A stretch of 64,000 bases of DNA from an uncultured Gammaproteobacteria bacterium (GTDB lineage Bacteria > Patescibacteriota > Patescibacteriia > UBA1558 > GWA2-36-10), in contig CAZWIT010000001.1 of NCBI GenBank assembly GCA_964633905.1, positions 329-64,328 on the forward strand. Direction: 5' to 3'. Each line of letters begins with the position of its first letter. Positions within the stretch are counted from its first letter, which is position 1. Under the pieces are notes generated by a model. That model was not told where the DNA came from, made no database searches, and worked only from the letters and a program-made list of their open reading frames with translations. Position numbers and translations under genes: made by a program. This document shows, piece by piece, positions 1 through 64,000 of this stretch.

Positions 1-63
1 AACCGGTTTGACCCAGTTAACATCTTAGCAGGATGCCCCTTTCAACCACTCAGGCACCTCTCC
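1..63 (-). tRNA. tRNA-Ser(GCU), 5' portion only. The window edge truncates the variable arm, T-arm and 3' end.
   Basis: Minus strand reads GGAGAGG-U-G-CCU-GAGUGGUUGAA-AGG-G-GCAUC-CUGCUAA-GAUGU-UAACUGGGUCAAACCGGUU. The 7-bp acceptor 5' strand, the 3-bp D-stem with a Ser-type D-loop, the anticodon loop CUGCUAA (anticodon GCU) and the start of a long variable arm are all present. The anticodon loop is identical to E. coli tRNA-Ser(GCU). Confidence 0.7.
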
Positions 64-250
64 GTGAAACTAAATTTTTAAATATTAATAAACTTATCTT
101 TTAATCGAAAATTTTAAATTGGCAATATTCGCCCCGTAAATGACCCCGAGCTTGCTGAGGGGGAATTGTCCGGAGCACCTCTGCTTTTTATAAAGTAAAA
201 ACTTTAATAATAACTATACTTTGTTTTATATTTTCTATTTTAACCTCTTT

Positions 251-280
251 CCGCCTATGGCGGGACCCCGCCATAGGCGG
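251..280. repeat. 14-bp perfect inverted repeat (ccgcctatggcggg / cccgccataggcgg) with a 2-nt spacer, lying 3' of comF
   Basis: Direct reading: arm1 251-264 and arm2 267-280 are exact reverse complements. There is no U-tract on either strand, so this is not a canonical intrinsic terminator. It could be a protein-binding palindrome or a hairpin. Confidence 0.6.
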
Positions 281-336
281 TGGCCAAGTAAAAATAAGTA
301 GCTATAGCATAATATATTTTTTGTTTTTTGGCAAGG

Positions 337-1002
337 TTAGTTTTTAGCTAAAACTAGGCAAATTATATTAGAAAAACCAGCATTTTGTAGGGTTTTGGCA
401 GCTTCATTTAAGGTGGCGCCAGTTGTAGCCACATCATCGATAATTATAATAGTTCTTTTTTTGCTAATATTAGCTAAATTAATTTTATTGTTTATCTTAA
501 AAGCATCAATAATATTATTAAGTCTTTCATTTTTTGCTAATTTTGCTTGTTTTTTAGTATTTTTTTGTCTAATTAATAAAGGATAGTATTCAAGCTTAAG
601 TTCTTTAGCTAAGCCCAGGGCCAGCAATTTAGTTTGATCAAAACCTCTTTGCTGCCTTCTTTTAAAATGTAAACTAGGATTAGTAATAATAGTATCAGAA
701 CTTAAGTTTAAATTTTGAGCCTGTTTAGCTAAAATTTTTATTAAATAAATATCTAGATTACGGAAATATTTATATTTAAAAGTTTTAATTAATTTTTGTG
801 TCAGAGGCAAACTATAGTCTAAACAAACATAGCATTTTTTAAATATAAAATCATTAATTGGCCAGGCTTCATGATCGCTGTTTTGTAAGGGGATAGAGTT
901 TAGGCATTTTGGACAAAGCAAATCTCCTTCTTGTTGGCAAGATAGACAAAATTTTGGCCAGATATAATCAAGCCAGTTATTTATTAATTTTTTCCAAGTC
1001 AT
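337..1002 (-). CDS. comFC: ComF family protein (competence protein ComFC-like phosphoribosyltransferase)
   Basis: N-terminal Cys4 zinc finger (CLSCQQ...CPKC) and C-terminal PRTase motif IIIIDDVATTGATL. The 221-aa length is typical of ComFC. Confidence 0.75.
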   Translation of the reverse strand: MTWKKLINNWLDYIWPKFCLSCQQEGDLLCPKCLNSIPLQNSDHEAWPINDFIFKKCYVCLDYSLPLTQKLIKTFKYKYFRNLDIYLIKILAKQAQNLNLSSDTIITNPSLHFKRRQQRGFDQTKLLALGLAKELKLEYYPLLIRQKNTKKQAKLAKNERLNNIIDAFKINNKINLANISKKRTIIIIDDVATTGATLNEAAKTLQNAGFSNIICLVLAKN

Positions 1003-1029
1003 AATCGCTTTTCTTAAGAGGTGATTAAA

Positions 1030-3504
1030 CTATTTGATAATTATTTTTTCTTTTTCCAAAGATAAATTAATATTTTTTTGTTTATTGCTTAGCAATTGTT
1101 TGGCAATCATGTTAGTAATAGTCTCATCAACTAAACGTTGTAAACTACGGGCGCCTTCTTTGCTGGCTTTAGCATTTTTAAGCAGATAATTAATAATAGT
1201 TTTATCAAATTTTAAATTGATATTTTGTTTAGCTAAGCTTTGTTGTAAATTTTCTAAATTTAGAGTAATTATTTTTTTGGCAGCTTGGATAGAAAGTGGT
1301 TCAAAGACAATAACATTATTTAAACGATTGATAAATTCAGGGGGGAAATAATTATTCAAAGAAGAGGTAATACGCTTGCTAGTTTTTTGCCAATCAGTAA
1401 TTGGTTTTTTTTCTTCTTCAGTAGTAAACCCAAGCTCTGCTTGTTGGTTAAAATCTTGTAAGCCAACATTTGAAGTCATGACGATAATGCAATTACGGAA
1501 ATTGACAGTACGTCCAGTAGCGTCAGTTAGTTCGCCTTCTTCTAAAATTGGTAAGAGCAAATTATAAACATCAGGATGAGCCTTTTCTACTTCATCAAGT
1601 AGTATTAGAGTATAAGGTTTGTTTTTGACAACATCAGTCAGCTTATTACCTTCACGATAGCCAACGTAACCAGCTGGGGCGCCGATTAGTTTTGAAATAT
1701 TAAAGCTTTCGGCAAATTCAGACATATCTATTCTTAGCATATTGTGAGTGCCACCAAAAACATATTGTGCTAAACGTTTGGCTGTTTCGGTTTTACCAAC
1801 ACCAGAAGGTCCTAGCAGTAGAAAAGAGGCTAGGGGCTTATTGCTAGCACCTAAGCCAGTTTTAGCTTGGCGAATAGTATTGGCAATAGTAGTCAAGGCT
1901 TTGGCTTGGCCAAAAATATGTTGGCTTAATTTTTTTTCTAAATTGAGTAATCGTTGATTGTCGTCGCTAGTTAGGTTAGTGCTGGGAATACCGGTCATTT
2001 CCGAAATAATACTTTGGATATTGCTGGCATTGATTTTGCCTAATTTAGCTTTTTGTTGTTTGTCTTCTTGGGCTTGTAGTTTTAGTAATTCTTCAATATG
2101 TTTGTCTTCTTGATCTTTATAATTTATAGCCGATAAATAATCTTCGGCAAGTATGGCTTGCTTTTTATTTTCTTGAGCATTGTTTATTTTATCTTCTTGC
2201 GCCTTAATTTGTTTAGCTAAACTATTTTTAGTATTTAAAACTTTAATTCTAGCAGCTGCTTCGTCAATTAAATCAATGGCTTTATCGGGCAATTTTTTAT
2301 CTGGTAAAAAGCGCTTACTTAAAACAACAGCTGCTTCTAAAGCATCGTCTTCAATGTTTACTTTATGAAATTTTTCGTAGTTTTTACGAATACCTTTTAA
2401 AATTTCTAAAGTTTCGGCTTCAGTTGATTCATTAATAATTATTGCTTGAAAACGCCTTTCAAGAGCGCGGTCGCTTTCAATATGTTTTTTGTATTCTTCA
2501 AAAGTAGTGGCGCCAATGCAACGCAGACTGCCTCTTGCTAAAGCAGGTTTTAAAATATTAGCCGCATCCAGTGATCCAGCGGTAGCGCCAGCGCCCATAA
2601 TAGTATGCAGTTCATCGATAAATAAGATAATGTTGGGATTATCTTTGATATCATTTATAATTTGTTTTAAGCGGCTTTCAAATTCACCCCTGTACATAGT
2701 GCCAGCTAAAAGGCTAGGGATGTCTAAATTTAATATTTTTTTATGTAATAAAACATCAGGCACTTGGTTTTCTAAAATACGTTTAGCTAGCCCCTCAATA
2801 ATAGCAGTTTTGCCAACGCCAGCATCACCCAAAAGAACGGGGTTATTTTTGGTGCGACGAGACAAAATTTCGATTAAACGATTAATTTCTTTTTCGCGAC
2901 CGATTACAGGATCAATATCAGCTTGGATTTTGGAGCTAGTTAAGTTAATAGTAAAATTATCCAAAGGGCTATTGTCGCCTAAATTTTCTTCAATCATATT
3001 TTCTAGTTCGTGAATTTTTTCATCACTGGCTAGATCATTAAATTTGGAAGTGCTTTTTAAAACTAAGCTTAAATGTTGGCGTAAATTTTTTAGATCAATA
3101 TTAGCAGCCGCAAAAGTAAGTTTTGTTTCTTCGTCTTCATTTTCAGATAATCCCCAAAGCAAATGCTCGGTGCCAACATATTTGTGTTGGAATTTATAAG
3201 CTGTTACCACGGCTTTTTCAATAATTACTTGCAAGGCTGGGGACGGTTGCGGTAAATCATTAGGATTAATATTTTCAGTTTGGTAATCAGTGCTAATGGT
3301 TTGGCTAATAAAATCTTTATTGATATTTTGTTTTACCAAAATATCAGAGCCTAGAGCTCCTTTGGTATTTATTAAAGAGGCGAGTAAATCAACTACTTCA
3401 ATTTGATTAGCCTTTTTAGCAAAGGCAATATTTTGGGCGTTGATTAAGACCTTTTTAAAATGATAAGTAAATTTATCTAAAATATTTTGTGACTGATCAA
3501 ACAT
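1030..3504 (-). CDS. clpC: AAA+ chaperone ClpC (ATP-dependent Clp protease ATP-binding subunit)
   Basis: Clp_N repeats at the N-terminus. Two Walker A motifs are present (GDAGVGKTAI and GPSGVGKTETAK). The middle domain is short, about 75 aa, which is ClpC-type and not the long ClpB M-domain. An LGF tripeptide loop for ClpP docking is present. Length is 824 aa. Confidence 0.85.
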   Translation of the reverse strand: MFDQSQNILDKFTYHFKKVLINAQNIAFAKKANQIEVVDLLASLINTKGALGSDILVKQNINKDFISQTISTDYQTENINPNDLPQPSPALQVIIEKAVVTAYKFQHKYVGTEHLLWGLSENEDEETKLTFAAANIDLKNLRQHLSLVLKSTSKFNDLASDEKIHELENMIEENLGDNSPLDNFTINLTSSKIQADIDPVIGREKEINRLIEILSRRTKNNPVLLGDAGVGKTAIIEGLAKRILENQVPDVLLHKKILNLDIPSLLAGTMYRGEFESRLKQIINDIKDNPNIILFIDELHTIMGAGATAGSLDAANILKPALARGSLRCIGATTFEEYKKHIESDRALERRFQAIIINESTEAETLEILKGIRKNYEKFHKVNIEDDALEAAVVLSKRFLPDKKLPDKAIDLIDEAAARIKVLNTKNSLAKQIKAQEDKINNAQENKKQAILAEDYLSAINYKDQEDKHIEELLKLQAQEDKQQKAKLGKINASNIQSIISEMTGIPSTNLTSDDNQRLLNLEKKLSQHIFGQAKALTTIANTIRQAKTGLGASNKPLASFLLLGPSGVGKTETAKRLAQYVFGGTHNMLRIDMSEFAESFNISKLIGAPAGYVGYREGNKLTDVVKNKPYTLILLDEVEKAHPDVYNLLLPILEEGELTDATGRTVNFRNCIIVMTSNVGLQDFNQQAELGFTTEEEKKPITDWQKTSKRITSSLNNYFPPEFINRLNNVIVFEPLSIQAAKKIITLNLENLQQSLAKQNINLKFDKTIINYLLKNAKASKEGARSLQRLVDETITNMIAKQLLSNKQKNINLSLEKEKIIIK

Positions 3505-3505
3505 A

Positions 3506-4372
3506 TTACATGCTTCTTAAAGCGTTAATTCTTTTTTCAATAGGGGGGTGAGTAGAAAATAGATTGTTAGCTCCTGCTTTGAATGGGTTAGAAATATAAA
3601 GATGAGCCGTAGCTTTATTAGCGTGTGCTAAGGGCTGATTTTGTTTACTAATTTTTTCTAAAGCTCGAGCTAAACCCTCTGGGTAGCGAGTTAAGAGAGC
3701 GCCCGAAGCATCAGCTAAAAATTCGCGTCGGCGGGAAATAGCTAGTTGGATTAATTTGGCGAATATCGGCGATAAAATAGCTAAAACAATACCAATAATA
3801 GCGATTAAGCCGTTGTTATTTCGATCAGAGCCGCGGCTACGAAATAGGGAACCGCGGATTAACCAATCGGCTAGTAGTGTAATAACACCTACGCAAACAA
3901 TGACTATCATCATTAAGCGGATATCATAATTTTTAATATGAGAGAGTTCGTGGGCAATGACACCTTCTAGTTCTTCATTTTCAAGAGCACTTATAATACC
4001 AGTGGTAAGGGCGATGGAGGCGTGTTTAGGATCTCGGCCAGTAGCAAAGGCATTCATGCTGCTATCATTGATAATATAAACTTTGGGCATAGTAATGCCA
4101 CTGCTAATACTTAAGTTTTCAACTAAACGCCAAACATAAGGATTATCTTCTTTTTTTATTTCTTGAGCGCCAGCTGTGCTTAAGGCGATTTTATCGCCAG
4201 CAAACCAGCTTACTAAATTCAAAGTAGTAGCCAAAATAATAGCCAGAATTACTGGAGTATAACTATCATTACTGTAGTATCCCCAAGCCCAAGCTAGAGC
4301 GACAATAACTAGGGCAAAAATAAACATTAAGAGCCAACTTTTGCGTTTATTACTATCAATTTGATTATACAT
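3506..4372 (-). CDS. htpX: Zinc metalloprotease HtpX (M48 family)
   Basis: HELSHI HExxH motif, N-terminal transmembrane helices, 288 aa, adjacent to lemA, which is a common pairing. Confidence 0.85.
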   Translation of the reverse strand: MYNQIDSNKRKSWLLMFIFALVIVALAWAWGYYSNDSYTPVILAIILATTLNLVSWFAGDKIALSTAGAQEIKKEDNPYVWRLVENLSISSGITMPKVYIINDSSMNAFATGRDPKHASIALTTGIISALENEELEGVIAHELSHIKNYDIRLMMIVIVCVGVITLLADWLIRGSLFRSRGSDRNNNGLIAIIGIVLAILSPIFAKLIQLAISRRREFLADASGALLTRYPEGLARALEKISKQNQPLAHANKATAHLYISNPFKAGANNLFSTHPPIEKRINALRSM

Positions 4373-4440
4373 GTTTAGAATTTTATTTTGTTAACTTATT
4401 TATAAAACTATAATATTATAAAGGCTTTTTGTCAATAATT

Positions 4441-4484
4441 AAAAAATAACCTTCGAGGTCGCGTGACCTCGAAGGTTATTTTGT
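4441..4484. terminator. Bidirectional intrinsic terminator between lemA and htpX
   Basis: Perfect 13-bp stem aaccttcgaggtc-gcgt-gacctcgaaggtt, flanked by an A-run on one side and a T-run on the other. Confidence 0.6.
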
Positions 4485-4492
4485 TGTCCATT

Positions 4493-5047
4493 TTAAAATT
4501 GTACTTTAACGTTTTCTTTTTCTTCTCCCTTGGCTTCAAAATATTCATAAGCAGTAAATTTCAACATGCTAGCAATCAGGTTAGTGGGGAAGACTTGAAT
4601 TTTAGTATTAAAGTCTCTAACTTGACCATTGTAGAAACGACGAGAGGCTTGGATTTTATTTTCGGTGTCAGAAATTTCATCCTGTAATTGTAAAAAGTTT
4701 TGGGAAGCTTTGAGTTCGGGGTAACCTTCAGCAACAGCAAATAAACTTTTTAAAGTACCAGATAAAGCATTTTCAGCTTCAGCTTTGCTTTGAGCACCAG
4801 TGGCTTGCATGGCTTGACTACGAGCTTGAGTAACTTTGGTAAAAACACTGTCTTCGTGTTTCATATAACCACGAACAGTTTCGACTAAGTTAGGGATCAA
4901 ATCATAACGTCTTTTGAGTTGGACATCAATGTCTGACCAGGCTTCTTGCACTCTATTTTTGAGGCGGATTAAAGAATTGTAAACACCGGCTAGCCAAAGT
5001 AGCAATAATATGACTATGACTAGGACGATTATTAATGCAGTAGGCAT
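4493..5047 (-). CDS. lemA: LemA family membrane protein
   Basis: N-terminal TM helix followed by the characteristic LemA sequence ([36 protein letters not shown]). Confidence 0.85.
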
Positions 5048-5232
5048 AATTTTGTCTATTATTTGATTAATTTATAACCATTTAATTTTACTAGATATTA
5101 ACATATTTAGCAAATATAGCCTATTTTTTTTATTTATCCACAAGCCTAGTATTAAAGCGGCAAAATATGTTATAATTAGGTCTAGAAAATAGAATATAAA
5201 TAAATAAATTTCATTATTTTAAATAAAAAAAT

Positions 5233-6189
5233 ATGAAGACTTATAAACCAAACCTGATTTTGTCTCTTTTGGTATTAATTGTTTCTTTTTTAAGCATTTT
5301 GGTAATTAATAAACAAGTATTTGCAGTTTGGTATTATCCTCAGGATACACCACCAAATACTAGTATTAATAATAATTTTGTTTTTAATCCAGCTACCGAA
5401 AATTTTAATCTAGGTACTTATAGTTTGTGTTTAGGCGGTGTTTGTAAAGATGCTTGGCCAGCTGGTGGAGGCGGGGGTAGCGATGCTAATTGGTCTATTA
5501 ATACCGCTAGTAGTAATGATTTGTATTATACTACTAGTAGCCCAGCTAGTGGTGAAGTAGGCATTGGTACTAGTACGCCTAATAGTTTGTTGCATTTATA
5601 TAAAATTAGTGGCAATAACGCCGAACTTGATATTCAAAGCGCTGCTGGTGTTAATAATCATTGGGGTATTTATCAAGATCGCTCAAGTAAAGATTTACGA
5701 TTTTGGCAGGGCAGTAATCGAGTTACTTTTGCTGATAGTGGCGAAGTTAGTATTGGTGCGGATCCAGTAGTTGGTGTGCCCTTGTATGTAAATAGTAGTT
5801 CGGCATCTGTATCAATTTTTGCTAATAATACTTATCTAGGCATAGGCGGTGGTACTGGCTTTATGGGCATAGGTACTGGTACAGGTATATTAGGATCAGC
5901 TCCTATTTATGGTGTTCAAGGTATATCTTCGTCTGCTACTGTTGCTACTGGGGCTGGTATATATGGTCAAAATTTTGCTGGTGGTTTAGCGGCTAAATTT
6001 GATGGACCTATTGCTTTAAATGGTAATACTACAGTAGCAAGTGGTAGTTATTTGCAAATTTCAAGTGGCAAATTAGCCCCAGTAGCTGGTGCTTGTACTG
6101 CCAGTGATAGCGGTAGATTATATCTTGCTACTGATGTGCCTACTTTATATTTTTGTAGTAAAGGTACTTGGCTAGGCCTTGTTCCATAA
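5233..6189 (+). CDS. Secreted glycine-rich, fibre-like protein (signal peptide, Gly/Thr/Ser-rich repeats)
   Basis: N-terminal signal/anchor MKTYKPNLILSLLVLIVSFLSILVI...FA. Long runs of GxG/TGxG and no catalytic motifs. A single C-terminal Cys pair is present. It sits immediately upstream of the giant Cys-rich protein and the pilus operon. Confidence 0.6.
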   Translation: MKTYKPNLILSLLVLIVSFLSILVINKQVFAVWYYPQDTPPNTSINNNFVFNPATENFNLGTYSLCLGGVCKDAWPAGGGGGSDANWSINTASSNDLYYTTSSPASGEVGIGTSTPNSLLHLYKISGNNAELDIQSAAGVNNHWGIYQDRSSKDLRFWQGSNRVTFADSGEVSIGADPVVGVPLYVNSSSASVSIFANNTYLGIGGGTGFMGIGTGTGILGSAPIYGVQGISSSATVATGAGIYGQNFAGGLAAKFDGPIALNGNTTVASGSYLQISSGKLAPVAGACTASDSGRLYLATDVPTLYFCSKGTWLGLVP

Positions 6190-6212
6190 AGTATTTTTTA
6201 TTTTAAAGATCA

Positions 6213-9200
6213 ATGAAATATATTTCCCATTATCATTTTTTCAGTAGGCTAATAATTAGCCTAATGATTTTTGTTTTGGGATTTTTTATGTTGCAAAAAT
6301 CAGTCTCAACTACCGCTCAAGTATCGCCAGCTGACAGTATCGATCTTACTGGTTGGGCTTGGAATGAAAAAGTAGGCTGGATTAGTTTAAACTGTAACAA
6401 TGATTTTGATGGCGATGGAGATTTAGATAATCAATGTGCTTCGGGTAATTATGGTTTAGAAGTAGTCAATATTGACCTAAATGGTGTTACGACACCTTAT
6501 ATTCAAGGTTGTGCTTGGGCAGGCAATCCTTTAACTAATAGTAAACAATGTAGCGATACTGGCTTGCCTTGTGTAAATGATGCGGCTTGTTCTCCTTCGG
6601 GCACTTGCGAAGCAGTAACCTTGGGTTGGTTATGTTTTTCTGATCCAGGCGGCACTAATGCCCCTGTTAATGGCGTGCCTATTATACAATCAGATTTTTC
6701 TACTCAATTTTGGCAATGTCAGCCAGAAATGGGTTATTGTAATAATGATATTAATCAGTCCTGTAATATTTTCGGGGCCTGTGGCGCTAATAATTGGTGT
6801 GTCCAGCCACTATTTCAGGGTGTTTGTTATAATTATGATGATGCCTATGCTAGCTTGTATCCGCCTAGTATAGCAGGGCTCTCTAAAGAGCAATTAGTTA
6901 ATAATTATGATCCAACTGGGCCTCAACCAGAAGGTTGGCGTTACTGTTATGTTGATTCTAATTGCGCTAATGTTGCTGATGGCGAGGAATGCGTTTATCC
7001 TCAGGTTAATGGCAGAGGTGATTGCGCGGTTGAGCTTGGCGGTGTTGTTTCCTACTCTGGTCAGAACTGTACGTTTGATGATGACTGTATAGATTTTAGT
7101 ATTCCAGGTATAGAATTTTGTGAAATTCAACCAGCAACAGATTTTATTAACCAGTCAGATTGTACAGCCTTGCCTCACACTTGTGATAACGGTTATTATT
7201 GTGCTGCGCAAGCTCCTGTAGATTATATTGCTTATCCTTATGCTCTTGATTATATTAATTTAAATAATAGTGCTAGTTTTTTGAAAATAGATAATGCTTG
7301 GCCAGGTGAGAATTTAGTAAGTTTTCCCATTGATATTAAATTACAGAATAATGTTTTACCATTAAACGATTTTTATGATCCAGATAACCCAGACGCAGAT
7401 GTTAGTTGGTCGGCTGCAAATCCAATTAATGGTTGTTTTAATTGTTATGTTGAAGAAACTAAAAGATGTACGCCTAATTTAAACGCAGTTTGTAATGATA
7501 ATAGCGATTGCCTTGGCGTTTGTAATACAATTACTAATAAATGTAATAATAATCCAAATAAATCATGTACAGTAGCAACTCAAGATGTTGATTGCCAAGA
7601 ACAATGTGTGGTAACTCAAACTAAAAATAAATGTGATAATTGCTTAGAATATTTTTATTATAAAGATGAAACAGTAAAGCGTTGTAATAATGATGATCAG
7701 TTTTCAGCATGTGATACAGATAGTGATTGCTACACTGATGATACTTGTGATGGCTCAACTGGTTATTGTTTTTACCAACCAAATATTGCTTGTAGTGTAG
7801 ATCGTGATTGTCAAGGTTTTTGCGTTGAATATCAAACTAATTGGCGTTGTTCGGATTACAATTATTTTTATTGTCGTGACGGTAATGCCGAGGATTGTGT
7901 AACTCCTGATATTTGTAATTTGCCTACTTGTCGTTCAGATGCTAGCAATATTTGTTCTTATGATGGTGTGGCTGGCGGTTGTGTAAATGGTGATCGTTGC
8001 AGCGTTGATCGTAAATGCGATGGTAATTATTTATTGCCACATTGTTCAACTGATTTAGACTGTTTAAACACTTGTTCAAGTGAAACAAATAAATGTACTA
8101 TGAGCGGCAATGACTGCGTTGATAATGCTGATTGTCAAAATGTCTGCTTAGTAGGTACTACTGATAAATGTTCTATCACTAATAATGACTGTACTTCTGA
8201 TGCAGATTGTGCCAGTGCTGATTTATCTTGCCCAGGCGTTCCTGGTTATTGTTATAATAACACTTCTTGTAATGATGACGCAGACTGTGCCTCTGATTAT
8301 TATTGTCCAACACCTCATTGTTCCAATAATCCAGCTCAAGTTTGCGCTACAAATTATGATTGTTTAGCATCTTCTAGCGATTATGGTACTTGTCAGGAAA
8401 AAACAGTTGGTGCTTTAGAAAAAGTGTTAGCTGGCTATAATTGTTCAGACTGCAATATTCAAAATTTAGAAAACAGTTGTACGCTTAATGCTTATAATAA
8501 AAATATAAATAATTGTGGCACTTGTGAATATTTTTTCAAAACTCCGGGAGTGATTTTAGATAATCATCATAATCGTTTAAATGCTGCTAGTGGCGAAACA
8601 GCAAATTTATGTGGTTGGGGATGGAGTTTTAGTGATGATCAACAGCTAGGTGGTTTAGGCTGGATTAATTTTTCACCAGCTATCACCACGAGTTCTAATC
8701 CTTATTTTTCCGTAGAGCAGGGTAATATTTATGGACAAAAAAATATTTTAAGTCGTTATAATCCACCTTTTCGTAAGTACAACGCCTCTTATCTGATTGA
8801 GTCAGGTGGCAGTATCAATAATTTAGTTAGTTCTAGTACAATTTCAGAAATTTTCCAGGGTGAGCTTGCTTATCGTCCTAATTTAGATTTTTTACGAGAT
8901 AGTGCTAATAGTGGTAAATATAAAAATGTTTTAGGTACCTTGGATTATATGGGCTTAATTACTCCCGCCCAAGCCAATGGTGATCCCATTAATAAATGGG
9001 GCGGCGAAATAGTTGATGTAGCAAATGGTGCGGACCTAGTTAGTAAGGTCAATAATGATGCTATGGCTAATAAAGTTTTTTATGTTAAGGCAGCATCTTT
9101 GCCAGGTGGTACTTTAGATATTGATAGTGAAATAATTTTTAAAATTGGTCAAAATAAAGATAGTGGCGCTGGTATTATAATTATTGAGGGTAATTTGGCT

Positions 9201-9620
9201 ATTAATAAAAATATCACTTATCAGTCTAGCGGTGGGGCAGCTCCTGTTATTCGATATTTAAAAAATATTCCCTCAGCAGTTTGGATAGTCAAAGGCGATG
9301 TAGCCTTGGATCCTAGTGTGACAGATTTAGCTGGCACTTTTGTAGTTTTAGGAGATGGTAATAGTTGTTCTCTTCCGCAAGCTGGTTGTGGTCAATTCAA
9401 GACTGGCAGTGTAATGAGTAGCGCTGATTTGCAATTAAAAGTATCAGGTAGTGTTTTGGCTAAGCGTTTTTATTTAGATCGTTTATTTGTAGATACAAAT
9501 CCAAATAGCCCAACTTATCGAGAGCCAGCAGAAAAATTTAGCAATGATGGTCGTTTGCAGGCTAATCCACCCTTAGGTTTGTCAGATTTTAGTAAAGCTA
9601 TACCTAGGTTTAGTAATTAA
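6213..9620 (+). CDS. Giant secreted cysteine-rich repeat protein, 1135 aa; candidate surface adhesin
   Basis: N-terminal signal/TM segment, then roughly 700 aa of degenerate Cys-rich modules (CxxDxDC...C spacing, over 100 Cys in total) and a roughly 400-aa Cys-poor C-terminal domain. GW-containing segments bracket the protein: TGWAWNEKVGWISLNC near the N-terminus and CGWGWSFSDDQQLGGLGWINFSP later. Confidence 0.7.
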   Translation: MKYISHYHFFSRLIISLMIFVLGFFMLQKSVSTTAQVSPADSIDLTGWAWNEKVGWISLNCNNDFDGDGDLDNQCASGNYGLEVVNIDLNGVTTPYIQGCAWAGNPLTNSKQCSDTGLPCVNDAACSPSGTCEAVTLGWLCFSDPGGTNAPVNGVPIIQSDFSTQFWQCQPEMGYCNNDINQSCNIFGACGANNWCVQPLFQGVCYNYDDAYASLYPPSIAGLSKEQLVNNYDPTGPQPEGWRYCYVDSNCANVADGEECVYPQVNGRGDCAVELGGVVSYSGQNCTFDDDCIDFSIPGIEFCEIQPATDFINQSDCTALPHTCDNGYYCAAQAPVDYIAYPYALDYINLNNSASFLKIDNAWPGENLVSFPIDIKLQNNVLPLNDFYDPDNPDADVSWSAANPINGCFNCYVEETKRCTPNLNAVCNDNSDCLGVCNTITNKCNNNPNKSCTVATQDVDCQEQCVVTQTKNKCDNCLEYFYYKDETVKRCNNDDQFSACDTDSDCYTDDTCDGSTGYCFYQPNIACSVDRDCQGFCVEYQTNWRCSDYNYFYCRDGNAEDCVTPDICNLPTCRSDASNICSYDGVAGGCVNGDRCSVDRKCDGNYLLPHCSTDLDCLNTCSSETNKCTMSGNDCVDNADCQNVCLVGTTDKCSITNNDCTSDADCASADLSCPGVPGYCYNNTSCNDDADCASDYYCPTPHCSNNPAQVCATNYDCLASSSDYGTCQEKTVGALEKVLAGYNCSDCNIQNLENSCTLNAYNKNINNCGTCEYFFKTPGVILDNHHNRLNAASGETANLCGWGWSFSDDQQLGGLGWINFSPAITTSSNPYFSVEQGNIYGQKNILSRYNPPFRKYNASYLIESGGSINNLVSSSTISEIFQGELAYRPNLDFLRDSANSGKYKNVLGTLDYMGLITPAQANGDPINKWGGEIVDVANGADLVSKVNNDAMANKVFYVKAASLPGGTLDIDSEIIFKIGQNKDSGAGIIIIEGNLAINKNITYQSSGGAAPVIRYLKNIPSAVWIVKGDVALDPSVTDLAGTFVVLGDGNSCSLPQAGCGQFKTGSVMSSADLQLKVSGSVLAKRFYLDRLFVDTNPNSPTYREPAEKFSNDGRLQANPPLGLSDFSKAIPRFSN

Positions 9621-9625
9621 TTTGG

Positions 9626-9655
9626 CTTGTAAGTGATAAATATGTTATAATTTAC
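9626..9655 (+). promoter_or_regulatory. Candidate sigma70-type promoter for the pilus operon (TTGTAA ... TGTTATAAT extended -10)
   Basis: Sequence ttgtaagtgataaatatgttataat in the intergenic region upstream of pilM. The spacer is short, so confidence is low. Confidence 0.3.
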
Positions 9656-9756
9656 CCAGTGAAATACCGCCACCAGTAATGTTATTTATATAATAAGCTA
9701 TCTCAATTTAGTATTAAAATATTGAGTATTAATTTAATAAAAATATTAATTAGCGG

Positions 9757-9783
9757 TAGTTTCCGCTTGAAGAGCGGAAACTA
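9757..9783. promoter_or_regulatory. Perfect 10-bp stem / 7-nt loop hairpin in the pilM leader
   Basis: tagtttccgc-ttgaaga-gcggaaacta, lying 37 nt upstream of the pilM start. No U-tract follows. Confidence 0.45.
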
Positions 9784-9819
9784 TTTCACGGGGTAAAGAT
9801 AATAAAAAGAGTAGATATT

Positions 9820-10956
9820 ATGAATTTATTTTCAAGTAGTAATAGTTATTTAGGTATTGATATTGGCACTTCTAGTATCAAGATGGTTGAATTAGAAAAC
9901 TTTAAAGGCCAAGCTAAACTTAAGACTTATGGTTATGCTGATGTTTCTACTAATATTTTGAGAGGCACAGTTGAAAAAAATAATCAGGCTATTGCCGATT
10001 ATATTAATTTAATTGCTAGTAAATCCAAGATAACTAGTCGCCAAGTGGTAGCAGCTTTGCCTACTTTTTCAGTTTTTAATTTTATTATTACCTTACCTCC
10101 TATGCCAAAAAAAGATTTGGCAGCGGCTATTAAATGGGAAGCTAAAAAATTTATCCCTGTGCCTATTGAAGAAATGATTTTGGATTGGAAAATTTTAAAT
10201 AAAAAGAAAGTTAAGGGCAATAGTTTATTTTCTAAAAAAACAGAGGGCAAAGTAGAAACTAAAGACAATTCCGTTAATGCTAATAATATTAGCAATCCTG
10301 CTTCTGCCCATGTTGATGATAAAAATTATAGAATACTACTGACAGCTGCTCCTAAAAATTTAGTAGCTCGCTATATTGATATTTTTAAAAAAGCTAAATT
10401 AAATTTGTTGAGTTTAGAAACGGAAGCTTTTGCTTTATCACGCTCTTTGATTGGTAATGATTTATCAACAATTATGGTTGTGGATATGGGCTCTAGTAAT
10501 ACGGACATCTGTATCATTGAAGAAGGGGTGCCAGTTTTAAATAGAGGTATTGACACTGGTGGTGAATCTTTGACTAAAGGTATTATGAATAGCTTAAATA
10601 TTAATCAAGAACGAGCTGAACAATTTAAGCGCGATTTTGGTTTATCAGCTGGCGCCAATCAAAATATTCCGGATGTGATTGAAAAAAGTTTAGCGGCTAT
10701 TATTAATGAGATTAAATATATTTTTGAAATTTATCAAAGGCAAGGAGCCAGCACTATTGATAAGATTATTTTAACAGGGGGTAGTGCTTGGTTACCTAAA
10801 TTACCAGAATATTTATCTAACTTATTGAAATTGCCAGTAATCATTGGTGATCCTTGGGATCGTATTGTTTATCCTTTAGATTTAAAACCAGTTTTATATG
10901 AGATTGGTCCAAGTATGGCTGTTAGTATTGGTTTAGCCATGCGTGATATACAATAA
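9820..10956 (+). CDS. pilM: Type IV pilus assembly protein PilM (actin-like ATPase fold)
   Basis: N-terminal LGIDIGTSSIKMVEL, which is the PilM/FtsA-like phosphate-1 motif. Length 378 aa. It is the first gene of a pilMNO-pilB block. Confidence 0.85.
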   Translation: MNLFSSSNSYLGIDIGTSSIKMVELENFKGQAKLKTYGYADVSTNILRGTVEKNNQAIADYINLIASKSKITSRQVVAALPTFSVFNFIITLPPMPKKDLAAAIKWEAKKFIPVPIEEMILDWKILNKKKVKGNSLFSKKTEGKVETKDNSVNANNISNPASAHVDDKNYRILLTAAPKNLVARYIDIFKKAKLNLLSLETEAFALSRSLIGNDLSTIMVVDMGSSNTDICIIEEGVPVLNRGIDTGGESLTKGIMNSLNINQERAEQFKRDFGLSAGANQNIPDVIEKSLAAIINEIKYIFEIYQRQGASTIDKIILTGGSAWLPKLPEYLSNLLKLPVIIGDPWDRIVYPLDLKPVLYEIGPSMAVSIGLAMRDIQ

Positions 10957-10984
10957 GCTAGCTATATTTTAATAAAAATAAAAA

Positions 10985-12688
10985 ATGGCCGAAGATAAAA
11001 ATATTAATTTAATGCCAGAGGATCTGCGTAAAAAGGAAGATTTGATTAAAAAATCAAATTGGTCTTTTACGCCAGATTTGTCATCTCCAGTTAATGTAAA
11101 AAATAAGGGCTTACATACTAATAAACCAAGTGGCTCTAACCCTTCTCTTTGGTCTAAGTTATTTTCTTCTTTAAAGCCAGTACCAAAAGTAAAACCAGCG
11201 CCAATTTTAACTCCTGTTAATAAAGCAAATACAAAAGTAGAACCGATTCCTACGCCAGTTATTAAATCTCCTATTTTTATTGCTCCAGATATTAAGGCCA
11301 TGGAAGCAAAAGCAATGCCGCCCAAGCTTGATAAAGTAGAGGAGCATATTCAAGATTTTGTGGCTGATAAAAAAATTAAAGAACCTAAATTAAAAAATAG
11401 CGGTCCTTCTTTTTGGTCTAAGTTATTTTCTTCTTCAAAGTCAGTGCCAAAAGTAAAGCCTATGCCGAATTTAACTCCGGTAAGTTCAGCCAAACCAAAA
11501 ATTGAACCAAAAACTGAGCCTTTGGTAATTCCGACTATTAAGTCTCCTATTTATACGGCGCCAAGTATGAGTCCAATCGCTATTAAGGCAGATAATAACG
11601 TAAAGACAGGCGAGCATATTCAAGATTTTGTGGCTGATAAAAAAATTAAAGAAGCTAAATTAAAAAATAGCGGTCCTTCTTGGTGGCAACGTTTATTATC
11701 TTTTTTTAAGCCTAAGGCCCGCACGCCTAAGCCAGCTAAACCAAGTGCTTCAGTTTTAACGCAGGCCATAAAACGTAATGGTTATAAGGTGGAGACTGCT
11801 AATTTAGAAATGCATCAAGCTACCAAACAAAATGCAGTTATGCCGAAACAGGATCTTAAAGATTTAAATCAAAAAGTTGAAGATATTTTAGAAACAAAAC
11901 CAGTTGTTGAAAAAGTACCTAAAACTGCAGAGGCAGCGGATATTGTTTTGCCTACAGCAGTAGTAAAACCAGAAATAATTAAAACAGAGCCAGTAGCATC
12001 AGATTTTGATATTCCTAGTATGCCAACTGCAGAAAAGCTTTCCAAATCACCAGCAGTTGCAGCCACCCCAGTTGAAAATAATAAATTTCATCAACCTGAT
12101 CTTTTGCATAAAAATGGCTTGATGGGTCAAATTGGTAATGTTGATTTAATACCGCAGGCCGCTAAACTGCGTAGTTGGCGTCAGATTAATGGCTTGCTGT
12201 CTTTAGCTAGTGTTGCGTCATTGCTTATTATCGGAGTTTTTTATGGGGCCTTATTATTGCAAGAGCAGGCCATCATCAAAGAGCAAAAGCTACAACAAAC
12301 AGCCATGTTGGAGCTTGAAAAAAAAGTTTTGAATTTTAATGATTTAAATAAGAATATTAAAGTTTTGGGTGAAGAAATTAATTTAGTGCAAGAAGCATTA
12401 AATAAACACATCTACTGGACAAAGTTTTTTACTCTTTTAGAAAAATATACCTTGCCAGAAGTTTATTATAGCGGTCTTTCGGCTGGTAATAATGGAGCCT
12501 TGACCTTGGGTGCTACTACTGATAGTTATGAGGCTGTAGCTAGGCAGTTAAAGGTTTTACAGGGAGAAGAGGCTAAGGAATTTATCACAGCCGTTAGTAT
12601 TAGTGGTGCTGTAAAAGATGGTAATAAGGTTGGTTTTTCTGTTAATTTAGTATTGAACCCGAATTTATTTTATTATGATAAACAATAG
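10985..12688 (+). CDS. pilN: PilN-like protein with an extended repeat-containing N-terminal region
   Basis: The C-terminal third has a single TM helix (LLSLASVASLLIIGVFYGALLL) followed by a coiled-coil/PilN-like region. Position immediately after pilM supports the call. The N-terminal roughly 300 aa is Pro/Lys-rich with 90-aa tandem repeats. Confidence 0.6.
   Translation: MAEDKNINLMPEDLRKKEDLIKKSNWSFTPDLSSPVNVKNKGLHTNKPSGSNPSLWSKLFSSLKPVPKVKPAPILTPVNKANTKVEPIPTPVIKSPIFIAPDIKAMEAKAMPPKLDKVEEHIQDFVADKKIKEPKLKNSGPSFWSKLFSSSKSVPKVKPMPNLTPVSSAKPKIEPKTEPLVIPTIKSPIYTAPSMSPIAIKADNNVKTGEHIQDFVADKKIKEAKLKNSGPSWWQRLLSFFKPKARTPKPAKPSASVLTQAIKRNGYKVETANLEMHQATKQNAVMPKQDLKDLNQKVEDILETKPVVEKVPKTAEAADIVLPTAVVKPEIIKTEPVASDFDIPSMPTAEKLSKSPAVAATPVENNKFHQPDLLHKNGLMGQIGNVDLIPQAAKLRSWRQINGLLSLASVASLLIIGVFYGALLLQEQAIIKEQKLQQTAMLELEKKVLNFNDLNKNIKVLGEEINLVQEALNKHIYWTKFFTLLEKYTLPEVYYSGLSAGNNGALTLGATTDSYEAVARQLKVLQGEEAKEFITAVSISGAVKDGNKVGFSVNLVLNPNLFYYDKQ
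11141..11760 (+). repeat. Tandem direct repeat, about 270-nt period, 2 full copies plus a partial third, inside the pilN-like gene
   Basis: A 69-nt block gagcatattcaagattttgtggctgataaaaaaattaaagaa(c/g)ctaaattaaaaaatagcggtccttct recurs at 11341 and 11611 with one mismatch. Flanking segments (ccttctYtttggtctaagttattttcttct...) also recur. This encodes the repeated peptide GEHIQDFVADKKIKExKLKNSGPSxW...KVKP. Confidence 0.85.
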
Positions 12689-12693
12689 TTTGT

Positions 12694-13380
12694 ATGGCCA
12701 ATAAAAACGAAATAAAATTTGAACAGCCTTCTGATTTGTTGGTTATAAGCAATCGCTATATAGTAGTTATTATGTCACTTTTGGTTTTTGCTCTTTTGAT
12801 GCTTGGCTACTTCTTTTTACTTAAGCCTAAAATGGTTAGTAATGAGGCTAGACAAGAACAAAATGATAAGAATATTGCCAATCAAGAAGCTAGTCAGAGA
12901 TTGCTTGCTAGTCTAGGCCGCTTAGAAAGCGAGTATAAGAATATCCAAGCTAATCGACAAGCTGATTTAGAGCAGTTAAAGAAAATTTTACCAACCAATC
13001 CGCAAGTAGCAGAAATATTTGTATTATCAGAAAAATTAGCTTTGGATAATGGCTTAAAATTAAATTCCGTTGATATTTCGGTAGATAATAATTCAAATGC
13101 TGAAAAAAATAGTGCTTCAACAGTATTAAAAATTTTACCATTGCGTTTTTCTTTAACTAGAATTTCTGATGAAGAAATGACAGATTTTTTTCCAGAAGGC
13201 TCCGTCCTTCCTTTTGATCCTAATATTGATGATTATACTTTATTTAAAAATTACATTGCTACTTTGGAAAAAAATTTACGTTTAATGGATATTCAGACAT
13301 TATCCTTGCCAGCTCTTTCGGCAGATCCTGAGAGTAATGTACCTAGTTTTAATTTTAGTGTGCTTACTTATTATCGATAA
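12694..13380 (+). CDS. pilO: PilO-like pilus assembly protein (bitopic, coiled-coil)
   Basis: Short cytoplasmic N-terminus, one TM helix, then a coiled-coil periplasmic region. Gene order is pilM-pilN-this gene. Confidence 0.5.
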   Translation: MANKNEIKFEQPSDLLVISNRYIVVIMSLLVFALLMLGYFFLLKPKMVSNEARQEQNDKNIANQEASQRLLASLGRLESEYKNIQANRQADLEQLKKILPTNPQVAEIFVLSEKLALDNGLKLNSVDISVDNNSNAEKNSASTVLKILPLRFSLTRISDEEMTDFFPEGSVLPFDPNIDDYTLFKNYIATLEKNLRLMDIQTLSLPALSADPESNVPSFNFSVLTYYR

Positions 13381-13385
13381 TTTTT

Positions 13386-13727
13386 ATGGAAAATAAAAAA
13401 AATCTTATTACCTTATTGATTATTTTTGGCATCGTTTTGATAGGCGGTAGCTTGTATTTATTTTATTTTTCCCGTGATGATGTGTCAATTAACTGGTCTC
13501 TTATCAAAGAAGATGCTATGCCACAGGTTGAAATGCAACAAATAGAATCAGCCAAAAATTTAACTCAAGAAAATATTAAAAATTTTGTTAAAACTAATAA
13601 ATTGGATGACTTAGTAAATAGCGAGCAGTATAAGGGTTTAGTTGATCCTAATATTCAAATTGAAATTGGTACAGTAAGCAATCCAGCTCCTTTTACGCAG
13701 CCTTTTGTCGAAGAAAAAAACAACTAG
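13386..13727 (+). CDS. Small membrane-anchored protein in the PilP position of the operon
   Basis: N-terminal TM segment (LITLLIIFGIVLIGGSLYLFYF), 113 aa, translationally coupled between pilO and pilB. No PilP signature is recognisable. Confidence 0.4.
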   Translation: MENKKNLITLLIIFGIVLIGGSLYLFYFSRDDVSINWSLIKEDAMPQVEMQQIESAKNLTQENIKNFVKTNKLDDLVNSEQYKGLVDPNIQIEIGTVSNPAPFTQPFVEEKNN

Positions 13728-13733
13728 ATAATT

Positions 13734-15476
13734 TTGTTATTTATGGTAGCCAACGAAGCTCAAAAATTACTTGATTATCTAAAAAATAATCAGCTAGTCA
13801 ACGATGATCAATATAACGAATTGATAAAAACACAATTCGTTTCTTTTGCTGATTTAGAGAAAACAGTACGTCGTTTAGTTTTGGTTTCTGATGAAGATTG
13901 GACTCAAGCTAAAGCTGTCTTTTTTGGCATGGAATACGCCAATTTAATTGGACAGTCTATTAGTCCAGATATATTAAATATTTTACCGGCTGATTTGGCA
14001 GAAAATTATCAAATTGTAGTATTTGCAAGAGATGATGCTAATTTGTCAGCTGGAATGGTTGATCCTAGTAATTTTAAAGCCATGGAAGCTTTAAATTTTC
14101 TAGCCCGTAAACAAAATTATCAGGTTAAATATTTTTTAATTTCTTTAGATAGTTATCGTACGGCTGTTAAGCAGTATGAAACTCTAGGTCAGGAAGTAGG
14201 GGAAGCTTTGGATACAGCTCAGGCTATTTTTGCACCTTCAGAAGAAGAGGTGGCTGGTGCAGAGGCTGGGGAAGTTGTTAAAAGTGCTCCAGTATCTAAA
14301 ATTGTCTCTGTTGTTTTGCGTCATGCTATTGAAGGTAGAGCCTCTGATATTCATATTGAACCAGTTGGCAAACAAAGCAAGGTTCGTTATCGTATTGATG
14401 GTATTTTGCACACTACTATTGTATTACCAATTTATGTCCATGCAGCCTTGGTGTCTCGTATTAAAGTTATGGCTAATTTAAAAATTGATGAAACACGCGT
14501 ACCTCAAGATGGCCGTATCAGGCTTACTATTCATAATAAAGAAATAGATTTTCGTGTTTCTACTTTGCCTTTGATGGGACAAGAAAAAGTAGTAATGCGT
14601 ATTTTAGATACACCTGACAAGGCACCTACTTTTAAGGACTTAGGTTTTTTTGGTTTACAAGCCAAGGTTATTGAAGAGAATATCAATAAACCACACGGCT
14701 TATTTTTACTCACCGGGCCTACTGGTTCTGGTAAAAGCACGACTCTTTATGCGGCTTTAAGTTATTTAAATAAAGAAGAAGTAAATATTGCAACCCTAGA
14801 AGACCCAGTTGAATATTATATTCCAGGAGTTAATCAGTCCCAAATTAGGCCAGAAGTTAATTTTACTTTTGCTACAGGTTTAAGGTCATTACTTAGACAG
14901 GATCCTGATATTATTATGGTGGGAGAAGTGCGTGATAATGAAACTGCCGAACTTGCTATACATGCTGGTCTTACGGGACACTCAGTTTTGACTACCTTGC
15001 ACACTAATGATGCGGTTGGCACAATACCACGTTTATTTGATATGCATGTTGAACCATTTTTACTGGCTAATACTTTAAATGCTGTTATTGCTCAGCGTTT
15101 AGTAAGAAGGATTTGTTCTAAGTGTAAGGCAGAAGAACAGATACCAGCTGATGTTTTACAGAAAATTAAAGATGAACTAGCAAAAGTGCCGGAAGCAGCT
15201 TTATATGGAGGCCTGGATCGTAATAATATGAAGTTTTTTAAGGGCTTGGGCTGTGTGAATTGCTCGCAAACCGGCTACAAGGGTCGTTTATCTATAGTAG
15301 AGGCTATTAATGTTACTCGCGGTCTGCAGGAGGTTATTGCCAAGGGTTTTGCTCGTGAAGCAGCCGAGGAAGAATTAATAAAGCAAAATTTTATCACTAT
15401 GCAAACTGATGGCTTGATTAAAGCAGCTCTCGGCATGACCACTGTAGAAGAAGTAATGCGCGTCAGTAAAATGTAA
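13734..15476 (+). CDS. pilB: Type IV pilus extension ATPase PilB (GspE family)
   Basis: Walker A LLTGPTGSGKSTTLYAAL. Asp box, Walker B and His box are all intact (DPDIIMVGEVRD, GHSVLTTLHTND). A C-terminal tetracysteine zinc motif is present (CSKCK...CVNCSQTGYKGR). Length 580 aa. Confidence 0.9.
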   Translation: MLFMVANEAQKLLDYLKNNQLVNDDQYNELIKTQFVSFADLEKTVRRLVLVSDEDWTQAKAVFFGMEYANLIGQSISPDILNILPADLAENYQIVVFARDDANLSAGMVDPSNFKAMEALNFLARKQNYQVKYFLISLDSYRTAVKQYETLGQEVGEALDTAQAIFAPSEEEVAGAEAGEVVKSAPVSKIVSVVLRHAIEGRASDIHIEPVGKQSKVRYRIDGILHTTIVLPIYVHAALVSRIKVMANLKIDETRVPQDGRIRLTIHNKEIDFRVSTLPLMGQEKVVMRILDTPDKAPTFKDLGFFGLQAKVIEENINKPHGLFLLTGPTGSGKSTTLYAALSYLNKEEVNIATLEDPVEYYIPGVNQSQIRPEVNFTFATGLRSLLRQDPDIIMVGEVRDNETAELAIHAGLTGHSVLTTLHTNDAVGTIPRLFDMHVEPFLLANTLNAVIAQRLVRRICSKCKAEEQIPADVLQKIKDELAKVPEAALYGGLDRNNMKFFKGLGCVNCSQTGYKGRLSIVEAINVTRGLQEVIAKGFAREAAEEELIKQNFITMQTDGLIKAALGMTTVEEVMRVSKM

Positions 15477-15494
15477 TTGATCAATTAGAAATTT

Positions 15495-15866
15495 ATGAAC
15501 AGTAAAAAAATATTAGTAGTAGAAGATGATAACTTTTTATTAGCAATGTATAATACTAAGTTATTATTAGAAAATTTTAAAGTTGTTACTGCAACTACCG
15601 GAGTTCAAGCTTTACGTTTAGTGAATAAAGAAAAACCAGATTTGATTTTGTTGGATTTAAATTTGCCAGAAATGGATGGTTTTGAAGTTTTAGCTAATTT
15701 AAAACACGATAAAGATACTAGCAATATTCCAGTCATTGTTTTGACTAATTATTCCCAAAAAGAGCATATTGATAAATGTTTTGCTTTAGGTGCCGCTGAT
15801 TATTTAATAAAAGCTCATTTTGTGCCAGCCGAAGTGGTTGATAAAATAAAAAAGATTTTAGTTTAA
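15495..15866 (+). CDS. Stand-alone receiver-domain response regulator (CheY/PilH-like)
   Basis: 123 aa. Acidic pocket VVEDDNF, phospho-acceptor region LILLDLNLPEMDGFEV, a conserved Thr in VLTNYS, and a Lys in the KAHF region. There is no output domain. Confidence 0.8.
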   Translation: MNSKKILVVEDDNFLLAMYNTKLLLENFKVVTATTGVQALRLVNKEKPDLILLDLNLPEMDGFEVLANLKHDKDTSNIPVIVLTNYSQKEHIDKCFALGAADYLIKAHFVPAEVVDKIKKILV

Positions 15867-15868
15867 AA

Positions 15869-16933
15869 ATGTCTGACACTTTATTTATTAATAAGATTTT
15901 AAACATCGCCCTGGAGCGTAGAGCCACGGACGTGCATTTGGTAGTAGCTAATAATCCAGTATTACGTATTGATGGGAGACTAGTTACTTTGACTGATGAG
16001 CAGTTATTGAGTCCAGATTTAATCAATGATTTAGTTGCCTCCTTTTTGAGTCCAGCTAATTTGGAGCGTTTAAATAAAGAAAAAGAAATTACCACTGTTT
16101 ATACTTGGGCTGATCGAGCAAGATTTAGAGCAAAAATATTTTATCAAAAAGGATATTTAGCTCTTTCTATGCGTCTAATTTCATCATTAATTATGTCACC
16201 TAAAGATTTAGGTATACCACAAACAGTAGTGCAGAGTCTAAATAAAACTAGTGGTTTAGTAATCATCACTGGTCCTTATGGTTCAGGTAGGACGACTACA
16301 GCCGCGGCTTTGCTTGAAACTTTAAATCGTAATCGAGGCATGCATATTCAAACCATTGAAGAGCCGATTGAATATTTATTTGTTAATAATCAGTCAGTTA
16401 TTGAACAACGAGAAGTTGGTCGTGATGTTACTAGTTTTAGTAAAGGCTTAGAAACTATTATTGAAGATGATGTGGATGCTGTATTGTTATCTAGTCTACA
16501 CGAAGATGGCTTGGAAGAAATGGTTTTAGAATTAGCTGAAAGTGGTAAATTAGTATTAGTGATTATGGATGCTGATTCGGTGATATCAGCTCTAGATCGT
16601 TTTATTAGTAATTTGTCAGCTGACCGGAGAGCTTGGGGGCAAAATATTTTATCAGAAGTATTATTGGTAGTTTTAGCTCAGCGTCTACTTCCTAGAGTAG
16701 GTGGGGGCATGGCTTTGGCTTGTGAAGTTTTAACTACCACGCCAGCTGTTAAATCAAGTATCAAAGAAAACCATTTATATCAGTTAAGTAGTATTATGCA
16801 AACTTCTCGTGAAGAGGGCATGGTTTATTTAGATAAATCTTTATGGGATTTAGTGCGGGCTGGTGATATTGCTGCCGAAGAAGCAATGAAGGTAGCTGAT
16901 AATCCTCAAATATTTAAACAAGCAATTAAGTAA
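15869..16933 (+). CDS. PilT-like hexameric ATPase paralogue with degenerate catalytic motifs; predicted pseudo-ATPase
   Basis: Overall it matches the PilT architecture (N-terminal PAS-like domain, HIQTIEEPIEY Asp-box region, 354 aa). Walker A reads GPYGSGRTT, with the lysine replaced by Arg; the codon AGG was checked in the nucleotide sequence. The Walker B region is DAVLLSSLHED in place of DIILVGEMRD, so the catalytic Glu is lost. The His box is KLVLVIMDAD in place of GHLVFGTLHT, so both His residues are lost. Confidence 0.8.
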   Translation: MSDTLFINKILNIALERRATDVHLVVANNPVLRIDGRLVTLTDEQLLSPDLINDLVASFLSPANLERLNKEKEITTVYTWADRARFRAKIFYQKGYLALSMRLISSLIMSPKDLGIPQTVVQSLNKTSGLVIITGPYGSGRTTTAAALLETLNRNRGMHIQTIEEPIEYLFVNNQSVIEQREVGRDVTSFSKGLETIIEDDVDAVLLSSLHEDGLEEMVLELAESGKLVLVIMDADSVISALDRFISNLSADRRAWGQNILSEVLLVVLAQRLLPRVGGGMALACEVLTTTPAVKSSIKENHLYQLSSIMQTSREEGMVYLDKSLWDLVRAGDIAAEEAMKVADNPQIFKQAIK

Positions 16934-16936
16934 GTT

Positions 16937-18151
16937 ATGTTATTATTTAAATACAGGGCCAGAACTAGAGACGGGGCAATGACTAAAGGTGTAGTAGAGG
17001 CCTCGAGCAGTCAAGAGGCAGCAGAAATTTTAGCTGATCGCGATTTGATAGTTCTGTATTTAGAGGCTAGTAAAAATAAAAGTACTAAACATAGTATTAA
17101 TTTTAATATTGGTAAAGTTAGTCAAAAAGATTTAGTAATATTTTCGCGTCAGTTGGCAGTGATGATTCAGGCCACCATACCGATTGTTCAAGCTTTAAGG
17201 ATTTTAGCCCAGCAAACTTCTAACCCAATATTTTTAAGCAAAGTTAACGAGATGGCTAATGATGTTGATGGTGGTATGAAGTTATCGGATGCTCTTGCCA
17301 AACACAAGAAAATTTTCAGTAATTTTTATGTAGCCATGATTCGTTCTGGTGAAACTTCTGGTCGTTTGGAAGAAGTATTAGAATATTTGGCTGATCAGAT
17401 GGAAAAGGATTATGATCTCACATCGCGTATTAAGGGCGCTATGATTTATCCAGTTTTGATTTTATTTGGTATGGTCGGCGTTGGTACTTACGTGGTAGTA
17501 GCGATTTTGCCAAAAATGACAGTTATTTTAAAAGAAACTAGCACTGAGTTGCCGCTGGTTACTAGGGTTTTGATTGGTATTTCAGATTTTATGGTTGCAG
17601 CTTGGATTTGGATTTTACTTTTCTTACTTGGTTTGGGAGCTTTGTTTTATTGGTGGAAAAATAGCCGTTTAGGTAAATTGATTTGGGATTCTATTAAGAT
17701 TAAGATGCCAATTTTTGGAGCTCTTTATAAAAAGATATATTTAGTCCGTTTTACTAGAAGCTTATCAACTTTGATTCATGGTGGCGTACCAATTTCTTTG
17801 GCATTAAGAATTGTAGCTGAAGTTGTGGATAATCAGGCTTACCAAAAATTGATTTTAGACACAGTAGCAGAAGTAGAGGGTGGTAACTCTATCTCTACTT
17901 TATTTGCTCGTTCGCCTTTGATGCCAAAAATGCTTTCGCAAATGATGGTAATTGGCGAGCGAACTGGTAAAATAGACACTATTTTAGATAGATTGAGTGA
18001 TTTTTATAGCCGAGAAATTAATTTAATGGTATCTAATTTAACAACTTTGATAGAGCCTTTAATCTTAATTATTATGGGCGTGGGTGTCGGTGGTATGGTA
18101 GCGGCTGTTATGTTGCCTATGTATCAAGTAGCTCAAAGTATGTCGCAATAG
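16937..18151 (+). CDS. pilC: Type IV pilus inner-membrane platform protein PilC (GspF family)
   Basis: 404 aa. Two T2SS-F-like repeats with three TM segments. It sits next to pilB/pilT-like in a conserved position. Confidence 0.85.
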   Translation: MLLFKYRARTRDGAMTKGVVEASSSQEAAEILADRDLIVLYLEASKNKSTKHSINFNIGKVSQKDLVIFSRQLAVMIQATIPIVQALRILAQQTSNPIFLSKVNEMANDVDGGMKLSDALAKHKKIFSNFYVAMIRSGETSGRLEEVLEYLADQMEKDYDLTSRIKGAMIYPVLILFGMVGVGTYVVVAILPKMTVILKETSTELPLVTRVLIGISDFMVAAWIWILLFLLGLGALFYWWKNSRLGKLIWDSIKIKMPIFGALYKKIYLVRFTRSLSTLIHGGVPISLALRIVAEVVDNQAYQKLILDTVAEVEGGNSISTLFARSPLMPKMLSQMMVIGERTGKIDTILDRLSDFYSREINLMVSNLTTLIEPLILIIMGVGVGGMVAAVMLPMYQVAQSMSQ

Positions 18152-18154
18152 AAA

Positions 18155-18183
18155 TTGTCTAATAATGAAAAATTTGCTATAAT
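18155..18183 (+). promoter_or_regulatory. Pilin promoter, copy 1 (TTGTCT -35, 17-nt spacer, TGCTATAAT extended -10)
   Basis: The motif aaatttgctataat is shared with the two other pilin upstream regions. Confidence 0.5.
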
Positions 18184-18321
18184 TAATACTGTGGGGTATT
18201 CCACAAAATTAAAGTTATATTAATTAAATTATCAAGCTGAACTATTTTGAAATTTAGAGCTTCAGAGATCTCAAGCTTTAACTTTATCAGGGCAGTTTGG
18301 TGTAGGAGAGGAGGTGTAAAA

Positions 18322-18804
18322 ATGAAAAAATTAAAAGGTTTTACTTTGATCGAATTGTTAGTTGTTATTGCTATTATTGGTATTTTGGCATCAGTCGCTA
18401 TTGTCAACTTAAATAGTGCTAGACGTAAGGCTCACGCTGCTAATGTGCAGTCAGCTTTGAGTTCATTGTCTTCTGCTATTATTGTTTGCCACGATGATAA
18501 TTTACCACTACAAGGAGGACCTATAGCAGCCCCAGTTACTTGCAACGCAGGATGTGTTAATGGTACTTGTGACTCTACTACTGGCCCACAACCGGTTGCT
18601 GGCGGTAAAATTTGTGCTGGTTCGGAAACTCTTTGGCCAGACTTATTAACTGATAATTGGTCGTATTCAATAGCTACAACTTCTGGCAACTCTTATTGTG
18701 TGTCTTCTAGTACTTCTAATGTTTGGATGTTTAGAGCAGACGATAATAGTTCCGACCGTTATATTATCTGTGATCAAACTGGTTGTGTAGCTCACTCTAC
18801 ATAG
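18322..18804 (+). CDS. Type IV pilin (major pilin candidate 1)
   Basis: Prepilin leader MKKLKG|FTLIELLVVIAIIGILA with Glu5. Start set at ATG 18322, 8 nt after an AGGAGAGGAGG Shine-Dalgarno; the track ORF begins upstream. Several Cys pairs in the C-terminal globular domain. C-terminal motif WMFRADDNSSDRYIICDQTGC. Confidence 0.85.
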   Translation: MKKLKGFTLIELLVVIAIIGILASVAIVNLNSARRKAHAANVQSALSSLSSAIIVCHDDNLPLQGGPIAAPVTCNAGCVNGTCDSTTGPQPVAGGKICAGSETLWPDLLTDNWSYSIATTSGNSYCVSSSTSNVWMFRADDNSSDRYIICDQTGCVAHST

Positions 18805-18834
18805 TTACTAGTTATTCTTATAAAATTATTAAAA

Positions 18835-18859
18835 CTCCCTGCATGCAGGGAGTTTTTTT
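18835..18859 (+). terminator. Intrinsic terminator after pilin 1
   Basis: ctccctgcatgcagggag hairpin followed by a tract of 7 T. Confidence 0.65.
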
Positions 18860-18867
18860 ATTATCTT

Positions 18868-18880
18868 AAATTTGCTATAC
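18868..18880 (+). promoter_or_regulatory. Pilin promoter motif, copy 2 (aaatttgctatac)
   Basis: Same motif as copies 1 and 3, with a TATACT -10 variant, lying 30-40 nt upstream of pilin 2. Confidence 0.45.
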
Positions 18881-18913
18881 TTAAAATAGAAAGGTAGTTA
18901 GTAAAATAATAAA

Positions 18914-19420
18914 ATGAAAAAAAATAAGGGTTTTACTTTAATTGAGCTATTAGTAGTTATTGGTATTATTGGTATCTTATCTTCTTTGTCGGTAATTGGT
19001 TTAAATGGTGCTCGTAGTAAAGCACGCGCTTCGGCTGTCCATGTGAATTTAATGTCTTTAACGGCTGCTATTCGAGTTTGTGTTGAAGGTGATGAAACAC
19101 TGCTTACTAGTAATCCACCCTCTCAGCTTAGTAGGTGCAATTATGGCTGTATTAATAGTTTTTGTGAGAATAAAATAACACCAGTACCAGTAATTGGTCA
19201 ACAAATTTGTCGTATTTCAACTAAAACTTGGCCAGATATTACTGATAACAATTGGGCATATACGCCGACCAATGGTGTTAGTGGTGATATTGGCTGTATA
19301 TCATCATCTACCATTGATCATTGGTTATTTAGAGCTGATGATAATAGTTCTGATAAATATATTACTTGTGATGAATTGGGCTGTAAATTATATAACTCAG
19401 GTGGTTATTTACCTAACTAG
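18914..19420 (+). CDS. Type IV pilin (paralogue 2)
   Basis: MKKNKG|FTLIELLVVIGIIGILSS leader. C-terminal WLFRADDNSSDKYITCDELGC, near-identical to the pilin 1 C-terminus. Confidence 0.85.
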   Translation: MKKNKGFTLIELLVVIGIIGILSSLSVIGLNGARSKARASAVHVNLMSLTAAIRVCVEGDETLLTSNPPSQLSRCNYGCINSFCENKITPVPVIGQQICRISTKTWPDITDNNWAYTPTNGVSGDIGCISSSTIDHWLFRADDNSSDKYITCDELGCKLYNSGGYLPN

Positions 19421-19435
19421 TTTTTATATTAGTTG

Positions 19436-19449
19436 AAATTTGCTATAAT
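19436..19449 (+). promoter_or_regulatory. Pilin promoter motif, copy 3 (aaatttgctataat)
   Basis: Exact repeat of copy 1, just upstream of pilin 3. Confidence 0.45.
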
Positions 19450-19456
19450 ATACTTA

Positions 19457-19864
19457 ATGAAATTAAATAATAAAGCTGGCTTTTCCTTAATAGAGATATT
19501 GGTAGTAATTGCTATTATTGGTATTTTGGCTGGTCGGCAAATTATAAATTTAAATCGAGCCCGGATTAAAGCTAAAATCGCTAATGTAGAGACCAGCTTG
19601 TCATCTTTAGTTTCTATTGGAGTTTTGTGCCAAGATAATGGTCAAGATATTATGGATGGATTCTTGCCTGCTCAGTATTGTAATAATAGTGTTTGGCAGC
19701 CAGAAGGTGAGTTTTGTGGTCCTGAAAATACTTGGCCAGTTTTACGTTATGGAGCAGTCGGCACTTGTACTAGTAATACAAGCACTAAAACTTTTTCCTT
19801 TTCAGCAATAGTTGAAGGTGTTACCATCACTTGTAATCAAAGTGGTTGTACTAAATCACCATAA
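19457..19864 (+). CDS. Type IV pilin-like protein (paralogue 3)
   Basis: MKLNNKAG|FSLIEILVVIAIIGILAG leader. Start moved to ATG 19457, in frame, because the track ORF begins upstream. Cys-containing C-terminal domain. Confidence 0.8.
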   Translation: MKLNNKAGFSLIEILVVIAIIGILAGRQIINLNRARIKAKIANVETSLSSLVSIGVLCQDNGQDIMDGFLPAQYCNNSVWQPEGEFCGPENTWPVLRYGAVGTCTSNTSTKTFSFSAIVEGVTITCNQSGCTKSP

Positions 19865-19866
19865 AT

Positions 19867-20295
19867 ATGTTTAATTATAGTAATAAAACAAAATTAATAG
19901 GCTTTGGAATTTTGACTGTTTTAATTGTTTTTGTTATTTGGCTAGTCAATTATGAAGATAGTCGTAGTCAGGATATCCTGATGATGTCGCAAAGTAAAAA
20001 TCTAGCCAATGGTTTAGAAAGATATTATAGTCAATTTAGATCATATCCAGAATCAGAAGCTACTAGTCTTGTTAATCTGCTTAGTCTTTCAGAGAATGGT
20101 TTTAATATAACCGGCACTGTAAACTACTGGTCTTTAGATCAGGATTGGTTAAGAGAAGGTATTTATCAGAGTGATGGGCAACAATATACTATTCAGTTTA
20201 ATTTAAATCATGGTTGGCAAGCTTTAGGTTTAAAATCAGGCGGTGGCTTATGTCAGCTTTTGACTGGAGTAGTGTGGCAGTGCGTTAGTCAATAA
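19867..20295 (+). CDS. Small membrane-anchored protein in the pilin cluster; possibly a divergent pilin-like protein lacking Glu5
   Basis: An N-terminal hydrophobic helix (LIGFGILTVLIVFVIWLV) but no G-F-T-L-I-E prepilin motif. One C-terminal Cys pair. Tightly packed after pilin 3. Confidence 0.35.
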   Translation: MFNYSNKTKLIGFGILTVLIVFVIWLVNYEDSRSQDILMMSQSKNLANGLERYYSQFRSYPESEATSLVNLLSLSENGFNITGTVNYWSLDQDWLREGIYQSDGQQYTIQFNLNHGWQALGLKSGGGLCQLLTGVVWQCVSQ

Positions 20296-20381
20296 TTTTT
20301 ATTAAATTAGGTCTAATTTTAGAATAATGATCATTGGTATTTGGCAATGACTTTTAGGGCCTATTATGGTATAATAAAACT

Positions 20382-21164
20382 ATGATTTACGGAATTATAG
20401 TTTTTATTTTTGGACTTTTTATTGGCAGTTTTTTGAATGTGGTTATTTATAGGCTGCATCGCCAAGAGTCTTTTATTAAAGGTTTTTCTAAGTGTTTATT
20501 TTGTGGTCACCGACTTTATCCTAAGGATTTGGTGCCTTTATTTAGTTTTGTTTGGCTGAAAGGAAAGTGTCGCTATTGTCAACACCATTTTTCTAAACAG
20601 TATTTTTTGGTAGAGCTCGCTACTGCTTTGGGTTTTCTTTTAATTTATTTTAAGTTTTTGCCAAATGGTTTAGAATTTGCAAGTAGTGCTGCTATTTGGC
20701 AATTATGGTTTAGCTTTAGCATGTTAGCTTTTTTAGTTATAATTTTTGTTTATGATTTTAAATATTATTTAATATTAGACTCGGTAGTATTACCAGCTAT
20801 TATTTTAGCTTTTATTTTTAATCTAAGTTTAGGGGCAAATTTTTTAAATTTATTATTGGCAGCAGTTTTAGCATCAGGCTTCTTTTTATTCCAATTCATA
20901 GTCTCTAAAGGCACTTGGATTGGTGGTGGTGATATTCGTCTCGGATTTTTAATGGGCGCGATTTTGGGCTGGACACAGGTTTTGACAGCTTTATTTCTAG
21001 CCTATATTATGGGCAGTATTTTTAGCATTGGTCTACTATTGAGCAAAAAGAAGCAAATGTCTGATAAGGTGCCTTTTGGGACTTTTTTAACTTTAGCCAC
21101 TTTTATTAGTATGTTATATGGCCCAGCGCTTTATAACTGGTATGTATCTTTATTTAATTACTAA
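20382..21164 (+). CDS. pilD: Prepilin peptidase PilD (A24 family)
   Basis: N-terminal tetracysteine CLFCGH...CRYCQH and a polytopic membrane domain with the two catalytic Asp regions (GGGDIRLG). Confidence 0.85.
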   Translation: MIYGIIVFIFGLFIGSFLNVVIYRLHRQESFIKGFSKCLFCGHRLYPKDLVPLFSFVWLKGKCRYCQHHFSKQYFLVELATALGFLLIYFKFLPNGLEFASSAAIWQLWFSFSMLAFLVIIFVYDFKYYLILDSVVLPAIILAFIFNLSLGANFLNLLLAAVLASGFFLFQFIVSKGTWIGGGDIRLGFLMGAILGWTQVLTALFLAYIMGSIFSIGLLLSKKKQMSDKVPFGTFLTLATFISMLYGPALYNWYVSLFNY

Positions 21165-21168
21165 TTAT

Positions 21169-21921
21169 ATGTTTTACAAAAACAATATTAAAAAAAATGG
21201 GTTTACTTTAGTTGAAATTTTGATAGTTATAGCTATAATGGCTACCTTATCAGTTTTATTCATAATTAGTATCAAGAGCACTATTCATCAGAATTTTAAT
21301 AAAGACATATATAATTTAACTAACGATTTTCGCTATGCGCGCAATTTAGCAGTATCTAGAACAGCATATGATGGGGGAGAGTATCCCGGCAAGTATGGCA
21401 TTCAGATGATTAATGGCAATGGCACTTCAGTTTCTGGTAGATATGTTCTTTATGCTGGCGATCGTTATCAAAATAAAATTATTAAAAGCGTTACGTTTAG
21501 TGATCCTAGATTTAGGATTGGCGATTTTAATGCTAGTACTACCATTGCTCAAAATAATTGGTCAGCTAATTTTGAATTTATTGATGAAAATACAGTTAAT
21601 ACATATAATTTAAATTTAAGTTCAGGTCAACAATATCAGATATTTTTACAGTATCCAGATGTTCAAGATGGTGTTAATGGCTATGTGCGAGCAGTAATAT
21701 TATTAGGCCAAAAGTCTGGTGATGATTTTGTCTGGGGTAATATTGGCAATTACGGCAGCTTTTCAGCTTTTCAGTGTCGTAACGGCATATTAGAACCAGG
21801 CGAAGAGTGTGATGATGGTAATAATATTGAAACTGATGCTTGTAGATATTGTGAGATTTATAATGTTCGTAATCCCAATGATCGCCCTATTGAAGGTGGT
21901 GGCGGTGGAATTTTTGAATAA
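21169..21921 (+). CDS. Minor pilin / pseudopilin carrying a C-terminal Myxococcus-type cysteine-rich repeat
   Basis: Leader KKNG|FTLVEILIVIAIMATLS. Start set at ATG 21169, just after the pilD stop. The C-terminus CRNGILEPGEECDDGNNIETDACRYCE matches the Cys-rich repeat consensus C-x-x-G-x-x-E-x-G-E-E-C-D-D-G-N. Confidence 0.75.
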   Translation: MFYKNNIKKNGFTLVEILIVIAIMATLSVLFIISIKSTIHQNFNKDIYNLTNDFRYARNLAVSRTAYDGGEYPGKYGIQMINGNGTSVSGRYVLYAGDRYQNKIIKSVTFSDPRFRIGDFNASTTIAQNNWSANFEFIDENTVNTYNLNLSSGQQYQIFLQYPDVQDGVNGYVRAVILLGQKSGDDFVWGNIGNYGSFSAFQCRNGILEPGEECDDGNNIETDACRYCEIYNVRNPNDRPIEGGGGGIFE

Positions 21922-21937
21922 TTGGTAATTTTATAAA

Positions 21938-22603
21938 GTGTATATAAGAAAGATAGACAATAAAAGTGGTTTTACTATTATAGAGGTTTTAGTTACCTTA
22001 CTAGTTTTTGCAATTGGTTTAGTGGCTATCTATACTTTGTCAGAATCTAATCTGAATTCTATCCGTAATAATTTTCGTAAAACTTTGGCTGCTAATTTAG
22101 GACGAGAAGCAATCGAGCTTATTCGTAATCAACGAGATAGTAATTGGTTGGCTATTGAGGCCAATGCTGATTGTGATCCTAGTGATGCTTCTATAATTTG
22201 TCTTTGGGACAATGGTCTTAAGGCGGATTACGTAACAGTTTCTTTTAATGAGTCTCAGCCAATTGTTTTAAGTTGTGCTAGCTTTGATGAATGTTTGGCT
22301 TTGCGAGAATCAAGGGTCTATGTGCACCAAGATAGCGAAAAATATTATGTCAGCAATCTATTGAATCCGCAGGACCCAATAGATGTTTATACTAGTATGA
22401 ATAGAGTAGTTAGACTACAAGCTATTTGTCGGGATATTAGTAAAGACCTAAATGATGCTGGTGGTCAGGAAAGTGTTAGTAATTTATCGGAATGTTTAAG
22501 TGGCACCAAGGTTGGTGTCCAGGCTACTGTACGTTTGCAGTGGTATTCTTTAAATAAAAAACAATCGTTAGATATTGTTGAAAAAATATATAACTGGCGT
22601 TAG
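21938..22603 (+). CDS. PilV-like minor pilin
   Basis: Leader KSG|FTIIEVLVTLLVFAIGLVAIY, which is the PilV-type N-terminus. Confidence 0.65.
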   Translation: MYIRKIDNKSGFTIIEVLVTLLVFAIGLVAIYTLSESNLNSIRNNFRKTLAANLGREAIELIRNQRDSNWLAIEANADCDPSDASIICLWDNGLKADYVTVSFNESQPIVLSCASFDECLALRESRVYVHQDSEKYYVSNLLNPQDPIDVYTSMNRVVRLQAICRDISKDLNDAGGQESVSNLSECLSGTKVGVQATVRLQWYSLNKKQSLDIVEKIYNWR

Positions 22604-22604
22604 T

Positions 22605-23231
22605 ATGTTTAGTGGTTTGGATAGACAAAAAAATAAGGGCTTTACTTTGGTGGAAATTTTAGTTGCCATTGCTGTTTTTGCAATGCTTTCGACTATTTTT
22701 ACAATGATTTATGTACTCATTTCTCAAAATCAACATCGAGCTAAAGCATCGCAATTGCTTTTAAATAATTCACTTTACGCTTTAGAGATAATAGCTCAAG
22801 ATCTAAAAAATAATGAGTTAGATTACAATTTTATTTTGCCTGATAATGATCCGAATCGGCCTGACTGCAGCTCTTTAAACTGCATGGTCTTTAAAAGAAT
22901 AGATGGTTCTTTGGCAATTTATTCAAATCCGGATTGGGCAAATGATTCTCTTTTTTATGGTGTCTATACTTGTGATCCTTATCCAGATATTTGTATTGTA
23001 GAAAATATAAATTTAGTAGAAATTTTATCACCTCGCTTAAATCATGTTAAGGTTGATTATTTGCATTTTTTTGTAGAGCCAGTAACAGCTGATCCTTATT
23101 TAAGTCAGACAGTCAATATTAGCCCTAGGGTAACTATTGTTTTAAAGACTAGCTACTATAGTCAAGTTGAATCAGAACAAATTAGTTATACTTTACAAAC
23201 TACAGTTTCTTCTCGTATTTATAAACGTTAA
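22605..23231 (+). CDS. PilW-like minor pilin
   Basis: Leader KNKG|FTLVEILVAIAVFAMLS. Start placed at ATG 22605, directly after the upstream stop. Confidence 0.6.
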   Translation: MFSGLDRQKNKGFTLVEILVAIAVFAMLSTIFTMIYVLISQNQHRAKASQLLLNNSLYALEIIAQDLKNNELDYNFILPDNDPNRPDCSSLNCMVFKRIDGSLAIYSNPDWANDSLFYGVYTCDPYPDICIVENINLVEILSPRLNHVKVDYLHFFVEPVTADPYLSQTVNISPRVTIVLKTSYYSQVESEQISYTLQTTVSSRIYKR

Positions 23232-23234
23232 TTT

Positions 23235-26215
<2,981 letters not shown>

Positions 26216-26225
26216 AATAAAAATT

Positions 26226-26813
26226 ATGTCATGGTTAGTAACTAATATTTACATTTTTATTCTAGCAATATTTTTAGCTATTTTAGAAATACAGATAGAA
26301 GGGCCACATGGTTGGGCAAGAAATTTACCTACTTGGCGTCCAAAAAGCAAGGGCTTAATTTTGCGTTTTTATCAAAAATTAATGAGTGATCGGGAAGCTA
26401 CGGGCTATCATATGGTAATGTTTACTTTTGTATTATTGATTTTTCATTTGCCTTATGTCTTTGGGCTTAGTATTAGTTGGGAGCATTGGTTGCAGACCAT
26501 GTCTTATTTTTTTATATTTGTAGTTTTATGGGATTTTCTCTGGTTTGTATTAAATCCGCATTATCCTTTAAAACAATTTAAAAAAGAGCATATTTGGTGG
26601 CATAAACGTTGGCGTTTGGGCTTACCAGTTGATTACTATGGTAGTGTAATACTTTCTTTAATGATCTTATTACCTTTTATTTGGGTGCATAGCGATTTGT
26701 CTTTGCTTATTTGGTGGCTGGCTAATATAGGGGCTTTTTTAGTAGAAACTTTGCTTTTGATTTCATTTACTTTATATGTTTTAAAAATTGATAATTGGCA
26801 CAATAAAAAATAG
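26226..26813 (+). CDS. Polytopic membrane protein of unknown function
   Basis: Four to five hydrophobic helices, Trp-rich, no recognisable motifs. Confidence 0.5.
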   Translation: MSWLVTNIYIFILAIFLAILEIQIEGPHGWARNLPTWRPKSKGLILRFYQKLMSDREATGYHMVMFTFVLLIFHLPYVFGLSISWEHWLQTMSYFFIFVVLWDFLWFVLNPHYPLKQFKKEHIWWHKRWRLGLPVDYYGSVILSLMILLPFIWVHSDLSLLIWWLANIGAFLVETLLLISFTLYVLKIDNWHNKK

Positions 26814-26849
26814 CTTGCCAGTGTCTATAATATTGGTTAAGATTAGCTT

Positions 26850-27137
26850 ATGGGATTTGATAAAAAGGAAATTTTAGCATTAGCCGCTTTGGCAAAATTG
26901 AATTTGAGTGAGCAAGAAATTAAGGGTTATCAGCAACAATTAGCTGAGGTTTTAGCTTATGTTAATAAAATAAAAAAGATTAAATTAGATCAGCCAAAGG
27001 CTACTTTTGCCAATTTAGAAATAAATAATTTAGAGCTAAGACCCGATACTGTTAGTTCTAGCGATGGGCAAGTTTTTAAACAAGCTCATAATATTAGCAA
27101 GGATTATTTAGTGGCACCAAACGTTTTTAAAAAATAA
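26850..27137 (+). CDS. gatC: Asp-tRNA(Asn)/Glu-tRNA(Gln) amidotransferase subunit C
   Basis: 95 aa, immediately upstream of gatA. Typical GatC size and helical character. Confidence 0.8.
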   Translation: MGFDKKEILALAALAKLNLSEQEIKGYQQQLAEVLAYVNKIKKIKLDQPKATFANLEINNLELRPDTVSSSDGQVFKQAHNISKDYLVAPNVFKK

Positions 27138-27138
27138 T

Positions 27139-28578
27139 ATGGCTATTGATGATATAAAAAATTTAACTATTGATAAAATTCAGGCTGGGTTTAAGGCTAA
27201 AGATTTTTCTTGTTTAGAAATCACCCAAGCTTATTTAAAAGCTATCAAGAAAGACCAGACAAATTCTTTTATTAGTATTAATGAACAAGCTGAACAAGAA
27301 GCTAAAAAAATTGACCAATTAATGGCTAATAAAAAAGTTCACGTTTTAACAGGCGTGCCTATAGCCATTAAAGATATTATTTTGGTAAAAGATTTAAAAG
27401 CAACGGCCGCTTCTAAAATATTAGAAAATTATACTGCTCCTTTTACAGCTACGGCTGTGGCGCGTTTACAGGAAAAGGGGATGATTGTTTTGGGCAAAAC
27501 TAATTGTGATGAATTTGCCATGGGTTCTTCTAATGAGAATTCTAGTTTTGGACCAGTAAAAAATCCTTTGGACTTAAAACGGGTTCCGGGTGGTTCTTCT
27601 GGTGGTTCGGCAGCAGCGGTGGCTGCTAATTTAGCCCCAGTAGCCTTAGGCACTGATACTGGTGGTTCAATTAGGCAACCAGCGTCTTTCTGTGGCCTGG
27701 TTGGCCTTAAACCTACTTATGGCAGAGTATCGCGTTATGGCTCAATGGCTATGGCTTCTTCGCTTGATCAGATCGGCCCCCTGACCAGATCGGTAAAAGA
27801 CGCAGCTTATTTATTACAGATTATGGCTGGTGCTGATAAAAAAGACGCCACCACTTTAAAGGCAATAGTGCCAGACTATTTGGCTAATATTGATAAAGTA
27901 AATAAAAATTTACGCTTAGGTTTACCTAAGGAATACTTTGGTAAAGGTTTGAATCCAGAAATTAGCCAGAGCATTAAACAAGTCATAAATTTTCTAAAAA
28001 AACAGGGCTTTAAGATAAAAGAAGTTAGTTTACCTAGTACAGATTATGCTCTAGCTGCTTATTATCTATTAATGCCAGCCGAGGTGAGCTCTAATTTAGC
28101 TCGTTTTGATGGCTTGCTTTATGGTCTGAGCGCTAAGAGTAATTTGAATTTAGATGATTGGTATAAACAAGTGCGCTCAAAGGGTTTTAGTGCCGAAAGT
28201 AAGCGTAGAATTATTTTAGGCACTTATATTTTATCAGCTGGATATTATGATGCTTATTATAAGCAGGCACAAAGAGTGCGAACTATGATAAAACAAGACT
28301 ATGCTAAAGTTTTTAAAGAAGTAGATGTATTACTGACACCAGCAACCCCGACCACAGCTTTTAAATTAGGAGAAAAAACAAAAGATCCTTTAGATATGTA
28401 TTTATCAGATGTTTACACAGTGTCAGCAAATATTGCTGGTATTTGTGGCTTAGTTGTGCCTATTGCTCAAGATAAAAACAAATTACCCATTGGTCTACAG
28501 CTTTTATCTAGTCAATTATCAGAAGAAAAATTATTTAATTTAGGAAATTATTTAGAAAAAACATATGAGCTTAAATAA
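27139..28578 (+). CDS. gatA: Glutamyl-tRNA(Gln) amidotransferase subunit A
   Basis: Amidase signature GGSSGGSAAAVAA with catalytic Ser-cisSer-Lys context. Length 479 aa. Confidence 0.9.
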   Translation: MAIDDIKNLTIDKIQAGFKAKDFSCLEITQAYLKAIKKDQTNSFISINEQAEQEAKKIDQLMANKKVHVLTGVPIAIKDIILVKDLKATAASKILENYTAPFTATAVARLQEKGMIVLGKTNCDEFAMGSSNENSSFGPVKNPLDLKRVPGGSSGGSAAAVAANLAPVALGTDTGGSIRQPASFCGLVGLKPTYGRVSRYGSMAMASSLDQIGPLTRSVKDAAYLLQIMAGADKKDATTLKAIVPDYLANIDKVNKNLRLGLPKEYFGKGLNPEISQSIKQVINFLKKQGFKIKEVSLPSTDYALAAYYLLMPAEVSSNLARFDGLLYGLSAKSNLNLDDWYKQVRSKGFSAESKRRIILGTYILSAGYYDAYYKQAQRVRTMIKQDYAKVFKEVDVLLTPATPTTAFKLGEKTKDPLDMYLSDVYTVSANIAGICGLVVPIAQDKNKLPIGLQLLSSQLSEEKLFNLGNYLEKTYELK

Positions 28579-29353
28579 TAGAGTTAGGCAACGTCTAGCC
28601 GATGAAGTGGCAAAAAGTTATTATAAGTCTTGGCATAAGCGTTGGTGGGGCAGATTATTAATGCTACTATTAGTATTGCTTGCTATTGTTTTTATTTATT
28701 TTTTATTTTTGATTTTTAATAATATTAATCACATCAGAAAAGGTGATATCTATTCTAAAGAAACAGCTGCTTGGGTTACGGAAGATGAGTTTAAAGCTAA
28801 TCAAAAAATTACAGCCGAACTTTTAACTGATGATGATCCATGGCTTGGTGCCGAAGATCCAATAATATATATTGTTGCTTATGAATCTTTTGGCTGTCCC
28901 TATTGTAAAGATAATCAAACAGATATTAAACAATTATTACAAAAATTTAGTCCTATTGTACGTTTTATAGCCAAAGATTTTCCTAATGAAGGCACGCATC
29001 CTAATGTCATGAATGCTCACTTAGCTGCCGCTTGCGCTAATGAGCAGGGTAAATATTGGGAACTTAGAGATGTTTTATATGCTAATCAAGCTACTGAAGA
29101 AACTCCAGAGAATTTTTCTAAAGAAAATATTAAGAAATTAGCCAAAGAAAACGGTCTTAATATGCAGCAATTTACTAAGTGTTTAGACGAAGAAAAATAT
29201 TCTCAAGAAATTAGACAAGATTTTGCTAGCGGTGTGCAGATTGGAGTTGTGGGCACGCCTTCTTATATGATTAATGGTAATGTGATTCCTGGTGAAATCA
29301 AGTTTGATATTTGGGAAAAAATTATTGGCTATATTATAAAAAACGAACAATAA
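28565..29353 (+). CDS. DsbA-like thiol:disulfide oxidoreductase (membrane-anchored thioredoxin fold)
   Basis: N-terminal TM anchor and a CPYC active-site motif in a thioredoxin-like domain. Confidence 0.75.
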   Translation: MSLNNRVRQRLADEVAKSYYKSWHKRWWGRLLMLLLVLLAIVFIYFLFLIFNNINHIRKGDIYSKETAAWVTEDEFKANQKITAELLTDDDPWLGAEDPIIYIVAYESFGCPYCKDNQTDIKQLLQKFSPIVRFIAKDFPNEGTHPNVMNAHLAAACANEQGKYWELRDVLYANQATEETPENFSKENIKKLAKENGLNMQQFTKCLDEEKYSQEIRQDFASGVQIGVVGTPSYMINGNVIPGEIKFDIWEKIIGYIIKNEQ

Positions 29354-29354
29354 A

Positions 29355-30161
29355 ATGATGTGGTGGCATAATTTTTTACCCCAAGCTACTATTTTTACTA
29401 TTGGCGAAGTATCTATTCGTTGGTATGGTTTGATTTTAGTTAGCAGTATAATACTGGCCGCTATTTATGCAGGGCGAACTTTTATTAAGCGTAATTTATT
29501 AAATTGGTCTCAATTTGAAGATTTAATTTTTTATTTAATTATTTTTAGTTTAATAGGAGCTAGGCTTGGTCACGTGCTTTATAGTTGGCCTTATTATCTT
29601 CATAATTTTTCAGATATTATAAAAATTTGGCAAGGTGGTATTTCTATTCAAGGAGCGACTCTGGCAGGTGTTTTGACTTTGTTTTGGTGGTGCAAAAAAC
29701 ATTCTTATAAGTTTTATGCATTAAGCGATGTGTTAGTAGTCAGTCTTGCTTTAGGACAAGCCTTGGGGCGTTGGGGTAACTATTTCAATCAAGAGCTATA
29801 CGGTAAACCTAGTGACGCTTGGTTTAGTATACCGATTGCCATGGAAAATAGATTTTTCCCTTATTATGATTTTACTCATTTTCAGCCCGTATTTTTTTAT
29901 GAGTCTATTCTTAATTTCCTTTTATTTGCTATTTTACATGTTTTAAGACAATTATTTGTTAATAAACAAGGTTTAGTAACCTGGGTTTATTTAGGGGCTT
30001 ATGGACTTATTAGGTTTGTAATGGAATTTATTAGGATAGATGATACGATGTTAATAGGGATTTGGCGTTTGCCACAGGTTTTTAGCCTATTGTTATTTTT
30101 ATTGGCTTTATTTTGGGTTTATTTTTATTATCTAAGGCCCTTGCCAAAAATGAAAAAATAG
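29355..30161 (+). CDS. lgt: Prolipoprotein diacylglyceryl transferase
   Basis: Lgt signature region GNYFNQELYG; polytopic; 268 aa. Confidence 0.85.
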   Translation: MMWWHNFLPQATIFTIGEVSIRWYGLILVSSIILAAIYAGRTFIKRNLLNWSQFEDLIFYLIIFSLIGARLGHVLYSWPYYLHNFSDIIKIWQGGISIQGATLAGVLTLFWWCKKHSYKFYALSDVLVVSLALGQALGRWGNYFNQELYGKPSDAWFSIPIAMENRFFPYYDFTHFQPVFFYESILNFLLFAILHVLRQLFVNKQGLVTWVYLGAYGLIRFVMEFIRIDDTMLIGIWRLPQVFSLLLFLLALFWVYFYYLRPLPKMKK

Positions 30162-30282
30162 GTTAATATATTGATGTTTTTTACGCGGGCTCGCCTCGCG
30201 GCGAAGCTTATAGTATTATAAGTAGCTTGGTCAGAAAAACAGACAATTTGTTTATTAATCCAGTTTTTATTTTTTAATACGC

Positions 30283-30359
30283 GGGGTCGTAGTTCAGTTG
30301 GTTAGAACGTCTGCCTGTCACGCAGAAGGTCGCGGGTTCGAGTCCCGTCGATCCCGCCA
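30283..30359 (+). tRNA. tRNA-Asp(GTC)
   Basis: GGGGTCG acceptor stem, anticodon loop CUGUCAC, GGTTCGAGTCC T-arm and an encoded CCA. Near-identical to the E. coli tRNA-Asp core. Confidence 0.9.
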
Positions 30360-30380
30360 GATATTTGTATAAAGATTAAT

Positions 30381-30857
30381 ATGAAAAAAGAATTTGGCCC
30401 AGAGAGCGGTGAAATTAATAATAACCAGCAATCTGAACAAGAGGCCAATTTTTTATTAGCTGATAAAAATTTAGAAAATATTTTAGTTAAGATCGGTAAG
30501 ATTGAGGGCCAAGAGTGGGTAGAAAGACAGAGGCAATCATTTAGTGATAGCGATGCTGATGATTTTTACAGTTTAGGTCACGCTTTAAAAGCAGTAATAA
30601 GAGCAGGAGCTGATCTTGAGGTTTTGCGTCAGGAATTTGATATAGAGACCGATCAAGAAGAAAGACAATATTTAAGCGATGAAATAGAAAAGATCAAAAG
30701 TGGCCACGGTGCGGTTATTGCTGAAATTTATGGGGCTAATGGTTTTAATAGGTATTATGTGCGTTCTAATGGTGAAATTATTTTATCGTCTCAGCATATC
30801 GTGGGCGGAAATAGAGTTTTAGATTTAGCTAAGGAAATAGGTTTAAAAGTAGAATAA
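30381..30857 (+). CDS. Hypothetical acidic cytoplasmic protein
   Basis: 158 aa with no recognisable motifs. Located directly downstream of tRNA-Asp. Confidence 0.5.
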   Translation: MKKEFGPESGEINNNQQSEQEANFLLADKNLENILVKIGKIEGQEWVERQRQSFSDSDADDFYSLGHALKAVIRAGADLEVLRQEFDIETDQEERQYLSDEIEKIKSGHGAVIAEIYGANGFNRYYVRSNGEIILSSQHIVGGNRVLDLAKEIGLKVE

Positions 30858-30859
30858 GT

Positions 30860-30883
30860 AAATCGCGTTAAACGCGATTTTTT
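30860..30883 (+). terminator. Intrinsic terminator
   Basis: aaatcgcgtt-taa-acgcgattt hairpin followed by a T-run. Confidence 0.65.
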
Positions 30884-30898
30884 GATATAATAAAAAAT

Positions 30899-31276
30899 AT
30901 GAAATTATCTAAACAGTCATTATATATTTTGGCTACTTTTTTCTGGGCGGGTTTTATTTATTTTTTATCTGCTCAGCCAGACTTAAAAACATCATTGCCA
31001 ACTTGGTATGATTTGATTTTAAGAAAAATGGCTCATATTTTTGTTTTTGCAGTTTTAACTTATTTACTGGCTAAAACTTTTACTAAGCATAATAGGGGTA
31101 TTATTTTATTAGTAATTATACTAGCTATCTTTTACGCTTTGAGTGATGAAATTCATCAGTTAAATGTAGAAGGGCGTTATGGTAGTGCTAAAGATATTTT
31201 AATTGATAGCATTGGAGTGTTTTTAGGCATTTTTTATTTAAGACGAAAATATTATTTTAAAATTTTTAAAAAATAA
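30899..31276 (+). CDS. VanZ-like family membrane protein
   Basis: Four TM helices with the conserved SDEIHQ motif typical of VanZ-like proteins. Confidence 0.65.
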   Translation: MKLSKQSLYILATFFWAGFIYFLSAQPDLKTSLPTWYDLILRKMAHIFVFAVLTYLLAKTFTKHNRGIILLVIILAIFYALSDEIHQLNVEGRYGSAKDILIDSIGVFLGIFYLRRKYYFKIFKK

Positions 31277-31279
31277 AAT

Positions 31280-31318
31280 ACAGCCCTGCATCATACGGTG
31301 CAGGGCTGTATTTTATTT
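31280..31318. terminator. Bidirectional intrinsic terminator (VanZ-like gene / rplT)
   Basis: acagccctgca-tcatacgg-tgcagggctgt hairpin, with T-runs on both strands. Confidence 0.7.
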
Positions 31319-31324
31319 AGAGAA

Positions 31325-31672
31325 TTATTTTTTTAAACTTTTGATTAAGTTAGCAAAAGCTTCTGGTTGTTGTTTAGCAAGAATTGCTAAAACTTTGCGA
31401 TCTAATTCAACTTTATTTTTCTTAAGCAAATCAATAAAGCGAGAATAATTTAAATCATGTTCGCGGACAGCAGCATTGATAGATACTTGCCAGCTAGCAC
31501 GGGCCACTCTTTTTTTATTGTGGCGATCACGTAAGGCGTGTTTACCAGCGTGTAAAATAGCTTCACGAGCTACCTTGATCTTATTTTTGCGTCCCCAATT
31601 ATAACCCTTAGTTTTCTTTAAAACATTCTTGCGTCTCTTGATGTGGGCTTTACCTCTTTTTACTCTAGGCAT
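31325..31672 (-). CDS. rplT: 50S ribosomal protein L20
   Basis: MPRVKRGKAHIKRRKNVLKKTKGY... is the canonical L20 N-terminus. Length 115 aa. Confidence 0.9.
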   Translation of the reverse strand: MPRVKRGKAHIKRRKNVLKKTKGYNWGRKNKIKVAREAILHAGKHALRDRHNKKRVARASWQVSINAAVREHDLNYSRFIDLLKKNKVELDRKVLAILAKQQPEAFANLIKSLKK

Positions 31673-31698
31673 ATCATTTATTACTTATAATTTATGGT

Positions 31699-31893
31699 TT
31701 ATAAATACGGTAACAATTTTGTTACAGCTTTTTTATTAACGGCAGACAATTGTTTGTCACGACGTTTATTTTTAGTTACTTTACCAGATTCGCGTGAATT
31801 AAAATGATCTTGGCCACCGCGTCTAATCATGATTTTGCCGCTGCCAGTAACTTTGACTCTTTTGCGGAATAGTTTTTTCGTCTTGAGTTTCAT
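31699..31893 (-). CDS. rpmI: 50S ribosomal protein L35
   Basis: MKLKTKKLFRKRVKVTGSGKIMIRRGG, the L35 signature. Length 64 aa. Confidence 0.9.
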   Translation of the reverse strand: MKLKTKKLFRKRVKVTGSGKIMIRRGGQDHFNSRESGKVTKNKRRDKQLSAVNKKAVTKLLPYL

Positions 31894-31910
31894 AATATTA
31901 ATAAATTGGT

Positions 31911-32441
31911 TTATTTTTTGGTAATAATTATACTTAGAGTTCCGCCCATAATTTCTAATGGTTTATCAAGCTTATGCTCAAGCCCTAAAGTATTTAGAAA
32001 ATTTTCTAGCACTTCTTTGGCTTTTAAGCGGAAAGCTTTTTCGCGGCCTTTTAAACGTAGTTCGATCCTGGCTTTGTGACCTGCTTCTAAAAATTTTCGA
32101 GCCTGCTTTTGTTTAGTTTCAATATCGTGCTGGCCGATTTTTAAAGAAATACGAATTACTTTAGTATCAACTTTTTTCGTTTTATTTTTGCTACTTAAGC
32201 GATTTTGTTGATATTGCCATTTACCAAAATCAACAATACGACAGACAGGAGGCTGAGCTAAAGGGGATACCTCTACCAAGTCTAATTCTTGAGTACGAGC
32301 CATCTCTAAAGCTTGGGCAGTAGAAAATACGCCTAATTGTTCACCGTTTGAATCAATCACTCGCACTTCTTGAGCACGGATGTATTGATTGATTCGGTAA
32401 AATTTGCCGCTCGGTTGCGGTCGATTAAATCTAGGGTTCAA
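31911..32441 (-). CDS. infC: Translation initiation factor IF-3
   Basis: IF-3 N- and C-domains (VRVIDSNGEQLGV...DLVEVSP). A non-ATG start (TTG at 32441) is typical of infC autoregulation. Confidence 0.9.
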   Translation of the reverse strand: MNPRFNRPQPSGKFYRINQYIRAQEVRVIDSNGEQLGVFSTAQALEMARTQELDLVEVSPLAQPPVCRIVDFGKWQYQQNRLSSKNKTKKVDTKVIRISLKIGQHDIETKQKQARKFLEAGHKARIELRLKGREKAFRLKAKEVLENFLNTLGLEHKLDKPLEIMGGTLSIIITKK

Positions 32442-32639
32442 GTTTTTCTCTTAGTTTATTAAATGATGTCTTAATTATCCTTTAGGGATTTATAAAACAT
32501 GGGGGAAAATTATTGTGTTGTGCCTTTCGGCTCGCTTTGCTCGCTCAAGGCATTCGCCTCCTAGGTGGTCGGAGTCCGAGGCAAAGCCGAGGATGTAGAC
32601 CATGAGCGAAGTCCCGAGTATACGAGGGACGGAGTCGAA
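32442..32639 (-). promoter_or_regulatory. Structured, GC-enriched 5' leader of the infC-rpmI-rplT operon; candidate L20-binding autoregulatory leader
   Basis: About 200 nt between the tmRNA 3' end and the infC start. It is markedly GC-richer than its surroundings and contains multiple complementary segments (GGCTCGCTTTGCTCGCTCAAGG, GGTCGGAGTCCGAGGCAAAGCCGAGG). L20-mediated leader regulation upstream of infC is established in Firmicutes. Confidence 0.45.
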
Positions 32640-33015
32640 TGGTGGAGATGAGGGGGATTACACCCCTGTCTGGAAAGTGTAGAAACAGATTTCTACCAGC
32701 CTAGTTAATTTTTTTGTTTTAATACTTAGCTTGAAAATTAACAAAATGCTAAATATCTAGTTAACAAAATTTCAGGCTAAATAAGTTAACGTTATTTAGC
32801 TTAAAGCCTGTTTTATAACGCCTGCTAAATCCGCTCAGGCTAGCAAATTTAGAGACGGTCTTAGGTTAAGCTAAGACTGGGGAGAGCTGAGGAGCTAAAA
32901 GCCCTTTGACTCTCGCAAATAAGTTGTTTTTGGCACTTATTGTTGTACGATTTTACAGTTCGCGAACTGGCTGGCCATCTATCCTTTCACTAACCGTCGA
33001 ATATGAAACATCCCC
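32640..33015 (-). ncRNA. ssrA: tmRNA (ssrA)
   Basis: The minus strand begins GGGGAUGUUUCAUAUUCGACGG, matching the tmRNA 5' consensus GGGGnnGnnnnGGAUUCGACGGG. It ends ...CAGGGGUGUAAUCCCCCUCAUCUCCACCA. The acceptor stem contains the G3-U70 alanine identity pair. A T-arm-like GGGGG/CCCCC stem is present. It lies directly downstream of smpB. Confidence 0.8.
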
Positions 33016-33028
33016 GTAAATGAAAAGG

Positions 33029-33475
33029 TTAATTTTTGAGATGTTGCGCAATACTACGCTTCAACTCACGTTTTTTGATGTCCTGTCGTTTGTCAAATTG
33101 CTTTTTTCCTTTAACTAAAGCGATTTTCATCTTAATTAACCTGCGCGTAGTATACACTGAAACCGGCACTATTGTCAAGCCCTTGGAGTCGGTTTTATTG
33201 GCTAAATATAGCATTTCTTTACGGTGTAATAGTAAAGCGCGTTCCCGTTCTGGGTTATAGGAAGCCAAAGTTTTAGCCGCTTTTTGGTAAGGGGCAATAT
33301 ACATTTTTTTAAGAGTTGCTTTGTTATTTTTTATAGAAATAAAGGCACCTTTTAAATCAGCGTGTCCAGATTTTAAGGATTTTACCTCTGGTCCTGTTAA
33401 AACTAAACCAGCCTCCATTTCTTCTAAAACCTGAAAGCTACGGTTAAAACTTTTATTATGCACTAGTGTCCCCAT
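33029..33475 (-). CDS. smpB: SsrA-binding protein SmpB
   Basis: 148 aa with conserved SmpB sequence (GLVLTGPEVKSLKSG..., KKMYIAPY, C-terminal basic tail). Confidence 0.9.
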   Translation of the reverse strand: MGTLVHNKSFNRSFQVLEEMEAGLVLTGPEVKSLKSGHADLKGAFISIKNNKATLKKMYIAPYQKAAKTLASYNPERERALLLHRKEMLYLANKTDSKGLTIVPVSVYTTRRLIKMKIALVKGKKQFDKRQDIKKRELKRSIAQHLKN

Positions 33476-33502
33476 AATTATTCAAATCTTTTATCTTAGA
33501 CC

Positions 33503-33523
33503 TTATCTAGACTATAACATAAA
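33503..33523 (-). promoter_or_regulatory. 21-bp direct-repeat motif, copy 1 (ttatctagactataacataaa), upstream of smpB
   Basis: Exact 21-mer shared with 35145-35165. On the minus strand it reads tttatgTTATAGTctagataa, which contains a -10-like TATAGT. It lies 28 nt upstream of the smpB start. Confidence 0.5.
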
Positions 33524-33553
33524 ACTGGAGGCTAGTCATGTAGATATTAGATA

Positions 33554-35131
33554 TTAATATTTTGAATATATTTTAATGTCACCACTGGCTATTATTTCTT
33601 CTTTAGGGAAATTTTGGAGCATCCATTGCATTAATTCGCTATTAGTATCAAATCTTGGCCAGCTTTTAGGTATAAAAATTAGCTTATCAGCATGGGTAAG
33701 AAGTTCATTTTTTAATTTATCTAAATCAGCTTGGGGCAGATAAGGAGATGGTAGTATGTCGTAGGAACTGGGGTTTTCTATTTTATAAAAATAATAATAA
33801 CCTGGGGCATAGGGGAAAAAGAAGAGGCGTTGCTTTGCTAGAGAATTTTTCAGTAGTTCATCTAGCGTTGCTAATTCTTTTACTAAAGGACTTTGTTTGT
33901 TAGGATCAATATTCATTTTCCATTGCTGGTTAAGATAAAATATACCTTGCGGTGTTTTAATTTCGCTTTGATATTTTTTAGGTGCGTTTATGCCCGCTGA
34001 TTTATAAAAATAAATTGATTGGCTTGTCATGTACCAGCCAACAAAAAAAATCAAAATTGTAGGTATTAATAACTTATAAATATTTATTATTTCTTTTAAA
34101 TTAGCTCGCTGGTAAATTATTTTAAATTTTTGCCAAATTATTTGAGTAATTATTACCAGTGATGTTATTAGAAGTAAATAGAAAAATGAACTAATAAGAG
34201 TAAAGTGAAAAAATTCAATGTGGTAAAATATTGATAGCACTAAAGCAGTATGTATTAGTAAAAATATAAAATATGGCATTTTCCATTTTGTTTGTGGCCA
34301 AGGTTTTAAAAAAAATAAAAAATAAAAAGGTAGCGCTAGAGAGAAAAATTTAACTAATTGGTATGTAGATAAAGGAGGATTAAATTTTGGATAAAATACA
34401 ATATTATTAGTTACTATTTGAGTCCAAGTAATTGACCATAAATTTTGGGCGCTTAAGATAATAAAAATACCAAGTGCTATTATGATAGGAGGAGTAATAA
34501 ATAAGAGGAGGCCTTTTTTCCGCTCTAGCTTATTATTTTTTAGTAAAACTAGACTAAGAATAATTGGGGCTACAAATATAGTTTTATTGCTTAGGGTAAG
34601 GCCAGCGCAGCTTAAAAAAATACCAGCTAGCAACAAGTCAATTGGTTTACGTCTACCAAGGACTAAGCGGGCGGCGATATTTATGCAGAGTAAGAATTGC
34701 CAGTGAAGTGAGATAAAAGGCCACAGGGGAAAAACCATAAAAGCAAAAATAAGACCAGTCATAATTCCAATCCAGCGTGAAAATAAAGAGCCCAGCCAGA
34801 TTATAGAGCCAATTAATAGAAGGGCTGATAAAAAATTAAACCAGAGCACACTACTGTATTCTTCGCCAAAAACAGCCATCCAAGCAGCTAGTGGATAATA
34901 GCTAGAGCCGGGCATAAATGAATAAAAATCACGATGCGGTATTTGGCCATGTAAAATTCTTTGGGCAGCTTGAGTTATAATTGCTTCATCGCCAAAATTA
35001 CCATAGGCGCCCATGGGTGAGGAAGTGGTAAAAATTTGTTGCCAAACATTAAAAATTATTATAATTAATAAAAATATAAATATAATATTTTTAATATCAA
35101 GTAGATATTTTTTAATAAGGGTATGATCCAT
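33554..35131 (-). CDS. Polytopic membrane glycosyltransferase, GT-C fold (ArnT/PMT-like, GT39/GT83-type)
   Basis: 525 aa with more than 10 TM helices. The N-terminal region has Asp/Glu-containing loops and a YxxxPG-like segment typical of ArnT/PMT-family lipid-linked sugar transferases. Family assignment is tentative. Confidence 0.45.
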   Translation of the reverse strand: MDHTLIKKYLLDIKNIIFIFLLIIIIFNVWQQIFTTSSPMGAYGNFGDEAIITQAAQRILHGQIPHRDFYSFMPGSSYYPLAAWMAVFGEEYSSVLWFNFLSALLLIGSIIWLGSLFSRWIGIMTGLIFAFMVFPLWPFISLHWQFLLCINIAARLVLGRRKPIDLLLAGIFLSCAGLTLSNKTIFVAPIILSLVLLKNNKLERKKGLLLFITPPIIIALGIFIILSAQNLWSITWTQIVTNNIVFYPKFNPPLSTYQLVKFFSLALPFYFLFFLKPWPQTKWKMPYFIFLLIHTALVLSIFYHIEFFHFTLISSFFYLLLITSLVIITQIIWQKFKIIYQRANLKEIINIYKLLIPTILIFFVGWYMTSQSIYFYKSAGINAPKKYQSEIKTPQGIFYLNQQWKMNIDPNKQSPLVKELATLDELLKNSLAKQRLFFFPYAPGYYYFYKIENPSSYDILPSPYLPQADLDKLKNELLTHADKLIFIPKSWPRFDTNSELMQWMLQNFPKEEIIASGDIKIYSKY

Positions 35132-35144
35132 GAATTGTCTATAT

Positions 35145-35165
35145 TTATCTAGACTATAACATAAA
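35145..35165 (-). promoter_or_regulatory. 21-bp direct-repeat motif, copy 2, upstream of the glycosyltransferase gene
   Basis: Identical 21-mer, 14 nt upstream of the ATG at 35131. Confidence 0.5.
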
Positions 35166-35187
35166 TAAATCTATTTTCCAATTAAAA

Positions 35188-38160
35188 TTAAGTAGCCAAT
35201 GTCTGAATAGCTATTATTAAATCCTTTAGTTTAAAGGCGCTGCTGTTGTCGTAAATAATTTTTAATTGTTGCTTATGATATTGCCAAATGGGTTGGATAT
35301 TTAAAATTCTATCTATTTTTTTAAAATCAGCTTCACCTAAAAAGTTAATACTTAAGTATTGTTTATTTTGGCTTAGGTAGGAATTGATACTGACAATATT
35401 AGTATCTTGGGCTAATACTTTTATTTTTTGGAGTTGCCAAATATTTTTTAAAGCATCAGTCTCAGAGGCCTGAATATTGCTTTCAATAATATTTAAATCT
35501 TTTTGGCGGCTAACTTTTTGATAAAAGTTTATTTTATCTACTAGGGTATCAAAATTTTTATCAGGTAAATTAGTATCAAGTGGTAATTTTATTTCAATAT
35601 CACGCCAAGGTTTACTGATTTGACCTTTAAGTTCATTAATAGTTTCGGCAATTAAATTTTGATACATGCCTAAGCCAATAGTTTTGACTTTACCAGATTG
35701 AGCTTTGCCTAAAATCTGACCAACGCCTCTTAGCTCTAAATCGCGACTAGCAATTTTAAAACCATCGCCTAAAGAGCTAGCTTGTTTTAGTTGACGTAAA
35801 CGTAGTGCTGGTAGTCCAGATAGTTTTTCGGAACTATAAAGAAAGTAAGCATAAGCTTGAATATCAGAACGACCAATACGACCGCGCAGTTGATGTAGTT
35901 GTGATAAACCAAAACGAGTAGCTTCAGTTACAATCAAAGTATTGGCACTAGGTATATCTAAGCCATTGGCAATAATAGTTGAGCAGACCAAAATATCTAT
36001 TTGGCCGGTGTCAAATTGGTGCATGATATGGGCTAGCTGTTCATCAGCCAGCTGGCCATGGGCAATAGCAATTCTGCTTTTAGGAAAAAGTTTAGCCAAT
36101 TTTTTATAAGCAAAATCAATAGTTTCAACGCGGTTATGTAAAAAATAAACTTGACCTTGGCGTTTTAATTCTTGAGAAATAGCTTTGACAACTATTTCTT
36201 CTTGCTCTGGTAAAATTTCAGTAATGATATTTTTACGATTACGAATGGGATCGGTGATTAAGCTAATATCTTTAATCATAGATAATGCCAAATGCAAAGT
36301 GCGGGGTATAGGAGTGGCAGTCAAAGTCAAAACATGAATATTATTTTTATATTTTTTTAATTTTTCTTTATCAGCTACACCAAAATTTTGTTCTTCATCA
36401 ATAATCAAAAGTTGCAGAGCCGGGATAATTACATCTTTGGAAAGCAAACGATGAGTACCAATAATAATATCTATTTCTTTGTTTTTGAGTGCCGTTAAAG
36501 TAGTCTGAATTTCTTTGGCACTTTGCCAGCGTGTTAGTAAAGCTACTCTAATGCCAAAGGCGCTTAGGCGTTTTTCAAAATTATCAAAATGTTGTTGGGC
36601 TAAGATGGTAGTTGGACAAAGCAAAACTGTTTGGTAGCCATTGGCAGCGGTAGTTGCAGCTGCGCGCAGAGCAATTTCCGTTTTACCAAAACCAACATCG
36701 CCAGCTATTAGCCGATCAGCTGGCCAAGCATTAATTAAATCACTTTGGACATCTTGCCAAGCTTGGGCCTGAGAAGTTGTTAATTTATAAGGGAAAGAGT
36801 TATTAATTTCTTGACTTAAGTTATTATTTGGCAATTTAACAGCTGGGTGTAATTTACGGGTTGCTTCAGTAATCAATAACTGGTTAGCTAGTTCTACGGT
36901 TTGGCTTTTGATTTTACGTAAAGTTTGGGGCCAAGTATTATCAATTGATAAACGATTAATTTTTGGATTAGGTGGTCCTAAATACTTTTCGACTTTATCA
37001 AGGTGATCTAGAGGTACAAATAAAGTATCGCTAGCTGCATATTGTAAAACTAAATATTCAATTTCTTGCCCATCGACTAGCATGGTTTTATGGTCTTTGA
37101 GTTTGGCAATGCCATGATCACGGTGCACTACTAAATCACCGATATTAAATTCGGGTAGCCAATTTTCGCTGGTCTGATTGGTACTGGCACTTTCTACTAA
37201 AAAGAAAATTTGGTCGCAAACAGTAATTATTTTTTGATTAGCAATCAGTTTTGTATCGGGCCAGCTTAAGGCTCTATTCCAGTCAATTAATTTTACTTTT
37301 AATTTATGCTCGCTAATAATATTTTTGGCTAAACTTAAATTTTTACTAAACCAAAATATTTCGTAGTCAGGAAAGCTTTTTAATAATTTGATTTTATCCT
37401 GACCTTGATCAAATAAATTATTTAAACTTTGGCTGCTAAAATTAAAATCAGCTTTTTTAGCTAAAGGGTCAATAATGATTTGGGAATTTTTTAAATCAAT
37501 AAATAAATTTTTATACTCTGCATCGCAGATGAGTAAGCTGTGTTCTTTTAAGGAATTTAAAAATTTTTGCTTGTTGACAATTTCGGCTGGCCAGAGAATA
37601 AGATTATTAATATTTTTTGTTTCATTAGTTAGGGTATTTATTTCTTGAATACTACTAATCTCATTAAAATTGTATTCTAATCGATAGATAATATAATTTT
37701 GGTAAAGATCAACTATTTGTCCGCGGATGCTAAAACTAAAATTTTGGCTAGCCTGTGTTTCTCGTGTCCAAGCAATTTTTATTAAATTGCGACTTAGGTC
37801 CGATAAAGTATAAATTTGCCCTAAATTTAAAGCTAAACTATTTTTTTGAAAATTATGCCAGTCTGGGACTAGAGTTTCCAAATTACTAATGGTAGTTAAA
37901 ATCAAGCAATCTTTATTTTGTTGGTAAGCTAAAAATATTTCCGGATTAATATCTTCTTGCTCGGTCCAAGTATATATTTTTTTATTAAAGTTGTTTAAGT
38001 TATTTTGCCAACAGTGTAGTAAATCAGACCAGATTTTTATTTCTTTATTATTTTTTAAAAACCAAAAAGCCGCCCCATTTTGTTTAAGTAGGGGGGTAGT
38101 TGTTAGAGCTAAAGTCTGATCAAGCGCTGCATCCGATACAGCAAGGGTAGTCGGCAGCAT
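35188..38160 (-). CDS. mfd: Transcription-repair coupling factor Mfd (short form, about 990 aa)
   Basis: CarD/TRCF RNAP-interacting domain (GDLVVHRDHGIAKL...LVLQYAASDTLFVPLDHLDKVEKY). Superfamily-2 helicase motifs I (DVGFGKTEIALRAA), II (DEEQ), III and VI. The N-terminal UvrB-homology region is shortened. Confidence 0.8.
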   Translation of the reverse strand: MLPTTLAVSDAALDQTLALTTTPLLKQNGAAFWFLKNNKEIKIWSDLLHCWQNNLNNFNKKIYTWTEQEDINPEIFLAYQQNKDCLILTTISNLETLVPDWHNFQKNSLALNLGQIYTLSDLSRNLIKIAWTRETQASQNFSFSIRGQIVDLYQNYIIYRLEYNFNEISSIQEINTLTNETKNINNLILWPAEIVNKQKFLNSLKEHSLLICDAEYKNLFIDLKNSQIIIDPLAKKADFNFSSQSLNNLFDQGQDKIKLLKSFPDYEIFWFSKNLSLAKNIISEHKLKVKLIDWNRALSWPDTKLIANQKIITVCDQIFFLVESASTNQTSENWLPEFNIGDLVVHRDHGIAKLKDHKTMLVDGQEIEYLVLQYAASDTLFVPLDHLDKVEKYLGPPNPKINRLSIDNTWPQTLRKIKSQTVELANQLLITEATRKLHPAVKLPNNNLSQEINNSFPYKLTTSQAQAWQDVQSDLINAWPADRLIAGDVGFGKTEIALRAAATTAANGYQTVLLCPTTILAQQHFDNFEKRLSAFGIRVALLTRWQSAKEIQTTLTALKNKEIDIIIGTHRLLSKDVIIPALQLLIIDEEQNFGVADKEKLKKYKNNIHVLTLTATPIPRTLHLALSMIKDISLITDPIRNRKNIITEILPEQEEIVVKAISQELKRQGQVYFLHNRVETIDFAYKKLAKLFPKSRIAIAHGQLADEQLAHIMHQFDTGQIDILVCSTIIANGLDIPSANTLIVTEATRFGLSQLHQLRGRIGRSDIQAYAYFLYSSEKLSGLPALRLRQLKQASSLGDGFKIASRDLELRGVGQILGKAQSGKVKTIGLGMYQNLIAETINELKGQISKPWRDIEIKLPLDTNLPDKNFDTLVDKINFYQKVSRQKDLNIIESNIQASETDALKNIWQLQKIKVLAQDTNIVSINSYLSQNKQYLSINFLGEADFKKIDRILNIQPIWQYHKQQLKIIYDNSSAFKLKDLIIAIQTLAT

Positions 38161-38235
38161 AAAATTATTAATAGTTAGTTTAAGTACTAACTATTTTGCT
38201 ATTCTACTGGTTTTTTTGATTTTTGGCAATATGTA

Positions 38236-38868
38236 TTGTTTTTATTCAAGTTTTATTATATGATTTATGTATTAAATATTGATATAAAATTTATGAACAA
38301 AGAAAATTTTTCTCCTGAAAATGTTGGGGGATCAGGCGATGCTAATGCTGACATCCATAATCATAATGCCGATTTTAGTGATTACAACATGGATTCTGAT
38401 ATGGAGGAAGGCGGTCTTTTAGGTACCTTAGATAATTTAAAATTATCCGATGACCAGTTTGTATTTGTTTTGCAGCGCAGTGGTTATGATGGTATGTTAG
38501 CAGGTAAGATTAGAATGAGAGTAGGTGATTTGAGGCAGAGGCTTTTAGAAATTCGTGAAAAAGAAGCAAGAGGAGAAGACGCAATAGAACTGTATAATAT
38601 TAATAATGACAATGGATCCGTATGCATTAATCAAAACTTTAAAACGTCAAGATACATATATATAGAAGAAGCAACTCCAGAAATGATTGCTAGAGAGCAG
38701 GAATTAGAAAAAAGTCTTAAAATTTTTAAAGCTCTTCCCAGTTCTAGTATTAAGGGTTCATTTTTTAATGAGGAAGGTGAATTAGCGTTCACAGTGGAAG
38801 AAATTTTAGATTTTGCTGATAAGATTAGAGAGTATAAAGAACAGGTCAAATCAGAGGAAGGTAAATAA
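38236..38868 (+). CDS. Hypothetical acidic protein; true start probably ATG 38293 (MNKENFSPE...)
   Basis: ORF supported only by length. The N-terminal 19 codons of the track ORF are AT-rich and may be leader sequence. Confidence 0.45.
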   Translation: MFLFKFYYMIYVLNIDIKFMNKENFSPENVGGSGDANADIHNHNADFSDYNMDSDMEEGGLLGTLDNLKLSDDQFVFVLQRSGYDGMLAGKIRMRVGDLRQRLLEIREKEARGEDAIELYNINNDNGSVCINQNFKTSRYIYIEEATPEMIAREQELEKSLKIFKALPSSSIKGSFFNEEGELAFTVEEILDFADKIREYKEQVKSEEGK

Positions 38869-38891
38869 AACTATATTTTTTGATATTAAAT

Positions 38892-38925
38892 AAAACCCAA
38901 CTACTAGCTGGGTTTTATTTTTCAC
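38892..38925 (+). terminator. Intrinsic terminator
   Basis: aaccca...tgggtt hairpin followed by TTTTATTTTT. Confidence 0.55.
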
Positions 38926-38971
38926 ATAAAATCAGTTATAATATAAATATTAAATAATTAATTTAAATAAT

Positions 38972-39184
38972 ATGGTATTTGGTTATTTTTTCATTATTGT
39001 TGGTATTTTATTATTACTTAAAGAGCTGGGTTTGATTGCTGGTAGTTTTTGGGGATTTTTGTGGGCCATGCTTTTTATTGTAGTTGGTTTAAGTATGGTG
39101 GCTGGTAAAAAAGAAGATGCTGGCTGTGGTTTGCCTTGGTGTAGACACAATCACAAAAAACATCACGATGATCCTTTAGCTTAA
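38972..39184 (+). CDS. Small membrane protein with a His-rich C-terminal tail
   Basis: 70 aa, two TM helices, C-terminal GCGLPWCRHNHKKHHDD. Confidence 0.4.
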   Translation: MVFGYFFIIVGILLLLKELGLIAGSFWGFLWAMLFIVVGLSMVAGKKEDAGCGLPWCRHNHKKHHDDPLA

Positions 39185-39576
39185 TGCCGACTATTAAAGT
39201 AAATCAAGATTTTAGTTTGACTATTAAAAAGTCAAAGTTTTTGGCTTATGCTTTTAAAGTAAGTAGTGAAGCTGAAGTTCTTCAATTTTTAGTTAATCTA
39301 AAAAAAGAGCATAACAAAGCTAGGCATATTGTTTATGCTTATCGAATTTTAGAATCAGGTCAAATAAAAGAAAGGGTACATAATGATGGTGAACCCAGTA
39401 AATCGGCTGGCTGGCCAATTTATAATCTCCTCAAAATGCAGGATATTGTTGACTGTTTAATAGTAGTAGTGCGTTATTATGGTGGTATTAAATTGGGAGT
39501 AGGCGGTCTGGTACGAGCTTACACGGAAGCGGCTCAAACAGTAATCAAGGATAATTTAACGAATGTCAGATTTTAA
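39184..39576 (+). CDS. IMPACT/YigZ family protein (UPF0029)
   Basis: Conserved HIVYAYRI...GEPSKSAGWPI...GGIKLG segments of the IMPACT N-domain. Confidence 0.75.
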   Translation: MPTIKVNQDFSLTIKKSKFLAYAFKVSSEAEVLQFLVNLKKEHNKARHIVYAYRILESGQIKERVHNDGEPSKSAGWPIYNLLKMQDIVDCLIVVVRYYGGIKLGVGGLVRAYTEAAQTVIKDNLTNVRF

Positions 39577-40126
39577 AACCATTAGCTTGGCTGGTCAAAA
39601 TATAAATTATCAATTGCGTCGTCGTTTAAGGATGAAGTACGTGCGTTTAAGTATTGGCGTAGATGGTGTTTTAGTAGTAAGTGCACCCAAGCGTTATCCG
39701 CAGTTTTTATTAAAGAAATTAATTTTAAATAAAATAAACTGGATTCAGGCAGCTACTTGCAAACGTTTGGCTAAGCCTAGTATTTTTCGAGAGCAACACA
39801 GTATTCAAGAAGTAAAACAATATAAACTTTTAACTAAAAAATTGGTTTTAGAGCGCTTGCAACATTTTAATAATTTTTATAATTTGAAATATAAAAAAGT
39901 TACTATTCGTAAAGCTAGTAGCCGGTGGGGGAGTTGTTCTAAGCAAGGGAATTTAAATTTTAATTATCGTTTGTGTTTGCTTGATTCAAAACTGTTAGAT
40001 TATATTGTGGTGCATGAATTATGTCATTTACAAGAGTTTAATCATAGTAAAGCTTTTTGGGGCTTAGTAGCCAAACAATTTCCAGACTATAAAATTTTAA
40101 AACAGCAATTAAAAAGTTTAGCTTAA
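39563..40126 (+). CDS. YgjP-like metal-dependent hydrolase (DUF45, SprT-like)
   Basis: WGSCS...NFNYRL followed by the HELCHL zincin-like motif. Confidence 0.75.
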   Translation: MSDFKTISLAGQNINYQLRRRLRMKYVRLSIGVDGVLVVSAPKRYPQFLLKKLILNKINWIQAATCKRLAKPSIFREQHSIQEVKQYKLLTKKLVLERLQHFNNFYNLKYKKVTIRKASSRWGSCSKQGNLNFNYRLCLLDSKLLDYIVVHELCHLQEFNHSKAFWGLVAKQFPDYKILKQQLKSLA

Positions 40127-40385
40127 TATAAAAATGTCTTTATTTGACATTTTTTATTTTTCTGTTAAATTATTAGGGTTAATCTTTTGTTTTTTCGTTC
40201 CGGTGCCGTAGGGTCATGCCTCCACCGCCGGGCTGGTTGCTGGTTTTTTCGGTCGGGCTATATTATGTTCGGCAGAATGCGACTTGTTTCCCCGCAAGTC
40301 GATAAACCAACAGCCTACTCTACGGCACCTCAAATTCTGACCACCACTTTGGTGGTCTTTTTTTATTTTTTTAAGAAAATGAAAA

Positions 40386-40437
40386 CCGCTCGCCCGCCAC
40401 TGCATAAATGCAGGGCAGGGCGAGCGGTCGTAGTCGC
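40386..40437 (-). terminator. Strong nested hairpin terminator, acting on the minus strand
   Basis: ccgctcgccc ... gggcgagcgg 10-bp stem with an inner ctgcat-aaa-tgcag hairpin. On the minus strand it is followed by TTTTCATTTTCTT. Confidence 0.55.
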
Positions 40438-40449
40438 AGGGAGCAGAGC

Positions 40450-40555
40450 TAGAAGGTCTTGATGATGCCGATGGCGCTGTTTGTCGCGCCATCATCGAAC
40501 AGCGGTGGCGATCAGCAGGCTGATCAGCAGGGCGGCGGCGATGATCTTCTTCATC
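40450..40555 (-). pseudogene. Small signal-peptide-like ORF with an apparent -1 frameshift, inside the GC-rich island
   Basis: The minus strand has a GAGGAG Shine-Dalgarno 8 nt before ATG 40555. The reading frame gives MKKIIAAALLISLLIATAVR-stop. A -1 shift continues as DDGATNSAIGIIKTF-stop, ending 13 nt before the terminator hairpin. Codon usage is high-GC. Confidence 0.3.
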
Positions 40556-40701
40556 TCTTATACTCCTCAAGTCAAGGGACGGACAATGCTTAACAGCCTA
40601 GAATTAGGCGGTTTCAGCGTTAACTACTATATTATAGCATATATATATTAAATTGTCAAGATGTAGCTAAAGTGATTTTATTCTGATAAAATTAGAGCAC
40701 T

Positions 40702-41127
40702 ATGCCATGCTTTTTTTGTGACATTCAAGATCAAAGAGATCCGCAGCTGATTACAGCTAATGATTTTTTTGTAGCGCGCTTTGATGATTTTCCAGTTGCC
40801 AAAGGCCACTGCGAAATTTTTCCTAAAGAGCATATTGAGTCAGTTTTTGATTTACCTTCTGAACAACAGTGGGCATTTTTTGATATTATAAATAAAGTAA
40901 AAAGTATTTTGGAAGAAAAATATCAGCCCGATGGTTTTAATATTGGTATTAATGAAGGTCGGGCAGCAGGTCGCACTATGGATCATTTACATTTGCATGT
41001 GATACCTCGTTATTGGGGTGATATAGATCACCCGCGTGGCGGAGTCAGAAATATTATTCCTAGTAAAGGTGATTATAAAAAAGATATCCAGGCTCGTCCT
41101 GATCGCATTAAATATTTTAATGAATAA
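40702..41127 (+). CDS. HIT family hydrolase (histidine triad)
   Basis: HLHLHVIP histidine-triad motif. Length 141 aa. Confidence 0.8.
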   Translation: MPCFFCDIQDQRDPQLITANDFFVARFDDFPVAKGHCEIFPKEHIESVFDLPSEQQWAFFDIINKVKSILEEKYQPDGFNIGINEGRAAGRTMDHLHLHVIPRYWGDIDHPRGGVRNIIPSKGDYKKDIQARPDRIKYFNE

Positions 41128-41131
41128 AAAT

Positions 41132-41671
41132 ATGGCGGAAGAAAAAAAAGTCGGAGGCTTAGAAAATAATCAAGAAGAAAAACATATTCGTCCAAATTGG
41201 GATGAATATTTTATGGAAATGGCTAAAACTGCCTCCAAACGAGCCACTTGTAGTAGAGGTAGAAGTGGTTCAATAGCAGTCAAAGATAATCAGATTTTAG
41301 TTACTGGCTATGTTGGCGCACCTAAAGGTTTTCCTGATTGTGATGAAGTTGGTCATTTGATGAAGAAGACTGACCATGGTGATGGTACTGTTAGTAATCA
41401 TTGTGTGAGAACTATTCATGCTGAACAAAATTTAATTTGCCAGGCCGCCAAAAGAGGGGTGTCGATAGAAGGAGCTACTATTTATTGTCGTATGGTACCT
41501 TGCGTGACTTGCTGTATGCTGCTAGTAAATTGTGGCATCAAGCGAGTAGTTGCCGAAAGGCACTATCATCAAGGTGGGCAAGATATTTTAAAACAGGCAG
41601 GTATTAAGTTGGATGTTTTGCATGATGACGAAGTGCAGGCATACGAAGACATGACGGAAAAAAAGAAATAA
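41132..41671 (+). CDS. dCMP deaminase (ComEB / cytidine-deoxycytidylate deaminase family)
   Basis: HAE ... PCVTC zinc-binding motifs. Start moved to ATG 41132 (MAEEKK...), after the HIT gene stop. Confidence 0.8.
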   Translation: MAEEKKVGGLENNQEEKHIRPNWDEYFMEMAKTASKRATCSRGRSGSIAVKDNQILVTGYVGAPKGFPDCDEVGHLMKKTDHGDGTVSNHCVRTIHAEQNLICQAAKRGVSIEGATIYCRMVPCVTCCMLLVNCGIKRVVAERHYHQGGQDILKQAGIKLDVLHDDEVQAYEDMTEKKK

Positions 41672-41675
41672 TAAT

Positions 41676-42218
41676 ATGGACAAAAAAATTTTAGTTTTTA
41701 CTGGCTTACCATCAGCTGGCAAAGGTACGGCTGCTAAATATTTAGTGGAAAAATATGGAGTTCAGTATTTTCGTTTTTCTACTATTATTCGTGATCTGCT
41801 TAATAGATTATATTTACCACAATCTCGAGAAAATATGTTTCGTATTTCTTTAGTATTAAGACAGAATTTTTCCGAAGATATCTTTGCTAAAGTTATGGCT
41901 GAAGATGTTAGTAGGGCTGAAAATAAGATAGTGGTGGTTGATGGGGCTAGGCGTTTAGCTGATATTGAACATCTCGGTAAATTACCTGGTTTTCAACTTA
42001 TTGCTATTGAAGCCGATATGAAAAAGCGTTATGAGAGGTTGATTATTAGAGGAGAAAATCCAGATGATAATAGTAAAACTTGGGAGCAGTTTCAAGCTGA
42101 TCATAATTTAGAAACAGAATTAAGTATTCCAGAACTGATGAGTAAAGCAACAGCAGTAATAAATAACGATGGTAGTTTGGAGGACTTATATAAACAATTA
42201 GATAATTTAGTTAAATAA
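41676..42218 (+). CDS. P-loop nucleotide kinase; candidate deoxynucleoside-monophosphate kinase
   Basis: Walker A GLPSAGKGT, 180 aa. Genomic context of dCMP deaminase, ThyX, dUTPase and dTMP kinase. Specificity is not determinable from sequence. Confidence 0.5.
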   Translation: MDKKILVFTGLPSAGKGTAAKYLVEKYGVQYFRFSTIIRDLLNRLYLPQSRENMFRISLVLRQNFSEDIFAKVMAEDVSRAENKIVVVDGARRLADIEHLGKLPGFQLIAIEADMKKRYERLIIRGENPDDNSKTWEQFQADHNLETELSIPELMSKATAVINNDGSLEDLYKQLDNLVK

Positions 42219-42232
42219 GTTTATTTTTATTT

Positions 42233-43585
42233 ATGTCATTAGATAATTTACAACATGTTTCTCGGTCTTTAAGTAGTGGCGGTATGGTTATGTTACTTGA
42301 TACTGGTGCAGTTATTAATCCTGAATCAGAAGCTATGATCCAAGCTTTGCATTCACGCTCTACGGGTGGAGTAAAAAGTCATTTAGAAACTTTGAGCAAA
42401 AAAGGTTCAGCTAATTTTATGGCTAATTTTTATGTTGGTTATGGTCATAAATCTATTGGTGATTGCGGTAGTTTAACCCTTTTTATCGAAGGTGTTTCGA
42501 TGTTGGCAGCCAAAGCCATTCAAGATTGGGCGTTATATAGTGGACAAGAATCTTCTACTCGCTATATTGATTTTTCTAAACAATTATTTATTGATCCAGT
42601 TGGTACCCAAGAATCTAAAGATATTTTGGAAAATTGGCGGCAGTTTTATTTAAATTCACGAGTGCAAGTCGAGGATCATTTAAAAAAACAATTTCCTTTG
42701 CAAGCTTCAGAAGAAGAAAAAATTTATAATAAAGCCATTAGCGCTCGAGCCTTTGATATTTTGCGTGGCTTTTTGCCAGCTGGTGCTTCTACTAATTTGG
42801 CTTGGCATAGTAATATGAGGCAAGTAGCTGATAAATTGATGCTTTTGAGGCACCATCCATTATTAGAGGTTAAAGAAGTAGCGGAAAAATTACAGGAAGT
42901 ATTACAAGAAAAATATCCTAGCTCTTTTAATTATCCGATTTTTGCTACTACTGAAGATTATAATAAGCAATGGATGAATGAGGATTATTATTTTACTCAT
43001 GACACTTTTTCAGAAACAAAATTATTATATAATGGTTTGGATCTGAATTTATTAAAAAAATATAAAAAAGTTTTAAGCTCTCGTCCTCTGAAAACTGAGT
43101 TGCCAAAATTTTTGGCCCAAGTCGGTACTTTGCAATTTGGTTTTATGCTTGATTTCGGATCTTTTCGCGATATTCAGCGTCACCGAGCAGTGATTCAGCG
43201 CATGCCTTTGCTTACTTTAGAGCATGGTTTTAATCAATTTTATTTTGAGTCATTACCAGAGAGTTTAAGGCAAGCAGCCGAAAGCTTGGTTGGCTATCAA
43301 GAGCAGGCTATTAAAAAATTAAATTTAAATCCCGGTATTGCTCAATACTATACGGCTATGGGTTATAATTTGCCTAATATGATTAGTGGTGATTTGCCAG
43401 CTTTAGTTTATTTGATTGAACTACGATCTACTAGATTTGTGCATCCGACTTTGCAGAAACGAGCGATTGAGATGGCTAAAATTTTAGAAAAAGAATTTGG
43501 CACTTATGGTTTGCAGCTACACCTTGATCAAGAGCCTGGTCGTTTTGATATCAAGCGCGGTGAGCATGATATTATTATTAAATAA
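42233..43585 (+). CDS. thyX: FAD-dependent thymidylate synthase ThyX-like, long (tandem-domain) form
   Basis: ThyX-type RHR motif (FRDIQRHRAVIQRMPL). At 450 aa it is about twice the canonical ThyX length. Pyrimidine-deoxynucleotide gene context. Confidence 0.55.
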   Translation: MSLDNLQHVSRSLSSGGMVMLLDTGAVINPESEAMIQALHSRSTGGVKSHLETLSKKGSANFMANFYVGYGHKSIGDCGSLTLFIEGVSMLAAKAIQDWALYSGQESSTRYIDFSKQLFIDPVGTQESKDILENWRQFYLNSRVQVEDHLKKQFPLQASEEEKIYNKAISARAFDILRGFLPAGASTNLAWHSNMRQVADKLMLLRHHPLLEVKEVAEKLQEVLQEKYPSSFNYPIFATTEDYNKQWMNEDYYFTHDTFSETKLLYNGLDLNLLKKYKKVLSSRPLKTELPKFLAQVGTLQFGFMLDFGSFRDIQRHRAVIQRMPLLTLEHGFNQFYFESLPESLRQAAESLVGYQEQAIKKLNLNPGIAQYYTAMGYNLPNMISGDLPALVYLIELRSTRFVHPTLQKRAIEMAKILEKEFGTYGLQLHLDQEPGRFDIKRGEHDIIIK

Positions 43586-43587
43586 GT

Positions 43588-44010
43588 ATGAAAATTAAAA
43601 TAAAAAAATTAATAGCAGAGGCCACCTTACCGCAAGTTTCACGCGTAGGCGATTGTGCAATGGATCTAGTAGCTGCTAAAAATTATTTATTAAATCCCGG
43701 TGATCAAGTTCTAGTTTCTACTGGCGTGGCTGTTGAAATTCCAGCTGGCTTTTGGGGCAATGTCAGAGATCGATCAGGACTCGCTGCTAAGCATGGTTTA
43801 CATACTTTGGCTGGAGTAATTGACCCCAATTATCGGGGAGAAATTTTAGTAGCTTTAATTAACTTAGGAAAAGAATCTTATCAAATAAAGTCAGGTGATC
43901 GGATTGCCCAGATGCTTATCCAAAAATTTGAAGATATTGAAATAGAAGAAGCAAGCGAACTAGTCGAAAGCAATCGGGGAGCTAATAATTTTGGTTCTAG
44001 TGGATATTAA
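43588..44010 (+). CDS. dut: dUTP diphosphatase
   Basis: dUTPase motifs (AGVIDPNYRGEI, RSGLAAKHGL, C-terminal Gly-rich tail). Length 140 aa. Confidence 0.85.
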   Translation: MKIKIKKLIAEATLPQVSRVGDCAMDLVAAKNYLLNPGDQVLVSTGVAVEIPAGFWGNVRDRSGLAAKHGLHTLAGVIDPNYRGEILVALINLGKESYQIKSGDRIAQMLIQKFEDIEIEEASELVESNRGANNFGSSGY

Positions 44011-44012
44011 AT

Positions 44013-44687
44013 ATGTCAGGAAAATTGATAGTTATAGAAGGGGGAGATGGTAGTGGTAAAACTACTCAGTTTAATTTACTTAAAGAAAAATTAATTAAAG
44101 AAGGATATCAAATAGAGACGGTTGATTTTCCTCGTTACGGACAAGACTCTGCTTTGATGATAGAAAAATATCTCAATGGTGATTTCGGAACAGCTAAAGA
44201 AGTTGGCGCTTATCGAGCTTCTATTTTATATGCGGTTGATCGTTATGATGCTTCCTTTGAAATGAAAAAATACTTAGCAGAAGGTAAAATAATTTTAGCT
44301 AATCGTTATGCTACATCTAGTATGCTTCATCAAGCCGGAAAAATAAAGGACATTAAAGAAAGAGATATTTTTTTAAATTGGTTAGATGAGTTAGAGTTTG
44401 GTATATTTGCCATTCCGCGACCAGATGTAGTTTTTTTTATGAATATTTCGGCGGAACTTTCACAAAAAATGGCTTTACAAAAAGAGCAACGCCATGATCA
44501 TTTGAAATCAAAAAATGATATTCATGAAAATGATCTTAGTCATTTACGCGATGCTCTAGAAGCTGGGCAATATGTTGCCCAAAAATATCAGTGGGAGGTA
44601 GTTAACTGTGATGATGGCACTGGTCATATTAGATCCATTGAAGATATTCATGAAGAAATTTGTCAGAAGTTAAAAAAATATATATAG
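44013..44687 (+). CDS. tmk: Thymidylate kinase
   Basis: P-loop IVIEGGDGSGKTTQ, DRY-like DRY motif region. Length 224 aa. Confidence 0.9.
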   Translation: MSGKLIVIEGGDGSGKTTQFNLLKEKLIKEGYQIETVDFPRYGQDSALMIEKYLNGDFGTAKEVGAYRASILYAVDRYDASFEMKKYLAEGKIILANRYATSSMLHQAGKIKDIKERDIFLNWLDELEFGIFAIPRPDVVFFMNISAELSQKMALQKEQRHDHLKSKNDIHENDLSHLRDALEAGQYVAQKYQWEVVNCDDGTGHIRSIEDIHEEICQKLKKYI

Positions 44688-44696
44688 TTAATAAAT

Positions 44697-46202
44697 ATGT
44701 CAAAATACGAAGCTATTATCGGCTTAGAAATTCACTTGCAACTTAAAACTAAGAGCAAGATGTTTTGTGCTTGCGCAAATCAAGAAGGTGATAAACCTAA
44801 TACTAATGTTTGTCCAATTTGTTTAGGGCATCCTGGCACATTGCCTACTGTAAATAAAGCAGCGGTAGAACAAGGTCTATTGATGGCTCTAGCCTTAGAT
44901 TGTCAGATTAATAAAAAATCAAAATTTGACCGGAAAAATTATTTTTATCCAGATTTGCCTAAAGGTTACCAAATTTCTCAATTTGATGAACCAATTGCCG
45001 AACACGGTAAGTTGATTATTGAAGTAGAAGAAAAACGTAGGCGTATTGGTATTACTCGCTTGCATCTAGAAGAAGACGCGGCTAAAAATATGCATTTAGG
45101 TGATAAAACTTTGGTTGATTTTAATCGTGGCGGAGCACCACTTGCCGAAATTGTCACTGAACCTGATTTTAGAAGTCCCCAAGAAGCTAAAGAATTTTTA
45201 ACACAACTGAGATTAATAGCTCGTTATTTAGGAGTGTCTGATGCTGATATGGAAAAAGGACAATTAAGGTGTGATGCTAATATTTCTTTGCGCCCCAAAG
45301 GTGATAAAAATTTTTATGCTAAAACGGAAATTAAAAATCTTAATTCTTTCCGTTCAGTAGAACGAGCTTTGCAATATGAAATCGAGCGCCAAACAGAACT
45401 ATGGGATAAAAAACAAGTTAGTAAATTGACTGAAACGCGCGGTTGGGATGAAGCTAAACAAGTAACTGTTTTACAGCGTACTAAAGAAGGTTCTTCTGAT
45501 TATCGTTATTTCCCAGAACCAGACTTGCCACCTTTAGTAATATCACAAACCATGATGGATGAAGTAGTTGCTAAATTAGTAGAATTGCCGGCTGCCAAGC
45601 AAGAGCGTTTTAGGCAAGAATATGGTTTGCGTGCCTTGGACGCCAAAGTTTTAGTTAGTCAAAAAGACTGGGCAGCTTGGTATGAAGAACTAATGTCAGA
45701 ATTACAGATTTGGGTCTGTCAATGGCAAAAGGTAGCTTTAGAGTCTAAGGAGGCAGAAAAATTATGGCTAGAGCATAAACTTGAGCTAGGTCGCTTGAGT
45801 TATGCTTGGGTTACTAGCGAATTATTTAAATTATTACCAAGCGGCTTTAAGCTAAAAAATTTAAAGATTAAGCCAGAAAATATGGCTGAATTTATTAGCT
45901 TGATTTATTTGAAAAAAATAAACAGTACCGCTGGTCAAAAGATTTTAGCTGAAATGTTTTCTGGTAAAGACCAGGATCCTTCGCATTTGGCAGATAAAAT
46001 GGATTTAACTCAAATTGATGATGATAGCACTTTAGTTGATTTAGTGATGAAGGTTATTTTGATGTATCCAGAGCAAGCTCAAGAATATCGTAATGGCAAA
46101 GAGCCTTTGCTCAAATTTTTCTTGGGCCAAGTAATGAAAGAATCAAAAGGCAAGGCTAATCCTCAGAAAATAGAGGAGATTTTGAAAGAGAAATTAAGTT
46201 AA
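44697..46202 (+). CDS. gatB: Asp-tRNA(Asn)/Glu-tRNA(Gln) amidotransferase subunit B
   Basis: N-terminal EAIIGLEIHLQL...MFCAC GatB signature. Length 501 aa. Confidence 0.9.
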   Translation: MSKYEAIIGLEIHLQLKTKSKMFCACANQEGDKPNTNVCPICLGHPGTLPTVNKAAVEQGLLMALALDCQINKKSKFDRKNYFYPDLPKGYQISQFDEPIAEHGKLIIEVEEKRRRIGITRLHLEEDAAKNMHLGDKTLVDFNRGGAPLAEIVTEPDFRSPQEAKEFLTQLRLIARYLGVSDADMEKGQLRCDANISLRPKGDKNFYAKTEIKNLNSFRSVERALQYEIERQTELWDKKQVSKLTETRGWDEAKQVTVLQRTKEGSSDYRYFPEPDLPPLVISQTMMDEVVAKLVELPAAKQERFRQEYGLRALDAKVLVSQKDWAAWYEELMSELQIWVCQWQKVALESKEAEKLWLEHKLELGRLSYAWVTSELFKLLPSGFKLKNLKIKPENMAEFISLIYLKKINSTAGQKILAEMFSGKDQDPSHLADKMDLTQIDDDSTLVDLVMKVILMYPEQAQEYRNGKEPLLKFFLGQVMKESKGKANPQKIEEILKEKLS

Positions 46203-46203
46203 A

Positions 46204-46282
46204 TACCCCCTCTATAATCTCCCCCTAAATTAGGGGGAGATGTCTCGAGCGAAGTCGAGAGACAGAGGAGGTATATAAGAAA
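46204..46282 (+). promoter_or_regulatory. Structured 5' leader element, copy A (anti-SD / hairpin 1 / hairpin 2 / SD), upstream of the DUF559 gene
   Basis: Sequence tacccccTCTataa-TCTCCCCCTAAATTAGGGGGAGA-tg-tctcgagcgaagtcgagaga-CAGAGGAGG-tatataagaaa-ATG. ccccctct pairs with agaggagg, which is the Shine-Dalgarno. It is homologous to the element at 52687-52760 on the minus strand. Confidence 0.6.
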
Positions 46283-46666
46283 ATGCGATTTATTTTTAAT
46301 AACCCTAATTTTAAATTAATACGTAGGGGTTTGCGTCAGCAAATGACGGATGCAGAATTATTATTTTGGTCAAAAATAAAAAATAAGCAATTATGCGCTT
46401 ATAAATTTCGTAGGCAATACAGCATTGGTCCGTTTATTGTTGATTTTTATTGTCCAAAATTAAAACTTGTTATTGAAATAGATGGTAGTCAACATGCTAA
46501 ATTAGACATTATTAATTATGATAGCTCTAGAACGGCATATTTTCAATCTATGAACATAAAAGTTATTAGATATTGGAATCACGAGATAATGAATAATATA
46601 GAAGGTGTTTATATTGATTTACAAGAACAAATCAAAAAAAGAAGGAAAGAGTTCGATTTTGTTTGA
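46283..46666 (+). CDS. DUF559 domain protein (Vsr-like endonuclease fold)
   Basis: Conserved DUF559 segments (TDAELLFW, YKFRRQ, FIVDFYCPKLKLVIEIDGSQH, VIRYWNHEI). Confidence 0.75.
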   Translation: MRFIFNNPNFKLIRRGLRQQMTDAELLFWSKIKNKQLCAYKFRRQYSIGPFIVDFYCPKLKLVIEIDGSQHAKLDIINYDSSRTAYFQSMNIKVIRYWNHEIMNNIEGVYIDLQEQIKKRRKEFDFV

Positions 46667-46743
46667 CAGACCTTTTATTATTTGTTATAGATTAAACAAC
46701 TTTAGTTCTTCACTCAAAACCCTAGCTCCGAAAGGAGGTGTGT

Positions 46744-46911
46744 CATGTGTCTGCCGGAAATCAGGCAAAGGCCGAATGGCGAACGCATCGTGGTTAGCCA
46801 ATTTGGCGGGCGGAGGTATCCGCCAGAAGAAGAAGCTATTATTCTGGCGCAGGCTGACAGAGAAGCGGAGGCGAAAAAGTCGCCCCCAAAAACCATCAAT
46901 CCAGAAAATTG
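46744..46911 (+). CDS. Small 55-aa ORF with its own Shine-Dalgarno and terminator, GC-enriched
   Basis: AAAGGAGGTG Shine-Dalgarno 6 nt before ATG 46744. Translation: MCLPEIRQRPNGERIVVSQFGGRRYPPEEEAIILAQADREAEAKKSPPKTINPEN. The stop at TGA 46909-46911 was verified codon by codon. A ccagcg...cgctgg hairpin plus T-run follows. The ORF is about 52% GC. It is too short to appear in the ORF track. Confidence 0.4.
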
Positions 46912-46920
46912 AAGAGAGTG

Positions 46921-46948
46921 TCCAGCGGCTACTTAGTCGCTGGTTTTT
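46921..46948. terminator. Bidirectional terminator (small ORF / miaA)
   Basis: ccagcggctacttagtcgctgg hairpin followed by TTTTTATTTT. Confidence 0.6.
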
Positions 46949-47852
46949 ATTTTAAGAAATTATTTATCTCTTCTTTAATATCGCTTAGAGCTAAATTCCA
47001 ATGTATTTTTAAGCCTTGTTTTTCCATGCGACGAAACCAAGTCATTTGCCTTTTGGCATAGTGACGAGTGTTTTGTTTGATGAGTTCTAGAGCTTTATCT
47101 AGTGTAATTTCATTATCTAAATATTGGATGATTTCGCGGTAGCCAATGCCGGATAAGGCAGGACTATTTTTGTCCTGATATTTTTGATAAATAGTTTTGA
47201 CTTCAGCTACTAAACCCAGAGCTACCATTTGATCAACACGTTGATCAATTTTTTTGTACAAAGCTTTTCTCTCTGGGTCAATACCAAAAATGAGGTAGTC
47301 AAAAGCACAGTCACCGGATTTTTGACCAGCTTTGATACTAGCTTTAAAAGCCAAAGCATATTCTAAAGCTCGCAATACTCGGACTTTATTGTTAATATCA
47401 ATAGTTTCTAAAATTTCCGGATCAGAAATTTCTAGTTGCTTGATTAGCTGTTCAAGACTATGTTGCTCTAGTTCTTTGCGTAAAGCTAAATCAGTTTGCG
47501 GTAACTGGTAGTTTTGCAAAATAGAGGATAGATACAATCCCGTGCCGCCACAGATTATTGGGAGTTTGTGCTGTTTATGAATTTCATCAATGGTAGCTAA
47601 AGCTGCCTGCTGCCAGTCGTGCAAAGAATATTCTTGATCAGGCCTAACTATATCTAACAAATAATGTTTGATACCATCTTGCTCTAAGAGAGTAGTTTTG
47701 TTACTGCCGATATTGAGCTCTTGGTAGATTTGCCGAGAATCAGCTGAGATGATTTCGCCCTTAAAAATTTTTGCAATTTCTACAGCTAAAGATGACTTGC
47801 CAGAAGCAGTCGGACCGAGGATTACTATTATTTTGGGTTTAATATTTGGCAT
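46947..47852 (-). CDS. miaA: tRNA dimethylallyltransferase
   Basis: P-loop ILGPTASGKSSLA, with the IISADSRQIY region typical of MiaA. Confidence 0.9.
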   Translation of the reverse strand: MPNIKPKIIVILGPTASGKSSLAVEIAKIFKGEIISADSRQIYQELNIGSNKTTLLEQDGIKHYLLDIVRPDQEYSLHDWQQAALATIDEIHKQHKLPIICGGTGLYLSSILQNYQLPQTDLALRKELEQHSLEQLIKQLEISDPEILETIDINNKVRVLRALEYALAFKASIKAGQKSGDCAFDYLIFGIDPERKALYKKIDQRVDQMVALGLVAEVKTIYQKYQDKNSPALSGIGYREIIQYLDNEITLDKALELIKQNTRHYAKRQMTWFRRMEKQGLKIHWNLALSDIKEEINNFLK

Positions 47853-47890
47853 TGCTTAGCTAGTATTAAATAGGGATAACTTTGGTGAAG

Positions 47891-48178
47891 TTAAAATTGA
47901 CGTTTTTCTTTGTATTCTCTCACTCTTCTAATAAATTCTTCTATGTCGTCTTTGTGAATTAGTAATTCATGGTATTCACTAGGATCTCCTTGAAAGTGTA
48001 AATCTTCACCTAGACTTGGGTAACCTTCAATTTTTCCGTCTACATAACGACTGGCATATTGGCATTGTTGTTTAAGAAGGCCACGGGCAACATCGCCAAA
48101 ATTTACATAGCCATTTTCATCTATGTTAAATAATTCACCCTCAATTTCTATTTGATTTTTTGGTTTTTCAAATCTCAT
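47891..48178 (-). CDS. Hypothetical small acidic protein
   Basis: 95 aa with no motifs. Co-directional, lying between miaB and miaA. Confidence 0.45.
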   Translation of the reverse strand: MRFEKPKNQIEIEGELFNIDENGYVNFGDVARGLLKQQCQYASRYVDGKIEGYPSLGEDLHFQGDPSEYHELLIHKDDIEEFIRRVREYKEKRQF

Positions 48179-48186
48179 ATAATAAT

Positions 48187-49488
48187 TTATTTAATTATTT
48201 CTGCTTCCACGCCCCAATTTAAGGCTTTAGTAATTTTTACTTTATTAAATTCACCAATGGCCAACGGTTTTTTACTATTGATTTTAACGGTCGTGTAGTT
48301 AGACAGTTTACCCATGCTAAGATAATACTGACCAGATTTTTTACTTTGGTCAATGAGCACTAGACTAGTTTTACCAACTAGTTTTTTATTAAACTCTAGT
48401 GATTGTTGGCCGATTAGTTTATTTAGTTCTTGCCAGCGTTTCTTTTTTTCCTCTTTTTTAATATCATCTTTAAACATTTTAGCAGCGGTCGTGCCAATAC
48501 GGGCCGAGTATTGGGCAAAGTAAGCAGTGTTATACTTTACTTCTTTAACTAAGTCTAAAGTAGCCTGAAAATCAGTTTTGCTTTCAGTAGGAAAACCAAC
48601 AATAATATCAGTAGAAATAGCAAAATTAGGCAACTGCTGACGAATACTGCGCATTAATTTTTTATAACTTGACACTGTATAGTGTCGGTTCATTTTTTTA
48701 AGGATTGCGTCTGAACCAGATTGGATAGGTAAATGTAAATAAGGGCTTAAATTTTTACACTTAGACATTACTTTAATAAGTTCTGGTGACATGTCATAAG
48801 GATGGGAAGTTAAAAATTTGAGCCAAAAATTTTTCCCCAAGGTATCTACTTTTTTTAAAAGTTCTGGGAATTTTATTTCATCTTTTTTGTCCAAGCCGTA
48901 GCTATTTACATTTTGACCAAGTAAAATAATTTCTTTATAATTTTTTTTCAATAAGTCTTTTATTTCTTTTAATATCTCTTGGCTTGGGCGAGAAATTTCA
49001 CGACCCCTAGTATGTGGAACAGCACAATAGGTGCAAAATTTATTACAGCCAGTCATAATCGGCACATAGGCGCGGTAGCTAGAATAATAGCTGGGTTCAA
49101 TGCTAAAAAATTGCGGTAAAGCTAATTTTTCTTCAGGTGTCAATTTTTTGAGATCAGTAGCTAGATTTTCTAGATGATTAATATCAATAAACAAATCAAA
49201 TTTAGTAGCCAGTTTTTTGCGGTCAGCTGGCAAAACACAACCAGAAAGTAGGGTAATAAGCGGTCTTTTTTCTTTAAGTATTTGCCATTCACGTAGTTTG
49301 CCATAAATACGATCAACAGCCGCTTGTCTGACTGAGCAGGCAATAACCCCAACTAAATCAGCCTCGGCTTCATTTTTAGTTTCCTGGTAGCCTAGATTAG
49401 TTAAAACTGTAGCCAATCTTTCAGCGTCAGATGTGTTCATTTGACAACCAAAAATTATTAAGTGAAATTTTTTAGTTTTTTTAGGCAT
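48187..49488 (-). CDS. miaB: tRNA-i6A37 methylthiotransferase MiaB (radical SAM)
   Basis: MTTase N-domain, radical-SAM CNKFCTYCAVP motif, TRAM C-domain. Adjacent to miaA. Confidence 0.85.
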   Translation of the reverse strand: MPKKTKKFHLIIFGCQMNTSDAERLATVLTNLGYQETKNEAEADLVGVIACSVRQAAVDRIYGKLREWQILKEKRPLITLLSGCVLPADRKKLATKFDLFIDINHLENLATDLKKLTPEEKLALPQFFSIEPSYYSSYRAYVPIMTGCNKFCTYCAVPHTRGREISRPSQEILKEIKDLLKKNYKEIILLGQNVNSYGLDKKDEIKFPELLKKVDTLGKNFWLKFLTSHPYDMSPELIKVMSKCKNLSPYLHLPIQSGSDAILKKMNRHYTVSSYKKLMRSIRQQLPNFAISTDIIVGFPTESKTDFQATLDLVKEVKYNTAYFAQYSARIGTTAAKMFKDDIKKEEKKKRWQELNKLIGQQSLEFNKKLVGKTSLVLIDQSKKSGQYYLSMGKLSNYTTVKINSKKPLAIGEFNKVKITKALNWGVEAEIIK

Positions 49489-49490
49489 TG

Positions 49491-50909
49491 TTAAAGTACT
49501 TCATTGTCATGAGCGTGAGATTCGATCACACCAGCTGGGGTAATACGGATAAACTCGGCGTTGTTGCGCAATTCTGCTAGATTGCGGGCATTGCCGTAGC
49601 TCATGCCGGATTTTAAACCACCAATAAAATTATTGATAATATTTTGCACTGGCCCGCGATAGGGAACCCGAGCTTCAATACCTTCCGGAGTGATTTGATT
49701 AATTTTTTCTTTAGCGTCAGGCCGAGATAGAGCGGCAGTGAGAGAAGCCATGCCACGAGAGATTTTGTATTGGCGCCCTTTATAGGTCAGGGTTGGGCCA
49801 GGTGCTTCTTCGGTGCCAGCAAATTGTCCGCCAATCATGACAGTGTCAGCGCCAGCAGCTAAGGCTTTTACTACATCAGCTGCCTGTTTAATGCCACCGT
49901 CAGCAATCATAGGAATACCAGCGGCCTTGCAGACTGGAGCGATATTTAAGATAGCAGTTAGTTGCGGTACACCAAAACCAGTAGTAATACGGGTAGTGCA
50001 AATAGAACCAGGGCCAATACCAACTTTTACAGCATCAACGCCAGCTTCAATTAAGTCTTTGGCGGCTTGGGCGGTGGCAATATTACCGCCGATTAATTCT
50101 AATGCTGGCCAGCGTAATTTTACTTGTCTAATAGCATTAAGAGCATTATCGGAGTGTCCGTGCGCAATATCAATGACTAAAACATCAACGCCAGCTTCAA
50201 TTAAGCTTTGGGCGCGTAGCATAAAATCTTCCCGGACGCCAATAGCTGCACCGACCATGAGGCGGCCCTTGCTATCCTTGCTAGCGCCTTTGTGATTGTA
50301 GTTTTTGGCAATATCAGTAGCAGTAATTAATCCTTTGATTTTAAAATTGATATCTACTAAAGGTAGTTTTTCTATTTTATGAGTAGCAAGTAGTTGTTTA
50401 GCTTCGATTATATTGATATCGTGGCTAGCAGTGATTAGTCTAGCTCGCGGTGTCATTAGGTTTTTGACTTGAGCATTTTCGTCATTAGCAAACATCAAGT
50501 CGCGACTAGTCAAAATGCCCAAAAGAGTATTATTATCATCACTAACTAAAAAGCTCTTACAATTTAGTTCTTGGATTTTTTCTTTTACTTCTTTGATGGT
50601 ATTTTCGGGGAAAATCGTAAATGGTTTATCAATAATAATATTTTGGGTACGTTTTACTTTTTCTACTTCTTTGGCTTGTGTGTGAATATCGCAAAAACGG
50701 TGAATAATGCCAATGCCGCCGGAAAGAGCCATGGCAATAGCCATGCGGCTTTCGGTGACGGTGTCCATATTAGCGCTGACTAAAGGTATATTTAAGCTAA
50801 TATTTTTGGAAAGCTTGGTGCCAGTATTTGAGTCGTTGCGAGAACGTAAAGATGATTTTTTTGGCACTAATAAAACATCATCGTAAGTTAAAGCGGTTTT
50901 GATTTCCAT
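49491..50909 (-). CDS. guaB: IMP dehydrogenase
   Basis: N-terminal YDDVLLVP, paired CBS domains, catalytic [11 protein letters not shown] loop. Length 472 aa. Confidence 0.9.
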
Positions 50910-50928
50910 ATTATTTTTTGAGCTTTAA

Positions 50929-52686
50929 TTATAACAAGTCTAAACTACGATTTTTGATTTGAGTTTTTATTTTGGTGATGAATTTTTGTTTGTCGATATT
51001 GAGTAGATCTTTTTGACCTCGGACTCTGACTGCTAAATCTTTCGAATCCATTTCTTTGTCGCCAATAACTAGTACATAAGGCACTTTTTCGTGAGCGGAT
51101 TTACGGATTTTGTTGCCAACAGTTTCGGCAAGTTCATCTAGCTCGACGCGGATACCTTCGGTAATAAATTCAGCTGCTAATTTTTTAGCAAATTCAACAT
51201 GAGGAGAGGCAACGGTCAATATTTTTATCTGTACGGGGGATAGCCATACAGGAAAATTACCAGCTAGGTGTTCAATTAAATTAGAAGAAAATCTTTCAAT
51301 TGATCCCATGATAGCACAGTGAATCATGACAATACGTTCTTTATTTCCTTGTTCATTATTACAAAATAAATCAAATCTTTCAGGCATATTGAAATCTAGT
51401 TGGACAGTAGCTACTTGGTGCTCTCTACCAATGGAATCTTTGGCCATAAAATCTATTTTTGGTCCATAAAAAGCCGCTTCGCCTACGCCTTCTACGAAAT
51501 CCATTTTATTTTCTTTTAATAAAGTGCGTAATTCTTCTTCCATTTGCTCCCACATTTTTTCATTACCTAGATAGTTTTTCATATTAGCACTATCATGTAT
51601 TGATAACCTCCTAGTTAGAGGGAAGCCAAAAGTTCCATAAAAATTTTGGATAATATCTATGACATTAGCTATTTCTTGGCGCATTTGATTGACGCGACAA
51701 AAAACATGAGCATCATCTTGAGTAATACAACGAACTCTTTGTAGACCAGATAGTTCGCCACTTTGCTCATCGCGGTAGACCATAGTTGTTTCAGCATAGC
51801 GCTGCGGCAGATCACGGTAGCTACGCGGTAAGTGGGCATAGATTTGAGTATGATGAGGGCAATTCATTGGCTTCATAACAAAATCATGTTCTTCACGAGT
51901 TTTTATTTTAAATAATTCTTCAGCAAATTTTTCCCAATGGCCGCTAGTCTCATATAGCTCCTTTTTAGTTATATGTGGAATAGCTACTCTTTCATAGCCA
52001 TATTTTTTACGTAATTCCCAGACATAGTTATCTAATTCTTGGCGCATAACAGTGCCTTTTGGTGTCCAAAGCGGTAAACCAGCGCCCACTAAATCAGAAA
52101 ATGTAAATAAGTCTAAATCTTTACCAAGTTTTCGATGATCGCGGAGTTTTGCTTGCTCCAACATGTTTAAATGCACAGCCAGTTCTTTGCGTGTGGCAAA
52201 AGCTAAACCATAAATACGAGTCATCATTTCCCGTTTTTCATCACCGTGCCAGTAAGCGCCAGCTAAATGGGTGAGTTTAAAACCGTCTAAGGGGATTTCT
52301 TTAGAATTAGAGACATGGGGTCCAGCACATAAATCTTCAAAATCTCCAGAAGCATAAAAAGTTATTTCTTCATTTTCAGGCAAATCATTTACCAGTTCTT
52401 CTTTAAAATTTTGAGCTTGGGCTTTGATTTTTTTAAGAGCATCTTTACGGCTAGCAGCTGATTTTTTGAAATCAATATTTTGTTTGATAATCTCGCACAT
52501 ACTTTCTTCTAGCTCTGGTAAATCAGTGTCTGATAATTTTCCCGGTAAAATAAAGTCATAATAAAAGCCATTATCAATCACTGGGCCAATGCCTAGTTTG
52601 GCTTTAGGAAATTTTTTTAAAACCGCCATAGCCATGATATGGGAGAGTGAATGGCGAATTTTGTGAATTTGTTCTTCTTTATTCAT
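50929..52686 (-). CDS. thrS: Threonyl-tRNA synthetase (short form lacking the N-terminal TGS extension)
   Basis: Class II aaRS motifs, HRKLGKDLDLF, C-terminal anticodon-binding domain. Preferred start is ATG 52686 (MNKEEQ...). The upstream in-frame ATG 52722 lies inside the conserved leader hairpin. Confidence 0.85.
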   Translation of the reverse strand: MNKEEQIHKIRHSLSHIMAMAVLKKFPKAKLGIGPVIDNGFYYDFILPGKLSDTDLPELEESMCEIIKQNIDFKKSAASRKDALKKIKAQAQNFKEELVNDLPENEEITFYASGDFEDLCAGPHVSNSKEIPLDGFKLTHLAGAYWHGDEKREMMTRIYGLAFATRKELAVHLNMLEQAKLRDHRKLGKDLDLFTFSDLVGAGLPLWTPKGTVMRQELDNYVWELRKKYGYERVAIPHITKKELYETSGHWEKFAEELFKIKTREEHDFVMKPMNCPHHTQIYAHLPRSYRDLPQRYAETTMVYRDEQSGELSGLQRVRCITQDDAHVFCRVNQMRQEIANVIDIIQNFYGTFGFPLTRRLSIHDSANMKNYLGNEKMWEQMEEELRTLLKENKMDFVEGVGEAAFYGPKIDFMAKDSIGREHQVATVQLDFNMPERFDLFCNNEQGNKERIVMIHCAIMGSIERFSSNLIEHLAGNFPVWLSPVQIKILTVASPHVEFAKKLAAEFITEGIRVELDELAETVGNKIRKSAHEKVPYVLVIGDKEMDSKDLAVRVRGQKDLLNIDKQKFITKIKTQIKNRSLDLL

Positions 52687-52760
52687 ATGTTTTTTTGTAT
52701 ACCCCTTCTGCCCGGCGGGCATCTCCCTCTAATTTAGAGGGAGAAAAAGAAGGGGTAAAA
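52687..52760 (-). promoter_or_regulatory. Structured 5' leader element, copy B (homologue of 46204-46282), between the T-box terminator and the thrS start
   Basis: The minus strand reads taccccTTCTtttt-TCTCCCTCTAAATTAGAGGGAGA-tg-cccgccggg-CAGAAGGGG-tatacaaaaaaacat-ATG. ccccttct pairs perfectly with agaagggg. Hairpin 1 differs from copy A by compensatory C-to-T and G-to-A changes. Confidence 0.6.
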
Positions 52761-52774
52761 TTAATATTTTAAAT

Positions 52775-52965
52775 TAAAAAATCCCAAAGAACAATCGTTC
52801 TTGGGACCCACAGCAGAGGGCGGTTCCACCCAAGTTTCCCCAAAAAAAGAGGACACTTAATTTTTTTAGACTTAGGCCTTTTTGGCATCCATTTAGGAGA
52901 ATAGTTGGTAGCTATTCCAATCGTCTAAAGCGTTATTTATTATAGCTTAAAGAAGTGTAATTTGT
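52775..52965 (-). promoter_or_regulatory. T-box riboswitch leader (Thr specifier candidate) upstream of thrS
   Basis: The minus strand carries AACTTGGGTGGAACCGCCC, matching the T-box consensus AAnnnGGGUGGnACCGCG. It is followed by a terminator hairpin cccaagaacgattgttctttggg plus AUUUUUU. The 5' half of the terminator overlaps the T-box, giving antiterminator geometry. An upstream segment GCUACCAACU offers an ACC (Thr) codon followed by A as a specifier. Confidence 0.55.
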
Positions 52966-52970
52966 CAAAA

Positions 52971-54098
52971 TTACTCAATAATAATATGATCTTTTAAATT
53001 TGGAGCTTTTTTAACCCACCATGGGAAAAATTTTACTTCTACTTGATCAATATTAAGTTCATCGGTTAAATATTTTTTGATACCAGCTTCATCTAAGCCT
53101 AAAATCTTTTCTTTATCAATAGACCAGGTTTTAGAATTAGAGTTTATTTTAGCTTCTAGATTTACTTCAATAACGGCTGAATTATTGGCTGTATCAATTT
53201 CAGAAATTTGATAGCTAAATTGTTTTGGTAAAAATTCTATTAAACTTTGACTACTATCTAAATTTTTAATAAATTTATTTTCCGCCATTTTTTTAAGATC
53301 AGCAAGAGAAAATACTAAACCGTAGGCAGTAAATTTTTGTTTTAAATCACAAGTCGGGCTATTTTGACCAATGTAGCTAGTATCAATTGTTTCGCTTTTT
53401 AAAAATATACGTTCAGCATCAATTTTTAAATTATCAGACAAACTAGTATTAATAGTATCTAAGGCTTGGCTAGTTGCTTGTTTTTTTAATTCACTTTTAG
53501 CTTGTTCTAAATTTTCGGCACTAACTATATAAGTAGGTAAACTTTCCAGTTTGAAACCATCTTTGCTTTCAGCATAAATTTTATCTTGTAAACCTTCCCA
53601 AAGTCCGGGAATAGTAAGTTTGCCTGGCTCCATCACCGCATCAGCACCAGCTTCATCGGCAATAGCCCAAACAGTAACACTGCCACCAATCGGAATATTT
53701 ACTTTTTCTTGAATGCGATAAATTTTATTGTCACTAGAGAGTAGGCGGGTAGTTTTGACCAAGGTCTGATCTTTGGAATAATTATTATAAATAGTCACTA
53801 GTCCTTGAGCAGATTCGCTTAAAGTAGTAGTGCTTTGACTAGGTATACTAATAGCGAGTTCTAATTCGGTATTTAATATTTTACCCAAGATGGCTTCGTT
53901 GTTTACGTTTTCGCTATTTTCAGCTTGCAAAGGAATGATGATTTTTTCGTTTTTGTTTTCAACTTGGCTAAAAATTTTAATAGTAGTTTTAGTTAAAGCA
54001 AAATTTAAAATCAAAAAAATAGCCGCTACCGTTAAAATGAGCAGGGCAATAATAATTTTAGTATAAAGGCGATTATGATTGTTTACTTTTTTAGTCAT
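52971..54098 (-). CDS. Hypothetical membrane-anchored extracytoplasmic protein
   Basis: N-terminal TM anchor (IIIALLILTVAAIFLILNF), 375 aa, no motifs. Confidence 0.5.
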   Translation of the reverse strand: MTKKVNNHNRLYTKIIIALLILTVAAIFLILNFALTKTTIKIFSQVENKNEKIIIPLQAENSENVNNEAILGKILNTELELAISIPSQSTTTLSESAQGLVTIYNNYSKDQTLVKTTRLLSSDNKIYRIQEKVNIPIGGSVTVWAIADEAGADAVMEPGKLTIPGLWEGLQDKIYAESKDGFKLESLPTYIVSAENLEQAKSELKKQATSQALDTINTSLSDNLKIDAERIFLKSETIDTSYIGQNSPTCDLKQKFTAYGLVFSLADLKKMAENKFIKNLDSSQSLIEFLPKQFSYQISEIDTANNSAVIEVNLEAKINSNSKTWSIDKEKILGLDEAGIKKYLTDELNIDQVEVKFFPWWVKKAPNLKDHIIIE

Positions 54099-54149
54099 AG
54101 ATAAGATAGCTTACTTTGAGCTTATTATACCAAAAAAATTGATTTAAAT

Positions 54150-57100
54150 CTAATTATTAGTCAGTTGCCAAGACTGAGGGCCAAAGAGTTTTATAATTTC
54201 ATTTTGGAGTTCTGGTTCTGGTAAAACTTTAATGTCAGTTTTAACTTTACGTACTTGGCCATTGTGGATTTCTAAATAAACCGGCGTACTGCCTTTGTGG
54301 CTTTCTAGAATTTTTTTCAAATCACCTAGTTTATTTTTATGAAAATCATGAGGCAGGCGAATGCAGAGCCGATTTTTAGAAAAATTAGCAGCCTTGACTT
54401 CTTGTAAAAATTGAGGGTTTAAAATTTTGGCATTTTCAACCAGGATTTTAGCTTGACCGTCTTTATCGGATACCTTGCCTTCAACTATTACTTTTTGTTC
54501 GTCGTTCCAAAGGCCATAGGTTTTTTCTAAGGTTTTAGGAAAAACTAATAACTCTGTTTGTGTTACTGAATCTTCAATAGTCACAAACATCATGGCCTGA
54601 CCTTTGTGGGTGGTGATTTTTTGGATAGCAGTAATAATGCCAGCTACTCGGACGTTTTGGCCAGCTAAATTTTTTAGAGTTTTTAAAGGAGTAATTTTTT
54701 CTTTAAGTAATTGATAATCACCTGAAAAAGGATGATTGCTTAAATATAAGCCTAATAATTCTTTTTCCCAAGAAAGTTTGCGGTTAGTTTCAATATCCGG
54801 ATAATCGTCAAGCTTGAGCGATAACATGGAAGCAGACAATGGTAAATCAGCAAATAAATTATTTTGACCGTTTTTTTGTTCGTTTTGAATTTTTTTATGA
54901 AATTCTAGTAATTTTTCTAAATTACCCAAAGCTTGTCCGCGAGAAACAAGGGAATCAAGGGCTCCGCACTTACTCAAACTTTCTAAGGATTTTTTATTTA
55001 AATCTTTATCTTTGATACGCAGTAAAAAGTCTTCTAAAGATTTGTAAGGGCCATTGAGTTTTCGTTCTTGGATAATGACTTTGGCAATATTTTCACCGAC
55101 ATTTTTAATAGCGTGCAGACCAAAGCGAATCTTACCAAGTTTATTAGGATCTTCTTTATTAACTACTACAGCAAAATTGCCAAAGCTTTCGTTAACATCG
55201 GGCGGTAAAACTTCAATACCCATTTTACGGCATTCGTTGATTTCAATAGTTACTCTGTCAATATTATTTTGGTCAGAGGAGAGTAGAGCAGCCATAAAAG
55301 CCTCGGGGTAGTTACTTTTTAGATAAGCAGTTTGATAGGAAATCATGGCATAGCAGGCAGCGTGGGAGCGATTAAAACCATAGCGAGCAAAAGGAATAAT
55401 AAAGTCCCAGATTTTTTGGGCAGTTTTTTTGTCCAAGCCATTTTTGACCATGCCAGCCACCATGGCCACTTCTTGTTCTTGTAATAGTTCTTTGATTTTT
55501 TTACCTACTGCTTTACGCAAAACATCAGCTTGACCATAGCTAAAGCCAGCCAAGTCTCTAGCAATGCGCATGATTTGTTCTTGATAAACAGCAATGCCGT
55601 AAGTATTTTTTAAAATTGGCTCTAGTTTAGGATGCAAATAAGTAACTTGTTTATTGCCGTGTTTGCCATTGATAAAATCGGGAATAAATTCCATTGGACC
55701 AGGTCGGTACAAAGCTACCATAGCAATAATATCTTCTAGTTCCGAAGGCTTGAGTTGTTTTAAATAACGCTTCATGCCGCCAGATTCTAATTGGAAGACG
55801 CCAGTAGTTTCACCGCGTTGTAAAAGGGCGAAAGTTTTAGCATCGCCTAAAGGTATGGCATCAATATCAATTTTTATTTTTTTAGTAGCTTCAATAACAG
55901 CAATAGTTTGTTCTAGAATGGTTAAGTTTTTTAAACCCAAGAAATCCATTTTCAAAAGTCCCAAATCTTCAACTGGATGCAAGGAGTATTGAGAAATAAT
56001 AGTTTTATCATCCGAGCTGGCATATTGCAAAGGCGTGTAGTTAACCAATGGTTCTTTAGTAATCAAGACACCGCAAGCATGAGTGGAAGTGTGTCTAGCT
56101 AAACCTTCTACTTTTTTAGCCATATCCAAAAGACGTTGGGCTTCTAAGTCTTCATTGTGTATTTTTTTGAGTTCATCTACAGTTTCCAAAGCCTCATTTA
56201 AAGAAGAAAACATGGGGATTAACTTGGCAATTTGATCGCAGTAACCATAAGAATAGCCCATAACCCTACCAACATCACGGACCGAAGCCCGAGCCGCCAT
56301 GGTACCAAAGGTGATAATCTGACAAACATGGTCTTTGCCATATTTATTTTCGACATATTTAATAACGGCATCGCGTCCGGTGTCGGCAAAGTCCATATCA
56401 ATATCGGGCATGGATACACGTTCGGGATTTAAAAATCTTTCAAATAACAAATCGTATTTAATTGGGTCAATGTTAGTAATACCAATTAAAAATGAGATCA
56501 AACTACCGGCCGCAGAACCTCTGCCTGGGCCAACTACAATTTTTTGTTGCTTAGCCCAGTTAACAAAATCTTGCACAATTAAAAAATAGGAAGCAAAACC
56601 AGTTTTAGTAATAATGTCTAGTTCATAGTTTAAGCGCTCTTGTATTTCTTTAGGGGCGTCATGATAGCTGTAGCCAAAGCGTTTAGGTACGCCCTCCAAG
56701 CTTAAACGCTTTAATTCTTCTTCAGCAGTAAGTCCCTCAGGTAGTTCGTAGTTAGGTAATTGAATTTGTCCTAAAGGTATTTCTACTTCACAGCGATCAG
56801 CTAGCGCTTGAGTATTAGTAATTGCCTCAGGTATATCTGGAAATAGTTGGGAAAATTGTTCTTCACTATACATGGAATAATTTTCACCCAAATAAGTCAT
56901 GCGCTCTTTGTCGGCTTGTTTGTGTTTAGTTTGAATACAAAGTAAAACATCATGCGCTTGATCATCTTCGCTGTTTACATAATGAATATCATTTGTCAGT
57001 ATTAGGGGCAGTTGATATTTACTGGCTAATTTTTTTAAACCATCATTAACAATTTTTTGTTCAGGAAAATTACGCCATTGTAATTCTAAATATACATTGT

Positions 57101-57593
57101 TAGTACCAAAAATATCCAAAAGATTTTTAAGCATTAGTTCGGCCGTATCAGCTTGGCCGCCTTTTAAGTGTCGCGCTAAAGGTCCGTTTAAACAGGCAGT
57201 GGTAGCAATTAAGCCAGCGCTGTATTTTTTGAGAGTTGCCCAATCTATGCGTGGTTTATAATAATAGCCTTCTAAATGGGCGATGGTAGTGAGTTGGAGT
57301 AAATTTTTATAACCCTGGTAATCTTTAGCTAGCAGTATTAAGTGGTATGGTTTTTCCCGTGAACTTTTGTCATCTAAAGTAGTTGGTGAAACATAGGCTT
57401 CTACGCCAATAATTGGTTTAAGGCCATTTTTTTTGCATTTTTGGTAAAATTCAATTGTGCCATACATAACACCATGGTCAGTCAGAGCCAAAGCAGTAGC
57501 GCCATTATTTTTGGCGCGCTTGATTAAATCATCGATAGTGCCTAAACCATCAAGTAAGCTATAGTGTGAGTGAGTATGGAGGTGAACAAACAT
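54150..57593 (-). CDS. dnaE: DNA polymerase III alpha subunit
   Basis: N-terminal PHP domain (MFVHLHTHSHYSLLDG), polymerase core, HhH, C-terminal OB fold. Length 1147 aa. Confidence 0.9.
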   Translation of the reverse strand: MFVHLHTHSHYSLLDGLGTIDDLIKRAKNNGATALALTDHGVMYGTIEFYQKCKKNGLKPIIGVEAYVSPTTLDDKSSREKPYHLILLAKDYQGYKNLLQLTTIAHLEGYYYKPRIDWATLKKYSAGLIATTACLNGPLARHLKGGQADTAELMLKNLLDIFGTNNVYLELQWRNFPEQKIVNDGLKKLASKYQLPLILTNDIHYVNSEDDQAHDVLLCIQTKHKQADKERMTYLGENYSMYSEEQFSQLFPDIPEAITNTQALADRCEVEIPLGQIQLPNYELPEGLTAEEELKRLSLEGVPKRFGYSYHDAPKEIQERLNYELDIITKTGFASYFLIVQDFVNWAKQQKIVVGPGRGSAAGSLISFLIGITNIDPIKYDLLFERFLNPERVSMPDIDMDFADTGRDAVIKYVENKYGKDHVCQIITFGTMAARASVRDVGRVMGYSYGYCDQIAKLIPMFSSLNEALETVDELKKIHNEDLEAQRLLDMAKKVEGLARHTSTHACGVLITKEPLVNYTPLQYASSDDKTIISQYSLHPVEDLGLLKMDFLGLKNLTILEQTIAVIEATKKIKIDIDAIPLGDAKTFALLQRGETTGVFQLESGGMKRYLKQLKPSELEDIIAMVALYRPGPMEFIPDFINGKHGNKQVTYLHPKLEPILKNTYGIAVYQEQIMRIARDLAGFSYGQADVLRKAVGKKIKELLQEQEVAMVAGMVKNGLDKKTAQKIWDFIIPFARYGFNRSHAACYAMISYQTAYLKSNYPEAFMAALLSSDQNNIDRVTIEINECRKMGIEVLPPDVNESFGNFAVVVNKEDPNKLGKIRFGLHAIKNVGENIAKVIIQERKLNGPYKSLEDFLLRIKDKDLNKKSLESLSKCGALDSLVSRGQALGNLEKLLEFHKKIQNEQKNGQNNLFADLPLSASMLSLKLDDYPDIETNRKLSWEKELLGLYLSNHPFSGDYQLLKEKITPLKTLKNLAGQNVRVAGIITAIQKITTHKGQAMMFVTIEDSVTQTELLVFPKTLEKTYGLWNDEQKVIVEGKVSDKDGQAKILVENAKILNPQFLQEVKAANFSKNRLCIRLPHDFHKNKLGDLKKILESHKGSTPVYLEIHNGQVRKVKTDIKVLPEPELQNEIIKLFGPQSWQLTNN

Positions 57594-57638
57594 TTATTTT
57601 TTGCTTCCAAATTTATTTAAAAGTGTTAATAGAGTCCA

Positions 57639-57716
57639 CCCCGTCAAATAAAATTTAAGCAAAGCTTAAATTTTAGATTTAAATTAATTTTATTAATTTA
57701 AATCTATTTGACGGGG
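57639..57716. repeat. Long imperfect AT-rich inverted repeat (ccccgtcaaata ... tatttgacgggg with a nested ttaagcaaagcttaa palindrome)
   Basis: 12-bp perfect arms at 57639-57650 and 57705-57716, with extended partial pairing. Located between the DUF948 gene stop and the dnaE start. Confidence 0.6.
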
Positions 57717-57796
57717 TAAATTAAAAACCGATAGCAAGAATATCAAACATATTTTAGTTATCGGATGTCCTATCCTCTAATTAAAGATAGGTATTT

Positions 57797-58183
57797 TTAT
57801 TTTTGTTCTTTGTTTTTGTTTGTGCGGCGTTTTTCGGATTTATCTCGGATAATGCCAACTACTTGTTCGCCTAATTTTAACATTAAACTACCCCAAGCAG
57901 CTAAATGACTGGTTTTGCTTTTTAAATTTTCCATGCCAGTTTCAATAGAAGTGGTTATTTTTTGGATGCCTTCTAAAGTTTTATTGATATTTTTTAAGGT
58001 TTTGGCCATTTGATACAAAAGCCAAGCAAGTAATAAGGCTACGATTAGTACTGAAAAGCCAAGTAACCAATTTAAAATATCCTGCGAGGTGTTAAACATA
58101 TAATTTTTAAAATTATTTTGTAACTTAAGGCTATTATACCACAAATTTATAATCGTTGCCAAATTATTGGATTTATCTAGCAA
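57797..58183 (-). CDS. DUF948-like small membrane protein (YtxG-like); start may be the internal ATG near 58097
   Basis: Single TM helix (WLLGFSVLIVALLLAWLLY) followed by a coiled-coil with a conserved KTL..I layout, as in DUF948 proteins. Confidence 0.5.
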   Translation of the reverse strand: MLDKSNNLATIINLWYNSLKLQNNFKNYMFNTSQDILNWLLGFSVLIVALLLAWLLYQMAKTLKNINKTLEGIQKITTSIETGMENLKSKTSHLAAWGSLMLKLGEQVVGIIRDKSEKRRTNKNKEQK

Positions 58184-58218
58184 GTTGTTGTATAATTAAA
58201 AATAATATTTAACTATTT

Positions 58219-59085
58219 ATGCCAGATTACAAGCCAATCACACCCAAAGAAATAGAGCGCGGCTATTATTTTTTGACTCATCGTCAACAATTTACTCGTC
58301 TTGCTTATGGCTTAGGTGTATTTGTTTGTCTGATTATTTATTCTATTTTTGTTTATAACTTAGTTATTTTTTTTAAGTACTCTTCTTGGCAAAAATTAGC
58401 AACTAATTTTGTTGCAGCTAGTTCTTGGCCAGCTGCTCATAGTCAGAGCCAACCAAAAAATTTGACTATCGGTATGCCGCGAGCTTTATTGGTAGGGGAT
58501 AATATTTATAATTTAGTAGCAATAGTTAAAAATCCTAATACCGATTGGTTGTTGCCAGAATTTGAATATAACTTTGTTATTAATGGTGAAGATTTGCCAG
58601 TTAAAGTTAGTTATTTGAATTCAGAAGACACAGTAGTTTTAAGTTCTTTGGGCTATCGTTCTAATCAGGGAGTTAAGGATGTTAAACTAAAGATTAATAA
58701 TTATAAATGGCATAGGTTATCAAATGATATTAGGCAGATTAAATGGTCAATTAATAATATTAATTTTAAACCATTGAGTCGGGAGAAGGTAGACGATAAG
58801 ACAGTAGTTTTCCCAGCGCGAGCTTCTTGGCAGGCAAAAAATTTGTCTTTGTATGATTTTTGGCAGGTTGATTGGCAGGTCTTATTATTAAATGGTGAAA
58901 ATCTAGTTGGTTTTACTGAAATTCCAGCTCGTGATTTTAATTCTTTAGAGTTAAGAGATTTAGAGGCAATTTTTGCTTATAATTTGGCCAGCGTGAGCAG
59001 AGTTGAGATTATTCCTAGGGTTAATTGGTTTGATCGGGATAATTTTAAGTTAATTGAATCCAGCGGCAATACCTTTGGTTTATGA
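58219..59085 (+). CDS. Hypothetical membrane-anchored protein
   Basis: N-terminal TM segment, 288 aa, no recognisable motifs. Confidence 0.5.
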   Translation: MPDYKPITPKEIERGYYFLTHRQQFTRLAYGLGVFVCLIIYSIFVYNLVIFFKYSSWQKLATNFVAASSWPAAHSQSQPKNLTIGMPRALLVGDNIYNLVAIVKNPNTDWLLPEFEYNFVINGEDLPVKVSYLNSEDTVVLSSLGYRSNQGVKDVKLKINNYKWHRLSNDIRQIKWSINNINFKPLSREKVDDKTVVFPARASWQAKNLSLYDFWQVDWQVLLLNGENLVGFTEIPARDFNSLELRDLEAIFAYNLASVSRVEIIPRVNWFDRDNFKLIESSGNTFGL

Positions 59086-60176
59086 GGAATTTTTTAATTA
59101 TTTTGCGCCGTTTAGATTGGTTGCTTTTTTTAGCTGTTTTGCTTTTGCTTTTTTTAAGCGCTAGCATTTTGTATAGTTTAAATTTAAACATTGCCAATTC
59201 TGATTTTTTAGTTTTTCGTAAACAGATTCTGTATATTTTTACCGGTATTTTTATTTTTTTATTTTTTTCTACCATTAGTTATAAAGTTTGGTCAACTTTT
59301 AGTAAGTTGACTTATGTTTTTTTTATTTTACCATTGCTGGCCGTATTGCTTTTAGGTATGACCATCCAAGGTACTACAGGTTGGATTGTGATTGCTGGCG
59401 TTAGTATCCAGCCAGTAGAGTTTGCAAAAATTGCTTTGATTATTTGGTTGGCTAGATATTTTTCTGATCATGCCAAAGAATTTTATTTATTCCGTCATAT
59501 TTTTATTTCTGGTTTGGCGGTTTTATTTTATGTGGCTTTGGTGTTATTACAACCAGACTTAGGTTCAAGTTTAGTTTTAGTTGGCACTTGGGTGATTATG
59601 TTGCTATTTACTGGTTTGCAAAGACGTCATTTGATTTGGCTGGGGGGCCTATTTGTTTCAATTAGTATTTTGGCTTGGTTTTTTGTTTTAGAAGCTTATC
59701 AAAAATTTAGGATTTTAACTTTTATTAATCCAGGACTCGATCCTCAGGGCCAAGGTTATAATGTTTTACAATCTATTACTGCTGTTGGTTCGGGTCAGAT
59801 TTTCGGACGCGGTTTAGCTTTGGGTTCACAAAGTAATTTACGTTTTTTACCAGAGCCAGGCACGGATTTTATTTTTGCAGTTGTGGCCGAAAATCTTGGT
59901 TTATTTGGAGTTTTGGTACTTTTAGGTTTGTTTGTTTTTATTATGTATCGTTTATTTGGTATTATGCGACTAGCTAGTGATGATTTTGGCTCTTATTTTG
60001 CTTTAGGCGTAGCCAGTATGTTTTTAGTACAAATTTTTATTAATATTGGTATGAATATGGGCATTTCTCCAGTTACTGGTATTCCTTTGCCTTTAGTGTC
60101 AGCTGGCGGCAGCTCTTTGTGGGCGTCGATGATTGCTTTGGGTATAGTCCAAAACATATATGTAAGTCATAAGTAG
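59082..60176 (+). CDS. SEDS-family peptidoglycan glycosyltransferase (RodA/FtsW)
   Basis: Ten TM helices. Conserved SEDS segments (PVEFAKI, GSGQIFGRGLALGSQ, DFIFAV, NIGMNMG...PLVSAGGSS). Confidence 0.85.
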   Translation: MRNFLIILRRLDWLLFLAVLLLLFLSASILYSLNLNIANSDFLVFRKQILYIFTGIFIFLFFSTISYKVWSTFSKLTYVFFILPLLAVLLLGMTIQGTTGWIVIAGVSIQPVEFAKIALIIWLARYFSDHAKEFYLFRHIFISGLAVLFYVALVLLQPDLGSSLVLVGTWVIMLLFTGLQRRHLIWLGGLFVSISILAWFFVLEAYQKFRILTFINPGLDPQGQGYNVLQSITAVGSGQIFGRGLALGSQSNLRFLPEPGTDFIFAVVAENLGLFGVLVLLGLFVFIMYRLFGIMRLASDDFGSYFALGVASMFLVQIFINIGMNMGISPVTGIPLPLVSAGGSSLWASMIALGIVQNIYVSHK

Positions 60177-60292
60177 CTTTTATTTTTATAGACTTGACCC
60201 CGTAAAATCCCGCCAGGGATTGTCTATAGATAATTAAAGCGAGAGAATTGTAAATATTATATGAAAGTAAAAATAAGTTTTTTTGTTGCGGG

Positions 60293-60322
60293 AAGCCCGC
60301 GTTTTGCGCGGGCTTATTTAAT
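60293..60322 (+). terminator. Intrinsic terminator after the SEDS gene
   Basis: aagcccgcg-ttttg-cgcgggctt hairpin followed by ATTT. A TTGACT-17-TTAAAT promoter-like element for rplY follows at 60324-60352. Confidence 0.6.
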
Positions 60323-60388
60323 GGGGTTGACTTATGCCTTGTTTTATGATTAAATAGAGCCACTATATTTTATAAATAATTTTTTTCT

Positions 60389-61024
60389 ATGTCAGATTTA
60401 TTGTTAAAGGTGAGTTCCAGAAAACTTACTAAAGCTAGCGAGCTTAACGCTTTACGTCAAGAACACCAAGTGCCAGGCGTAATTTATGGTTTTGGTAAAG
60501 AAAATCATAATATTGCTGTTGAATATAATCCTTTGGTAAAAATGATTAAAACAGCTGGTACTAGCCGAGTTATTACTTTACAACTTGAAGGTAAAGATAT
60601 TGAGGTTATTTTAAAATCTTATCAACAAGATCCAGTTAAGGATACTATTACTCATGTTGATTTTATGATTTTGGATCCCAAAAAATCTTTTATCACTACT
60701 GTGCCCTTAGAATTTACTGGTAGTTCAGCAGCTGTACGTGAACAAGGTGGTAAATTGGAAATTAAAAAACAAAGCATCAAAGTTAGATGTCTACTGGCTG
60801 ATTTGCCAGCTAAAGTAGAAGTAGATTTGAGTTCTTTAGCTCAAATCGGTAGTGATATCAAGGTAGCTGATTTGCCAATTGATAAAAAGGTTAAAGTTTT
60901 AGATGGTCCAACTGAACCAGTAATTGATGTTATTATTCCTAAAAAAGAAGACGTCAGTAAAACCGCCGCTCCTACTGAAGCTGCTCCTACTGAAGCTGCT
61001 ACTCCAGAAGAAAAGTCAGAATAA
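60389..61024 (+). CDS. rplY: 50S ribosomal protein L25 / general stress protein Ctc
   Basis: N-terminal L25 domain (RQEHQVPGVIYG), Ctc-type C-domain, plus a low-complexity tail AAPTEAAPTEAATPEEKSE. Confidence 0.85.
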   Translation: MSDLLLKVSSRKLTKASELNALRQEHQVPGVIYGFGKENHNIAVEYNPLVKMIKTAGTSRVITLQLEGKDIEVILKSYQQDPVKDTITHVDFMILDPKKSFITTVPLEFTGSSAAVREQGGKLEIKKQSIKVRCLLADLPAKVEVDLSSLAQIGSDIKVADLPIDKKVKVLDGPTEPVIDVIIPKKEDVSKTAAPTEAAPTEAATPEEKSE

Positions 61025-61041
61025 TTATTTAAAAAATATCT

Positions 61042-62085
61042 TTGCTTGTCATAAAGATGTTTCGTTATCATAAAATTTATTTAGCAATAACTGTCATAGT
61101 AGTGGCAGTTATTTTATTACTTATTGGTTTAAGCCGCGGTTTAAGGCCTCGTAAATTAATAAATACTAACGATAATCAGGTAGTGGCTAGCTCTACTGCT
61201 AGTATTATCCACCCTTTAACAGGTATTGTGGAAACAGATTTTGCTCCATTTTTTCCAGTCGCTGTGATGATAGATAATGCTTATAACATCAGACCGCAAA
61301 CTGGACTAGAACAAGCTGATATTATTTATGAAGCTCTAGCGGAAAGTCATATTACTAGACTGCTAGCTATTTTTGATAGTCAAAAAATTGTTGAAAAAGT
61401 AGGACCAATTCGTTCAGCTCGCCCTTATTTTATGGATTGGGCAGAGGAGTATGCTGGCATCTATATGCACGTTGGCGGTAGTCCACAAGCTTTGAGTAAA
61501 ATTCAAGATTATAATTTTACTAATATTGATCAGATTGGTGCTGGAGAAATTTATTTTTGGCGTGATCAAAAATTAAAAGCGCCTAGTAATGTTTTTACTT
61601 CTAATGCTAACTGGCTCAGAGCTGGAGAGATGAAAACAGTAAAAAAAATTAGCACTAGTTCTAGTGCTTTGGCTTGGAATTTTGTAGCTCCAGCGGCCAC
61701 TACTACAGTAGCCAAGCAACAAATCGGTATTGATTATTCAGTTGATTTTTATAAAGTAGAGTGGCGTTATAGTGATACAATAGGTGCCTATCAACGTTGG
61801 CAAAATAATGAAAAATTTATTTATAATAATGGCGAGCAAGCTTTAGCTCATAATGTTGTTATCCAAGTAGCTCCTTCTAGTTTAGTTGATACGGAAAGAA
61901 GGAGTATTAATACTACTAAAGGTGGTAAGGTTTTTATCTTTAATAGTTTAGGCAGGCAAGAAGGACAATGGAAATATATTGATGGACGAACTAGATTTAT
62001 GTCGGAAGATGGTAATGAATTAAAATTAGTATCAGGCAAAAGCTGGATACAAATCGTAGATAATTTAGAACAAATAAAATTTTAA
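61042..62085 (+). CDS. DUF3048-like membrane-anchored protein (YerB-like)
   Basis: N-terminal TM anchor, then a conserved block PFFPVAVMIDNAYNIRPQTGLEQADIIYEALAE...RLLAIF resembling DUF3048. Confidence 0.5.
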   Translation: MLVIKMFRYHKIYLAITVIVVAVILLLIGLSRGLRPRKLINTNDNQVVASSTASIIHPLTGIVETDFAPFFPVAVMIDNAYNIRPQTGLEQADIIYEALAESHITRLLAIFDSQKIVEKVGPIRSARPYFMDWAEEYAGIYMHVGGSPQALSKIQDYNFTNIDQIGAGEIYFWRDQKLKAPSNVFTSNANWLRAGEMKTVKKISTSSSALAWNFVAPAATTTVAKQQIGIDYSVDFYKVEWRYSDTIGAYQRWQNNEKFIYNNGEQALAHNVVIQVAPSSLVDTERRSINTTKGGKVFIFNSLGRQEGQWKYIDGRTRFMSEDGNELKLVSGKSWIQIVDNLEQIKF

Positions 62086-62918
62086 CAATTTTGAATTAGT
62101 ACCACGCGGTCTTGACTGGCAAGATCGGTTAAAATATTTACTCGGGCAGAGGGTAAATATTTTTTTATTACTTTTTTAATTTCACTTGATTGCTGCGGGT
62201 CAATTTCCAGTATTATTAAATAATCTTTAGCTAAATAATTATCTATATTATGGAGCAACTGACGATAGTAGATTAAACCATCTTTACCACCATAAAGAGC
62301 AGACCGAGGCTCTTTTTTAATACTTGGTTCTTTTAGTTGGTTTTTAGTTAAATAAGGCAGGTTAGCTAGTACTAAATTAAATTTTTGAGGAGGAATATTT
62401 TTTAGTAAATTACTTCTTTTAAAATTTATTTTATTTTTTAAACCAAGTTTACGAGCATTGGTACGGGCTGTTTTTAAAGCCTGTCCAGAAATATCAACCG
62501 CTGTATAATTTGCTTGAGCTTGGTAATTTTTAGCTAAACTTAAAATTAAACAGCCAGAGCCAGTGCCAATATCGATAATTTTAGGTGATTTTATGGCTTG
62601 TTTATTTAAGTATTCTAAAGCAGTACTTACTAATAATTCACTCTCAGGGCGAGGGATTAAGGTATGTTTAGTTACTAAAAATTTTAAACCAAAAAAATAT
62701 TTGCTTTTTGCTAAATGAGCAATTGACCAGCCGTTTAAATGCTTAAGTAGCATTTTTTTAAAAGCTTTAACTTGCTCGCTGTTTAATTGTTTAGTGTTAT
62801 TTTTATAAAGATAGTCAGGGGAGCGATGCAAACTAATACTTAAAATTAAATCTATATCTCCAGCTCCGAGATGGGGATAGCTTAAATAATTTTCTTGTAA
62901 AAGTTTTTTAATAGTCAT
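62082..62918 (-). CDS. prmC: Release-factor glutamine N5-methyltransferase PrmC (HemK)
   Basis: SAM-binding IIDIGTGSGCL and an NLPY variant of the NPPY catalytic motif. Immediately downstream of prfA. Confidence 0.8.
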   Translation of the reverse strand: MTIKKLLQENYLSYPHLGAGDIDLILSISLHRSPDYLYKNNTKQLNSEQVKAFKKMLLKHLNGWSIAHLAKSKYFFGLKFLVTKHTLIPRPESELLVSTALEYLNKQAIKSPKIIDIGTGSGCLILSLAKNYQAQANYTAVDISGQALKTARTNARKLGLKNKINFKRSNLLKNIPPQKFNLVLANLPYLTKNQLKEPSIKKEPRSALYGGKDGLIYYRQLLHNIDNYLAKDYLIILEIDPQQSSEIKKVIKKYLPSARVNILTDLASQDRVVLIQNC

Positions 62919-62920
62919 GA

Positions 62921-63973
62921 TTAAGCGCTAGCTTTGGAAGCTGTTTGCAAAGCGGAAATAATTGGTGATAAATCACCATCTAAAATTTTAGGCATATTGT
63001 GCAGAGTCAAATGAATACGGTGATCAGTTACTCTATCTTGAGGATAATTATAGGTACGGATTTTTTCACTACGGTCACCAGAGCCGACTTGGTTTTTACG
63101 ACTTGCTGCTAGTTTTGCATGTTCGGCTTCTTCCATTTGAGCAAGTACGCGAGAACGTAAAACAGCCATAGCCTTTTCTTTATTTTGGCCTTGAGATTTT
63201 TCATCTTGGCAAGAAACAACAGTGCCAGTTGGTAAATGGGTTATTCGGACCGCTGATTTGGTGGTATTTACTGATTGGCCACCATGTCCAGAAGCGCAAA
63301 AAGTATCAATGCGAATATCTTTGGGTTCGATTACCAAGTCTACTTCTTCAGCTTCAGGCATGACCGCAACAGTTGCGGCTGAAGTGTGAACTCGGCCAGC
63401 TTTTTCAGTTTCAGGAACTCTTTGGACACGGTGAACGCCACTTTCGAATTTAAGATTTTTATAAACCTTATCACCAGTGATTTCTAAAATAATTTCTTTA
63501 AAGCCACCTAAACCAGTACGGTTAACAGACAAGGTTTTTGCCTGCCAAGATTGTTTTTCGGCAAAGCGTGTATACATGCGATAAAGTTCAGCGGCAAATA
63601 AAGCTGATTCTTCGCCCCCGGTACCGGCTCTAATTTCTAAAATTACATTTCTTTTATCATTAGGATCAGCGGGGTGTATTAGATCTTCATAATCAGTTTT
63701 ATTTTGAGTAAGGATGACTTCTAGGTTTTTGATTTCTTCTTCGGTAAGACTAATCATCTCAGGGTCAGCTTCGGTTTTTAGACTTTGTTTTAAACTGCTA
63801 ATTTCCGCTTCGGTTTTAGTAATATTTTCTGCCAAATTTAAAATCTGCTTGGCTTCATTGTATTTTTTACCAAGTTCGGCCATTTTTTTAGAATTAGCAA
63901 GATTTTCTGAAGCTTGCATTTGTTCTTCTAATTCGGCCACTATTTTTTTCATTTTTATGATAGTGTCTTCCAT
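62921..63973 (-). CDS. prfA: Peptide chain release factor 1
   Basis: GGQ motif ([11 protein letters not shown]), a PxT-type tripeptide (PET), 350 aa. Synteny with prmC. Confidence 0.85.
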
Positions 63974-64000
63974 ATATATATTATATCAAAATTTAAGCTA

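Follow-up and report, generated by a model that had tools for sequence, protein, structure and literature searches.

The target of this analysis lies at the head of a type IV pilus cluster in a window of 64,000 nucleotides, the whole stretch of DNA that was analyzed. It is a real ORF encoding a secreted protein, called where the sequence-only reading had placed it, and the cluster is laid out as follows.

5233-6189, + strand: glycine-rich, fibre-like secreted protein of 318 aa, ending 23 nt upstream of the target
6213-9620, + strand: target ORF, ATG start, 1135 aa
9820-10956, + strand: pilM (Pfam/NCBIfam), starting 199 nt after the target
10985-12688, + strand: pilN, starting MAEDKNINLMPED, with the PilN motif read from the translation
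12694-13380, + strand: pilO-like gene, within the pilus machinery block 9820-18151
13386-13727, + strand: 113-aa membrane protein, between the pilO-like gene and pilB
13734-15476, + strand: pilB (Pfam/NCBIfam)
15495-15866, + strand: receiver-domain protein, between pilB and pilT
15869-16933, + strand: pilT (Pfam/NCBIfam)
16937-18151, + strand: pilC (Pfam/NCBIfam)
18247-18804, 18914-19420 and 19433-19864, + strand: three pilin genes (NCBIfam/Pfam)
20382-21164, + strand: prepilin peptidase gene pilD (NCBIfam/Pfam)
21118-23231, + strand: three further pilins (NCBIfam/Pfam), one of which (21118-21921) carries the Cys-rich domain DUF4215

The gene thus stands beside the glycine-rich protein and the pilus genes, as had been noticed from the sequence. 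The co-location with a DsbA-like oxidoreductase noted at the same time did not hold, the gene in question (28565-29353) being 19 kb downstream, past ligA and gatCA and outside the operon. The glycine-rich gene and the target are probably co-transcribed, given the gap of only 23 nt, and a promoter-like site follows the stop codon of the target, before pilM.

The protein contains 80 cysteines and not the more than 100 first estimated, and "giant" is a generous word for 1135 aa. Still, cysteine makes up 7.0% of its residues, the figure for the remaining ORFs of the window being 0.89%, an enrichment far beyond chance, and 78 of the 80 fall between residues 61 and 800, in agreement with the Cys-rich part of roughly 700 aa proposed earlier. 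In its mature form the protein is strongly acidic, with a pI of 4.1 and a net charge of about -75. The whole protein had no match in Pfam, NCBIfam, PHROGs, PADLOC or the PDB sequences, and homology to a housekeeping enzyme found no backing in Pfam even at E<=10. Along its length we distinguished the following parts.

6213-6320, + strand: Sec-type N-terminus, residues 1-36 (translation, family alignment)
6321-6692, + strand: conserved N-terminal domain, residues 37-160, 8 Cys, holding the first GW hairpin
6693-7424, + strand: insert 1, residues 161-404, 16 Cys, subfamily-specific, with a hypervariable patch at 200-262
7425-7682, + strand: Cys framework 1, residues 405-490 (GCFNCY ... CDNCLEYFYY)
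7683-8402, + strand: array of four-Cys modules, residues 491-730, 36 Cys, 14.6% Asp, pI about 4
8403-8612, + strand: Cys framework 2, residues 731-800 (LAGYNCSDCNI ... NSCTLNAY.N.NNCGTC ... LC)
8613-9620, + strand: residues 801-1135 and the stop codon, second GW hairpin and C-terminal domain, ending in PAEKFSNDGRLQANPPLGLSDFSKAIPRF

The N-terminal signal or anchor segment claimed for the protein was found as its sole hydrophobic segment (residues ~9-32), which is of the Sec type. Its conserved n-region, MKYISHYHFFSR (family consensus MKxDFHFHFYSR), is followed by a hydrophobic core of ~15 residues and then by a polar c-region, SVSTTA↓Q, resembling a site for signal peptidase I; we infer cleavage there from the -3/-1 rule only. 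The family alignment keeps both the n-region motif and "SVxTxA", and the n-region motif occurs once per locus and is confined to the family of the target. Three other types of exported protein did not fit. The N-terminus reads MKYISHYHFFSRLIIS..., with neither Gly-Phe nor a Glu at position 5, and the prepilin leader/N-methylation models for G↓FxxxE (PF07963/TIGR02532), which match six neighboring ORFs, did not match the target, so that, with no class III leader or pilin-model match, it is not a type IV pilin or pseudopilin. Nor is it a lipoprotein, as its first cysteine is residue 61 and there is no lipobox Cys. Sortase or exosortase anchoring was likewise discarded, since the C-terminus (...GLSDFSKAIPRFSN) has no hydrophobic segment.

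The two GW segments in which a duplicated fold had been suspected are both present, the first being TGWAWNEKVGWISLNC (residues 46-61) and the second GWGWSFSDDQQLGGLGWINFSP (GW segment at residues 800-822), and they are copies of a family-wide repeat with the consensus GWAWx(3-4)GWIxLN. Relatives carry up to seven tandem copies, with units of 29 aa in homologue P0128. In the predicted model of the target, beta strands span residues 43-58; in the family alignment, conservation reaches 90% or more at G47, W48, G55, W56 and C61, and L59, G99, C100, G138 and C141 are invariant. A Sec-type N-terminus followed within ~10-20 residues by the GW consensus is found in the target, in 33/33 close homologues and in most of the 172 homologues collected, and the same signal peptide and GW repeats also start other, unrelated CPR secreted proteins. 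Choline- and cell-wall-binding hairpin repeats (CW_binding_1) and Listeria GW modules typically bind wall polymers non-covalently. Like them, the hairpins of the target are short, aromatic, Gly-Trp-containing and variable in number, and they follow a signal peptide; however, there is no Pfam match, and the consensus and period are different.

Between the two hairpins, conserved cysteine frameworks alternate with variable inserts. Framework 1 has the invariant residues C408, F409, N410, C411, C444, C465, C474, N476, C477 and Y480 and is modeled as long beta hairpins (408-419 and 465-482, pLDDT 80-90). Those of framework 2 are C744, C747, C756, N764, N766, C768, C771, D783 and C800. Altogether the alignment defines a minimal framework of 20 Cys, 14 invariant and 6 near-invariant. 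Around it, the Cys-rich inserts of homologues range from 0 to ~50 Cys: among 33 homologues the insert 1 region has 43-295 aa and 0-24 Cys, and the array region has 3-339 aa and 0-36 Cys, the target having the largest.

The degenerate Cys modules of the sequence-only reading were recovered as ~11 four-Cys modules across residues 419-727, those of the array following the degenerate pattern C-x6-8-C-xx[DN]xD-C-x3-5-C-x4-8. No DNA-level repeats were found within the module region, which suggests that the modules are old and degenerate. The spacings singled out before do recur (CxxDxDC 6 times exactly and 10 times with the relaxed [DN], C-x3-C 5 times), the commonest one being C-x5-C (21 times). 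DUF4215, the Myxococcus cysteine-rich repeat, is a similar extracellular Cys-rich repeat and is present in 5/82 members of the superfamily of the target; however, DUF4215 (PF13948) did not match the target, searched whole or in thirds, even at E<=10.

The mature Cys count is even in 32/33 homologues (P = 4e-9), and a variant 86% identical to the target (P0224) keeps all 80 Cys. Together with the 20-Cys framework, these observations support an extracytoplasmic and fully disulfide-bonded state. Orthologue comparison, suggested earlier as a check for hypervariability, showed that divergence is focused in the inserts: the variant and the target share 41.5% identity at residues 200-262 and 69.5% over 161-404, compared with 94% in the C-terminal domain and 98.6% in framework 2. 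In relatives the variable slot carries Laminin_G_3 or DUF4215, known adhesion-type modules, and in one of them (P0022) a LamG domain takes the place of the array. Such insert-focused variation, and the replacement of Cys modules by LamG in some relatives, would fit a binding surface.

The Cys-poor, beta-rich C-terminal region described from the sequence is indeed beta-rich, with 2 Cys, although it measures 335 aa and not about 400. An AlphaFold model of residues 790-1135, built on an 82-sequence alignment, reached a pLDDT of 90.8 and a pTM of 0.86, and the domain, which defines the family, is predicted to be beta-solenoid-like. At residues 800-1135, the last GW hairpin is fused to this ~335-aa domain ending DGRLxxNPPxGLxDFxKxxPxF, and the local C-terminal HMM matches the target with E 2e-133. 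The superfamily alignment shows G1028, G1079, E1107, N1118 and P1131 as invariant and D911, D1029, R1090, D1112 and R1114 as near-invariant polar residues. No Pfam match was found for the domain even at E<=10.

The structural comparison proposed for the protein thus gave a confident solenoid-like model, but its best matches in Foldseek, ComZ and DUF3494, were weak and non-significant, as were all the others (E > 0.01, TM 0.2-0.4). The top match was ComZ of Thermus thermophilus (6qvi; E 0.014, probability 0.60, TM 0.29), a large beta-solenoid at the type IV pilus tip (PMC6561018). ComZ, which binds DNA, is itself a pilin whose fold accommodates the solenoid as an insertion; the target lacks both a prepilin signal and a pilin domain, and its charge is strongly acidic. 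That the target should serve natural transformation as an extracellular DNA receptor, like ComZ, is very improbable: CPR bacteria are thought to depend on pilus DNA uptake (bioRxiv 10.1101/335083) and ComZ heads the fold list, but that match is weak, the target is not a pilin, and the acidity of the mature protein extends to its C-terminal domain (pI 5.35).

The DUF3494/ice-binding fold (3wp9, 4nu2, 6bg8) recurred as a weak, non-significant match, in the PDB at E 0.02-0.1 and, independently, in the viral library BFVD at E 0.03 (probability 0.84), with TM 0.2-0.4. That fold is a three-faced beta-solenoid flanked by a long helix, a build frequent among secreted surface proteins that our model may share, but there is no Pfam match at E<=10 and no sign of ice binding in the target. 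Tapirin beta-helices stood lower in the list (E 1-3, non-significant). Tapirins of Caldicellulosiruptor (PDB 4wa0, 6n2b) are adhesins encoded beside a type IV pilus locus (bioRxiv 10.1101/359786); their N-terminal part is conserved and a C-terminal helix binds the ligand, whereas the conserved part of the target is its C-terminal domain.

Low-ranking matches to right-handed beta-helix lyases and hydrolases (1pcl, 7xks, PL6 lyases, 1czf), together with the superfamily-conserved polar residues listed above, raise the idea of a glycan-degrading or -binding enzyme of the pectate-lyase or tailspike type, which would cut host or own wall polymers where the pilus acts. We regard this as very unlikely: the beta-helix enzyme matches have E > 1, no enzyme family matched in Pfam/NCBIfam even at E<=10, and the conserved polar residues are mostly found within ~30 residues of the C-terminus, in what looks like a cap or tail of the fold and not a groove.

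The family, defined here by alignments A1 and A3 (the parity count being made on 33 homologues), comprises 3339 clusters at 50% identity (profile match E<=1e-3). It is large and unannotated, with no Pfam or NCBIfam model. For the more distant members among the matches listed, the best-matching stretch is the C-terminal domain. All named members belong to Patescibacteria, Parcubacteria, Komeilibacteria or Buchananbacteria, one weak partial match excepted, and the bacterium that carries the target is a CPR bacterium of the Parcubacteria type, probably lacking an outer membrane.

In all ~27 related loci with downstream DNA, the homologue lies directly upstream of pilM, with a gap of 80-150 nt. 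The order pilM-pilN-pilO-pilB-pilT-pilC is kept in loci L001-L034 and L037, and the adjacency to pilM holds over PilB identities of 83% to 51%. Across loci, the C-terminal domain is 31-50% identical, PilN 31-49%, PilO 26-39%, and PilM and PilB 51-83%. Of the remoter relatives, P0128, a full family member, is encoded directly upstream of pilD and the pilin set, and P0215, a GW-only relative, between pilD and the minor pilins. The family is hence almost always beside type IV pilus genes, and this genomic context makes the pilus link strong.

Such strict synteny would fit a structural part of the type IV pilus machine of CPR bacteria equally well. On the extracytoplasmic side, the protein could be a ring, a collar or an outlet that crosses cell wall and S-layer, or it could partner the PilN/PilO alignment complex, filling the PilQ/TsaP-type role of diderm bacteria, with the Cys-rich inserts as length-adjustable spacers. 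This seems rather unlikely overall, even though the slot before pilM-pilN-pilO is invariant across deep divergence, CPR bacteria have no PilQ (bioRxiv 10.1101/335083), the C-terminal domain evolves at the PilN/PilO rate and insert length varies as widely as expected of a spacer. Furthermore, two pilus clusters (L024, L027) fall into the same MAG bin and a separate family member accompanies each, although they could come from two genomes binned together. Several points speak against a machine part: cleavage of the signal peptide would leave the protein without a membrane anchor, there is no secretin or other machine-family signature in Pfam or NCBIfam, and the hypervariable patch and, in relatives, the LamG insertions are unusual for a buried part. 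In addition, some full family members adjoin pilD and pilins instead of pilM, and the promoter-like site stands between the target and pilM. A secretin proper (PilQ/GspD) was ruled out, as there was no secretin or N0/N1 match.

The upstream gene suggests another arrangement, in which the target and the glycine-rich protein(s) form a surface-fibre or adhesin unit that is only a neighbor of the pilus genes, the target being the base, anchor or assembly partner of the fibre. The short intergenic gap and the promoter-like site found only after the stop codon of the target are consistent with it, as are the weak match of the glycine-rich protein to a phage tail-fibre family (phrog_18345, E 4e-5), the one to three glycine-rich paralogues that precede the homologue in related loci and the faint YadA_head or bactofilin matches of these relatives. 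However, the pilM adjacency persists where the glycine-rich genes are poorly conserved (24-53% identity), no glycine-rich match was found in L024, L025 or L027, L037 has no called gene for ~4.5 kb upstream of the homologue, and the family members next to pilD and pilins have no glycine-rich neighbor. We consider a pilus-independent unit improbable.

The explanation that we tentatively prefer, at somewhat short of even chances, is that of a non-pilin pilus-associated adhesin working like PilY1, ComZ or the tapirins. PilY1 of Pseudomonas and PilC of Neisseria are non-pilin type IV pilus tip adhesins and biogenesis factors. The target resembles them in being a large, Sec-exported non-pilin whose gene belongs to a type IV pilus cluster, and also in its layout, variable in the N-proximal part and conserved in the C-terminal domain; its acidic, Asp-rich motifs could bind calcium. 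Homology was ruled out (no Neisseria_PilC Pfam match at E<=10, and solenoid-type strands in the model): the target has no sequence match to PilY1/PilC, its C-terminal domain is predicted to be a beta-solenoid and not a beta-propeller, its gene precedes pilM instead of lying inside a minor-pilin operon, and the organism is a CPR bacterium. The target may thus be a working analogue, not a homologue, of PilY1/PilC, ComZ or the tapirins.

As a pilus adhesin, the protein would be Sec-exported and extracellular and would serve specifically the type IV pili of the Parcubacteria-type CPR bacterium that makes it. After export all 80 Cys would pair as disulfides, a step in which the DsbA/MdbA-like oxidoreductase encoded in the window could assist. 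GW hairpins, 20-Cys framework and C-terminal solenoid together make up the conserved scaffold, which would dock the protein, we infer, onto pilus parts outside the cytoplasm, be it the tip complex of minor pilins or the fibre itself. The acidic, disulfide-stapled inserts (161-404 with its patch, and the array) would then project as a rigid stalk and binding surface and, varying between lineages, bind a host-cell or surface ligand, onto which PilT retraction would draw the cell.

This adhesin model draws on the synteny upstream of pilM, on the placement of P0128 and P0215 by pilD and pilins, which is the usual place of PilY1-type genes, and on the absence of any pilin, secretin or PilY1 match, no PilY1 homologue having been found among the scanned ORFs of the cluster either. 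The PilY1-like layout points the same way, as do the adhesion-type modules in the variable slot of relatives, the divergence focused in the inserts of the close variant, where the cysteines and scaffold are kept, and an identity range of the C-terminal domain that resembles extracytoplasmic PilN/PilO and lies below PilM/PilB. Further pointers are the ComZ solenoid as best, though weak, fold match, with tapirins further down, and the Cys-rich pilins of the same cluster, the first three of which have 4-5% Cys in even counts. Conversely, the fold matches remain non-significant and the module array is modeled at low confidence (residues 557-722), adhesins are usually less strictly syntenic, and machine components are what one would more typically expect in the slot before pilMNO. 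The linkage to the glycine-rich gene, with the promoter-like site after the stop codon, may reflect a separate surface-fibre unit, and the GW module, shared with unrelated secreted proteins, could be the anchoring part instead of the C-terminal domain.

Type IV pili are regarded as central to the way CPR/Patescibacteria attach to their hosts, move on them and take up DNA from them, and the catalogue for these bacteria so far lists only the generic machine parts PilB, C, D, M and T and divergent pilins (bioRxiv 10.1101/335083). It is conceivable, if on balance doubtful, that the family is an essential CPR-specific pilus part, either the missing envelope outlet or collar or an obligatory tip complex, with the GW repeat as a new wall- or pilus-binding module and inserts that set host range. 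If true, it would be a part without counterpart elsewhere, used by outer-membrane-less episymbionts, with the inserts as host-recognition determinant. Whether pilus adhesin or obligatory machine part, the target would give direct access to the way uncultured Parcubacteria recognize their hosts, and the GW hairpin repeat and the C-terminal solenoid would be two new domain families worth curating; as an accessory surface protein only, it would belong to a well-defined yet ordinary family. Thousands of sequence clusters strong, the family itself stays tied to the pilus cluster, and its surface modules vary from lineage to lineage.

The Cys-rich ORF at 6213-9620 (+ strand) opens with ATG and encodes 1135 aa, of which 80 are cysteines, where the sequence-only reading had counted over 100. 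It is a clear outlier in Cys content, with 7.0% as opposed to 0.89% across the remaining ORFs of the window that reach 100 aa or more. Residues 61-800 hold 78 of these cysteines and the last 335 residues hold two. The recurring spacing noticed earlier was recovered, with six exact copies of CxxDxDC and ten when a relaxed form is allowed; the commonest spacing is C-x5-C. About 11 four-Cys modules fill residues 419-727 and are as degenerate as first described. A recent duplication is ruled out, as the DNA contains neither tandem nor dispersed repeats, and the modules are therefore old; no paralogue was found within the window. Both GW segments (GWAWx(3-4)GWIxLN hairpins, residues 46-61 and 800-822) are present.

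The sole hydrophobic segment, at residues ~9-32, is followed by SVSTTA and then Q, which, going by the -3/-1 rule, would fit a signal peptidase I site. Conservation of the N-terminus across the family shows that translation truly begins at ATG 6213, 17 codons upstream of the Met18 used in the public annotation P0001 (1118 aa), which is truncated. The n-region MKxDFHFHFYSR (window 6213-6248, residues 1-12) is unusually conserved, rich in His and aromatic residues, and found at the same position in the related loci L002-L029, one copy per locus and on this family only. Some codon changes within it are synonymous, pointing to selection at the peptide level. A dedicated role in targeting is one possible explanation for the motif; a cytoplasmic docking peptide is another, should the signal stay uncleaved.

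A protein search returned 33 homologues of 627-1118 aa, all from Patescibacteria and all unnamed or "hypothetical". They share the N-terminus (consensus MKxDFHFHFYSRI, a hydrophobic core and SVxTxA), the first GW hairpin and residues ~700-1135, with a middle of variable length. The Cys pattern is kept among them: 14 cysteines do not vary and a further six reach at least 90% conservation, giving the minimal framework of 20 found in the shortest members. In 32 of the 33 the mature protein has an even number of cysteines (P = 4e-9), as expected if all are paired. Export and disulfide bonding of the protein are solid conclusions. Expansion takes place in two slots, residues 161-404 (0-24 Cys across homologues) and 481-730 (0-36 Cys, one relative carrying a LamG domain there instead), and the window protein carries the most cysteines overall.

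An exhaustive profile search gave 3339 clusters at E<=1e-3, of which 368 also passed E<=1e-30. Distant members, some with two cysteines only, retain the signal peptide, one to seven GW hairpins and a C-terminal domain ending in DGRLxxNPPxGLxDFxKxLPxF. Where names are given, they are Komeilibacteria, Buchananbacteria, Parcubacteria or Patescibacteria; in one Sedimentisphaerales-labelled protein, the match is confined to the solenoid core. That the family is almost exclusively CPR is solid. When 82 members were scanned against Pfam, the only domains to appear were DUF4215 (five members) and Laminin_G_3 (two), in variable parts. The signal peptide and GW module also head other secreted CPR proteins whose C-terminal parts are unrelated. 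Several TPA_asm MAGs titled "uncultured Gammaproteobacteria" (L004, L005, L016, L020-L022, L026, L029 and L031) carry the CPR-type locus in the same gene order, and their labels are probably wrong.

The position beside a Gly-rich fibre-like protein and pilus genes, on which the sequence-only reading had relied, was borne out by the annotated surroundings.

Genes around the Cys-rich ORF in the window
337-5047, - strand: phosphoribosyltransferase, ClpB, M48 peptidase and LemA
5233-6189, + strand: secreted Gly-rich protein, stopping 23 nt ahead of the Cys-rich ORF; weak match to the phage tail-fibre family phrog_18345 (E 4e-5)
6213-9620, + strand: Cys-rich protein
9820-18151, + strand: PilM, PilN, PilO-like protein, 113-aa membrane protein, PilB, receiver protein, PilT and PilC
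18247-19864, + strand: three pilins
19867-20295, + strand: a fourth ORF, unassigned, following these three pilins
20382-21164, + strand: PilD
21118-23231, + strand: three further pilins, one with a DUF4215 Cys-rich domain
28565-29353, + strand: DsbA-like gene, behind ligA and gatCA, outside the operon

Wherever a related locus includes downstream DNA (~27 loci), the start of pilM lies 80-150 nt past the homologue. Gene order (LemA, Gly-rich gene(s), family member, PilM-N-O, small protein, PilB, receiver, PilT, PilC) persists over PilB identities falling from 83% to 51%, with no LemA or Gly-rich match found in a few loci. Identities of relatives to the window proteins were 31-50% for the C-terminal domain, 31-49% for PilN, 26-39% for PilO, 55-82% for PilM and 51-83% for PilB. 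P0128, a full family member, precedes pilD and pilins instead of pilM, and P0215, a GW-only relative, sits between pilD and minor pilins. Two pilus clusters, each accompanied by a separate family member, occur in a single MAG bin, which might be two genomes binned together. The genetic tie to the type IV pilus is solid.

Unknown families of membrane or secreted proteins have been reported next to pilB, pilC and pilM in Patescibacteria (PMC10849945). Pilus-linked surface proteins are already known as a functional class. New are this family, its GW hairpin repeat, its C-terminal domain and the expansion to 80 Cys; literature searches found no published description of the family. A 2026 "Pam pilus" preprint deals with a different, donor-strand-exchange system.

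The strict position ahead of pilMNO, together with the absence of PilQ in CPR, speaks for a structural part of the machine or envelope, a reading we nonetheless consider rather unlikely. That the protein and the Gly-rich fibre proteins encoded just upstream make up one unit seems more doubtful still.

Class tests ruled out a pilin, lipoprotein, sortase substrate, secretin or PilY1 homologue. The whole protein and its thirds had no match in Pfam (even at E<=10), NCBIfam, PHROGs or PADLOC, nor did the family profile among PDB sequences. The full-length AlphaFold model was of moderate quality (pLDDT 67, poor at 557-722 and 824-892), without a significant PDB match by Foldseek. The C-terminal domain (790-1135, 82 sequences) was modelled confidently (pLDDT 90.8, pTM 0.86), chiefly as short beta strands with one 10-residue helix. 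The Cys-poor, beta-rich C-terminal domain proposed from sequence thus stands, at 335 residues and not the ~400 first estimated.

No Foldseek match to this model reached E<=1e-3. The top PDB fold match, at a non-significant E of 0.014, was 6qvi, ComZ, a Thermus competence pilin with a tip-located beta-solenoid (PMC6561018). DUF3494 ice-binding-fold proteins followed (E 0.02-0.1, non-significant) and came first in a viral structure library (E 0.03, likewise non-significant). Tapirins matched at E 1-3, with assorted beta-helix lyases and adhesins lower. A beta-helix enzyme acting on glycans is a reading to which we give little credence.

The sequence-only reading had asked whether orthologues are hypervariable. 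The close variant P0224, which comes from another assembly but has its genes in the same order, is 86% identical overall and keeps 80 of 80 cysteines.

Identity to P0224 by region
37-160, N-terminal domain: 93%
161-404, insert 1: 69.5%
200-262, hotspot within insert 1: 41.5%
405-490, framework 1: 88%
491-730, module array: 82%
731-800, framework 2: 99%
801-1135, C-terminal domain: 94%

Hypervariability therefore holds for residues 200-262 and fails for the scaffold: the scaffold is under constraint, and a local patch on the surface is diverging quickly. Tentatively, we favor a non-pilin, pilus-associated adhesin, whose conserved scaffold would dock onto extracytoplasmic pilus parts and whose variable, acidic, disulfide-rich inserts would present a binding surface. 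Such an adhesin would act like PilY1, ComZ or tapirins, while being unrelated to all three. The mature protein has a pI of 4.1, with 14.6% Asp in the module array, and this acidity speaks against a DNA receptor, a reading we think most improbable.

The co-location with a DsbA-like oxidoreductase offered earlier does not serve as operon evidence, the gene lying 19 kb off. A DsbA/Thioredoxin_4-like gene also follows ligA-gatC-gatA in the distant locus L039 (17055-17798); going by these two loci, its remote placement downstream of the pilus genes is a conserved feature in its own right. Enrichment of an MdbA-like oxidoreductase in CPR has been reported (bioRxiv 10.1101/335083). The three pilins after pilC (18322-19864) are 4-5% Cys (8, 8 and 6 residues), so that the organism's whole extracellular pilus set looks heavily disulfide-bonded.

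Just past the stop codon of the Cys-rich gene, a promoter-like TTGGCT-18-TATAAT with a TG extension (extended -10) lies at 9622-9651, and no canonical terminator was found after the gene. Within the pilM leader, at 9752-9783, a perfect 11-bp hairpin (9757-9767 with 9773-9783) competes with a smaller one (9752-9756 with 9763-9767), and this could be a terminator- or attenuator-like element.

The Gly-rich protein ends in a two-Cys motif, GRLYLATDVPTLYFCSKGTWLGLVP, resembling fibre C-terminal knobs, and related loci have one to three Gly-rich paralogues with faint YadA_head or bactofilin matches. PilN (10985-12688) begins MAEDKNINLMPED, a PilM-binding motif of the canonical INLxP type, followed by a ~400-aa cytoplasmic low-complexity linker, unusually long for PilN, with three repeats like GPSFWSKLFSS.K.VPKVKP. 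A stand-alone receiver-domain protein (15495-15866) lies between pilB and pilT in all related loci. The DUF4215 pilin (21118-21921), which has an N-methyl motif, overlaps the pilD 3' end by 47 nt; the equivalent slot in L039 holds the 773-aa GW-repeat protein P0215. Finally, a small ORF at 41120-41671 (183 aa) has nine cysteines (4.9%).

Follow-up and report, generated by a model that had tools for sequence, protein, structure and literature searches.

The gene at positions 21169-21921 (+ strand) of the window, that is, of the 64-kb stretch of DNA which was analysed, codes for a minor prepilin that carries a cysteine-rich acidic repeat close to its C-terminus. The combination of prepilin and repeat is confirmed as real and is kept in relatives. 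We consider it probable that the protein is a core minor pilin with two modules, that it belongs to the type IV pilus of a Patescibacterium (CPR), and that the repeat is an outward contact knob. The gene and its subregions are as follows (evidence in brackets):

21169..21921, + strand: bimodular minor prepilin gene (ORF, translation, Pfam and NCBIfam profiles)
21169..21201, + strand: class III prepilin leader MFYKNNIKKNG (sequence reading; N_methyl/TIGR02532 matches)
21202..21774, + strand: pilin module consisting of alpha1-N, alpha1-C and a beta-sheet globular domain (AF2, hhalign, relatives)
21775..21855, + strand: DUF4215/TIGR02232 cysteine-rich acidic repeat, residues 203-229 (profiles, alignment, pN/pS)
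21856..21918, + strand: C-terminal tail IYNVRNPNDRPIEGGGGGIFE, 21 aa, Pro/Gly (orthologue comparison)

The ORF specifies a prepilin of 250 aa and terminates with the stop codon at 21919-21921. Database gene calls place the start at 21118 (267 aa, overlapping with pilD) but the N-termini of the orthologues favour the start at 21169. As read directly from the translation, the leader MFYKNNIKKNG, followed by FTLVEILIVIAIMATLSVLFII, is short and basic and has Gly as its last residue; position +1 after it is hydrophobic, position +5 is Glu, and the alpha1-N segment is hydrophobic. Cleavage by PilD is predicted after G11, which would generate the mature N-terminus FTLVE with Glu at +5. Among the six closest orthologues, no change is seen at G11, T13, L14, or E16. 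Both N-terminal profiles are exceeded: Pfam N_methyl (PF07963) matches residues 8-29 with 26.5 bits (gathering threshold 21.2), and NCBIfam TIGR02532 scores 26.1 bits (cut-off 16.3). An initial sequence-only reading had given the same ORF, the leader G|FTLVEIL, and the string CRNGILEPGEECDDGNNIETDACRYCE, all of which were found as stated; its assignment of the protein as a prepilin-type minor pilin is borne out by these profile matches and by the location of the gene within a type IV pilus operon. An identical protein is encoded on independent assemblies of the sequencing runs SRR13355622 and SRR13355620, and the fusion of pilin and repeat is thus not an assembly chimera.

The window pilin sits in a complete type IV pilus operon, the components of which are listed here together with a thiol-disulfide oxidoreductase encoded further downstream:

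9820..20295, + strand: rest of the pilus operon (Pfam matches; weak NCBIfam GspM match)
20382..21164, + strand: prepilin peptidase PilD (A24) (A24_N_bact 6.9e-30, Peptidase_A24 3.8e-13)
21938-22603, + strand: minor pilin, PilV/GspI-like (N_methyl; best NCBIfam match PilV, 3.3e-10, below cut-off)
22575-23231, + strand: minor pilin, GspJ/PilW/ComGF-like (N_methyl; GspJ/ComGE/ComGF ~1e-6, below cut-off)
23235-24077, + strand: minor pilin, PilX_N/GspK-like (weak PilX_N; GspK 0.014, below cut-off)
28565..29353, + strand: membrane-anchored DsbA-like thiol-disulfide oxidoreductase (Thioredoxin_4 3e-27, DSBA 8.6e-16)

The region 9820..20295 codes for PilM, two PilN/O/GspM-like membrane proteins, PilB, a response regulator, PilT, PilC, and three cysteine-containing pilins (at 18247, 18914, and 19433, with 9, 8, and 6 Cys, respectively). 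A conserved protein of 142 aa without assigned function is encoded at 19867, also within the operon. The gene for PilD, the enzyme expected to cleave the leader, ends 4 bp before the pilin gene, and the adjacency of these two genes is also found in L001, L002, L004, and L046. The window pilin gene is the first of four minor-pilin genes, and the order of this block is kept in L001, L002, and L004. The three downstream minor pilins are expected to be the partners of the window pilin in a tip/priming complex. The DsbA-like protein, whose gene position is kept in L001, L002, and L046, has a CPYC motif at residue 111 and an N-terminal hydrophobic segment (read from the translation); it is plausibly a candidate oxidant for pilin disulfides.

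The pilin body is free of cysteine, all cysteines of the protein (203, 214, 225, and 228) being located in the repeat module. AF2 predicts a pilin-like layout of alpha1 plus beta-sheet for the body, with helices at residues 14-34 and 39-62 followed by nine beta-strands, and with pLDDT values of 81-92 across most of residues 41-180 (full protein, 6-sequence alignment). An exhaustive search retrieved 67 relatives at E <= 1e-10. The alpha1-C motif DFRYARNLAVSR is common to the window pilin and to GspH/FimT pseudopilins. When compared by hhalign to an alignment of PF12019-bearing proteins, the pilin matched with 99.5% probability (E = 1.8e-22) over columns 7-68 only; this region corresponds to alpha1 including the DxRYARNLA motif and leaves the beta-domain unaligned. 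The ComGD profile (NF040982) is spanned from position 1 to 135 of 139 with 35.7 bits against a cut-off of 70, and GspH (TIGR01708) reaches 27.6 bits against a cut-off of 80. PF12019 itself had no match to the window pilin in the Pfam scan and was reached by one of the 47 aligned family members (E = 0.0044). A Foldseek search of the full model against PDB returned noise only (best E = 0.12), leaving the body without a PDB match, and when PDB sequences were searched with the body profile, pilin N-terminal helices were the only matches. Based on alpha1 and on gene order, the window pilin appears to be related to the GspH/FimU/ComGD-like class.

The repeat has the layout C203-RNGILEPGEE-C214-DDGNNIETDA-C225-RY-C228-E and occurs a single time across the whole 64-kb window. 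Consisting of 27 residues and being acidic, it is far smaller than proven adhesive pilin modules. The sequence-only reading had recognized a Myxococcus-type cysteine-rich repeat, and two curated profile models agree: Pfam DUF4215 (PF13948) scores 28.1 bits against a gathering threshold of 27 (E = 2.5e-6, residues 202-228), and NCBIfam TIGR02232 ("cysteine-rich acidic repeat") scores 25.9 bits against a cut-off of 20.8. It had placed the repeat in the C-terminal 30 residues of the protein. The repeat is indeed present, but it covers residues 203-229 and is followed by a tail of 21 aa. A conserved tail thus comes after the repeat, which makes it an insert and not a graft at the terminus. In a search of 5.8 billion proteins, the C-terminal segment alone retrieved DUF4215 proteins with multiple repeats (E = 3e-10 and 1.5e-9), so that the match exceeds chance. 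Alignment to 12 canonical repeats shows no variation at the four Cys, at the Glu of "GE", and at the Asp following C2. The canonical spacing is C-x10-C-x10-C-x3-C with a core of GE[EQ]CDDGN, and the window pattern accords with it except for the C3-C4 gap, which is 2 residues instead of 3 in the window protein and in P0009.

Within the tail there are a [DN]P..PI-type element and, at 21895-21909, a poly-Gly tract. Cys-rich and Pro-rich orthologues alike end in similar [DN]P and GGGG elements, and the tract differs in length, with 5 G in the window pilin versus 12 G in its L004 orthologue (88% identity). Sorting of the GGGGG tail by a GlyGly-CTERM/rhombosortase or sortase system was considered and rejected, as neither a transmembrane segment nor an LPXTG motif follows. 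AF2 confidence is low for the C-terminal part, both in the full-length model (pLDDT ~30 for residues 202-250) and in a module-only model (61 residues, 19-row repeat alignment; mean pLDDT 48, no secondary structure). The fold of the module, its disulfide pairing, and its Ca2+ binding are therefore inferred from motifs.

Conservation of the module was analysed in 47 aligned family members. The repeat motif is found in 12 of these as a sequence pattern, and Pfam DUF4215 matches eight at E <= 0.01. All 12 motif carriers fall within one clade of a neighbour-joining tree computed from the pilin bodies. In this repeat clade (12-13 proteins), the four core Cys are invariant, either in a single copy or with extensions to 14-16 Cys (P0005, P0010, and P0122-P0125), and the N, E/D, E, and D/E positions are kept in all 13 members. 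Orthologues with an overall identity to the window protein of as little as 32-37% still have the repeat. In the rest of the family, this site is occupied by Pro-rich tails, by Cys knots of other kinds, or by Hint (intein-like) domains, P0146 and P0160 being Hint-bearing orthologues; the majority of the family has no cysteine in either body or tail, the tail being Pro-rich. The number of Cys is even in every Cys-rich tail (4, 6, 14, or 16). L001 with a multi-Cys tail and L002 with a Pro-rich tail are both true positional orthologues with identical synteny. The sequence-only reading had asked whether orthologous minor pilins carry the same module or swap it. Both are observed: the four-Cys pattern is kept in one clade, and other positional orthologues have Pro-rich tails, Cys knots, or Hint domains instead. 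Between the orthologues that are 88% identical, the module has a pN/pS of 0.15 and the globular body one of 0.11; pS of the module is ~0.52, and its synonymous change is saturating. The module is thus shown to be under purifying selection and to be inherited within one orthologue clade.

The first half of the repeat resembles a known Ca2+ site. Site II of the ADAM disintegrin domain has the consensus XCGN(X)3EXGEXCD, in which N, E, E, and D are Ca2+ ligands (PMC4885070). The QCRNGILEPGEECD segment of the window pilin aligns in register and without gaps to site II in the "shoulder" (Ds) of ADAM and snake-venom metalloproteinase disintegrin domains; it differs by having Arg instead of the Gly after the first Cys (consensus position 3), and the rest of the disintegrin domain is missing from the window pilin. 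Pfam Disintegrin (PF00200) has no match to the window pilin at E <= 10. A profile built from this first half of the repeat retrieved from PDB only the N-termini of the ADAM10/17/22 disintegrin domains and a snake-venom "K-like" protein, ADAM10 being the best match (E = 7.6e-4). When the window module was used as a single sequence against PDB, matches to ADAM and PAPP-A were not significant (E >= 0.6), the best being atragin (E = 0.6), aligned in the correct register. The literal string XCGNXXXEXGEECD occurs in no searchable paper. N205, E209, E212, and D215 are thus putative Ca2+-ligand positions by alignment to this site.

Several other explanations have to be weighed against a contact knob. 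According to one of them, the DUF4215 match is a fortuitous Cys/Asp/Gly-rich string, or the fusion is an artefact of assembly or gene calling. Two independent curated models score above their cut-offs, multi-repeat DUF4215 proteins are matched at E ~1e-10 among 5.8 billion sequences, the module is kept in 12-13 orthologues down to 32-37% identity, its pN/pS is 0.15 with saturating synonymous change, and an identical gene is found on independent assemblies, with a further copy in the 88%-identical genome. In favour of this explanation, the Pfam score is just 1.1 bits over the gathering threshold, one copy is present of a repeat which is typically found in tandem, and the C3-C4 spacing is one residue short. 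We consider this explanation effectively refuted and its probability close to nil. A structural role deserves more attention, even though we rate it as a possible rather than a likely explanation. The module would then be a C-terminal clasp, stabilized by disulfides and Ca2+, and not a ligand binder; it would stand in for the classical pilin D-region disulfide loop or the GspG Ca2+ site and guard a cysteine-free minor pilin against unfolding or proteolysis outside the cell. C-terminal stabilization by a disulfide or by Ca2+ is an established theme among pilins and pseudopilins (D-region, GspG Ca2+ site), and a cap accords with it. The module is tiny, all four Cys are within it while the body has none, and its best-conserved non-Cys positions are the equivalents of the structural, EDTA-resistant Ca2+ site of ADAM. 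However, as most family members are Cys-free in body and tail and have Pro-rich tails, the pilin body needs no such clasp. In relatives, the module is expanded to 14-16 Cys or replaced by unrelated domains, Hint among them, and such a pattern is less typical of a core stabilizer than of a display site that is exposed and diversifies. The existence of orthologues with a cysteine-free Pro-rich tail indicates that the module is dispensable for pilus assembly; the same orthologues leave room for a purely structural role of the module.

A further explanation involves a giant protein encoded upstream of the operon:

6213..9620, + strand: giant protein rich in Cys (80 in 1135 aa), secreted or anchored (translation; adjoins pilM upstream)

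The module might be the docking point for this protein, which would then be the real tip adhesin in a PilY1-like manner. The precedent is provided by PilY1-type non-pilin adhesins on minor pilins (cited in PMC8179133). The giant protein has no Pfam or NCBIfam match; a word-index protein search returned 33 homologues, all of them unnamed, and relatives were not found in a metagenome scan. Members of its family carry a hydrophobic anchor or signal at the N-terminus and contain 3-7% Cys, and they adjoin pilM on its upstream side in the window and in two related genomes (L049 and L050). Across three cases, giant neighbours with 80, 50, and 34 Cys go with a single-repeat, a multi-repeat, and a Pro-rich pilin tail, respectively. 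In one of these two genomes, the giant protein is equally kept beside an orthologous pilin with a Cys-free Pro-rich tail; it is thus present whatever the type of pilin tail and is part of the pilus locus generally, independent of the module. The sequence-only reading had suspected a link between the repeat of the pilin and the giant protein, which did not hold up: the DUF4215 profile found nothing in the giant protein even at E <= 100, so that the two have no repeat in common. Even Cys counts in all tails additionally argue against an intermolecular disulfide. We thus regard docking as improbable.

Returning to a bimodular pilin with a contact knob, a sequence of events can be proposed. PilD would take off the 11-residue leader, and the hydrophobic alpha1-N would insert the pilin, together with the three downstream minor pilins, into a priming complex which ends up at the pilus tip. 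A subunit of the GspH/FimU type is expected at the base of the T2SS/T4P tip complex, as its lowest member, and not at the apex, and the window pilin might likewise be the lowest member of its tip complex. Only alpha1-N is buried in all type IV pilins, so that the C-terminal appendage should face outward, and surface display of the module is likely. The four cysteines would pair as two intramolecular disulfides, plausibly with the help of the operon-proximal DsbA-like CPYC protein, and N205/E209/E212/D215 may bind a structural Ca2+ in a similar way as the ADAM disintegrin "shoulder" site II. The product would be a rigid, protease-resistant, acidic knob of ~3 kDa. Such a knob would most likely serve as an exposed contact element for a ligand on a host surface or for a partner protein, and its exchange for other cassettes could tune what the pilus tip presents. 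By analogy to modular pilins, an adhesin role of the module is plausible.

The ultrasmall, host-dependent Patescibacteria have few conserved surface machines, and type IV pili are one of them. The exchange of the C-terminal appendage among positional orthologues marks a candidate specificity-determining site. Moreover, an uncharacterised repeat, DUF4215, is now found in a small, well-defined, and experimentally tractable protein, together with a Ca2+-site hypothesis taken from the ADAM disintegrin domain. A more far-reaching reading, which is speculative and which we hold to be rather doubtful, is that the GspH/FimU-like C-terminus is a hot-swappable tip display site in episymbiotic Patescibacteria, with the cassette setting which host surface is recognized. 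One lineage would have taken a Ca2+-binding DUF4215 knot that is expandable to 14-16 Cys, while others would have taken spacers rich in Pro, Cys knots of a different kind, or a Hint domain, the self-cleavage of which could leave a reactive C-terminus. If true, the widespread DUF4215 repeat, which is also present in human PAPP-A and diatom adhesive-trail proteins, would thereby gain its first functional context, as an adhesive or contact unit presented by a pilus.

Proteins of the DUF4215/TIGR02232 family share with the window repeat the four-Cys pattern and the GE[EQ]CDDGN core. The family is usually encountered as many tandem copies in large secreted proteins (e.g. P0006 and P0008), and a diatom adhesive-trail protein has 12 DUF4215 copies (bioRxiv 10.1101/2023.03.06.531300). 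The window protein differs by having one copy, which is located on a pilin, and by the C3-C4 spacing of 2 rather than 3. In PDB, the repeat profile matches PAPP-A and PAPP-A2, with residues 865-898 of PAPP-A at E = 7e-9. Single embedded DUF4215 copies thus do exist, PAPP-A having one (human PAPP-A, PAPP-A2). Two cryo-EM papers on PAPP-A were checked for a description of the repeat region, and none was found.

With respect to the pilin body, the similarity to GspH, FimU, FimT, and ComGD comprises the prepilin leader, the alpha1-C motif D-x-R-Y-A-R-N-L-A, the match to 135 of the 139 positions of the ComGD profile, and the position of the gene as the first of a four-gene block, which corresponds to the order H-I-J-K or FimU-PilV-PilW-PilX. 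The window pilin differs in that it is below every curated cut-off, that its beta-domain could not be aligned by hhalign, and that it has a C-terminal appendage. Canonical GspH/FimU proteins are not known to carry such an appendage.

Modular type IV pilins, which display grafted modules for adhesion, include PilB (vWA module) and PilC (lectin module) from Streptococcus sanguinis, and 264 architectures have been catalogued (Raynaud et al. 2021, PMC8179133). The window protein has the same organization: a class III signal peptide and a pilin module are followed by an extra module with its own database signature (N_methyl + DUF4215). It is also a minor pilin encoded in a pilus operon, for which display on the filament is expected. 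It differs in that the add-on is one Cys-rich repeat of 27 residues and not a bulky folded domain. The architecture N_methyl + DUF4215 (IPR011936/PF13948) is absent from the 264 architectures in Dataset S1 of that catalogue (PMC8179133).

In Patescibacteria, minor pilins that bear an accessory domain at the C-terminus influence host binding, and the accessory domains of PilX1 (jelly-roll) and PilX2 (beta-propeller) from Saccharibacteria TM7x have been proposed to be host-binding tip elements (PMC11623550). The two systems belong to the same superphylum, and in both of them several minor pilins encoded in the type IV pilus operon are elaborated. In contrast to those from TM7x, the window pilin is GspH-like and not PilX-like, and its appendage is of another kind and much smaller. 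As the grafting of modules onto pilins is already established, the finding extends a known pattern and overturns nothing: the window protein fits the modular-pilin pattern, and what is new, when compared to one published catalogue, is the combination of N_methyl with DUF4215.

The sequence-only reading of the ORF at 21169-21921 (+ strand) as a minor pilin bearing a Myxococcus-type cysteine-rich repeat was borne out. Both N_methyl (26.5 bits vs. GA 21.2, residues 8-29) and DUF4215 (28.1 bits vs. GA 27, residues 202-228) are above GA in Pfam, and the string quoted there is present. The profile check for the repeat was also positive in NCBIfam with TIGR02232, "cysteine-rich acidic repeat" (25.9 vs. 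cut-off 20.8), and the prepilin model TIGR02532 is above its cut-off. The module had been placed at the C-terminus; this has to be corrected, as it is subterminal and followed by a tail of 21 residues (IYNVRNPNDRPIEGGGGGIFE). The protein has four Cys, all of them in the module, and the motif occurs only once within the 64-kb window.

Translation from 21169 yields 250 residues with the N-terminus MFYKNNIKKNG-FTLVEILIVIAIMATLSVLF. Database gene calls start at the upstream ATG at 21118, resulting in a protein of 267 aa which overlaps with pilD. The N-termini of orthologues are equivalent to 21169, not to 21118, and this start leads to a typical 11-residue prepilin leader (Gly -1, Phe +1, Glu +5). 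The NCBIfam matches to ComGD (35.7 bits, 135/139 profile positions aligned) and GspH are below cut-off. When a profile of the pilin body was compared by hhalign to 20 PF12019-bearing GspH/FimT proteins, the probability was 99.5% with coverage of alpha1 only; a DxRYARNLA motif, common to the target family and GspH/FimT, is inside this aligned region. AF2 predicts the pilin body with confidence, as alpha1 plus a beta-sheet, but Foldseek found no match in the PDB; neither of two AF2 attempts gave a usable model of the module. Because the alignment is confined to alpha1 and no PDB match was obtained, we label the body "GspH/FimU/ComGD-like", which denotes likeness and not tested family membership.

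The gene is part of a complete type IV pilus operon. The order is PilM, two PilN/O/GspM-like membrane proteins, PilB, a response regulator, PilT, and PilC, followed by three Cys-containing pilins, a conserved 142-aa unknown, PilD (ending 4 bp before the target), and the target. The best, sub-threshold matches of the three prepilin-type genes thereafter are PilV/GspI, GspJ/ComGF, and GspK/PilX_N, so that the target and these genes show the canonical order H-I-J-K / FimU-PilV-PilW-PilX.

Features of the locus and its surroundings
6213-9620, + strand: giant protein (1135 aa, 80 Cys, 7.0%) with an N-terminal hydrophobic anchor, directly upstream of pilM
15495-15866, + strand: stand-alone response-regulator receiver, separated from pilB and pilT by 18 and 2 bp
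18247-19864: three pilins with 9, 8, and 6 Cys
19867-20295, + strand: 142-aa protein with an N-terminal hydrophobic segment; no Pfam or NCBIfam match
21775-21855, + strand: Cys-rich module (residues 203-229), containing the quoted string
21895-21909: poly-Gly tract
21938-24077: three minor pilins with 6, 4, and 4 Cys
28565-29353, + strand: membrane-anchored DsbA-like protein with a CPYC site, 6.6 kb downstream of the target
30283-30356, + strand: ordinary tRNA gene (Rfam scan)
32640-33015, - strand: ordinary tmRNA gene (Rfam scan, 110 bits)

Cys are encoded by every pilin-like gene of the operon but are absent from the PilN/O-like membrane proteins. A DsbA-like CPYC gene is found near the pilus operon in all relatives examined, its position being kept in synteny. 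The 142-aa protein is an unannotated conserved member of the pilus locus: four related loci (L001, L002, L004, L046) have a gene for 142-144 aa in the same slot, with no Pfam match where recorded. The position of the receiver gene between pilB and pilT is kept in L001, L002, and L046, which suggests that the ATPases driving extension and retraction are regulated directly. The DNA is chromosomal (34% GC), with housekeeping genes for a Clp/Hsp100-family AAA+ chaperone, an M48 peptidase, Mfd, DnaE, ThrRS, LigA, a GatA-type amidase, Lgt, and tmRNA. All relatives of the window are labelled Patescibacteria MAGs. The contig L004 (CAZHLU010000039.1) was deposited as "uncultured Gammaproteobacteria bacterium" despite its Patescibacteria-type gene order, and this bin is probably mislabelled or contaminated.

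The orthologous family was collected by a word-index search, by a profile of the pilin body only, and by an exhaustive HMM search over 1.84 billion representatives (14 matches below 1e-30, 67 below 1e-10). Among the 47 near-full-length members which were aligned, several tail types occupy the equivalent C-terminal site.

Tail types in the family (P-numbers are related proteins from the searches)
One DUF4215 repeat: window, P0002, the L004 orthologue, P0004, P0009, P0011, P0121
DUF4215 plus more Cys-rich sequence (14-16 Cys): P0005, P0010, P0122-P0125
Pro-rich, Cys-free: majority of members, e.g., P0007, P0012-P0016, P0126-P0141
Other small Cys motifs: P0130, P0145, P0150
Hint/intein-like domain: P0142, P0146, P0156, P0160

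The genes of P0005 and P0012 occupy matching positions in collinear operons (PilD - target - three minor pilins - LigA ... GatCA - DsbA - Lgt), and the two proteins are positional orthologues with swapped tails. Whether orthologues keep the four-Cys pattern or swap it had been left as alternatives, and both apply: one clade keeps it, other positional orthologues differ. All DUF4215-bearing members (12/12) fall into this one clade of a neighbour-joining tree of pilin bodies, which speaks for one acquisition event and, after it, vertical inheritance and elaboration. No clade member deviates in the four core Cys, and the Cys count is even in every tail. The target and the 88% identical L004 orthologue are almost saturated for synonymous change (pS about 0.52); pN/pS is 0.15 for the module and 0.11 for the globular body, which indicates that the module is maintained by selection.

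The poly-Gly tract near the C-terminus varies in length: both the window protein and P0002 have 5 Gly, the L004 orthologue 12 (about 2894-2929, as a run of GGC/GGT codons); GGGG runs also occur in several orthologues with Pro-rich tails. Since the length differences are in frame, a phase-variation switch is ruled out.

In P0142, P0146 (L048 244-1284), P0156, and P0160, the Cys-rich repeat is replaced by a C-terminal domain with Pfam matches to Hint, Hom_end_hint, Vint, and PT-HINT. A Pro-rich linker directly precedes its start (C[FL]xAGTKI...), and it ends with VHN, followed by Lys or Ala instead of Cys/Ser/Thr, and thus looks like the cleaving, non-splicing bacterial intein-like type. A pilus-tip subunit which processes its own C-terminus would be unusual, if true. 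The 2021 modular-pilin catalogue has only one pilin with PF07591 (PMC8179133).

As a single sequence, the module had no significant match in the PDB. A profile of pilin modules and canonical repeats matched, among solved structures, only PAPP-A/PAPP-A2 (residues about 865-898, E = 7e-9). When the N-terminal half was used alone as a profile, the only matches were the N-termini of ADAM-family disintegrins (ADAM10, ADAM17, ADAM22, and one snake-venom "K-like" protein; best match ADAM10, E = 7.6e-4); a Pfam scan of the target gave no Disintegrin match. The segment hit by the half-repeat profile forms the "shoulder" Ca2+-binding site II of ADAMs and P-III snake-venom metalloproteinases, with the consensus XCGN(X)3EXGEXCD; its N, E, E, and D side chains bind a buried Ca2+ which resists EDTA (PMC4885070). 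This consensus matches QCRNGILEPGEECD of the window without gaps, the ligand positions being N205, E209, E212, and D215. These are kept as N, E/D, E, and D/E in 13/13 clade members, and two of the four putative ligand positions are invariant across canonical repeats. We use a disulfide-plus-Ca2+ mini-knot as a working model only. In P0004 (residues 211-237) and P0011 (196-222), a coupled change of two conserved Gly to Cys (CGNG to CxNC and CDDGN to CDDCN) results in 6 Cys, suggesting a third disulfide between positions which are adjacent in the fold; the DUF4215 repeat thereby gains a ready-made structural constraint. To our knowledge, no function has been assigned to this repeat in any context.

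A link between the module and the giant protein had also been proposed. In the form of a shared repeat it is not supported: the giant protein has no Pfam/NCBIfam match, and the DUF4215 profile finds nothing in it even at E <= 100. Its 33 detectable homologues are unnamed proteins from Patescibacteria (627 to 1118 aa, 20-80 Cys, 3-7% Cys). In two related genomes, a homologue is immediately upstream of pilM (L049 4001-6133 and L050 4001-6850), and in one of these the pilin tail is Pro-rich and Cys-free. As the adjacency to pilM is kept even there, the giant protein counts as conserved at the pilus locus, either as a component or as a neighbour. It may contribute to the pilus system as an adhesin or another non-pilin component.

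The analysis shows the pilin features of the target, its place in the operon, the identity of its module, and the conservation and swapping of the latter; the mechanism which follows is proposed. PilD would cut after G11, and the target would enter a priming/tip complex with the three downstream minor pilins, where a GspH-like subunit is expected at the base. Since type IV filaments bury only alpha1-N, the C-terminal appendage would face outward. The DsbA-like protein would oxidise the Cys, and the module would bind Ca2+. Alternatively, the module might have a structural role only, as a clasp comparable to the D-region disulfide of pilins or the Ca2+ site of GspG. This main rival is weakened because most orthologues are devoid of Cys. 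We consider it likely that the module acts as an exposed, rigid contact element, mainly because the C-terminal site behaves as a cassette slot across the family. Such behaviour fits precedents, as modular pilins present adhesive modules (PMC8179133) and Patescibacterial minor pilins with accessory domains have been implicated in host binding (PMC11623550).

The concept of modular pilins is established, and N_methyl plus DUF4215 was not found among the 264 catalogued architectures (PMC8179133); a full-text literature search retrieved no paper linking DUF4215 with pilins. The repeat has been mentioned for Peregrinibacteria Cys-rich proteins, and in a diatom adhesive-trail protein (bioRxiv 10.1101/2023.03.06.531300). 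The pilin-DUF4215 fusion, with counts which cover one orthologous family, adds to the established modular-pilin concept.

Follow-up and report, generated by a model that had tools for sequence, protein, structure and literature searches.

A GC-rich island in a Patescibacteria-type genome probably comprises a decayed β-barrel cassette and a convergent gene for a structured small RNA

The stretch of DNA analyzed here, a window of 64,000 nucleotides, contains an intergenic region of deviant base composition between a YgjP-like gene (positions 39563-40126, plus strand) and a HIT gene (40702-41127, plus strand). The HIT gene is the first of the plus-strand genes that lie past the island, which together (HIT / dCMP-deaminase / ThyX) make up a deoxynucleotide operon. 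The original prediction described an abrupt compositional shift at this position and an island of 63% GC. The shift was borne out and is the strongest GC peak of the window: among all 384-nt stretches of the 64 kb the highest value (0.539) was that of 40201-40584, which is 4.6 sd above the mean of 0.344, and the runner-up reached 0.50. The figure of 63%, on the other hand, was too high for the island as a whole, as 40187-40570 has a GC content of 52.6% (compared to 34.4% for the window) and only the sub-block from 40385 to 40554 reaches 61%.

The minus strand of the island carries the remains of a gene together with its predicted control elements. A putative promoter at 40630-40659 (TTGACA-N17-TATAAT, TTGACAATTTAATATATATATGCTATAATA) has a TG extension and matches the sigma-70 consensus at 12 of 12 positions. 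The motif TTGACAA-N13-TGCTATRAT was present in 18 of the 112 loci that were fetched from other assemblies (given below as L numbers), and wherever its position was compared it stood upstream of the cassette gene, including in the distant members L104-L107. Downstream of the promoter is a conserved 5′ UTR (40555-40625, minus strand) that contains a hairpin (GCCUAAUUCUAGGC, 40596-40609), a sequence motif (UGUCCGUCCCUUGA, 40572-40585), and the Shine-Dalgarno sequence GAGGAG (40563-40568); the same elements precede other cassettes in L008, L010, and L097. As had been predicted, the Shine-Dalgarno sequence is followed by an ATG at 40554 and by an ORF of 20 codons (40554-40492, minus strand) that reads MKKIIAAALLISLLIATAVR and then a stop. 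This ORF had been taken for a signal peptide or a small membrane protein that could be read further by means of a -1 frameshift. Its first 18 codons do specify a Sec signal peptide, but one that belonged to a protein of 184 residues, and the apparent frameshift is in reality an internal deletion. Alignment with L002, which represents a near-identical strain in which the gene is intact (L002:2299-2853, minus strand), places the deletion junction at 40502-40503 and indicates that 449 bp, corresponding to about codons 19-168 of the 184-codon gene, were removed at a 2-nt GC microhomology. The sequences that flank the deletion are identical to those of L002 except for two SNPs in the 5′ UTR, and the intact ORF has the same signal-peptide start and the same ...IIKTF end. 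In the window the C-terminal reading ...DDGATNSAIGIIKTF is present in another frame than the 5′ ORF: the 3′ remnant (40449-40501, minus strand), which ends in ...FDDGATNSAIGIIKTF and a stop codon at 40451-40449, is out of frame with the 5′ remnant. Because the length of the deletion is not a multiple of 3 and nothing but the signal peptide and the final 16 codons was left, the window copy is a pseudogene. Beyond it is a predicted terminator (40373-40428, minus strand) that consists of a long interrupted hairpin (40385-40428) with 21-nt arms that are 86% complementary, followed by TTTTCATTTTCTT on the minus strand, and that is of a sequence type common to the cassettes of relatives (CGAYTACRACCGGTCG...CGACCGGTTTTCATTTT). 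The hairpin had been recognized at the outset, but it was placed 13 nt past the reading frame, whereas it begins about 20 nt past the true stop codon. The minus strand would therefore represent a decayed cassette in which a perfect sigma-70 promoter, a conserved 5′ UTR, a consensus Shine-Dalgarno sequence, and a strong terminator still frame the remains of the gene.

The intact protein has 184 residues, of which some 165 would remain after removal of the Sec signal peptide, and it ends in phenylalanine. A Pfam scan assigned it to no family at E values up to 10, and scans of its homologues P0010 and P0018 assigned them to none at E values up to 1. Word-index searches and profile searches of the whole library yielded 12 close homologues and about 400 cluster representatives that match the family profile, all of about 120-240 residues; one member of the family bears the source name "Patescibacteria group bacterium." AlphaFold predicted a structure with 12 strands (pLDDT 86.7; two of five models failed), for which the best matches in the PDB, as judged by Foldseek, were KdgM, a designed transmembrane barrel, NanC, OmpG, and OMPLA. 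Comparison with KdgM (4fqe and 4pr7) gave E values of about 3e-5 and TM scores of 0.52-0.58 at about 10% sequence identity. On the strength of the model, the intact protein appears to represent an unannotated family of small, 12-stranded β-barrels that resemble the outer-membrane porins KdgM and NanC (PDB 4fqe, 4pr7, and 2wjq). The two groups have in common a Sec signal peptide, a C-terminal phenylalanine, and, in the predicted model, a closed antiparallel barrel of 12 strands. The family differs from these porins in that it shows no detectable sequence similarity to them and is not matched by the Pfam KdgM profile, and in that its apparent hosts are Patescibacteria, a group whose described members are reported to be monoderm (PMC8871954). 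For this last reason the membrane destination of a CPR barrel is unexplained. The scan of proteins from the 64-kb window detected neither BamA nor Lpt genes, and we found no published account of cassettes rich in GC, or of barrel proteins, from Patescibacteria. The family thus raises the question of what role an outer-membrane-type barrel plays in members of a lineage that are believed to be monoderm and to need a host cell.

The plus strand of the island carries a second unit, which points toward the cassette. A promoter-like site (40144-40171) is composed of a -35 element TTGACA (40144-40149), a 16-nt spacer, and a TG-extended -10 element TAAATT (40166-40171); it is conserved in L010 and L008, and TTGACA is also found in L015. 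The -35 element doubles as the 3′ arm of a weak, AT-rich hairpin just past the YgjP stop codon. Transcription from the predicted start would yield an RNA of about 185 nt (40178-40364) with a U-rich 5′ tail, a structured core (40197-40337), a 9-nt linker, and an intrinsic terminator. The core is closed by a stem of 13 bp (P1, 40202-40329), in which GGTGCCGTAGGGT (40202-40214) pairs with ACTCTACGGCACC (40317-40329), and which encloses the P2 hairpin, P3, and two variable hairpins, P4 and P5. The terminator (40339-40364, plus strand) has the form GACCACCAC-UUU-GUGGUGGUC followed by U7; its stem of eight pairs, five of them G-C, and the run of seven T's make it a strong one, and one pair of the stem has undergone compensatory change in L010 and L008. 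The complementary pair that forms P1 was part of the original prediction, in which it closed a structured RNA on the minus-strand transcript; the pair is present, but it belongs to a separate gene on the plus strand.

Matches to the RNA were found with nhmmer in L015, L010, L008, and L009 at E values of 1e-16 to 1e-21, and a covariance model (R1) scored the homologues at 132-155 bits. In the consensus fold 96.6% of cells are paired. Compensatory change affects 12 base pairs, a number obtained from only three distinct sequences of one narrow clade; in controls, alignments that had been slid gave zero to two such pairs, and none of 500 shuffles reached the observed value. Insertions and deletions are not multiples of three, and substitutions compensate one another rather than following a codon-like pattern. 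It is at the junction that conservation is strongest, in the sequences GGGUYAUGCCU, GGCUGG, and CAACNGCCUACUC, whereas the outer stems are variable. The conserved promoter, terminator, and structure are those expected of an intact gene for an independently transcribed structured small RNA, and we predict that the plus strand contains such a gene. Its product would be a discrete, stable RNA whose conserved junction may bind a protein or a small ligand.

The small RNA matched none of the 4227 families of Rfam 15. A scan of the window at gathering thresholds recovered only the tmRNA at 32640-33015 and one tRNA, and in a permissive scan of 39900-40900 the best match (RyhB, E value of 0.49) covered the terminator hairpin only. 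ARAGORN detected no tRNA-like or tmRNA-like structure in the RNA, and a likeness of CCGGGCU and AACC..GCCUAC to P4 of RNase P was rejected on grounds of size and because of the lack of an Rfam match. Scans with exact patterns gave no hits in viral contigs, in the genomes of GTDB species, or in JGI metagenomes; because these patterns require exact agreement at about 24-30 fixed bases, they would overlook copies that are only weakly related. Searches with model R1 brought up no additional copy in 80 YgjP loci from distant Patescibacteria, in the fusA-tuf islands, in 15 loci of distant barrel homologues, or in L097, L113-L115, and L116. Structured noncoding RNAs have been discovered as GC-rich intergenic regions of AT-rich genomes by what is known as the GC-IGR approach (PMC6429828, PMC11109978, PMC8723152). 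Like those RNAs, the small RNA of the window lies in a long, GC-rich intergenic region of an AT-rich genome and has a structure with covariation support. Unlike them, it has no family in Rfam 15 and is so far restricted to one narrow clade, and half of the GC signal comes from the remnant of a protein gene rather than from RNA. As a covariation-supported structured RNA outside the Rfam families, it is small enough for direct biochemistry.

We consider it probable that the island is made up of two self-contained transcription units that face each other downstream of the YgjP-like gene in an AT-rich, Patescibacteria-type (CPR) genome, one a decayed barrel cassette on the minus strand and the other an intact gene for a structured small RNA on the plus strand, and that its GC bias is maintained; we put the probability of these propositions jointly at about 0.8. 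The assignment to a Patescibacteria-type host is based on homologues of YgjP that are 41%-46% identical and on source names. The usual explanation for a GC island in an AT-rich genome is contamination or recent transfer, and both appear to fail here. A contaminant fragment joined into an AT-rich contig, that is, an assembly chimera, would account for the sharp compositional step, and the contigs of relatives do sometimes stop at the boundary between the cassette and the small RNA (L113). It is nevertheless scarcely credible, as a stretch of 701 nt that spans both junctions is identical in a second assembly (L001, the Logan assembly of SRR13355620), as an unrelated sequencing run (DRR784968, the source of L002) has the same junctions and flanks with the longer, intact version of the insert, and as at least five further assemblies have diverged homologues of the whole arrangement at this site, with syntenic versions in L008, L009, L010, and L015. 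In addition, AT-rich promoters of the host type and U-tract terminators are embedded within the island. Of the checks proposed beforehand, a BLASTN search of the island against plasmid and E. coli genome collections returned no match, and comparison with relatives revealed homologous islands at the same position 3′ of YgjP. Recent horizontal acquisition from a high-GC, proteobacteria-like donor, with a decaying insert whose composition has not yet adjusted to that of the host, is in our judgment unlikely. It could be argued for from the GC3 of the barrel gene (0.82, compared to 0.24 in host genes), from a predicted outer-membrane-type fold that is typical of diderm bacteria, from the differing content of the site among relatives, and from the pseudogenization described above. 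The high-GC codon type is, as claimed, real, at a GC3 of 0.82-0.92 as opposed to 0.23-0.30, and it extends to the cassette genes of close relatives, which have GC3 values of 0.75-0.92 as compared to 0.23-0.37 for host genes. The barrel gene, however, has diverged in parallel with the flanking YgjP gene (nucleotide identities of 0.80 versus 0.81 and of 0.76 versus 0.75, respectively), and although identity at its third positions is 0.62-0.69, its GC3 has stayed within 0.82-0.87 in every lineage. Across hosts, conservation of the gene goes together with that of its promoter, UTR, and terminator modules. Distant members of the family (25%-38% identical) likewise exceed their hosts in GC content at most loci that were retrieved, and all hits for which context or a source name was obtained are on Patescibacteria-type or AT-rich contigs, most of the hits being nameless. 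Because the cassettes diverge at the same rate as their neighbors, we infer that the GC bias is kept up actively and should not be read as a sign of recent transfer. What holds codon composition so far from genomic equilibrium then becomes the question, and the candidates are selection on codons or on mRNA and its translation, or GC-biased gene conversion at a recombination hot spot. The suggestion that came nearest to the truth was that of a fossil small-protein-plus-sRNA module: the protein gene is indeed a fossil created by deletion, but of a 184-residue barrel rather than a small membrane peptide, and the RNA is no fossil but is intact, encoded on the opposite strand, and conserved with covariation.

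Other alternatives concern the nature of the RNA and of the short ORF. In the minus-strand direction the closed structure follows the cassette, and the inverted repeat of P1 can form on either strand, so that it might be a 3′ UTR element of the cassette transcript. We regard this as very improbable because the cassette terminator stands between the cassette and the structure, because G-U pairs that are conserved in all of the small-RNA sequences exist only on the plus strand and would be A-C mismatches on the minus strand, and because the plus strand folds into a well-defined ensemble (-72.9 kcal/mol, z of -6.6), whereas the fold of the minus strand is diffuse (-59.2 kcal/mol). Moreover, it is on the plus strand that a conserved promoter and a U-tract terminator flank the structure. 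A short hydrophobic ORF with a strong Shine-Dalgarno sequence and a convergent small RNA gene some 130 nt away also call to mind a type I toxin-antitoxin-like pair, in which the 20-residue peptide MKKIIAAALLISLLIATAVR would be the partner of a regulatory RNA. We give this almost no credence: the peptide is the signal peptide of a protein truncated by deletion, relatives have full-length genes, and the intact allele contradicts membership in that class. Complementarity between the small RNA and the mRNA did not exceed that of shuffled controls (duplex energy z of about 0), and the two transcripts do not overlap, since each ends at its own predicted terminator. Finally, the product of the independent plus-strand gene could be a riboswitch-like sensor in which a ligand governs read-through of the terminator, antisense into the cassettes or, ancestrally, into the HIT / dCMP-deaminase / ThyX operon. 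This is a tentative and rather doubtful proposal. It is in keeping with the order of the elements (promoter, junction fold closed by P1, 9-nt linker, and intrinsic terminator), with the conservation of the junction relative to the outer stems, with the identity of the next plus-strand genes, and with the orientation of the RNA, which points head-on toward the 3′ end of a cassette in every genome that has it. Against it, visual inspection of the alignment revealed no conserved or covarying alternative pairing that could serve as an antiterminator, the terminator stem is strong and changes between lineages without matching change upstream, and no known aptamer class matches. The next gene on the same strand, HIT, lies past one or two convergent cassettes. 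Furthermore, the RNA is absent from L097, L116, and L012, relatives that retain cassettes at the site (and, in the case of L097 and L116, the operon), so that the cassettes evidently do not depend on it and its retention is not universal.

The fixed head-on position of the small RNA makes control of the cassettes by occasional antisense read-through the most specific testable idea for its function. It is position that would link the RNA to the cassettes, given that its pairing energies with cassette leaders were no better than those with shuffled leaders and that no antiterminator covaries. A match between CCUCAA and UUGAGG, which would occlude the Shine-Dalgarno sequence in the window and in L010, is not kept in L015. 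One could go further and imagine, though we think it improbable, that CPR bacteria, which are thought to lack an outer membrane, keep under selection autonomous, GC3-rich, very strongly promoted porin-barrel cassettes, and that one clade has a dedicated, hitherto undescribed structured RNA that gates them via antisense transcription. If so, CPR barrels may insert into the outer membrane of the host bacterium or into an unrecognized outer layer of their own.

The same site in relatives holds one or two cassettes that represent three different barrel families, and some of these cassettes are also broken. As judged by this variation in number, family, and integrity, the site behaves as a hot spot of cassette gain, loss, and decay. 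Phage "morons," as described by Hendrix and colleagues, are autonomous promoter-gene-terminator units of deviant base composition that are inserted between conserved genes. Like a moron, the cassette is self-contained, in that a single ORF is served by a strong promoter and a terminator that belong to the unit; it departs widely in GC content from the surrounding genome; and it sits in an intergenic gap between conserved genes and is present, absent, or swapped among close relatives. Unlike a moron, it is part of a bacterial chromosome and has no prophage genes in its neighborhood, and the same cassette family recurs at the same site and co-diverges with its host. Of the distant homologues, a single one came from a contig with a viral classification, and it showed no GC excess. 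A second point of comparison is the integron array, which has an IntI integrase with attI beside the array and an attC site after each cassette. The fusA-tuf islands (L005-L007) have one strong promoter, several ORFs, and a repeated structured element between the ORFs. This arrangement is reminiscent of an integron array, as is a hot spot in which small, unrelated ORFs of deviant composition vary in number. The repeats, however, precede the ORFs and include a Shine-Dalgarno sequence and so look like leaders rather than attC sites, and each cassette of the window type has its own promoter and terminator. No integrase domain was seen among the called genes of any locus, which does not fit an integron cassette array, and we found neither att-like direct repeats bracketing the island nor a recombinase in the retrieved loci.

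We note, finally, how gene callers treated this site. Long spurious antisense ORFs were called over the cassettes in L097 and L116, and the second cassette gene of L008 was called on the wrong strand, whereas the calls in L009, L010, and L015 were on the correct strand. In the window itself, annotation would show the pseudogene either as nothing or as a 20-residue peptide.

The 575-nt gap between the genes for a YgjP-like protein (PF01863; 39563-40126, plus strand) and a HIT protein (40702-41127, plus strand) is filled by an island that consists of an autonomous cassette for a porin-like barrel, rich in GC at third codon positions (GC3) and inactivated by deletion, together with a hitherto undescribed, covariation-supported gene for a small RNA (sRNA), in a Patescibacteria-type genome. 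The original prediction of an island of 63% GC was right as to the rise in GC but not as to the figure: positions 40187-40570 have 52.6% GC against a window mean of 34.4%, and 61% is reached only in 40385-40554. The most GC-rich 384 nt of the 64 kb lie at 40201-40584 (53.9%, 4.6 standard deviations above the mean). The predicted elements were all found, namely a Shine-Dalgarno sequence, a 20-codon hydrophobic open reading frame (ORF), an out-of-frame ...DDGATNSAIGIIKTF, a large hairpin, and the complementary pair GGUGCCGUAG and CUACGGCACC. Reading both strands assigned them to two convergent units, whose facing terminators are separated by about 20 nt.

The minus-strand unit, the cassette, has a TG-extended promoter matching the sigma-70 consensus at 12 of 12 positions (TTGACA at 40659-40654 and TATAAT at 40636-40631, 17 nt apart). 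The 5' UTR, some 65 nt long, forms a short hairpin at 40596-40609 and carries the motif UGUCCGUCCCUUGA at 40572-40585. A GAGGAG Shine-Dalgarno sequence precedes an ATG at 40554, and the unit ends in a terminator hairpin with 21-bp arms (40385-40428) and a U-rich tract. Locating other contigs by exact look-up of the flanking proteins yielded L002, a contig from the unrelated run DRR784968, in which the minus-strand gene is undamaged, with a product of 184 amino acids (MKKIIAAALLISLLIATATLAAGN...DDGATNSAIGIIKTF). Alignment with this gene showed that what had been read as a frameshift is a deletion of 449 bp, with its junction at 40502-40503 and 2 nt of microhomology; beyond the deletion the two sequences differ by two SNPs, both in the UTR. 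Because of this loss, the window copy is a pseudogene, keeping just the signal peptide and the 16 codons at the 3' end.

Two other origins had been proposed for the island. A chimeric or contaminant join is contradicted by the Logan assembly of SRR13355620, which is 100% identical across 40060-40760, and by L002, in which the flanks, the plus-strand RNA and the terminators are the same as in the window; searches of plasmid and E. coli collections with the island returned zero matches. Recent import from a proteobacterium would account for the codon usage, in that GC3 is 0.75-0.92 in cassette genes and 0.23-0.30 in host genes of the window (0.36-0.37 for EF-Tu and EF-G in locus L005). The barrel gene, however, diverges like YgjP while its GC3 stays high: nucleotide identity between L002 and locus L010 is 0.80 for the barrel and 0.81 for YgjP, and between L002 and locus L015 it is 0.76 and 0.75. 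Third-position identity is just 0.62-0.69, and therefore many synonymous changes have built up at persistently high GC3. This argues for long residence with a GC bias that is maintained, presumably by selection on the mRNA or codons or by GC-biased gene conversion, rather than for recent unadjusted import. Among the remote family members retrieved (25-38% identity), most also exceed their flanks in GC (0.54 versus 0.30 in one case).

As to the host, a comparison with GTDB species genomes places the best relatives of YgjP (41-46% identity) in Wolfebacteria, Paceibacterota, Nomurabacteria and similar groups, and closer homologues bear the names Patescibacteria or Parcubacteria. The functions encoded in the window are those typical of small genomes and include a type IV pilus ATPase. 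Described members of the host's group are reported to have monoderm cells (PMC8871954). The interest of the island lies in the role of an outer-membrane-type barrel in these organisms, in the role of the RNA, and in why the GC bias persists.

The site after YgjP is a hot spot for cassettes. All relatives whose YgjP is 50-83% identical carry GC-rich minus-strand cassettes immediately after it. Loci L008, L009 and L010 have two in tandem, one for the barrel and one for an unrelated secreted beta protein of 198 amino acids, each with its own promoter, UTR hairpin, GUCCGUCCC motif, Shine-Dalgarno sequence and related terminator, whereas in L015 and L113 the barrel and second genes are arranged as an operon. 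The second gene of L113 (941-1534) has an in-frame TAG, is called as fragments of 64 and 116 amino acids, and so provides a second, independent case of cassette decay. (The L113 contig stops exactly at the position expected for the start of the sRNA terminator.) Single genes are found in L097 (a different barrel-like protein ending in ...AWIMDF), in L116 (a homologue of the 198-aa protein, 44% identical) and in L012 (only a barrel homologue, of 190 amino acids). The promoter motif TTGACAA-N13-TGCTATRAT occurs once in the window and in 18 of the 112 loci retrieved; it is missing from all 80 distant YgjP loci. Because stop codons are scarce in GC-rich DNA, gene callers and ORF lists place long spurious ORFs over cassettes in the wrong strand or frame: at L097:3167-3862 (+), L116:5589-6338 (+) and L008:2867-3424 (-), where the real genes are L097:3179-3763 (-), L116:5622-6389 (-, with an internal start) and L008:2871-3467 (+), and in the window itself at 40187-40462 (+) and 40214-40570 (-).

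A word-index search with the 184-aa protein found only 12 homologues, but a profile built from them matched some 400 cluster representatives with E values up to 1e-3, of which 114 had E <= 1e-10; the matching proteins are all about 120-240 amino acids long. One, with the source name "Patescibacteria group bacterium," lies on a 697-kb contig. AlphaFold modeled a signal helix and 12 antiparallel strands (pLDDT 86.7, pTM 0.74; three of five models agreeing), and a Foldseek search of the PDB matched KdgM (E 3e-5, TM 0.52-0.58), as well as a designed transmembrane barrel, NanC, OmpG and OMPLA. By this prediction the protein folds as a small outer-membrane-type barrel. Membership in the KdgM sequence family is not supported, the protein having no match in Pfam. 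A distant homologue (32% identity) at 5001-5555 of L098 (IMGVR_UViG_3300010379_000109), a contig classed as viral, is without GC excess (0.47 versus 0.49 in its flanks).

The plus-strand unit is an sRNA gene of about 185 nt (40178-40364, the start being predicted), with a promoter-like site (TTGACA-16-TAAATT, 40144-40171), a 13-bp closing helix, P1 (40202-40214 with 40317-40329), and a textbook intrinsic terminator (40339-40357 plus T7). The plus strand folds at -72.9 kcal/mol (z -6.6), its minimum-energy structure being the centroid, and the reverse strand at -59.2 kcal/mol (z -4.1) with a diffuse ensemble. Homologues adjoining YgjP were detected by nhmmer in L015, L010, L008 and L009 (E 1e-16 to 1e-21), with promoter, core and terminator all conserved. 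In the consensus fold of 51 pairs, 96.6% of cells are paired, and both-sided changes occur at 12 pairs, as against 0-2 with slid partners; none of 500 shuffles attained the observed value. P1 alone appears as GGUGCCGUAG/CUACGGCACC, GGCGCCGCAG/CUGCGGCGCC and GGCGCCGUGG/CCACGGCGCC. Several invariant G-U pairs fix the strand as plus. Conservation peaks at the P1/P2/P3 junction, and both the length and the sequence of P4 and P5 are variable. The sRNA matched no Rfam family. A covariance model scoring known copies at 132-155 bits found no others in about 700 kb of related loci, and pattern scans of viral, GTDB and JGI collections found none. It is absent from L097, L116 and L012, where the terminator of the cassette directly adjoins the stop codon of YgjP.

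We looked for complementarity of the sRNA to cassette leaders and for a conserved antiterminator within it, and found no excess of the former and none of the latter. It is most likely a discrete stable RNA with a junction at which a protein or ligand binds. By position only, the invariable head-on placement against cassettes suggests that antisense read-through may control them. Just past the YgjP stop codon lies a weak AT-rich hairpin (AAAAUGUC-N7-GACAUUUUU, 40130-40160, plus strand) whose descending arm is also the -35 hexamer of the sRNA promoter, so YgjP termination and sRNA initiation may overlap, and some of the sRNA molecules could come from YgjP read-through. The window's tmRNA (32640-33015, minus strand; 110 bits), which adjoins a probable SmpB gene (33029-33475, minus strand) recognized by synteny with L012 and L116, has only 39% GC; in this genome, then, a structured RNA can be native without being GC-rich, and against that background the 55% GC of the sRNA core stands out.

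A different lineage carries the barrel gene inside a GC-rich island of several genes, which has been inserted, in opposite orientation, between fusA and tuf (EF-G and EF-Tu) of an otherwise conserved str operon. These islands (L005:3560-5950, L006:2300-5010 and L007:2400-5320) are 2.4-2.9 kb long, have 56-60% GC versus about 40-43% in the host, contain 2-5 small secreted or membrane ORFs each, and use nearly the same promoter consensus as the window cassette. A structured leader of about 130-160 nt recurs ahead of every ORF (L005:3845-4003, 4590-4721 and 5298-5431; L006:3547-3716, 3866-4003 and 4593-4736; L007:3614-3773, 4357-4496 and 4818-4961; a further copy is at L013:3386-3555). Its elements, in order, are a first hairpin (GGGGACGG...CGTCCCC), a long one (CUCAUCCGAAU...UUGAGAUGAG) whose interior varies, apparently with compensation, then a third and finally a Shine-Dalgarno sequence. 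The leader, which has no Rfam match at E <= 0.1, may function in processing or translation, and the 3' arm of its first hairpin is similar to the window's UGUCCGUCCC motif.

Finally, we note two further regions. A second small stand-alone unit with raised GC (about 50%) lies at 46660-46950 on the plus strand of the window; it has TTGACA-N17-TATAGA, an AGGAGG Shine-Dalgarno sequence, a 56-aa ORF (46746-46913, MCLPEIRQRPNGERIVV...) and an intrinsic terminator at about 46921-46950, and it matches nothing in Pfam or Rfam. The DRR784968 strain also differs upstream of a LiaF-like gene (L004:1000-2220 versus L003:1600-2400), with three small ORFs (77, 69 and 166 amino acids) where the window strain has Mfd and then a 191-aa ORF. 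A stretch of some 600 nt there (L004, about 1000-1600) has 45-55% GC, and the region may be another variable island.
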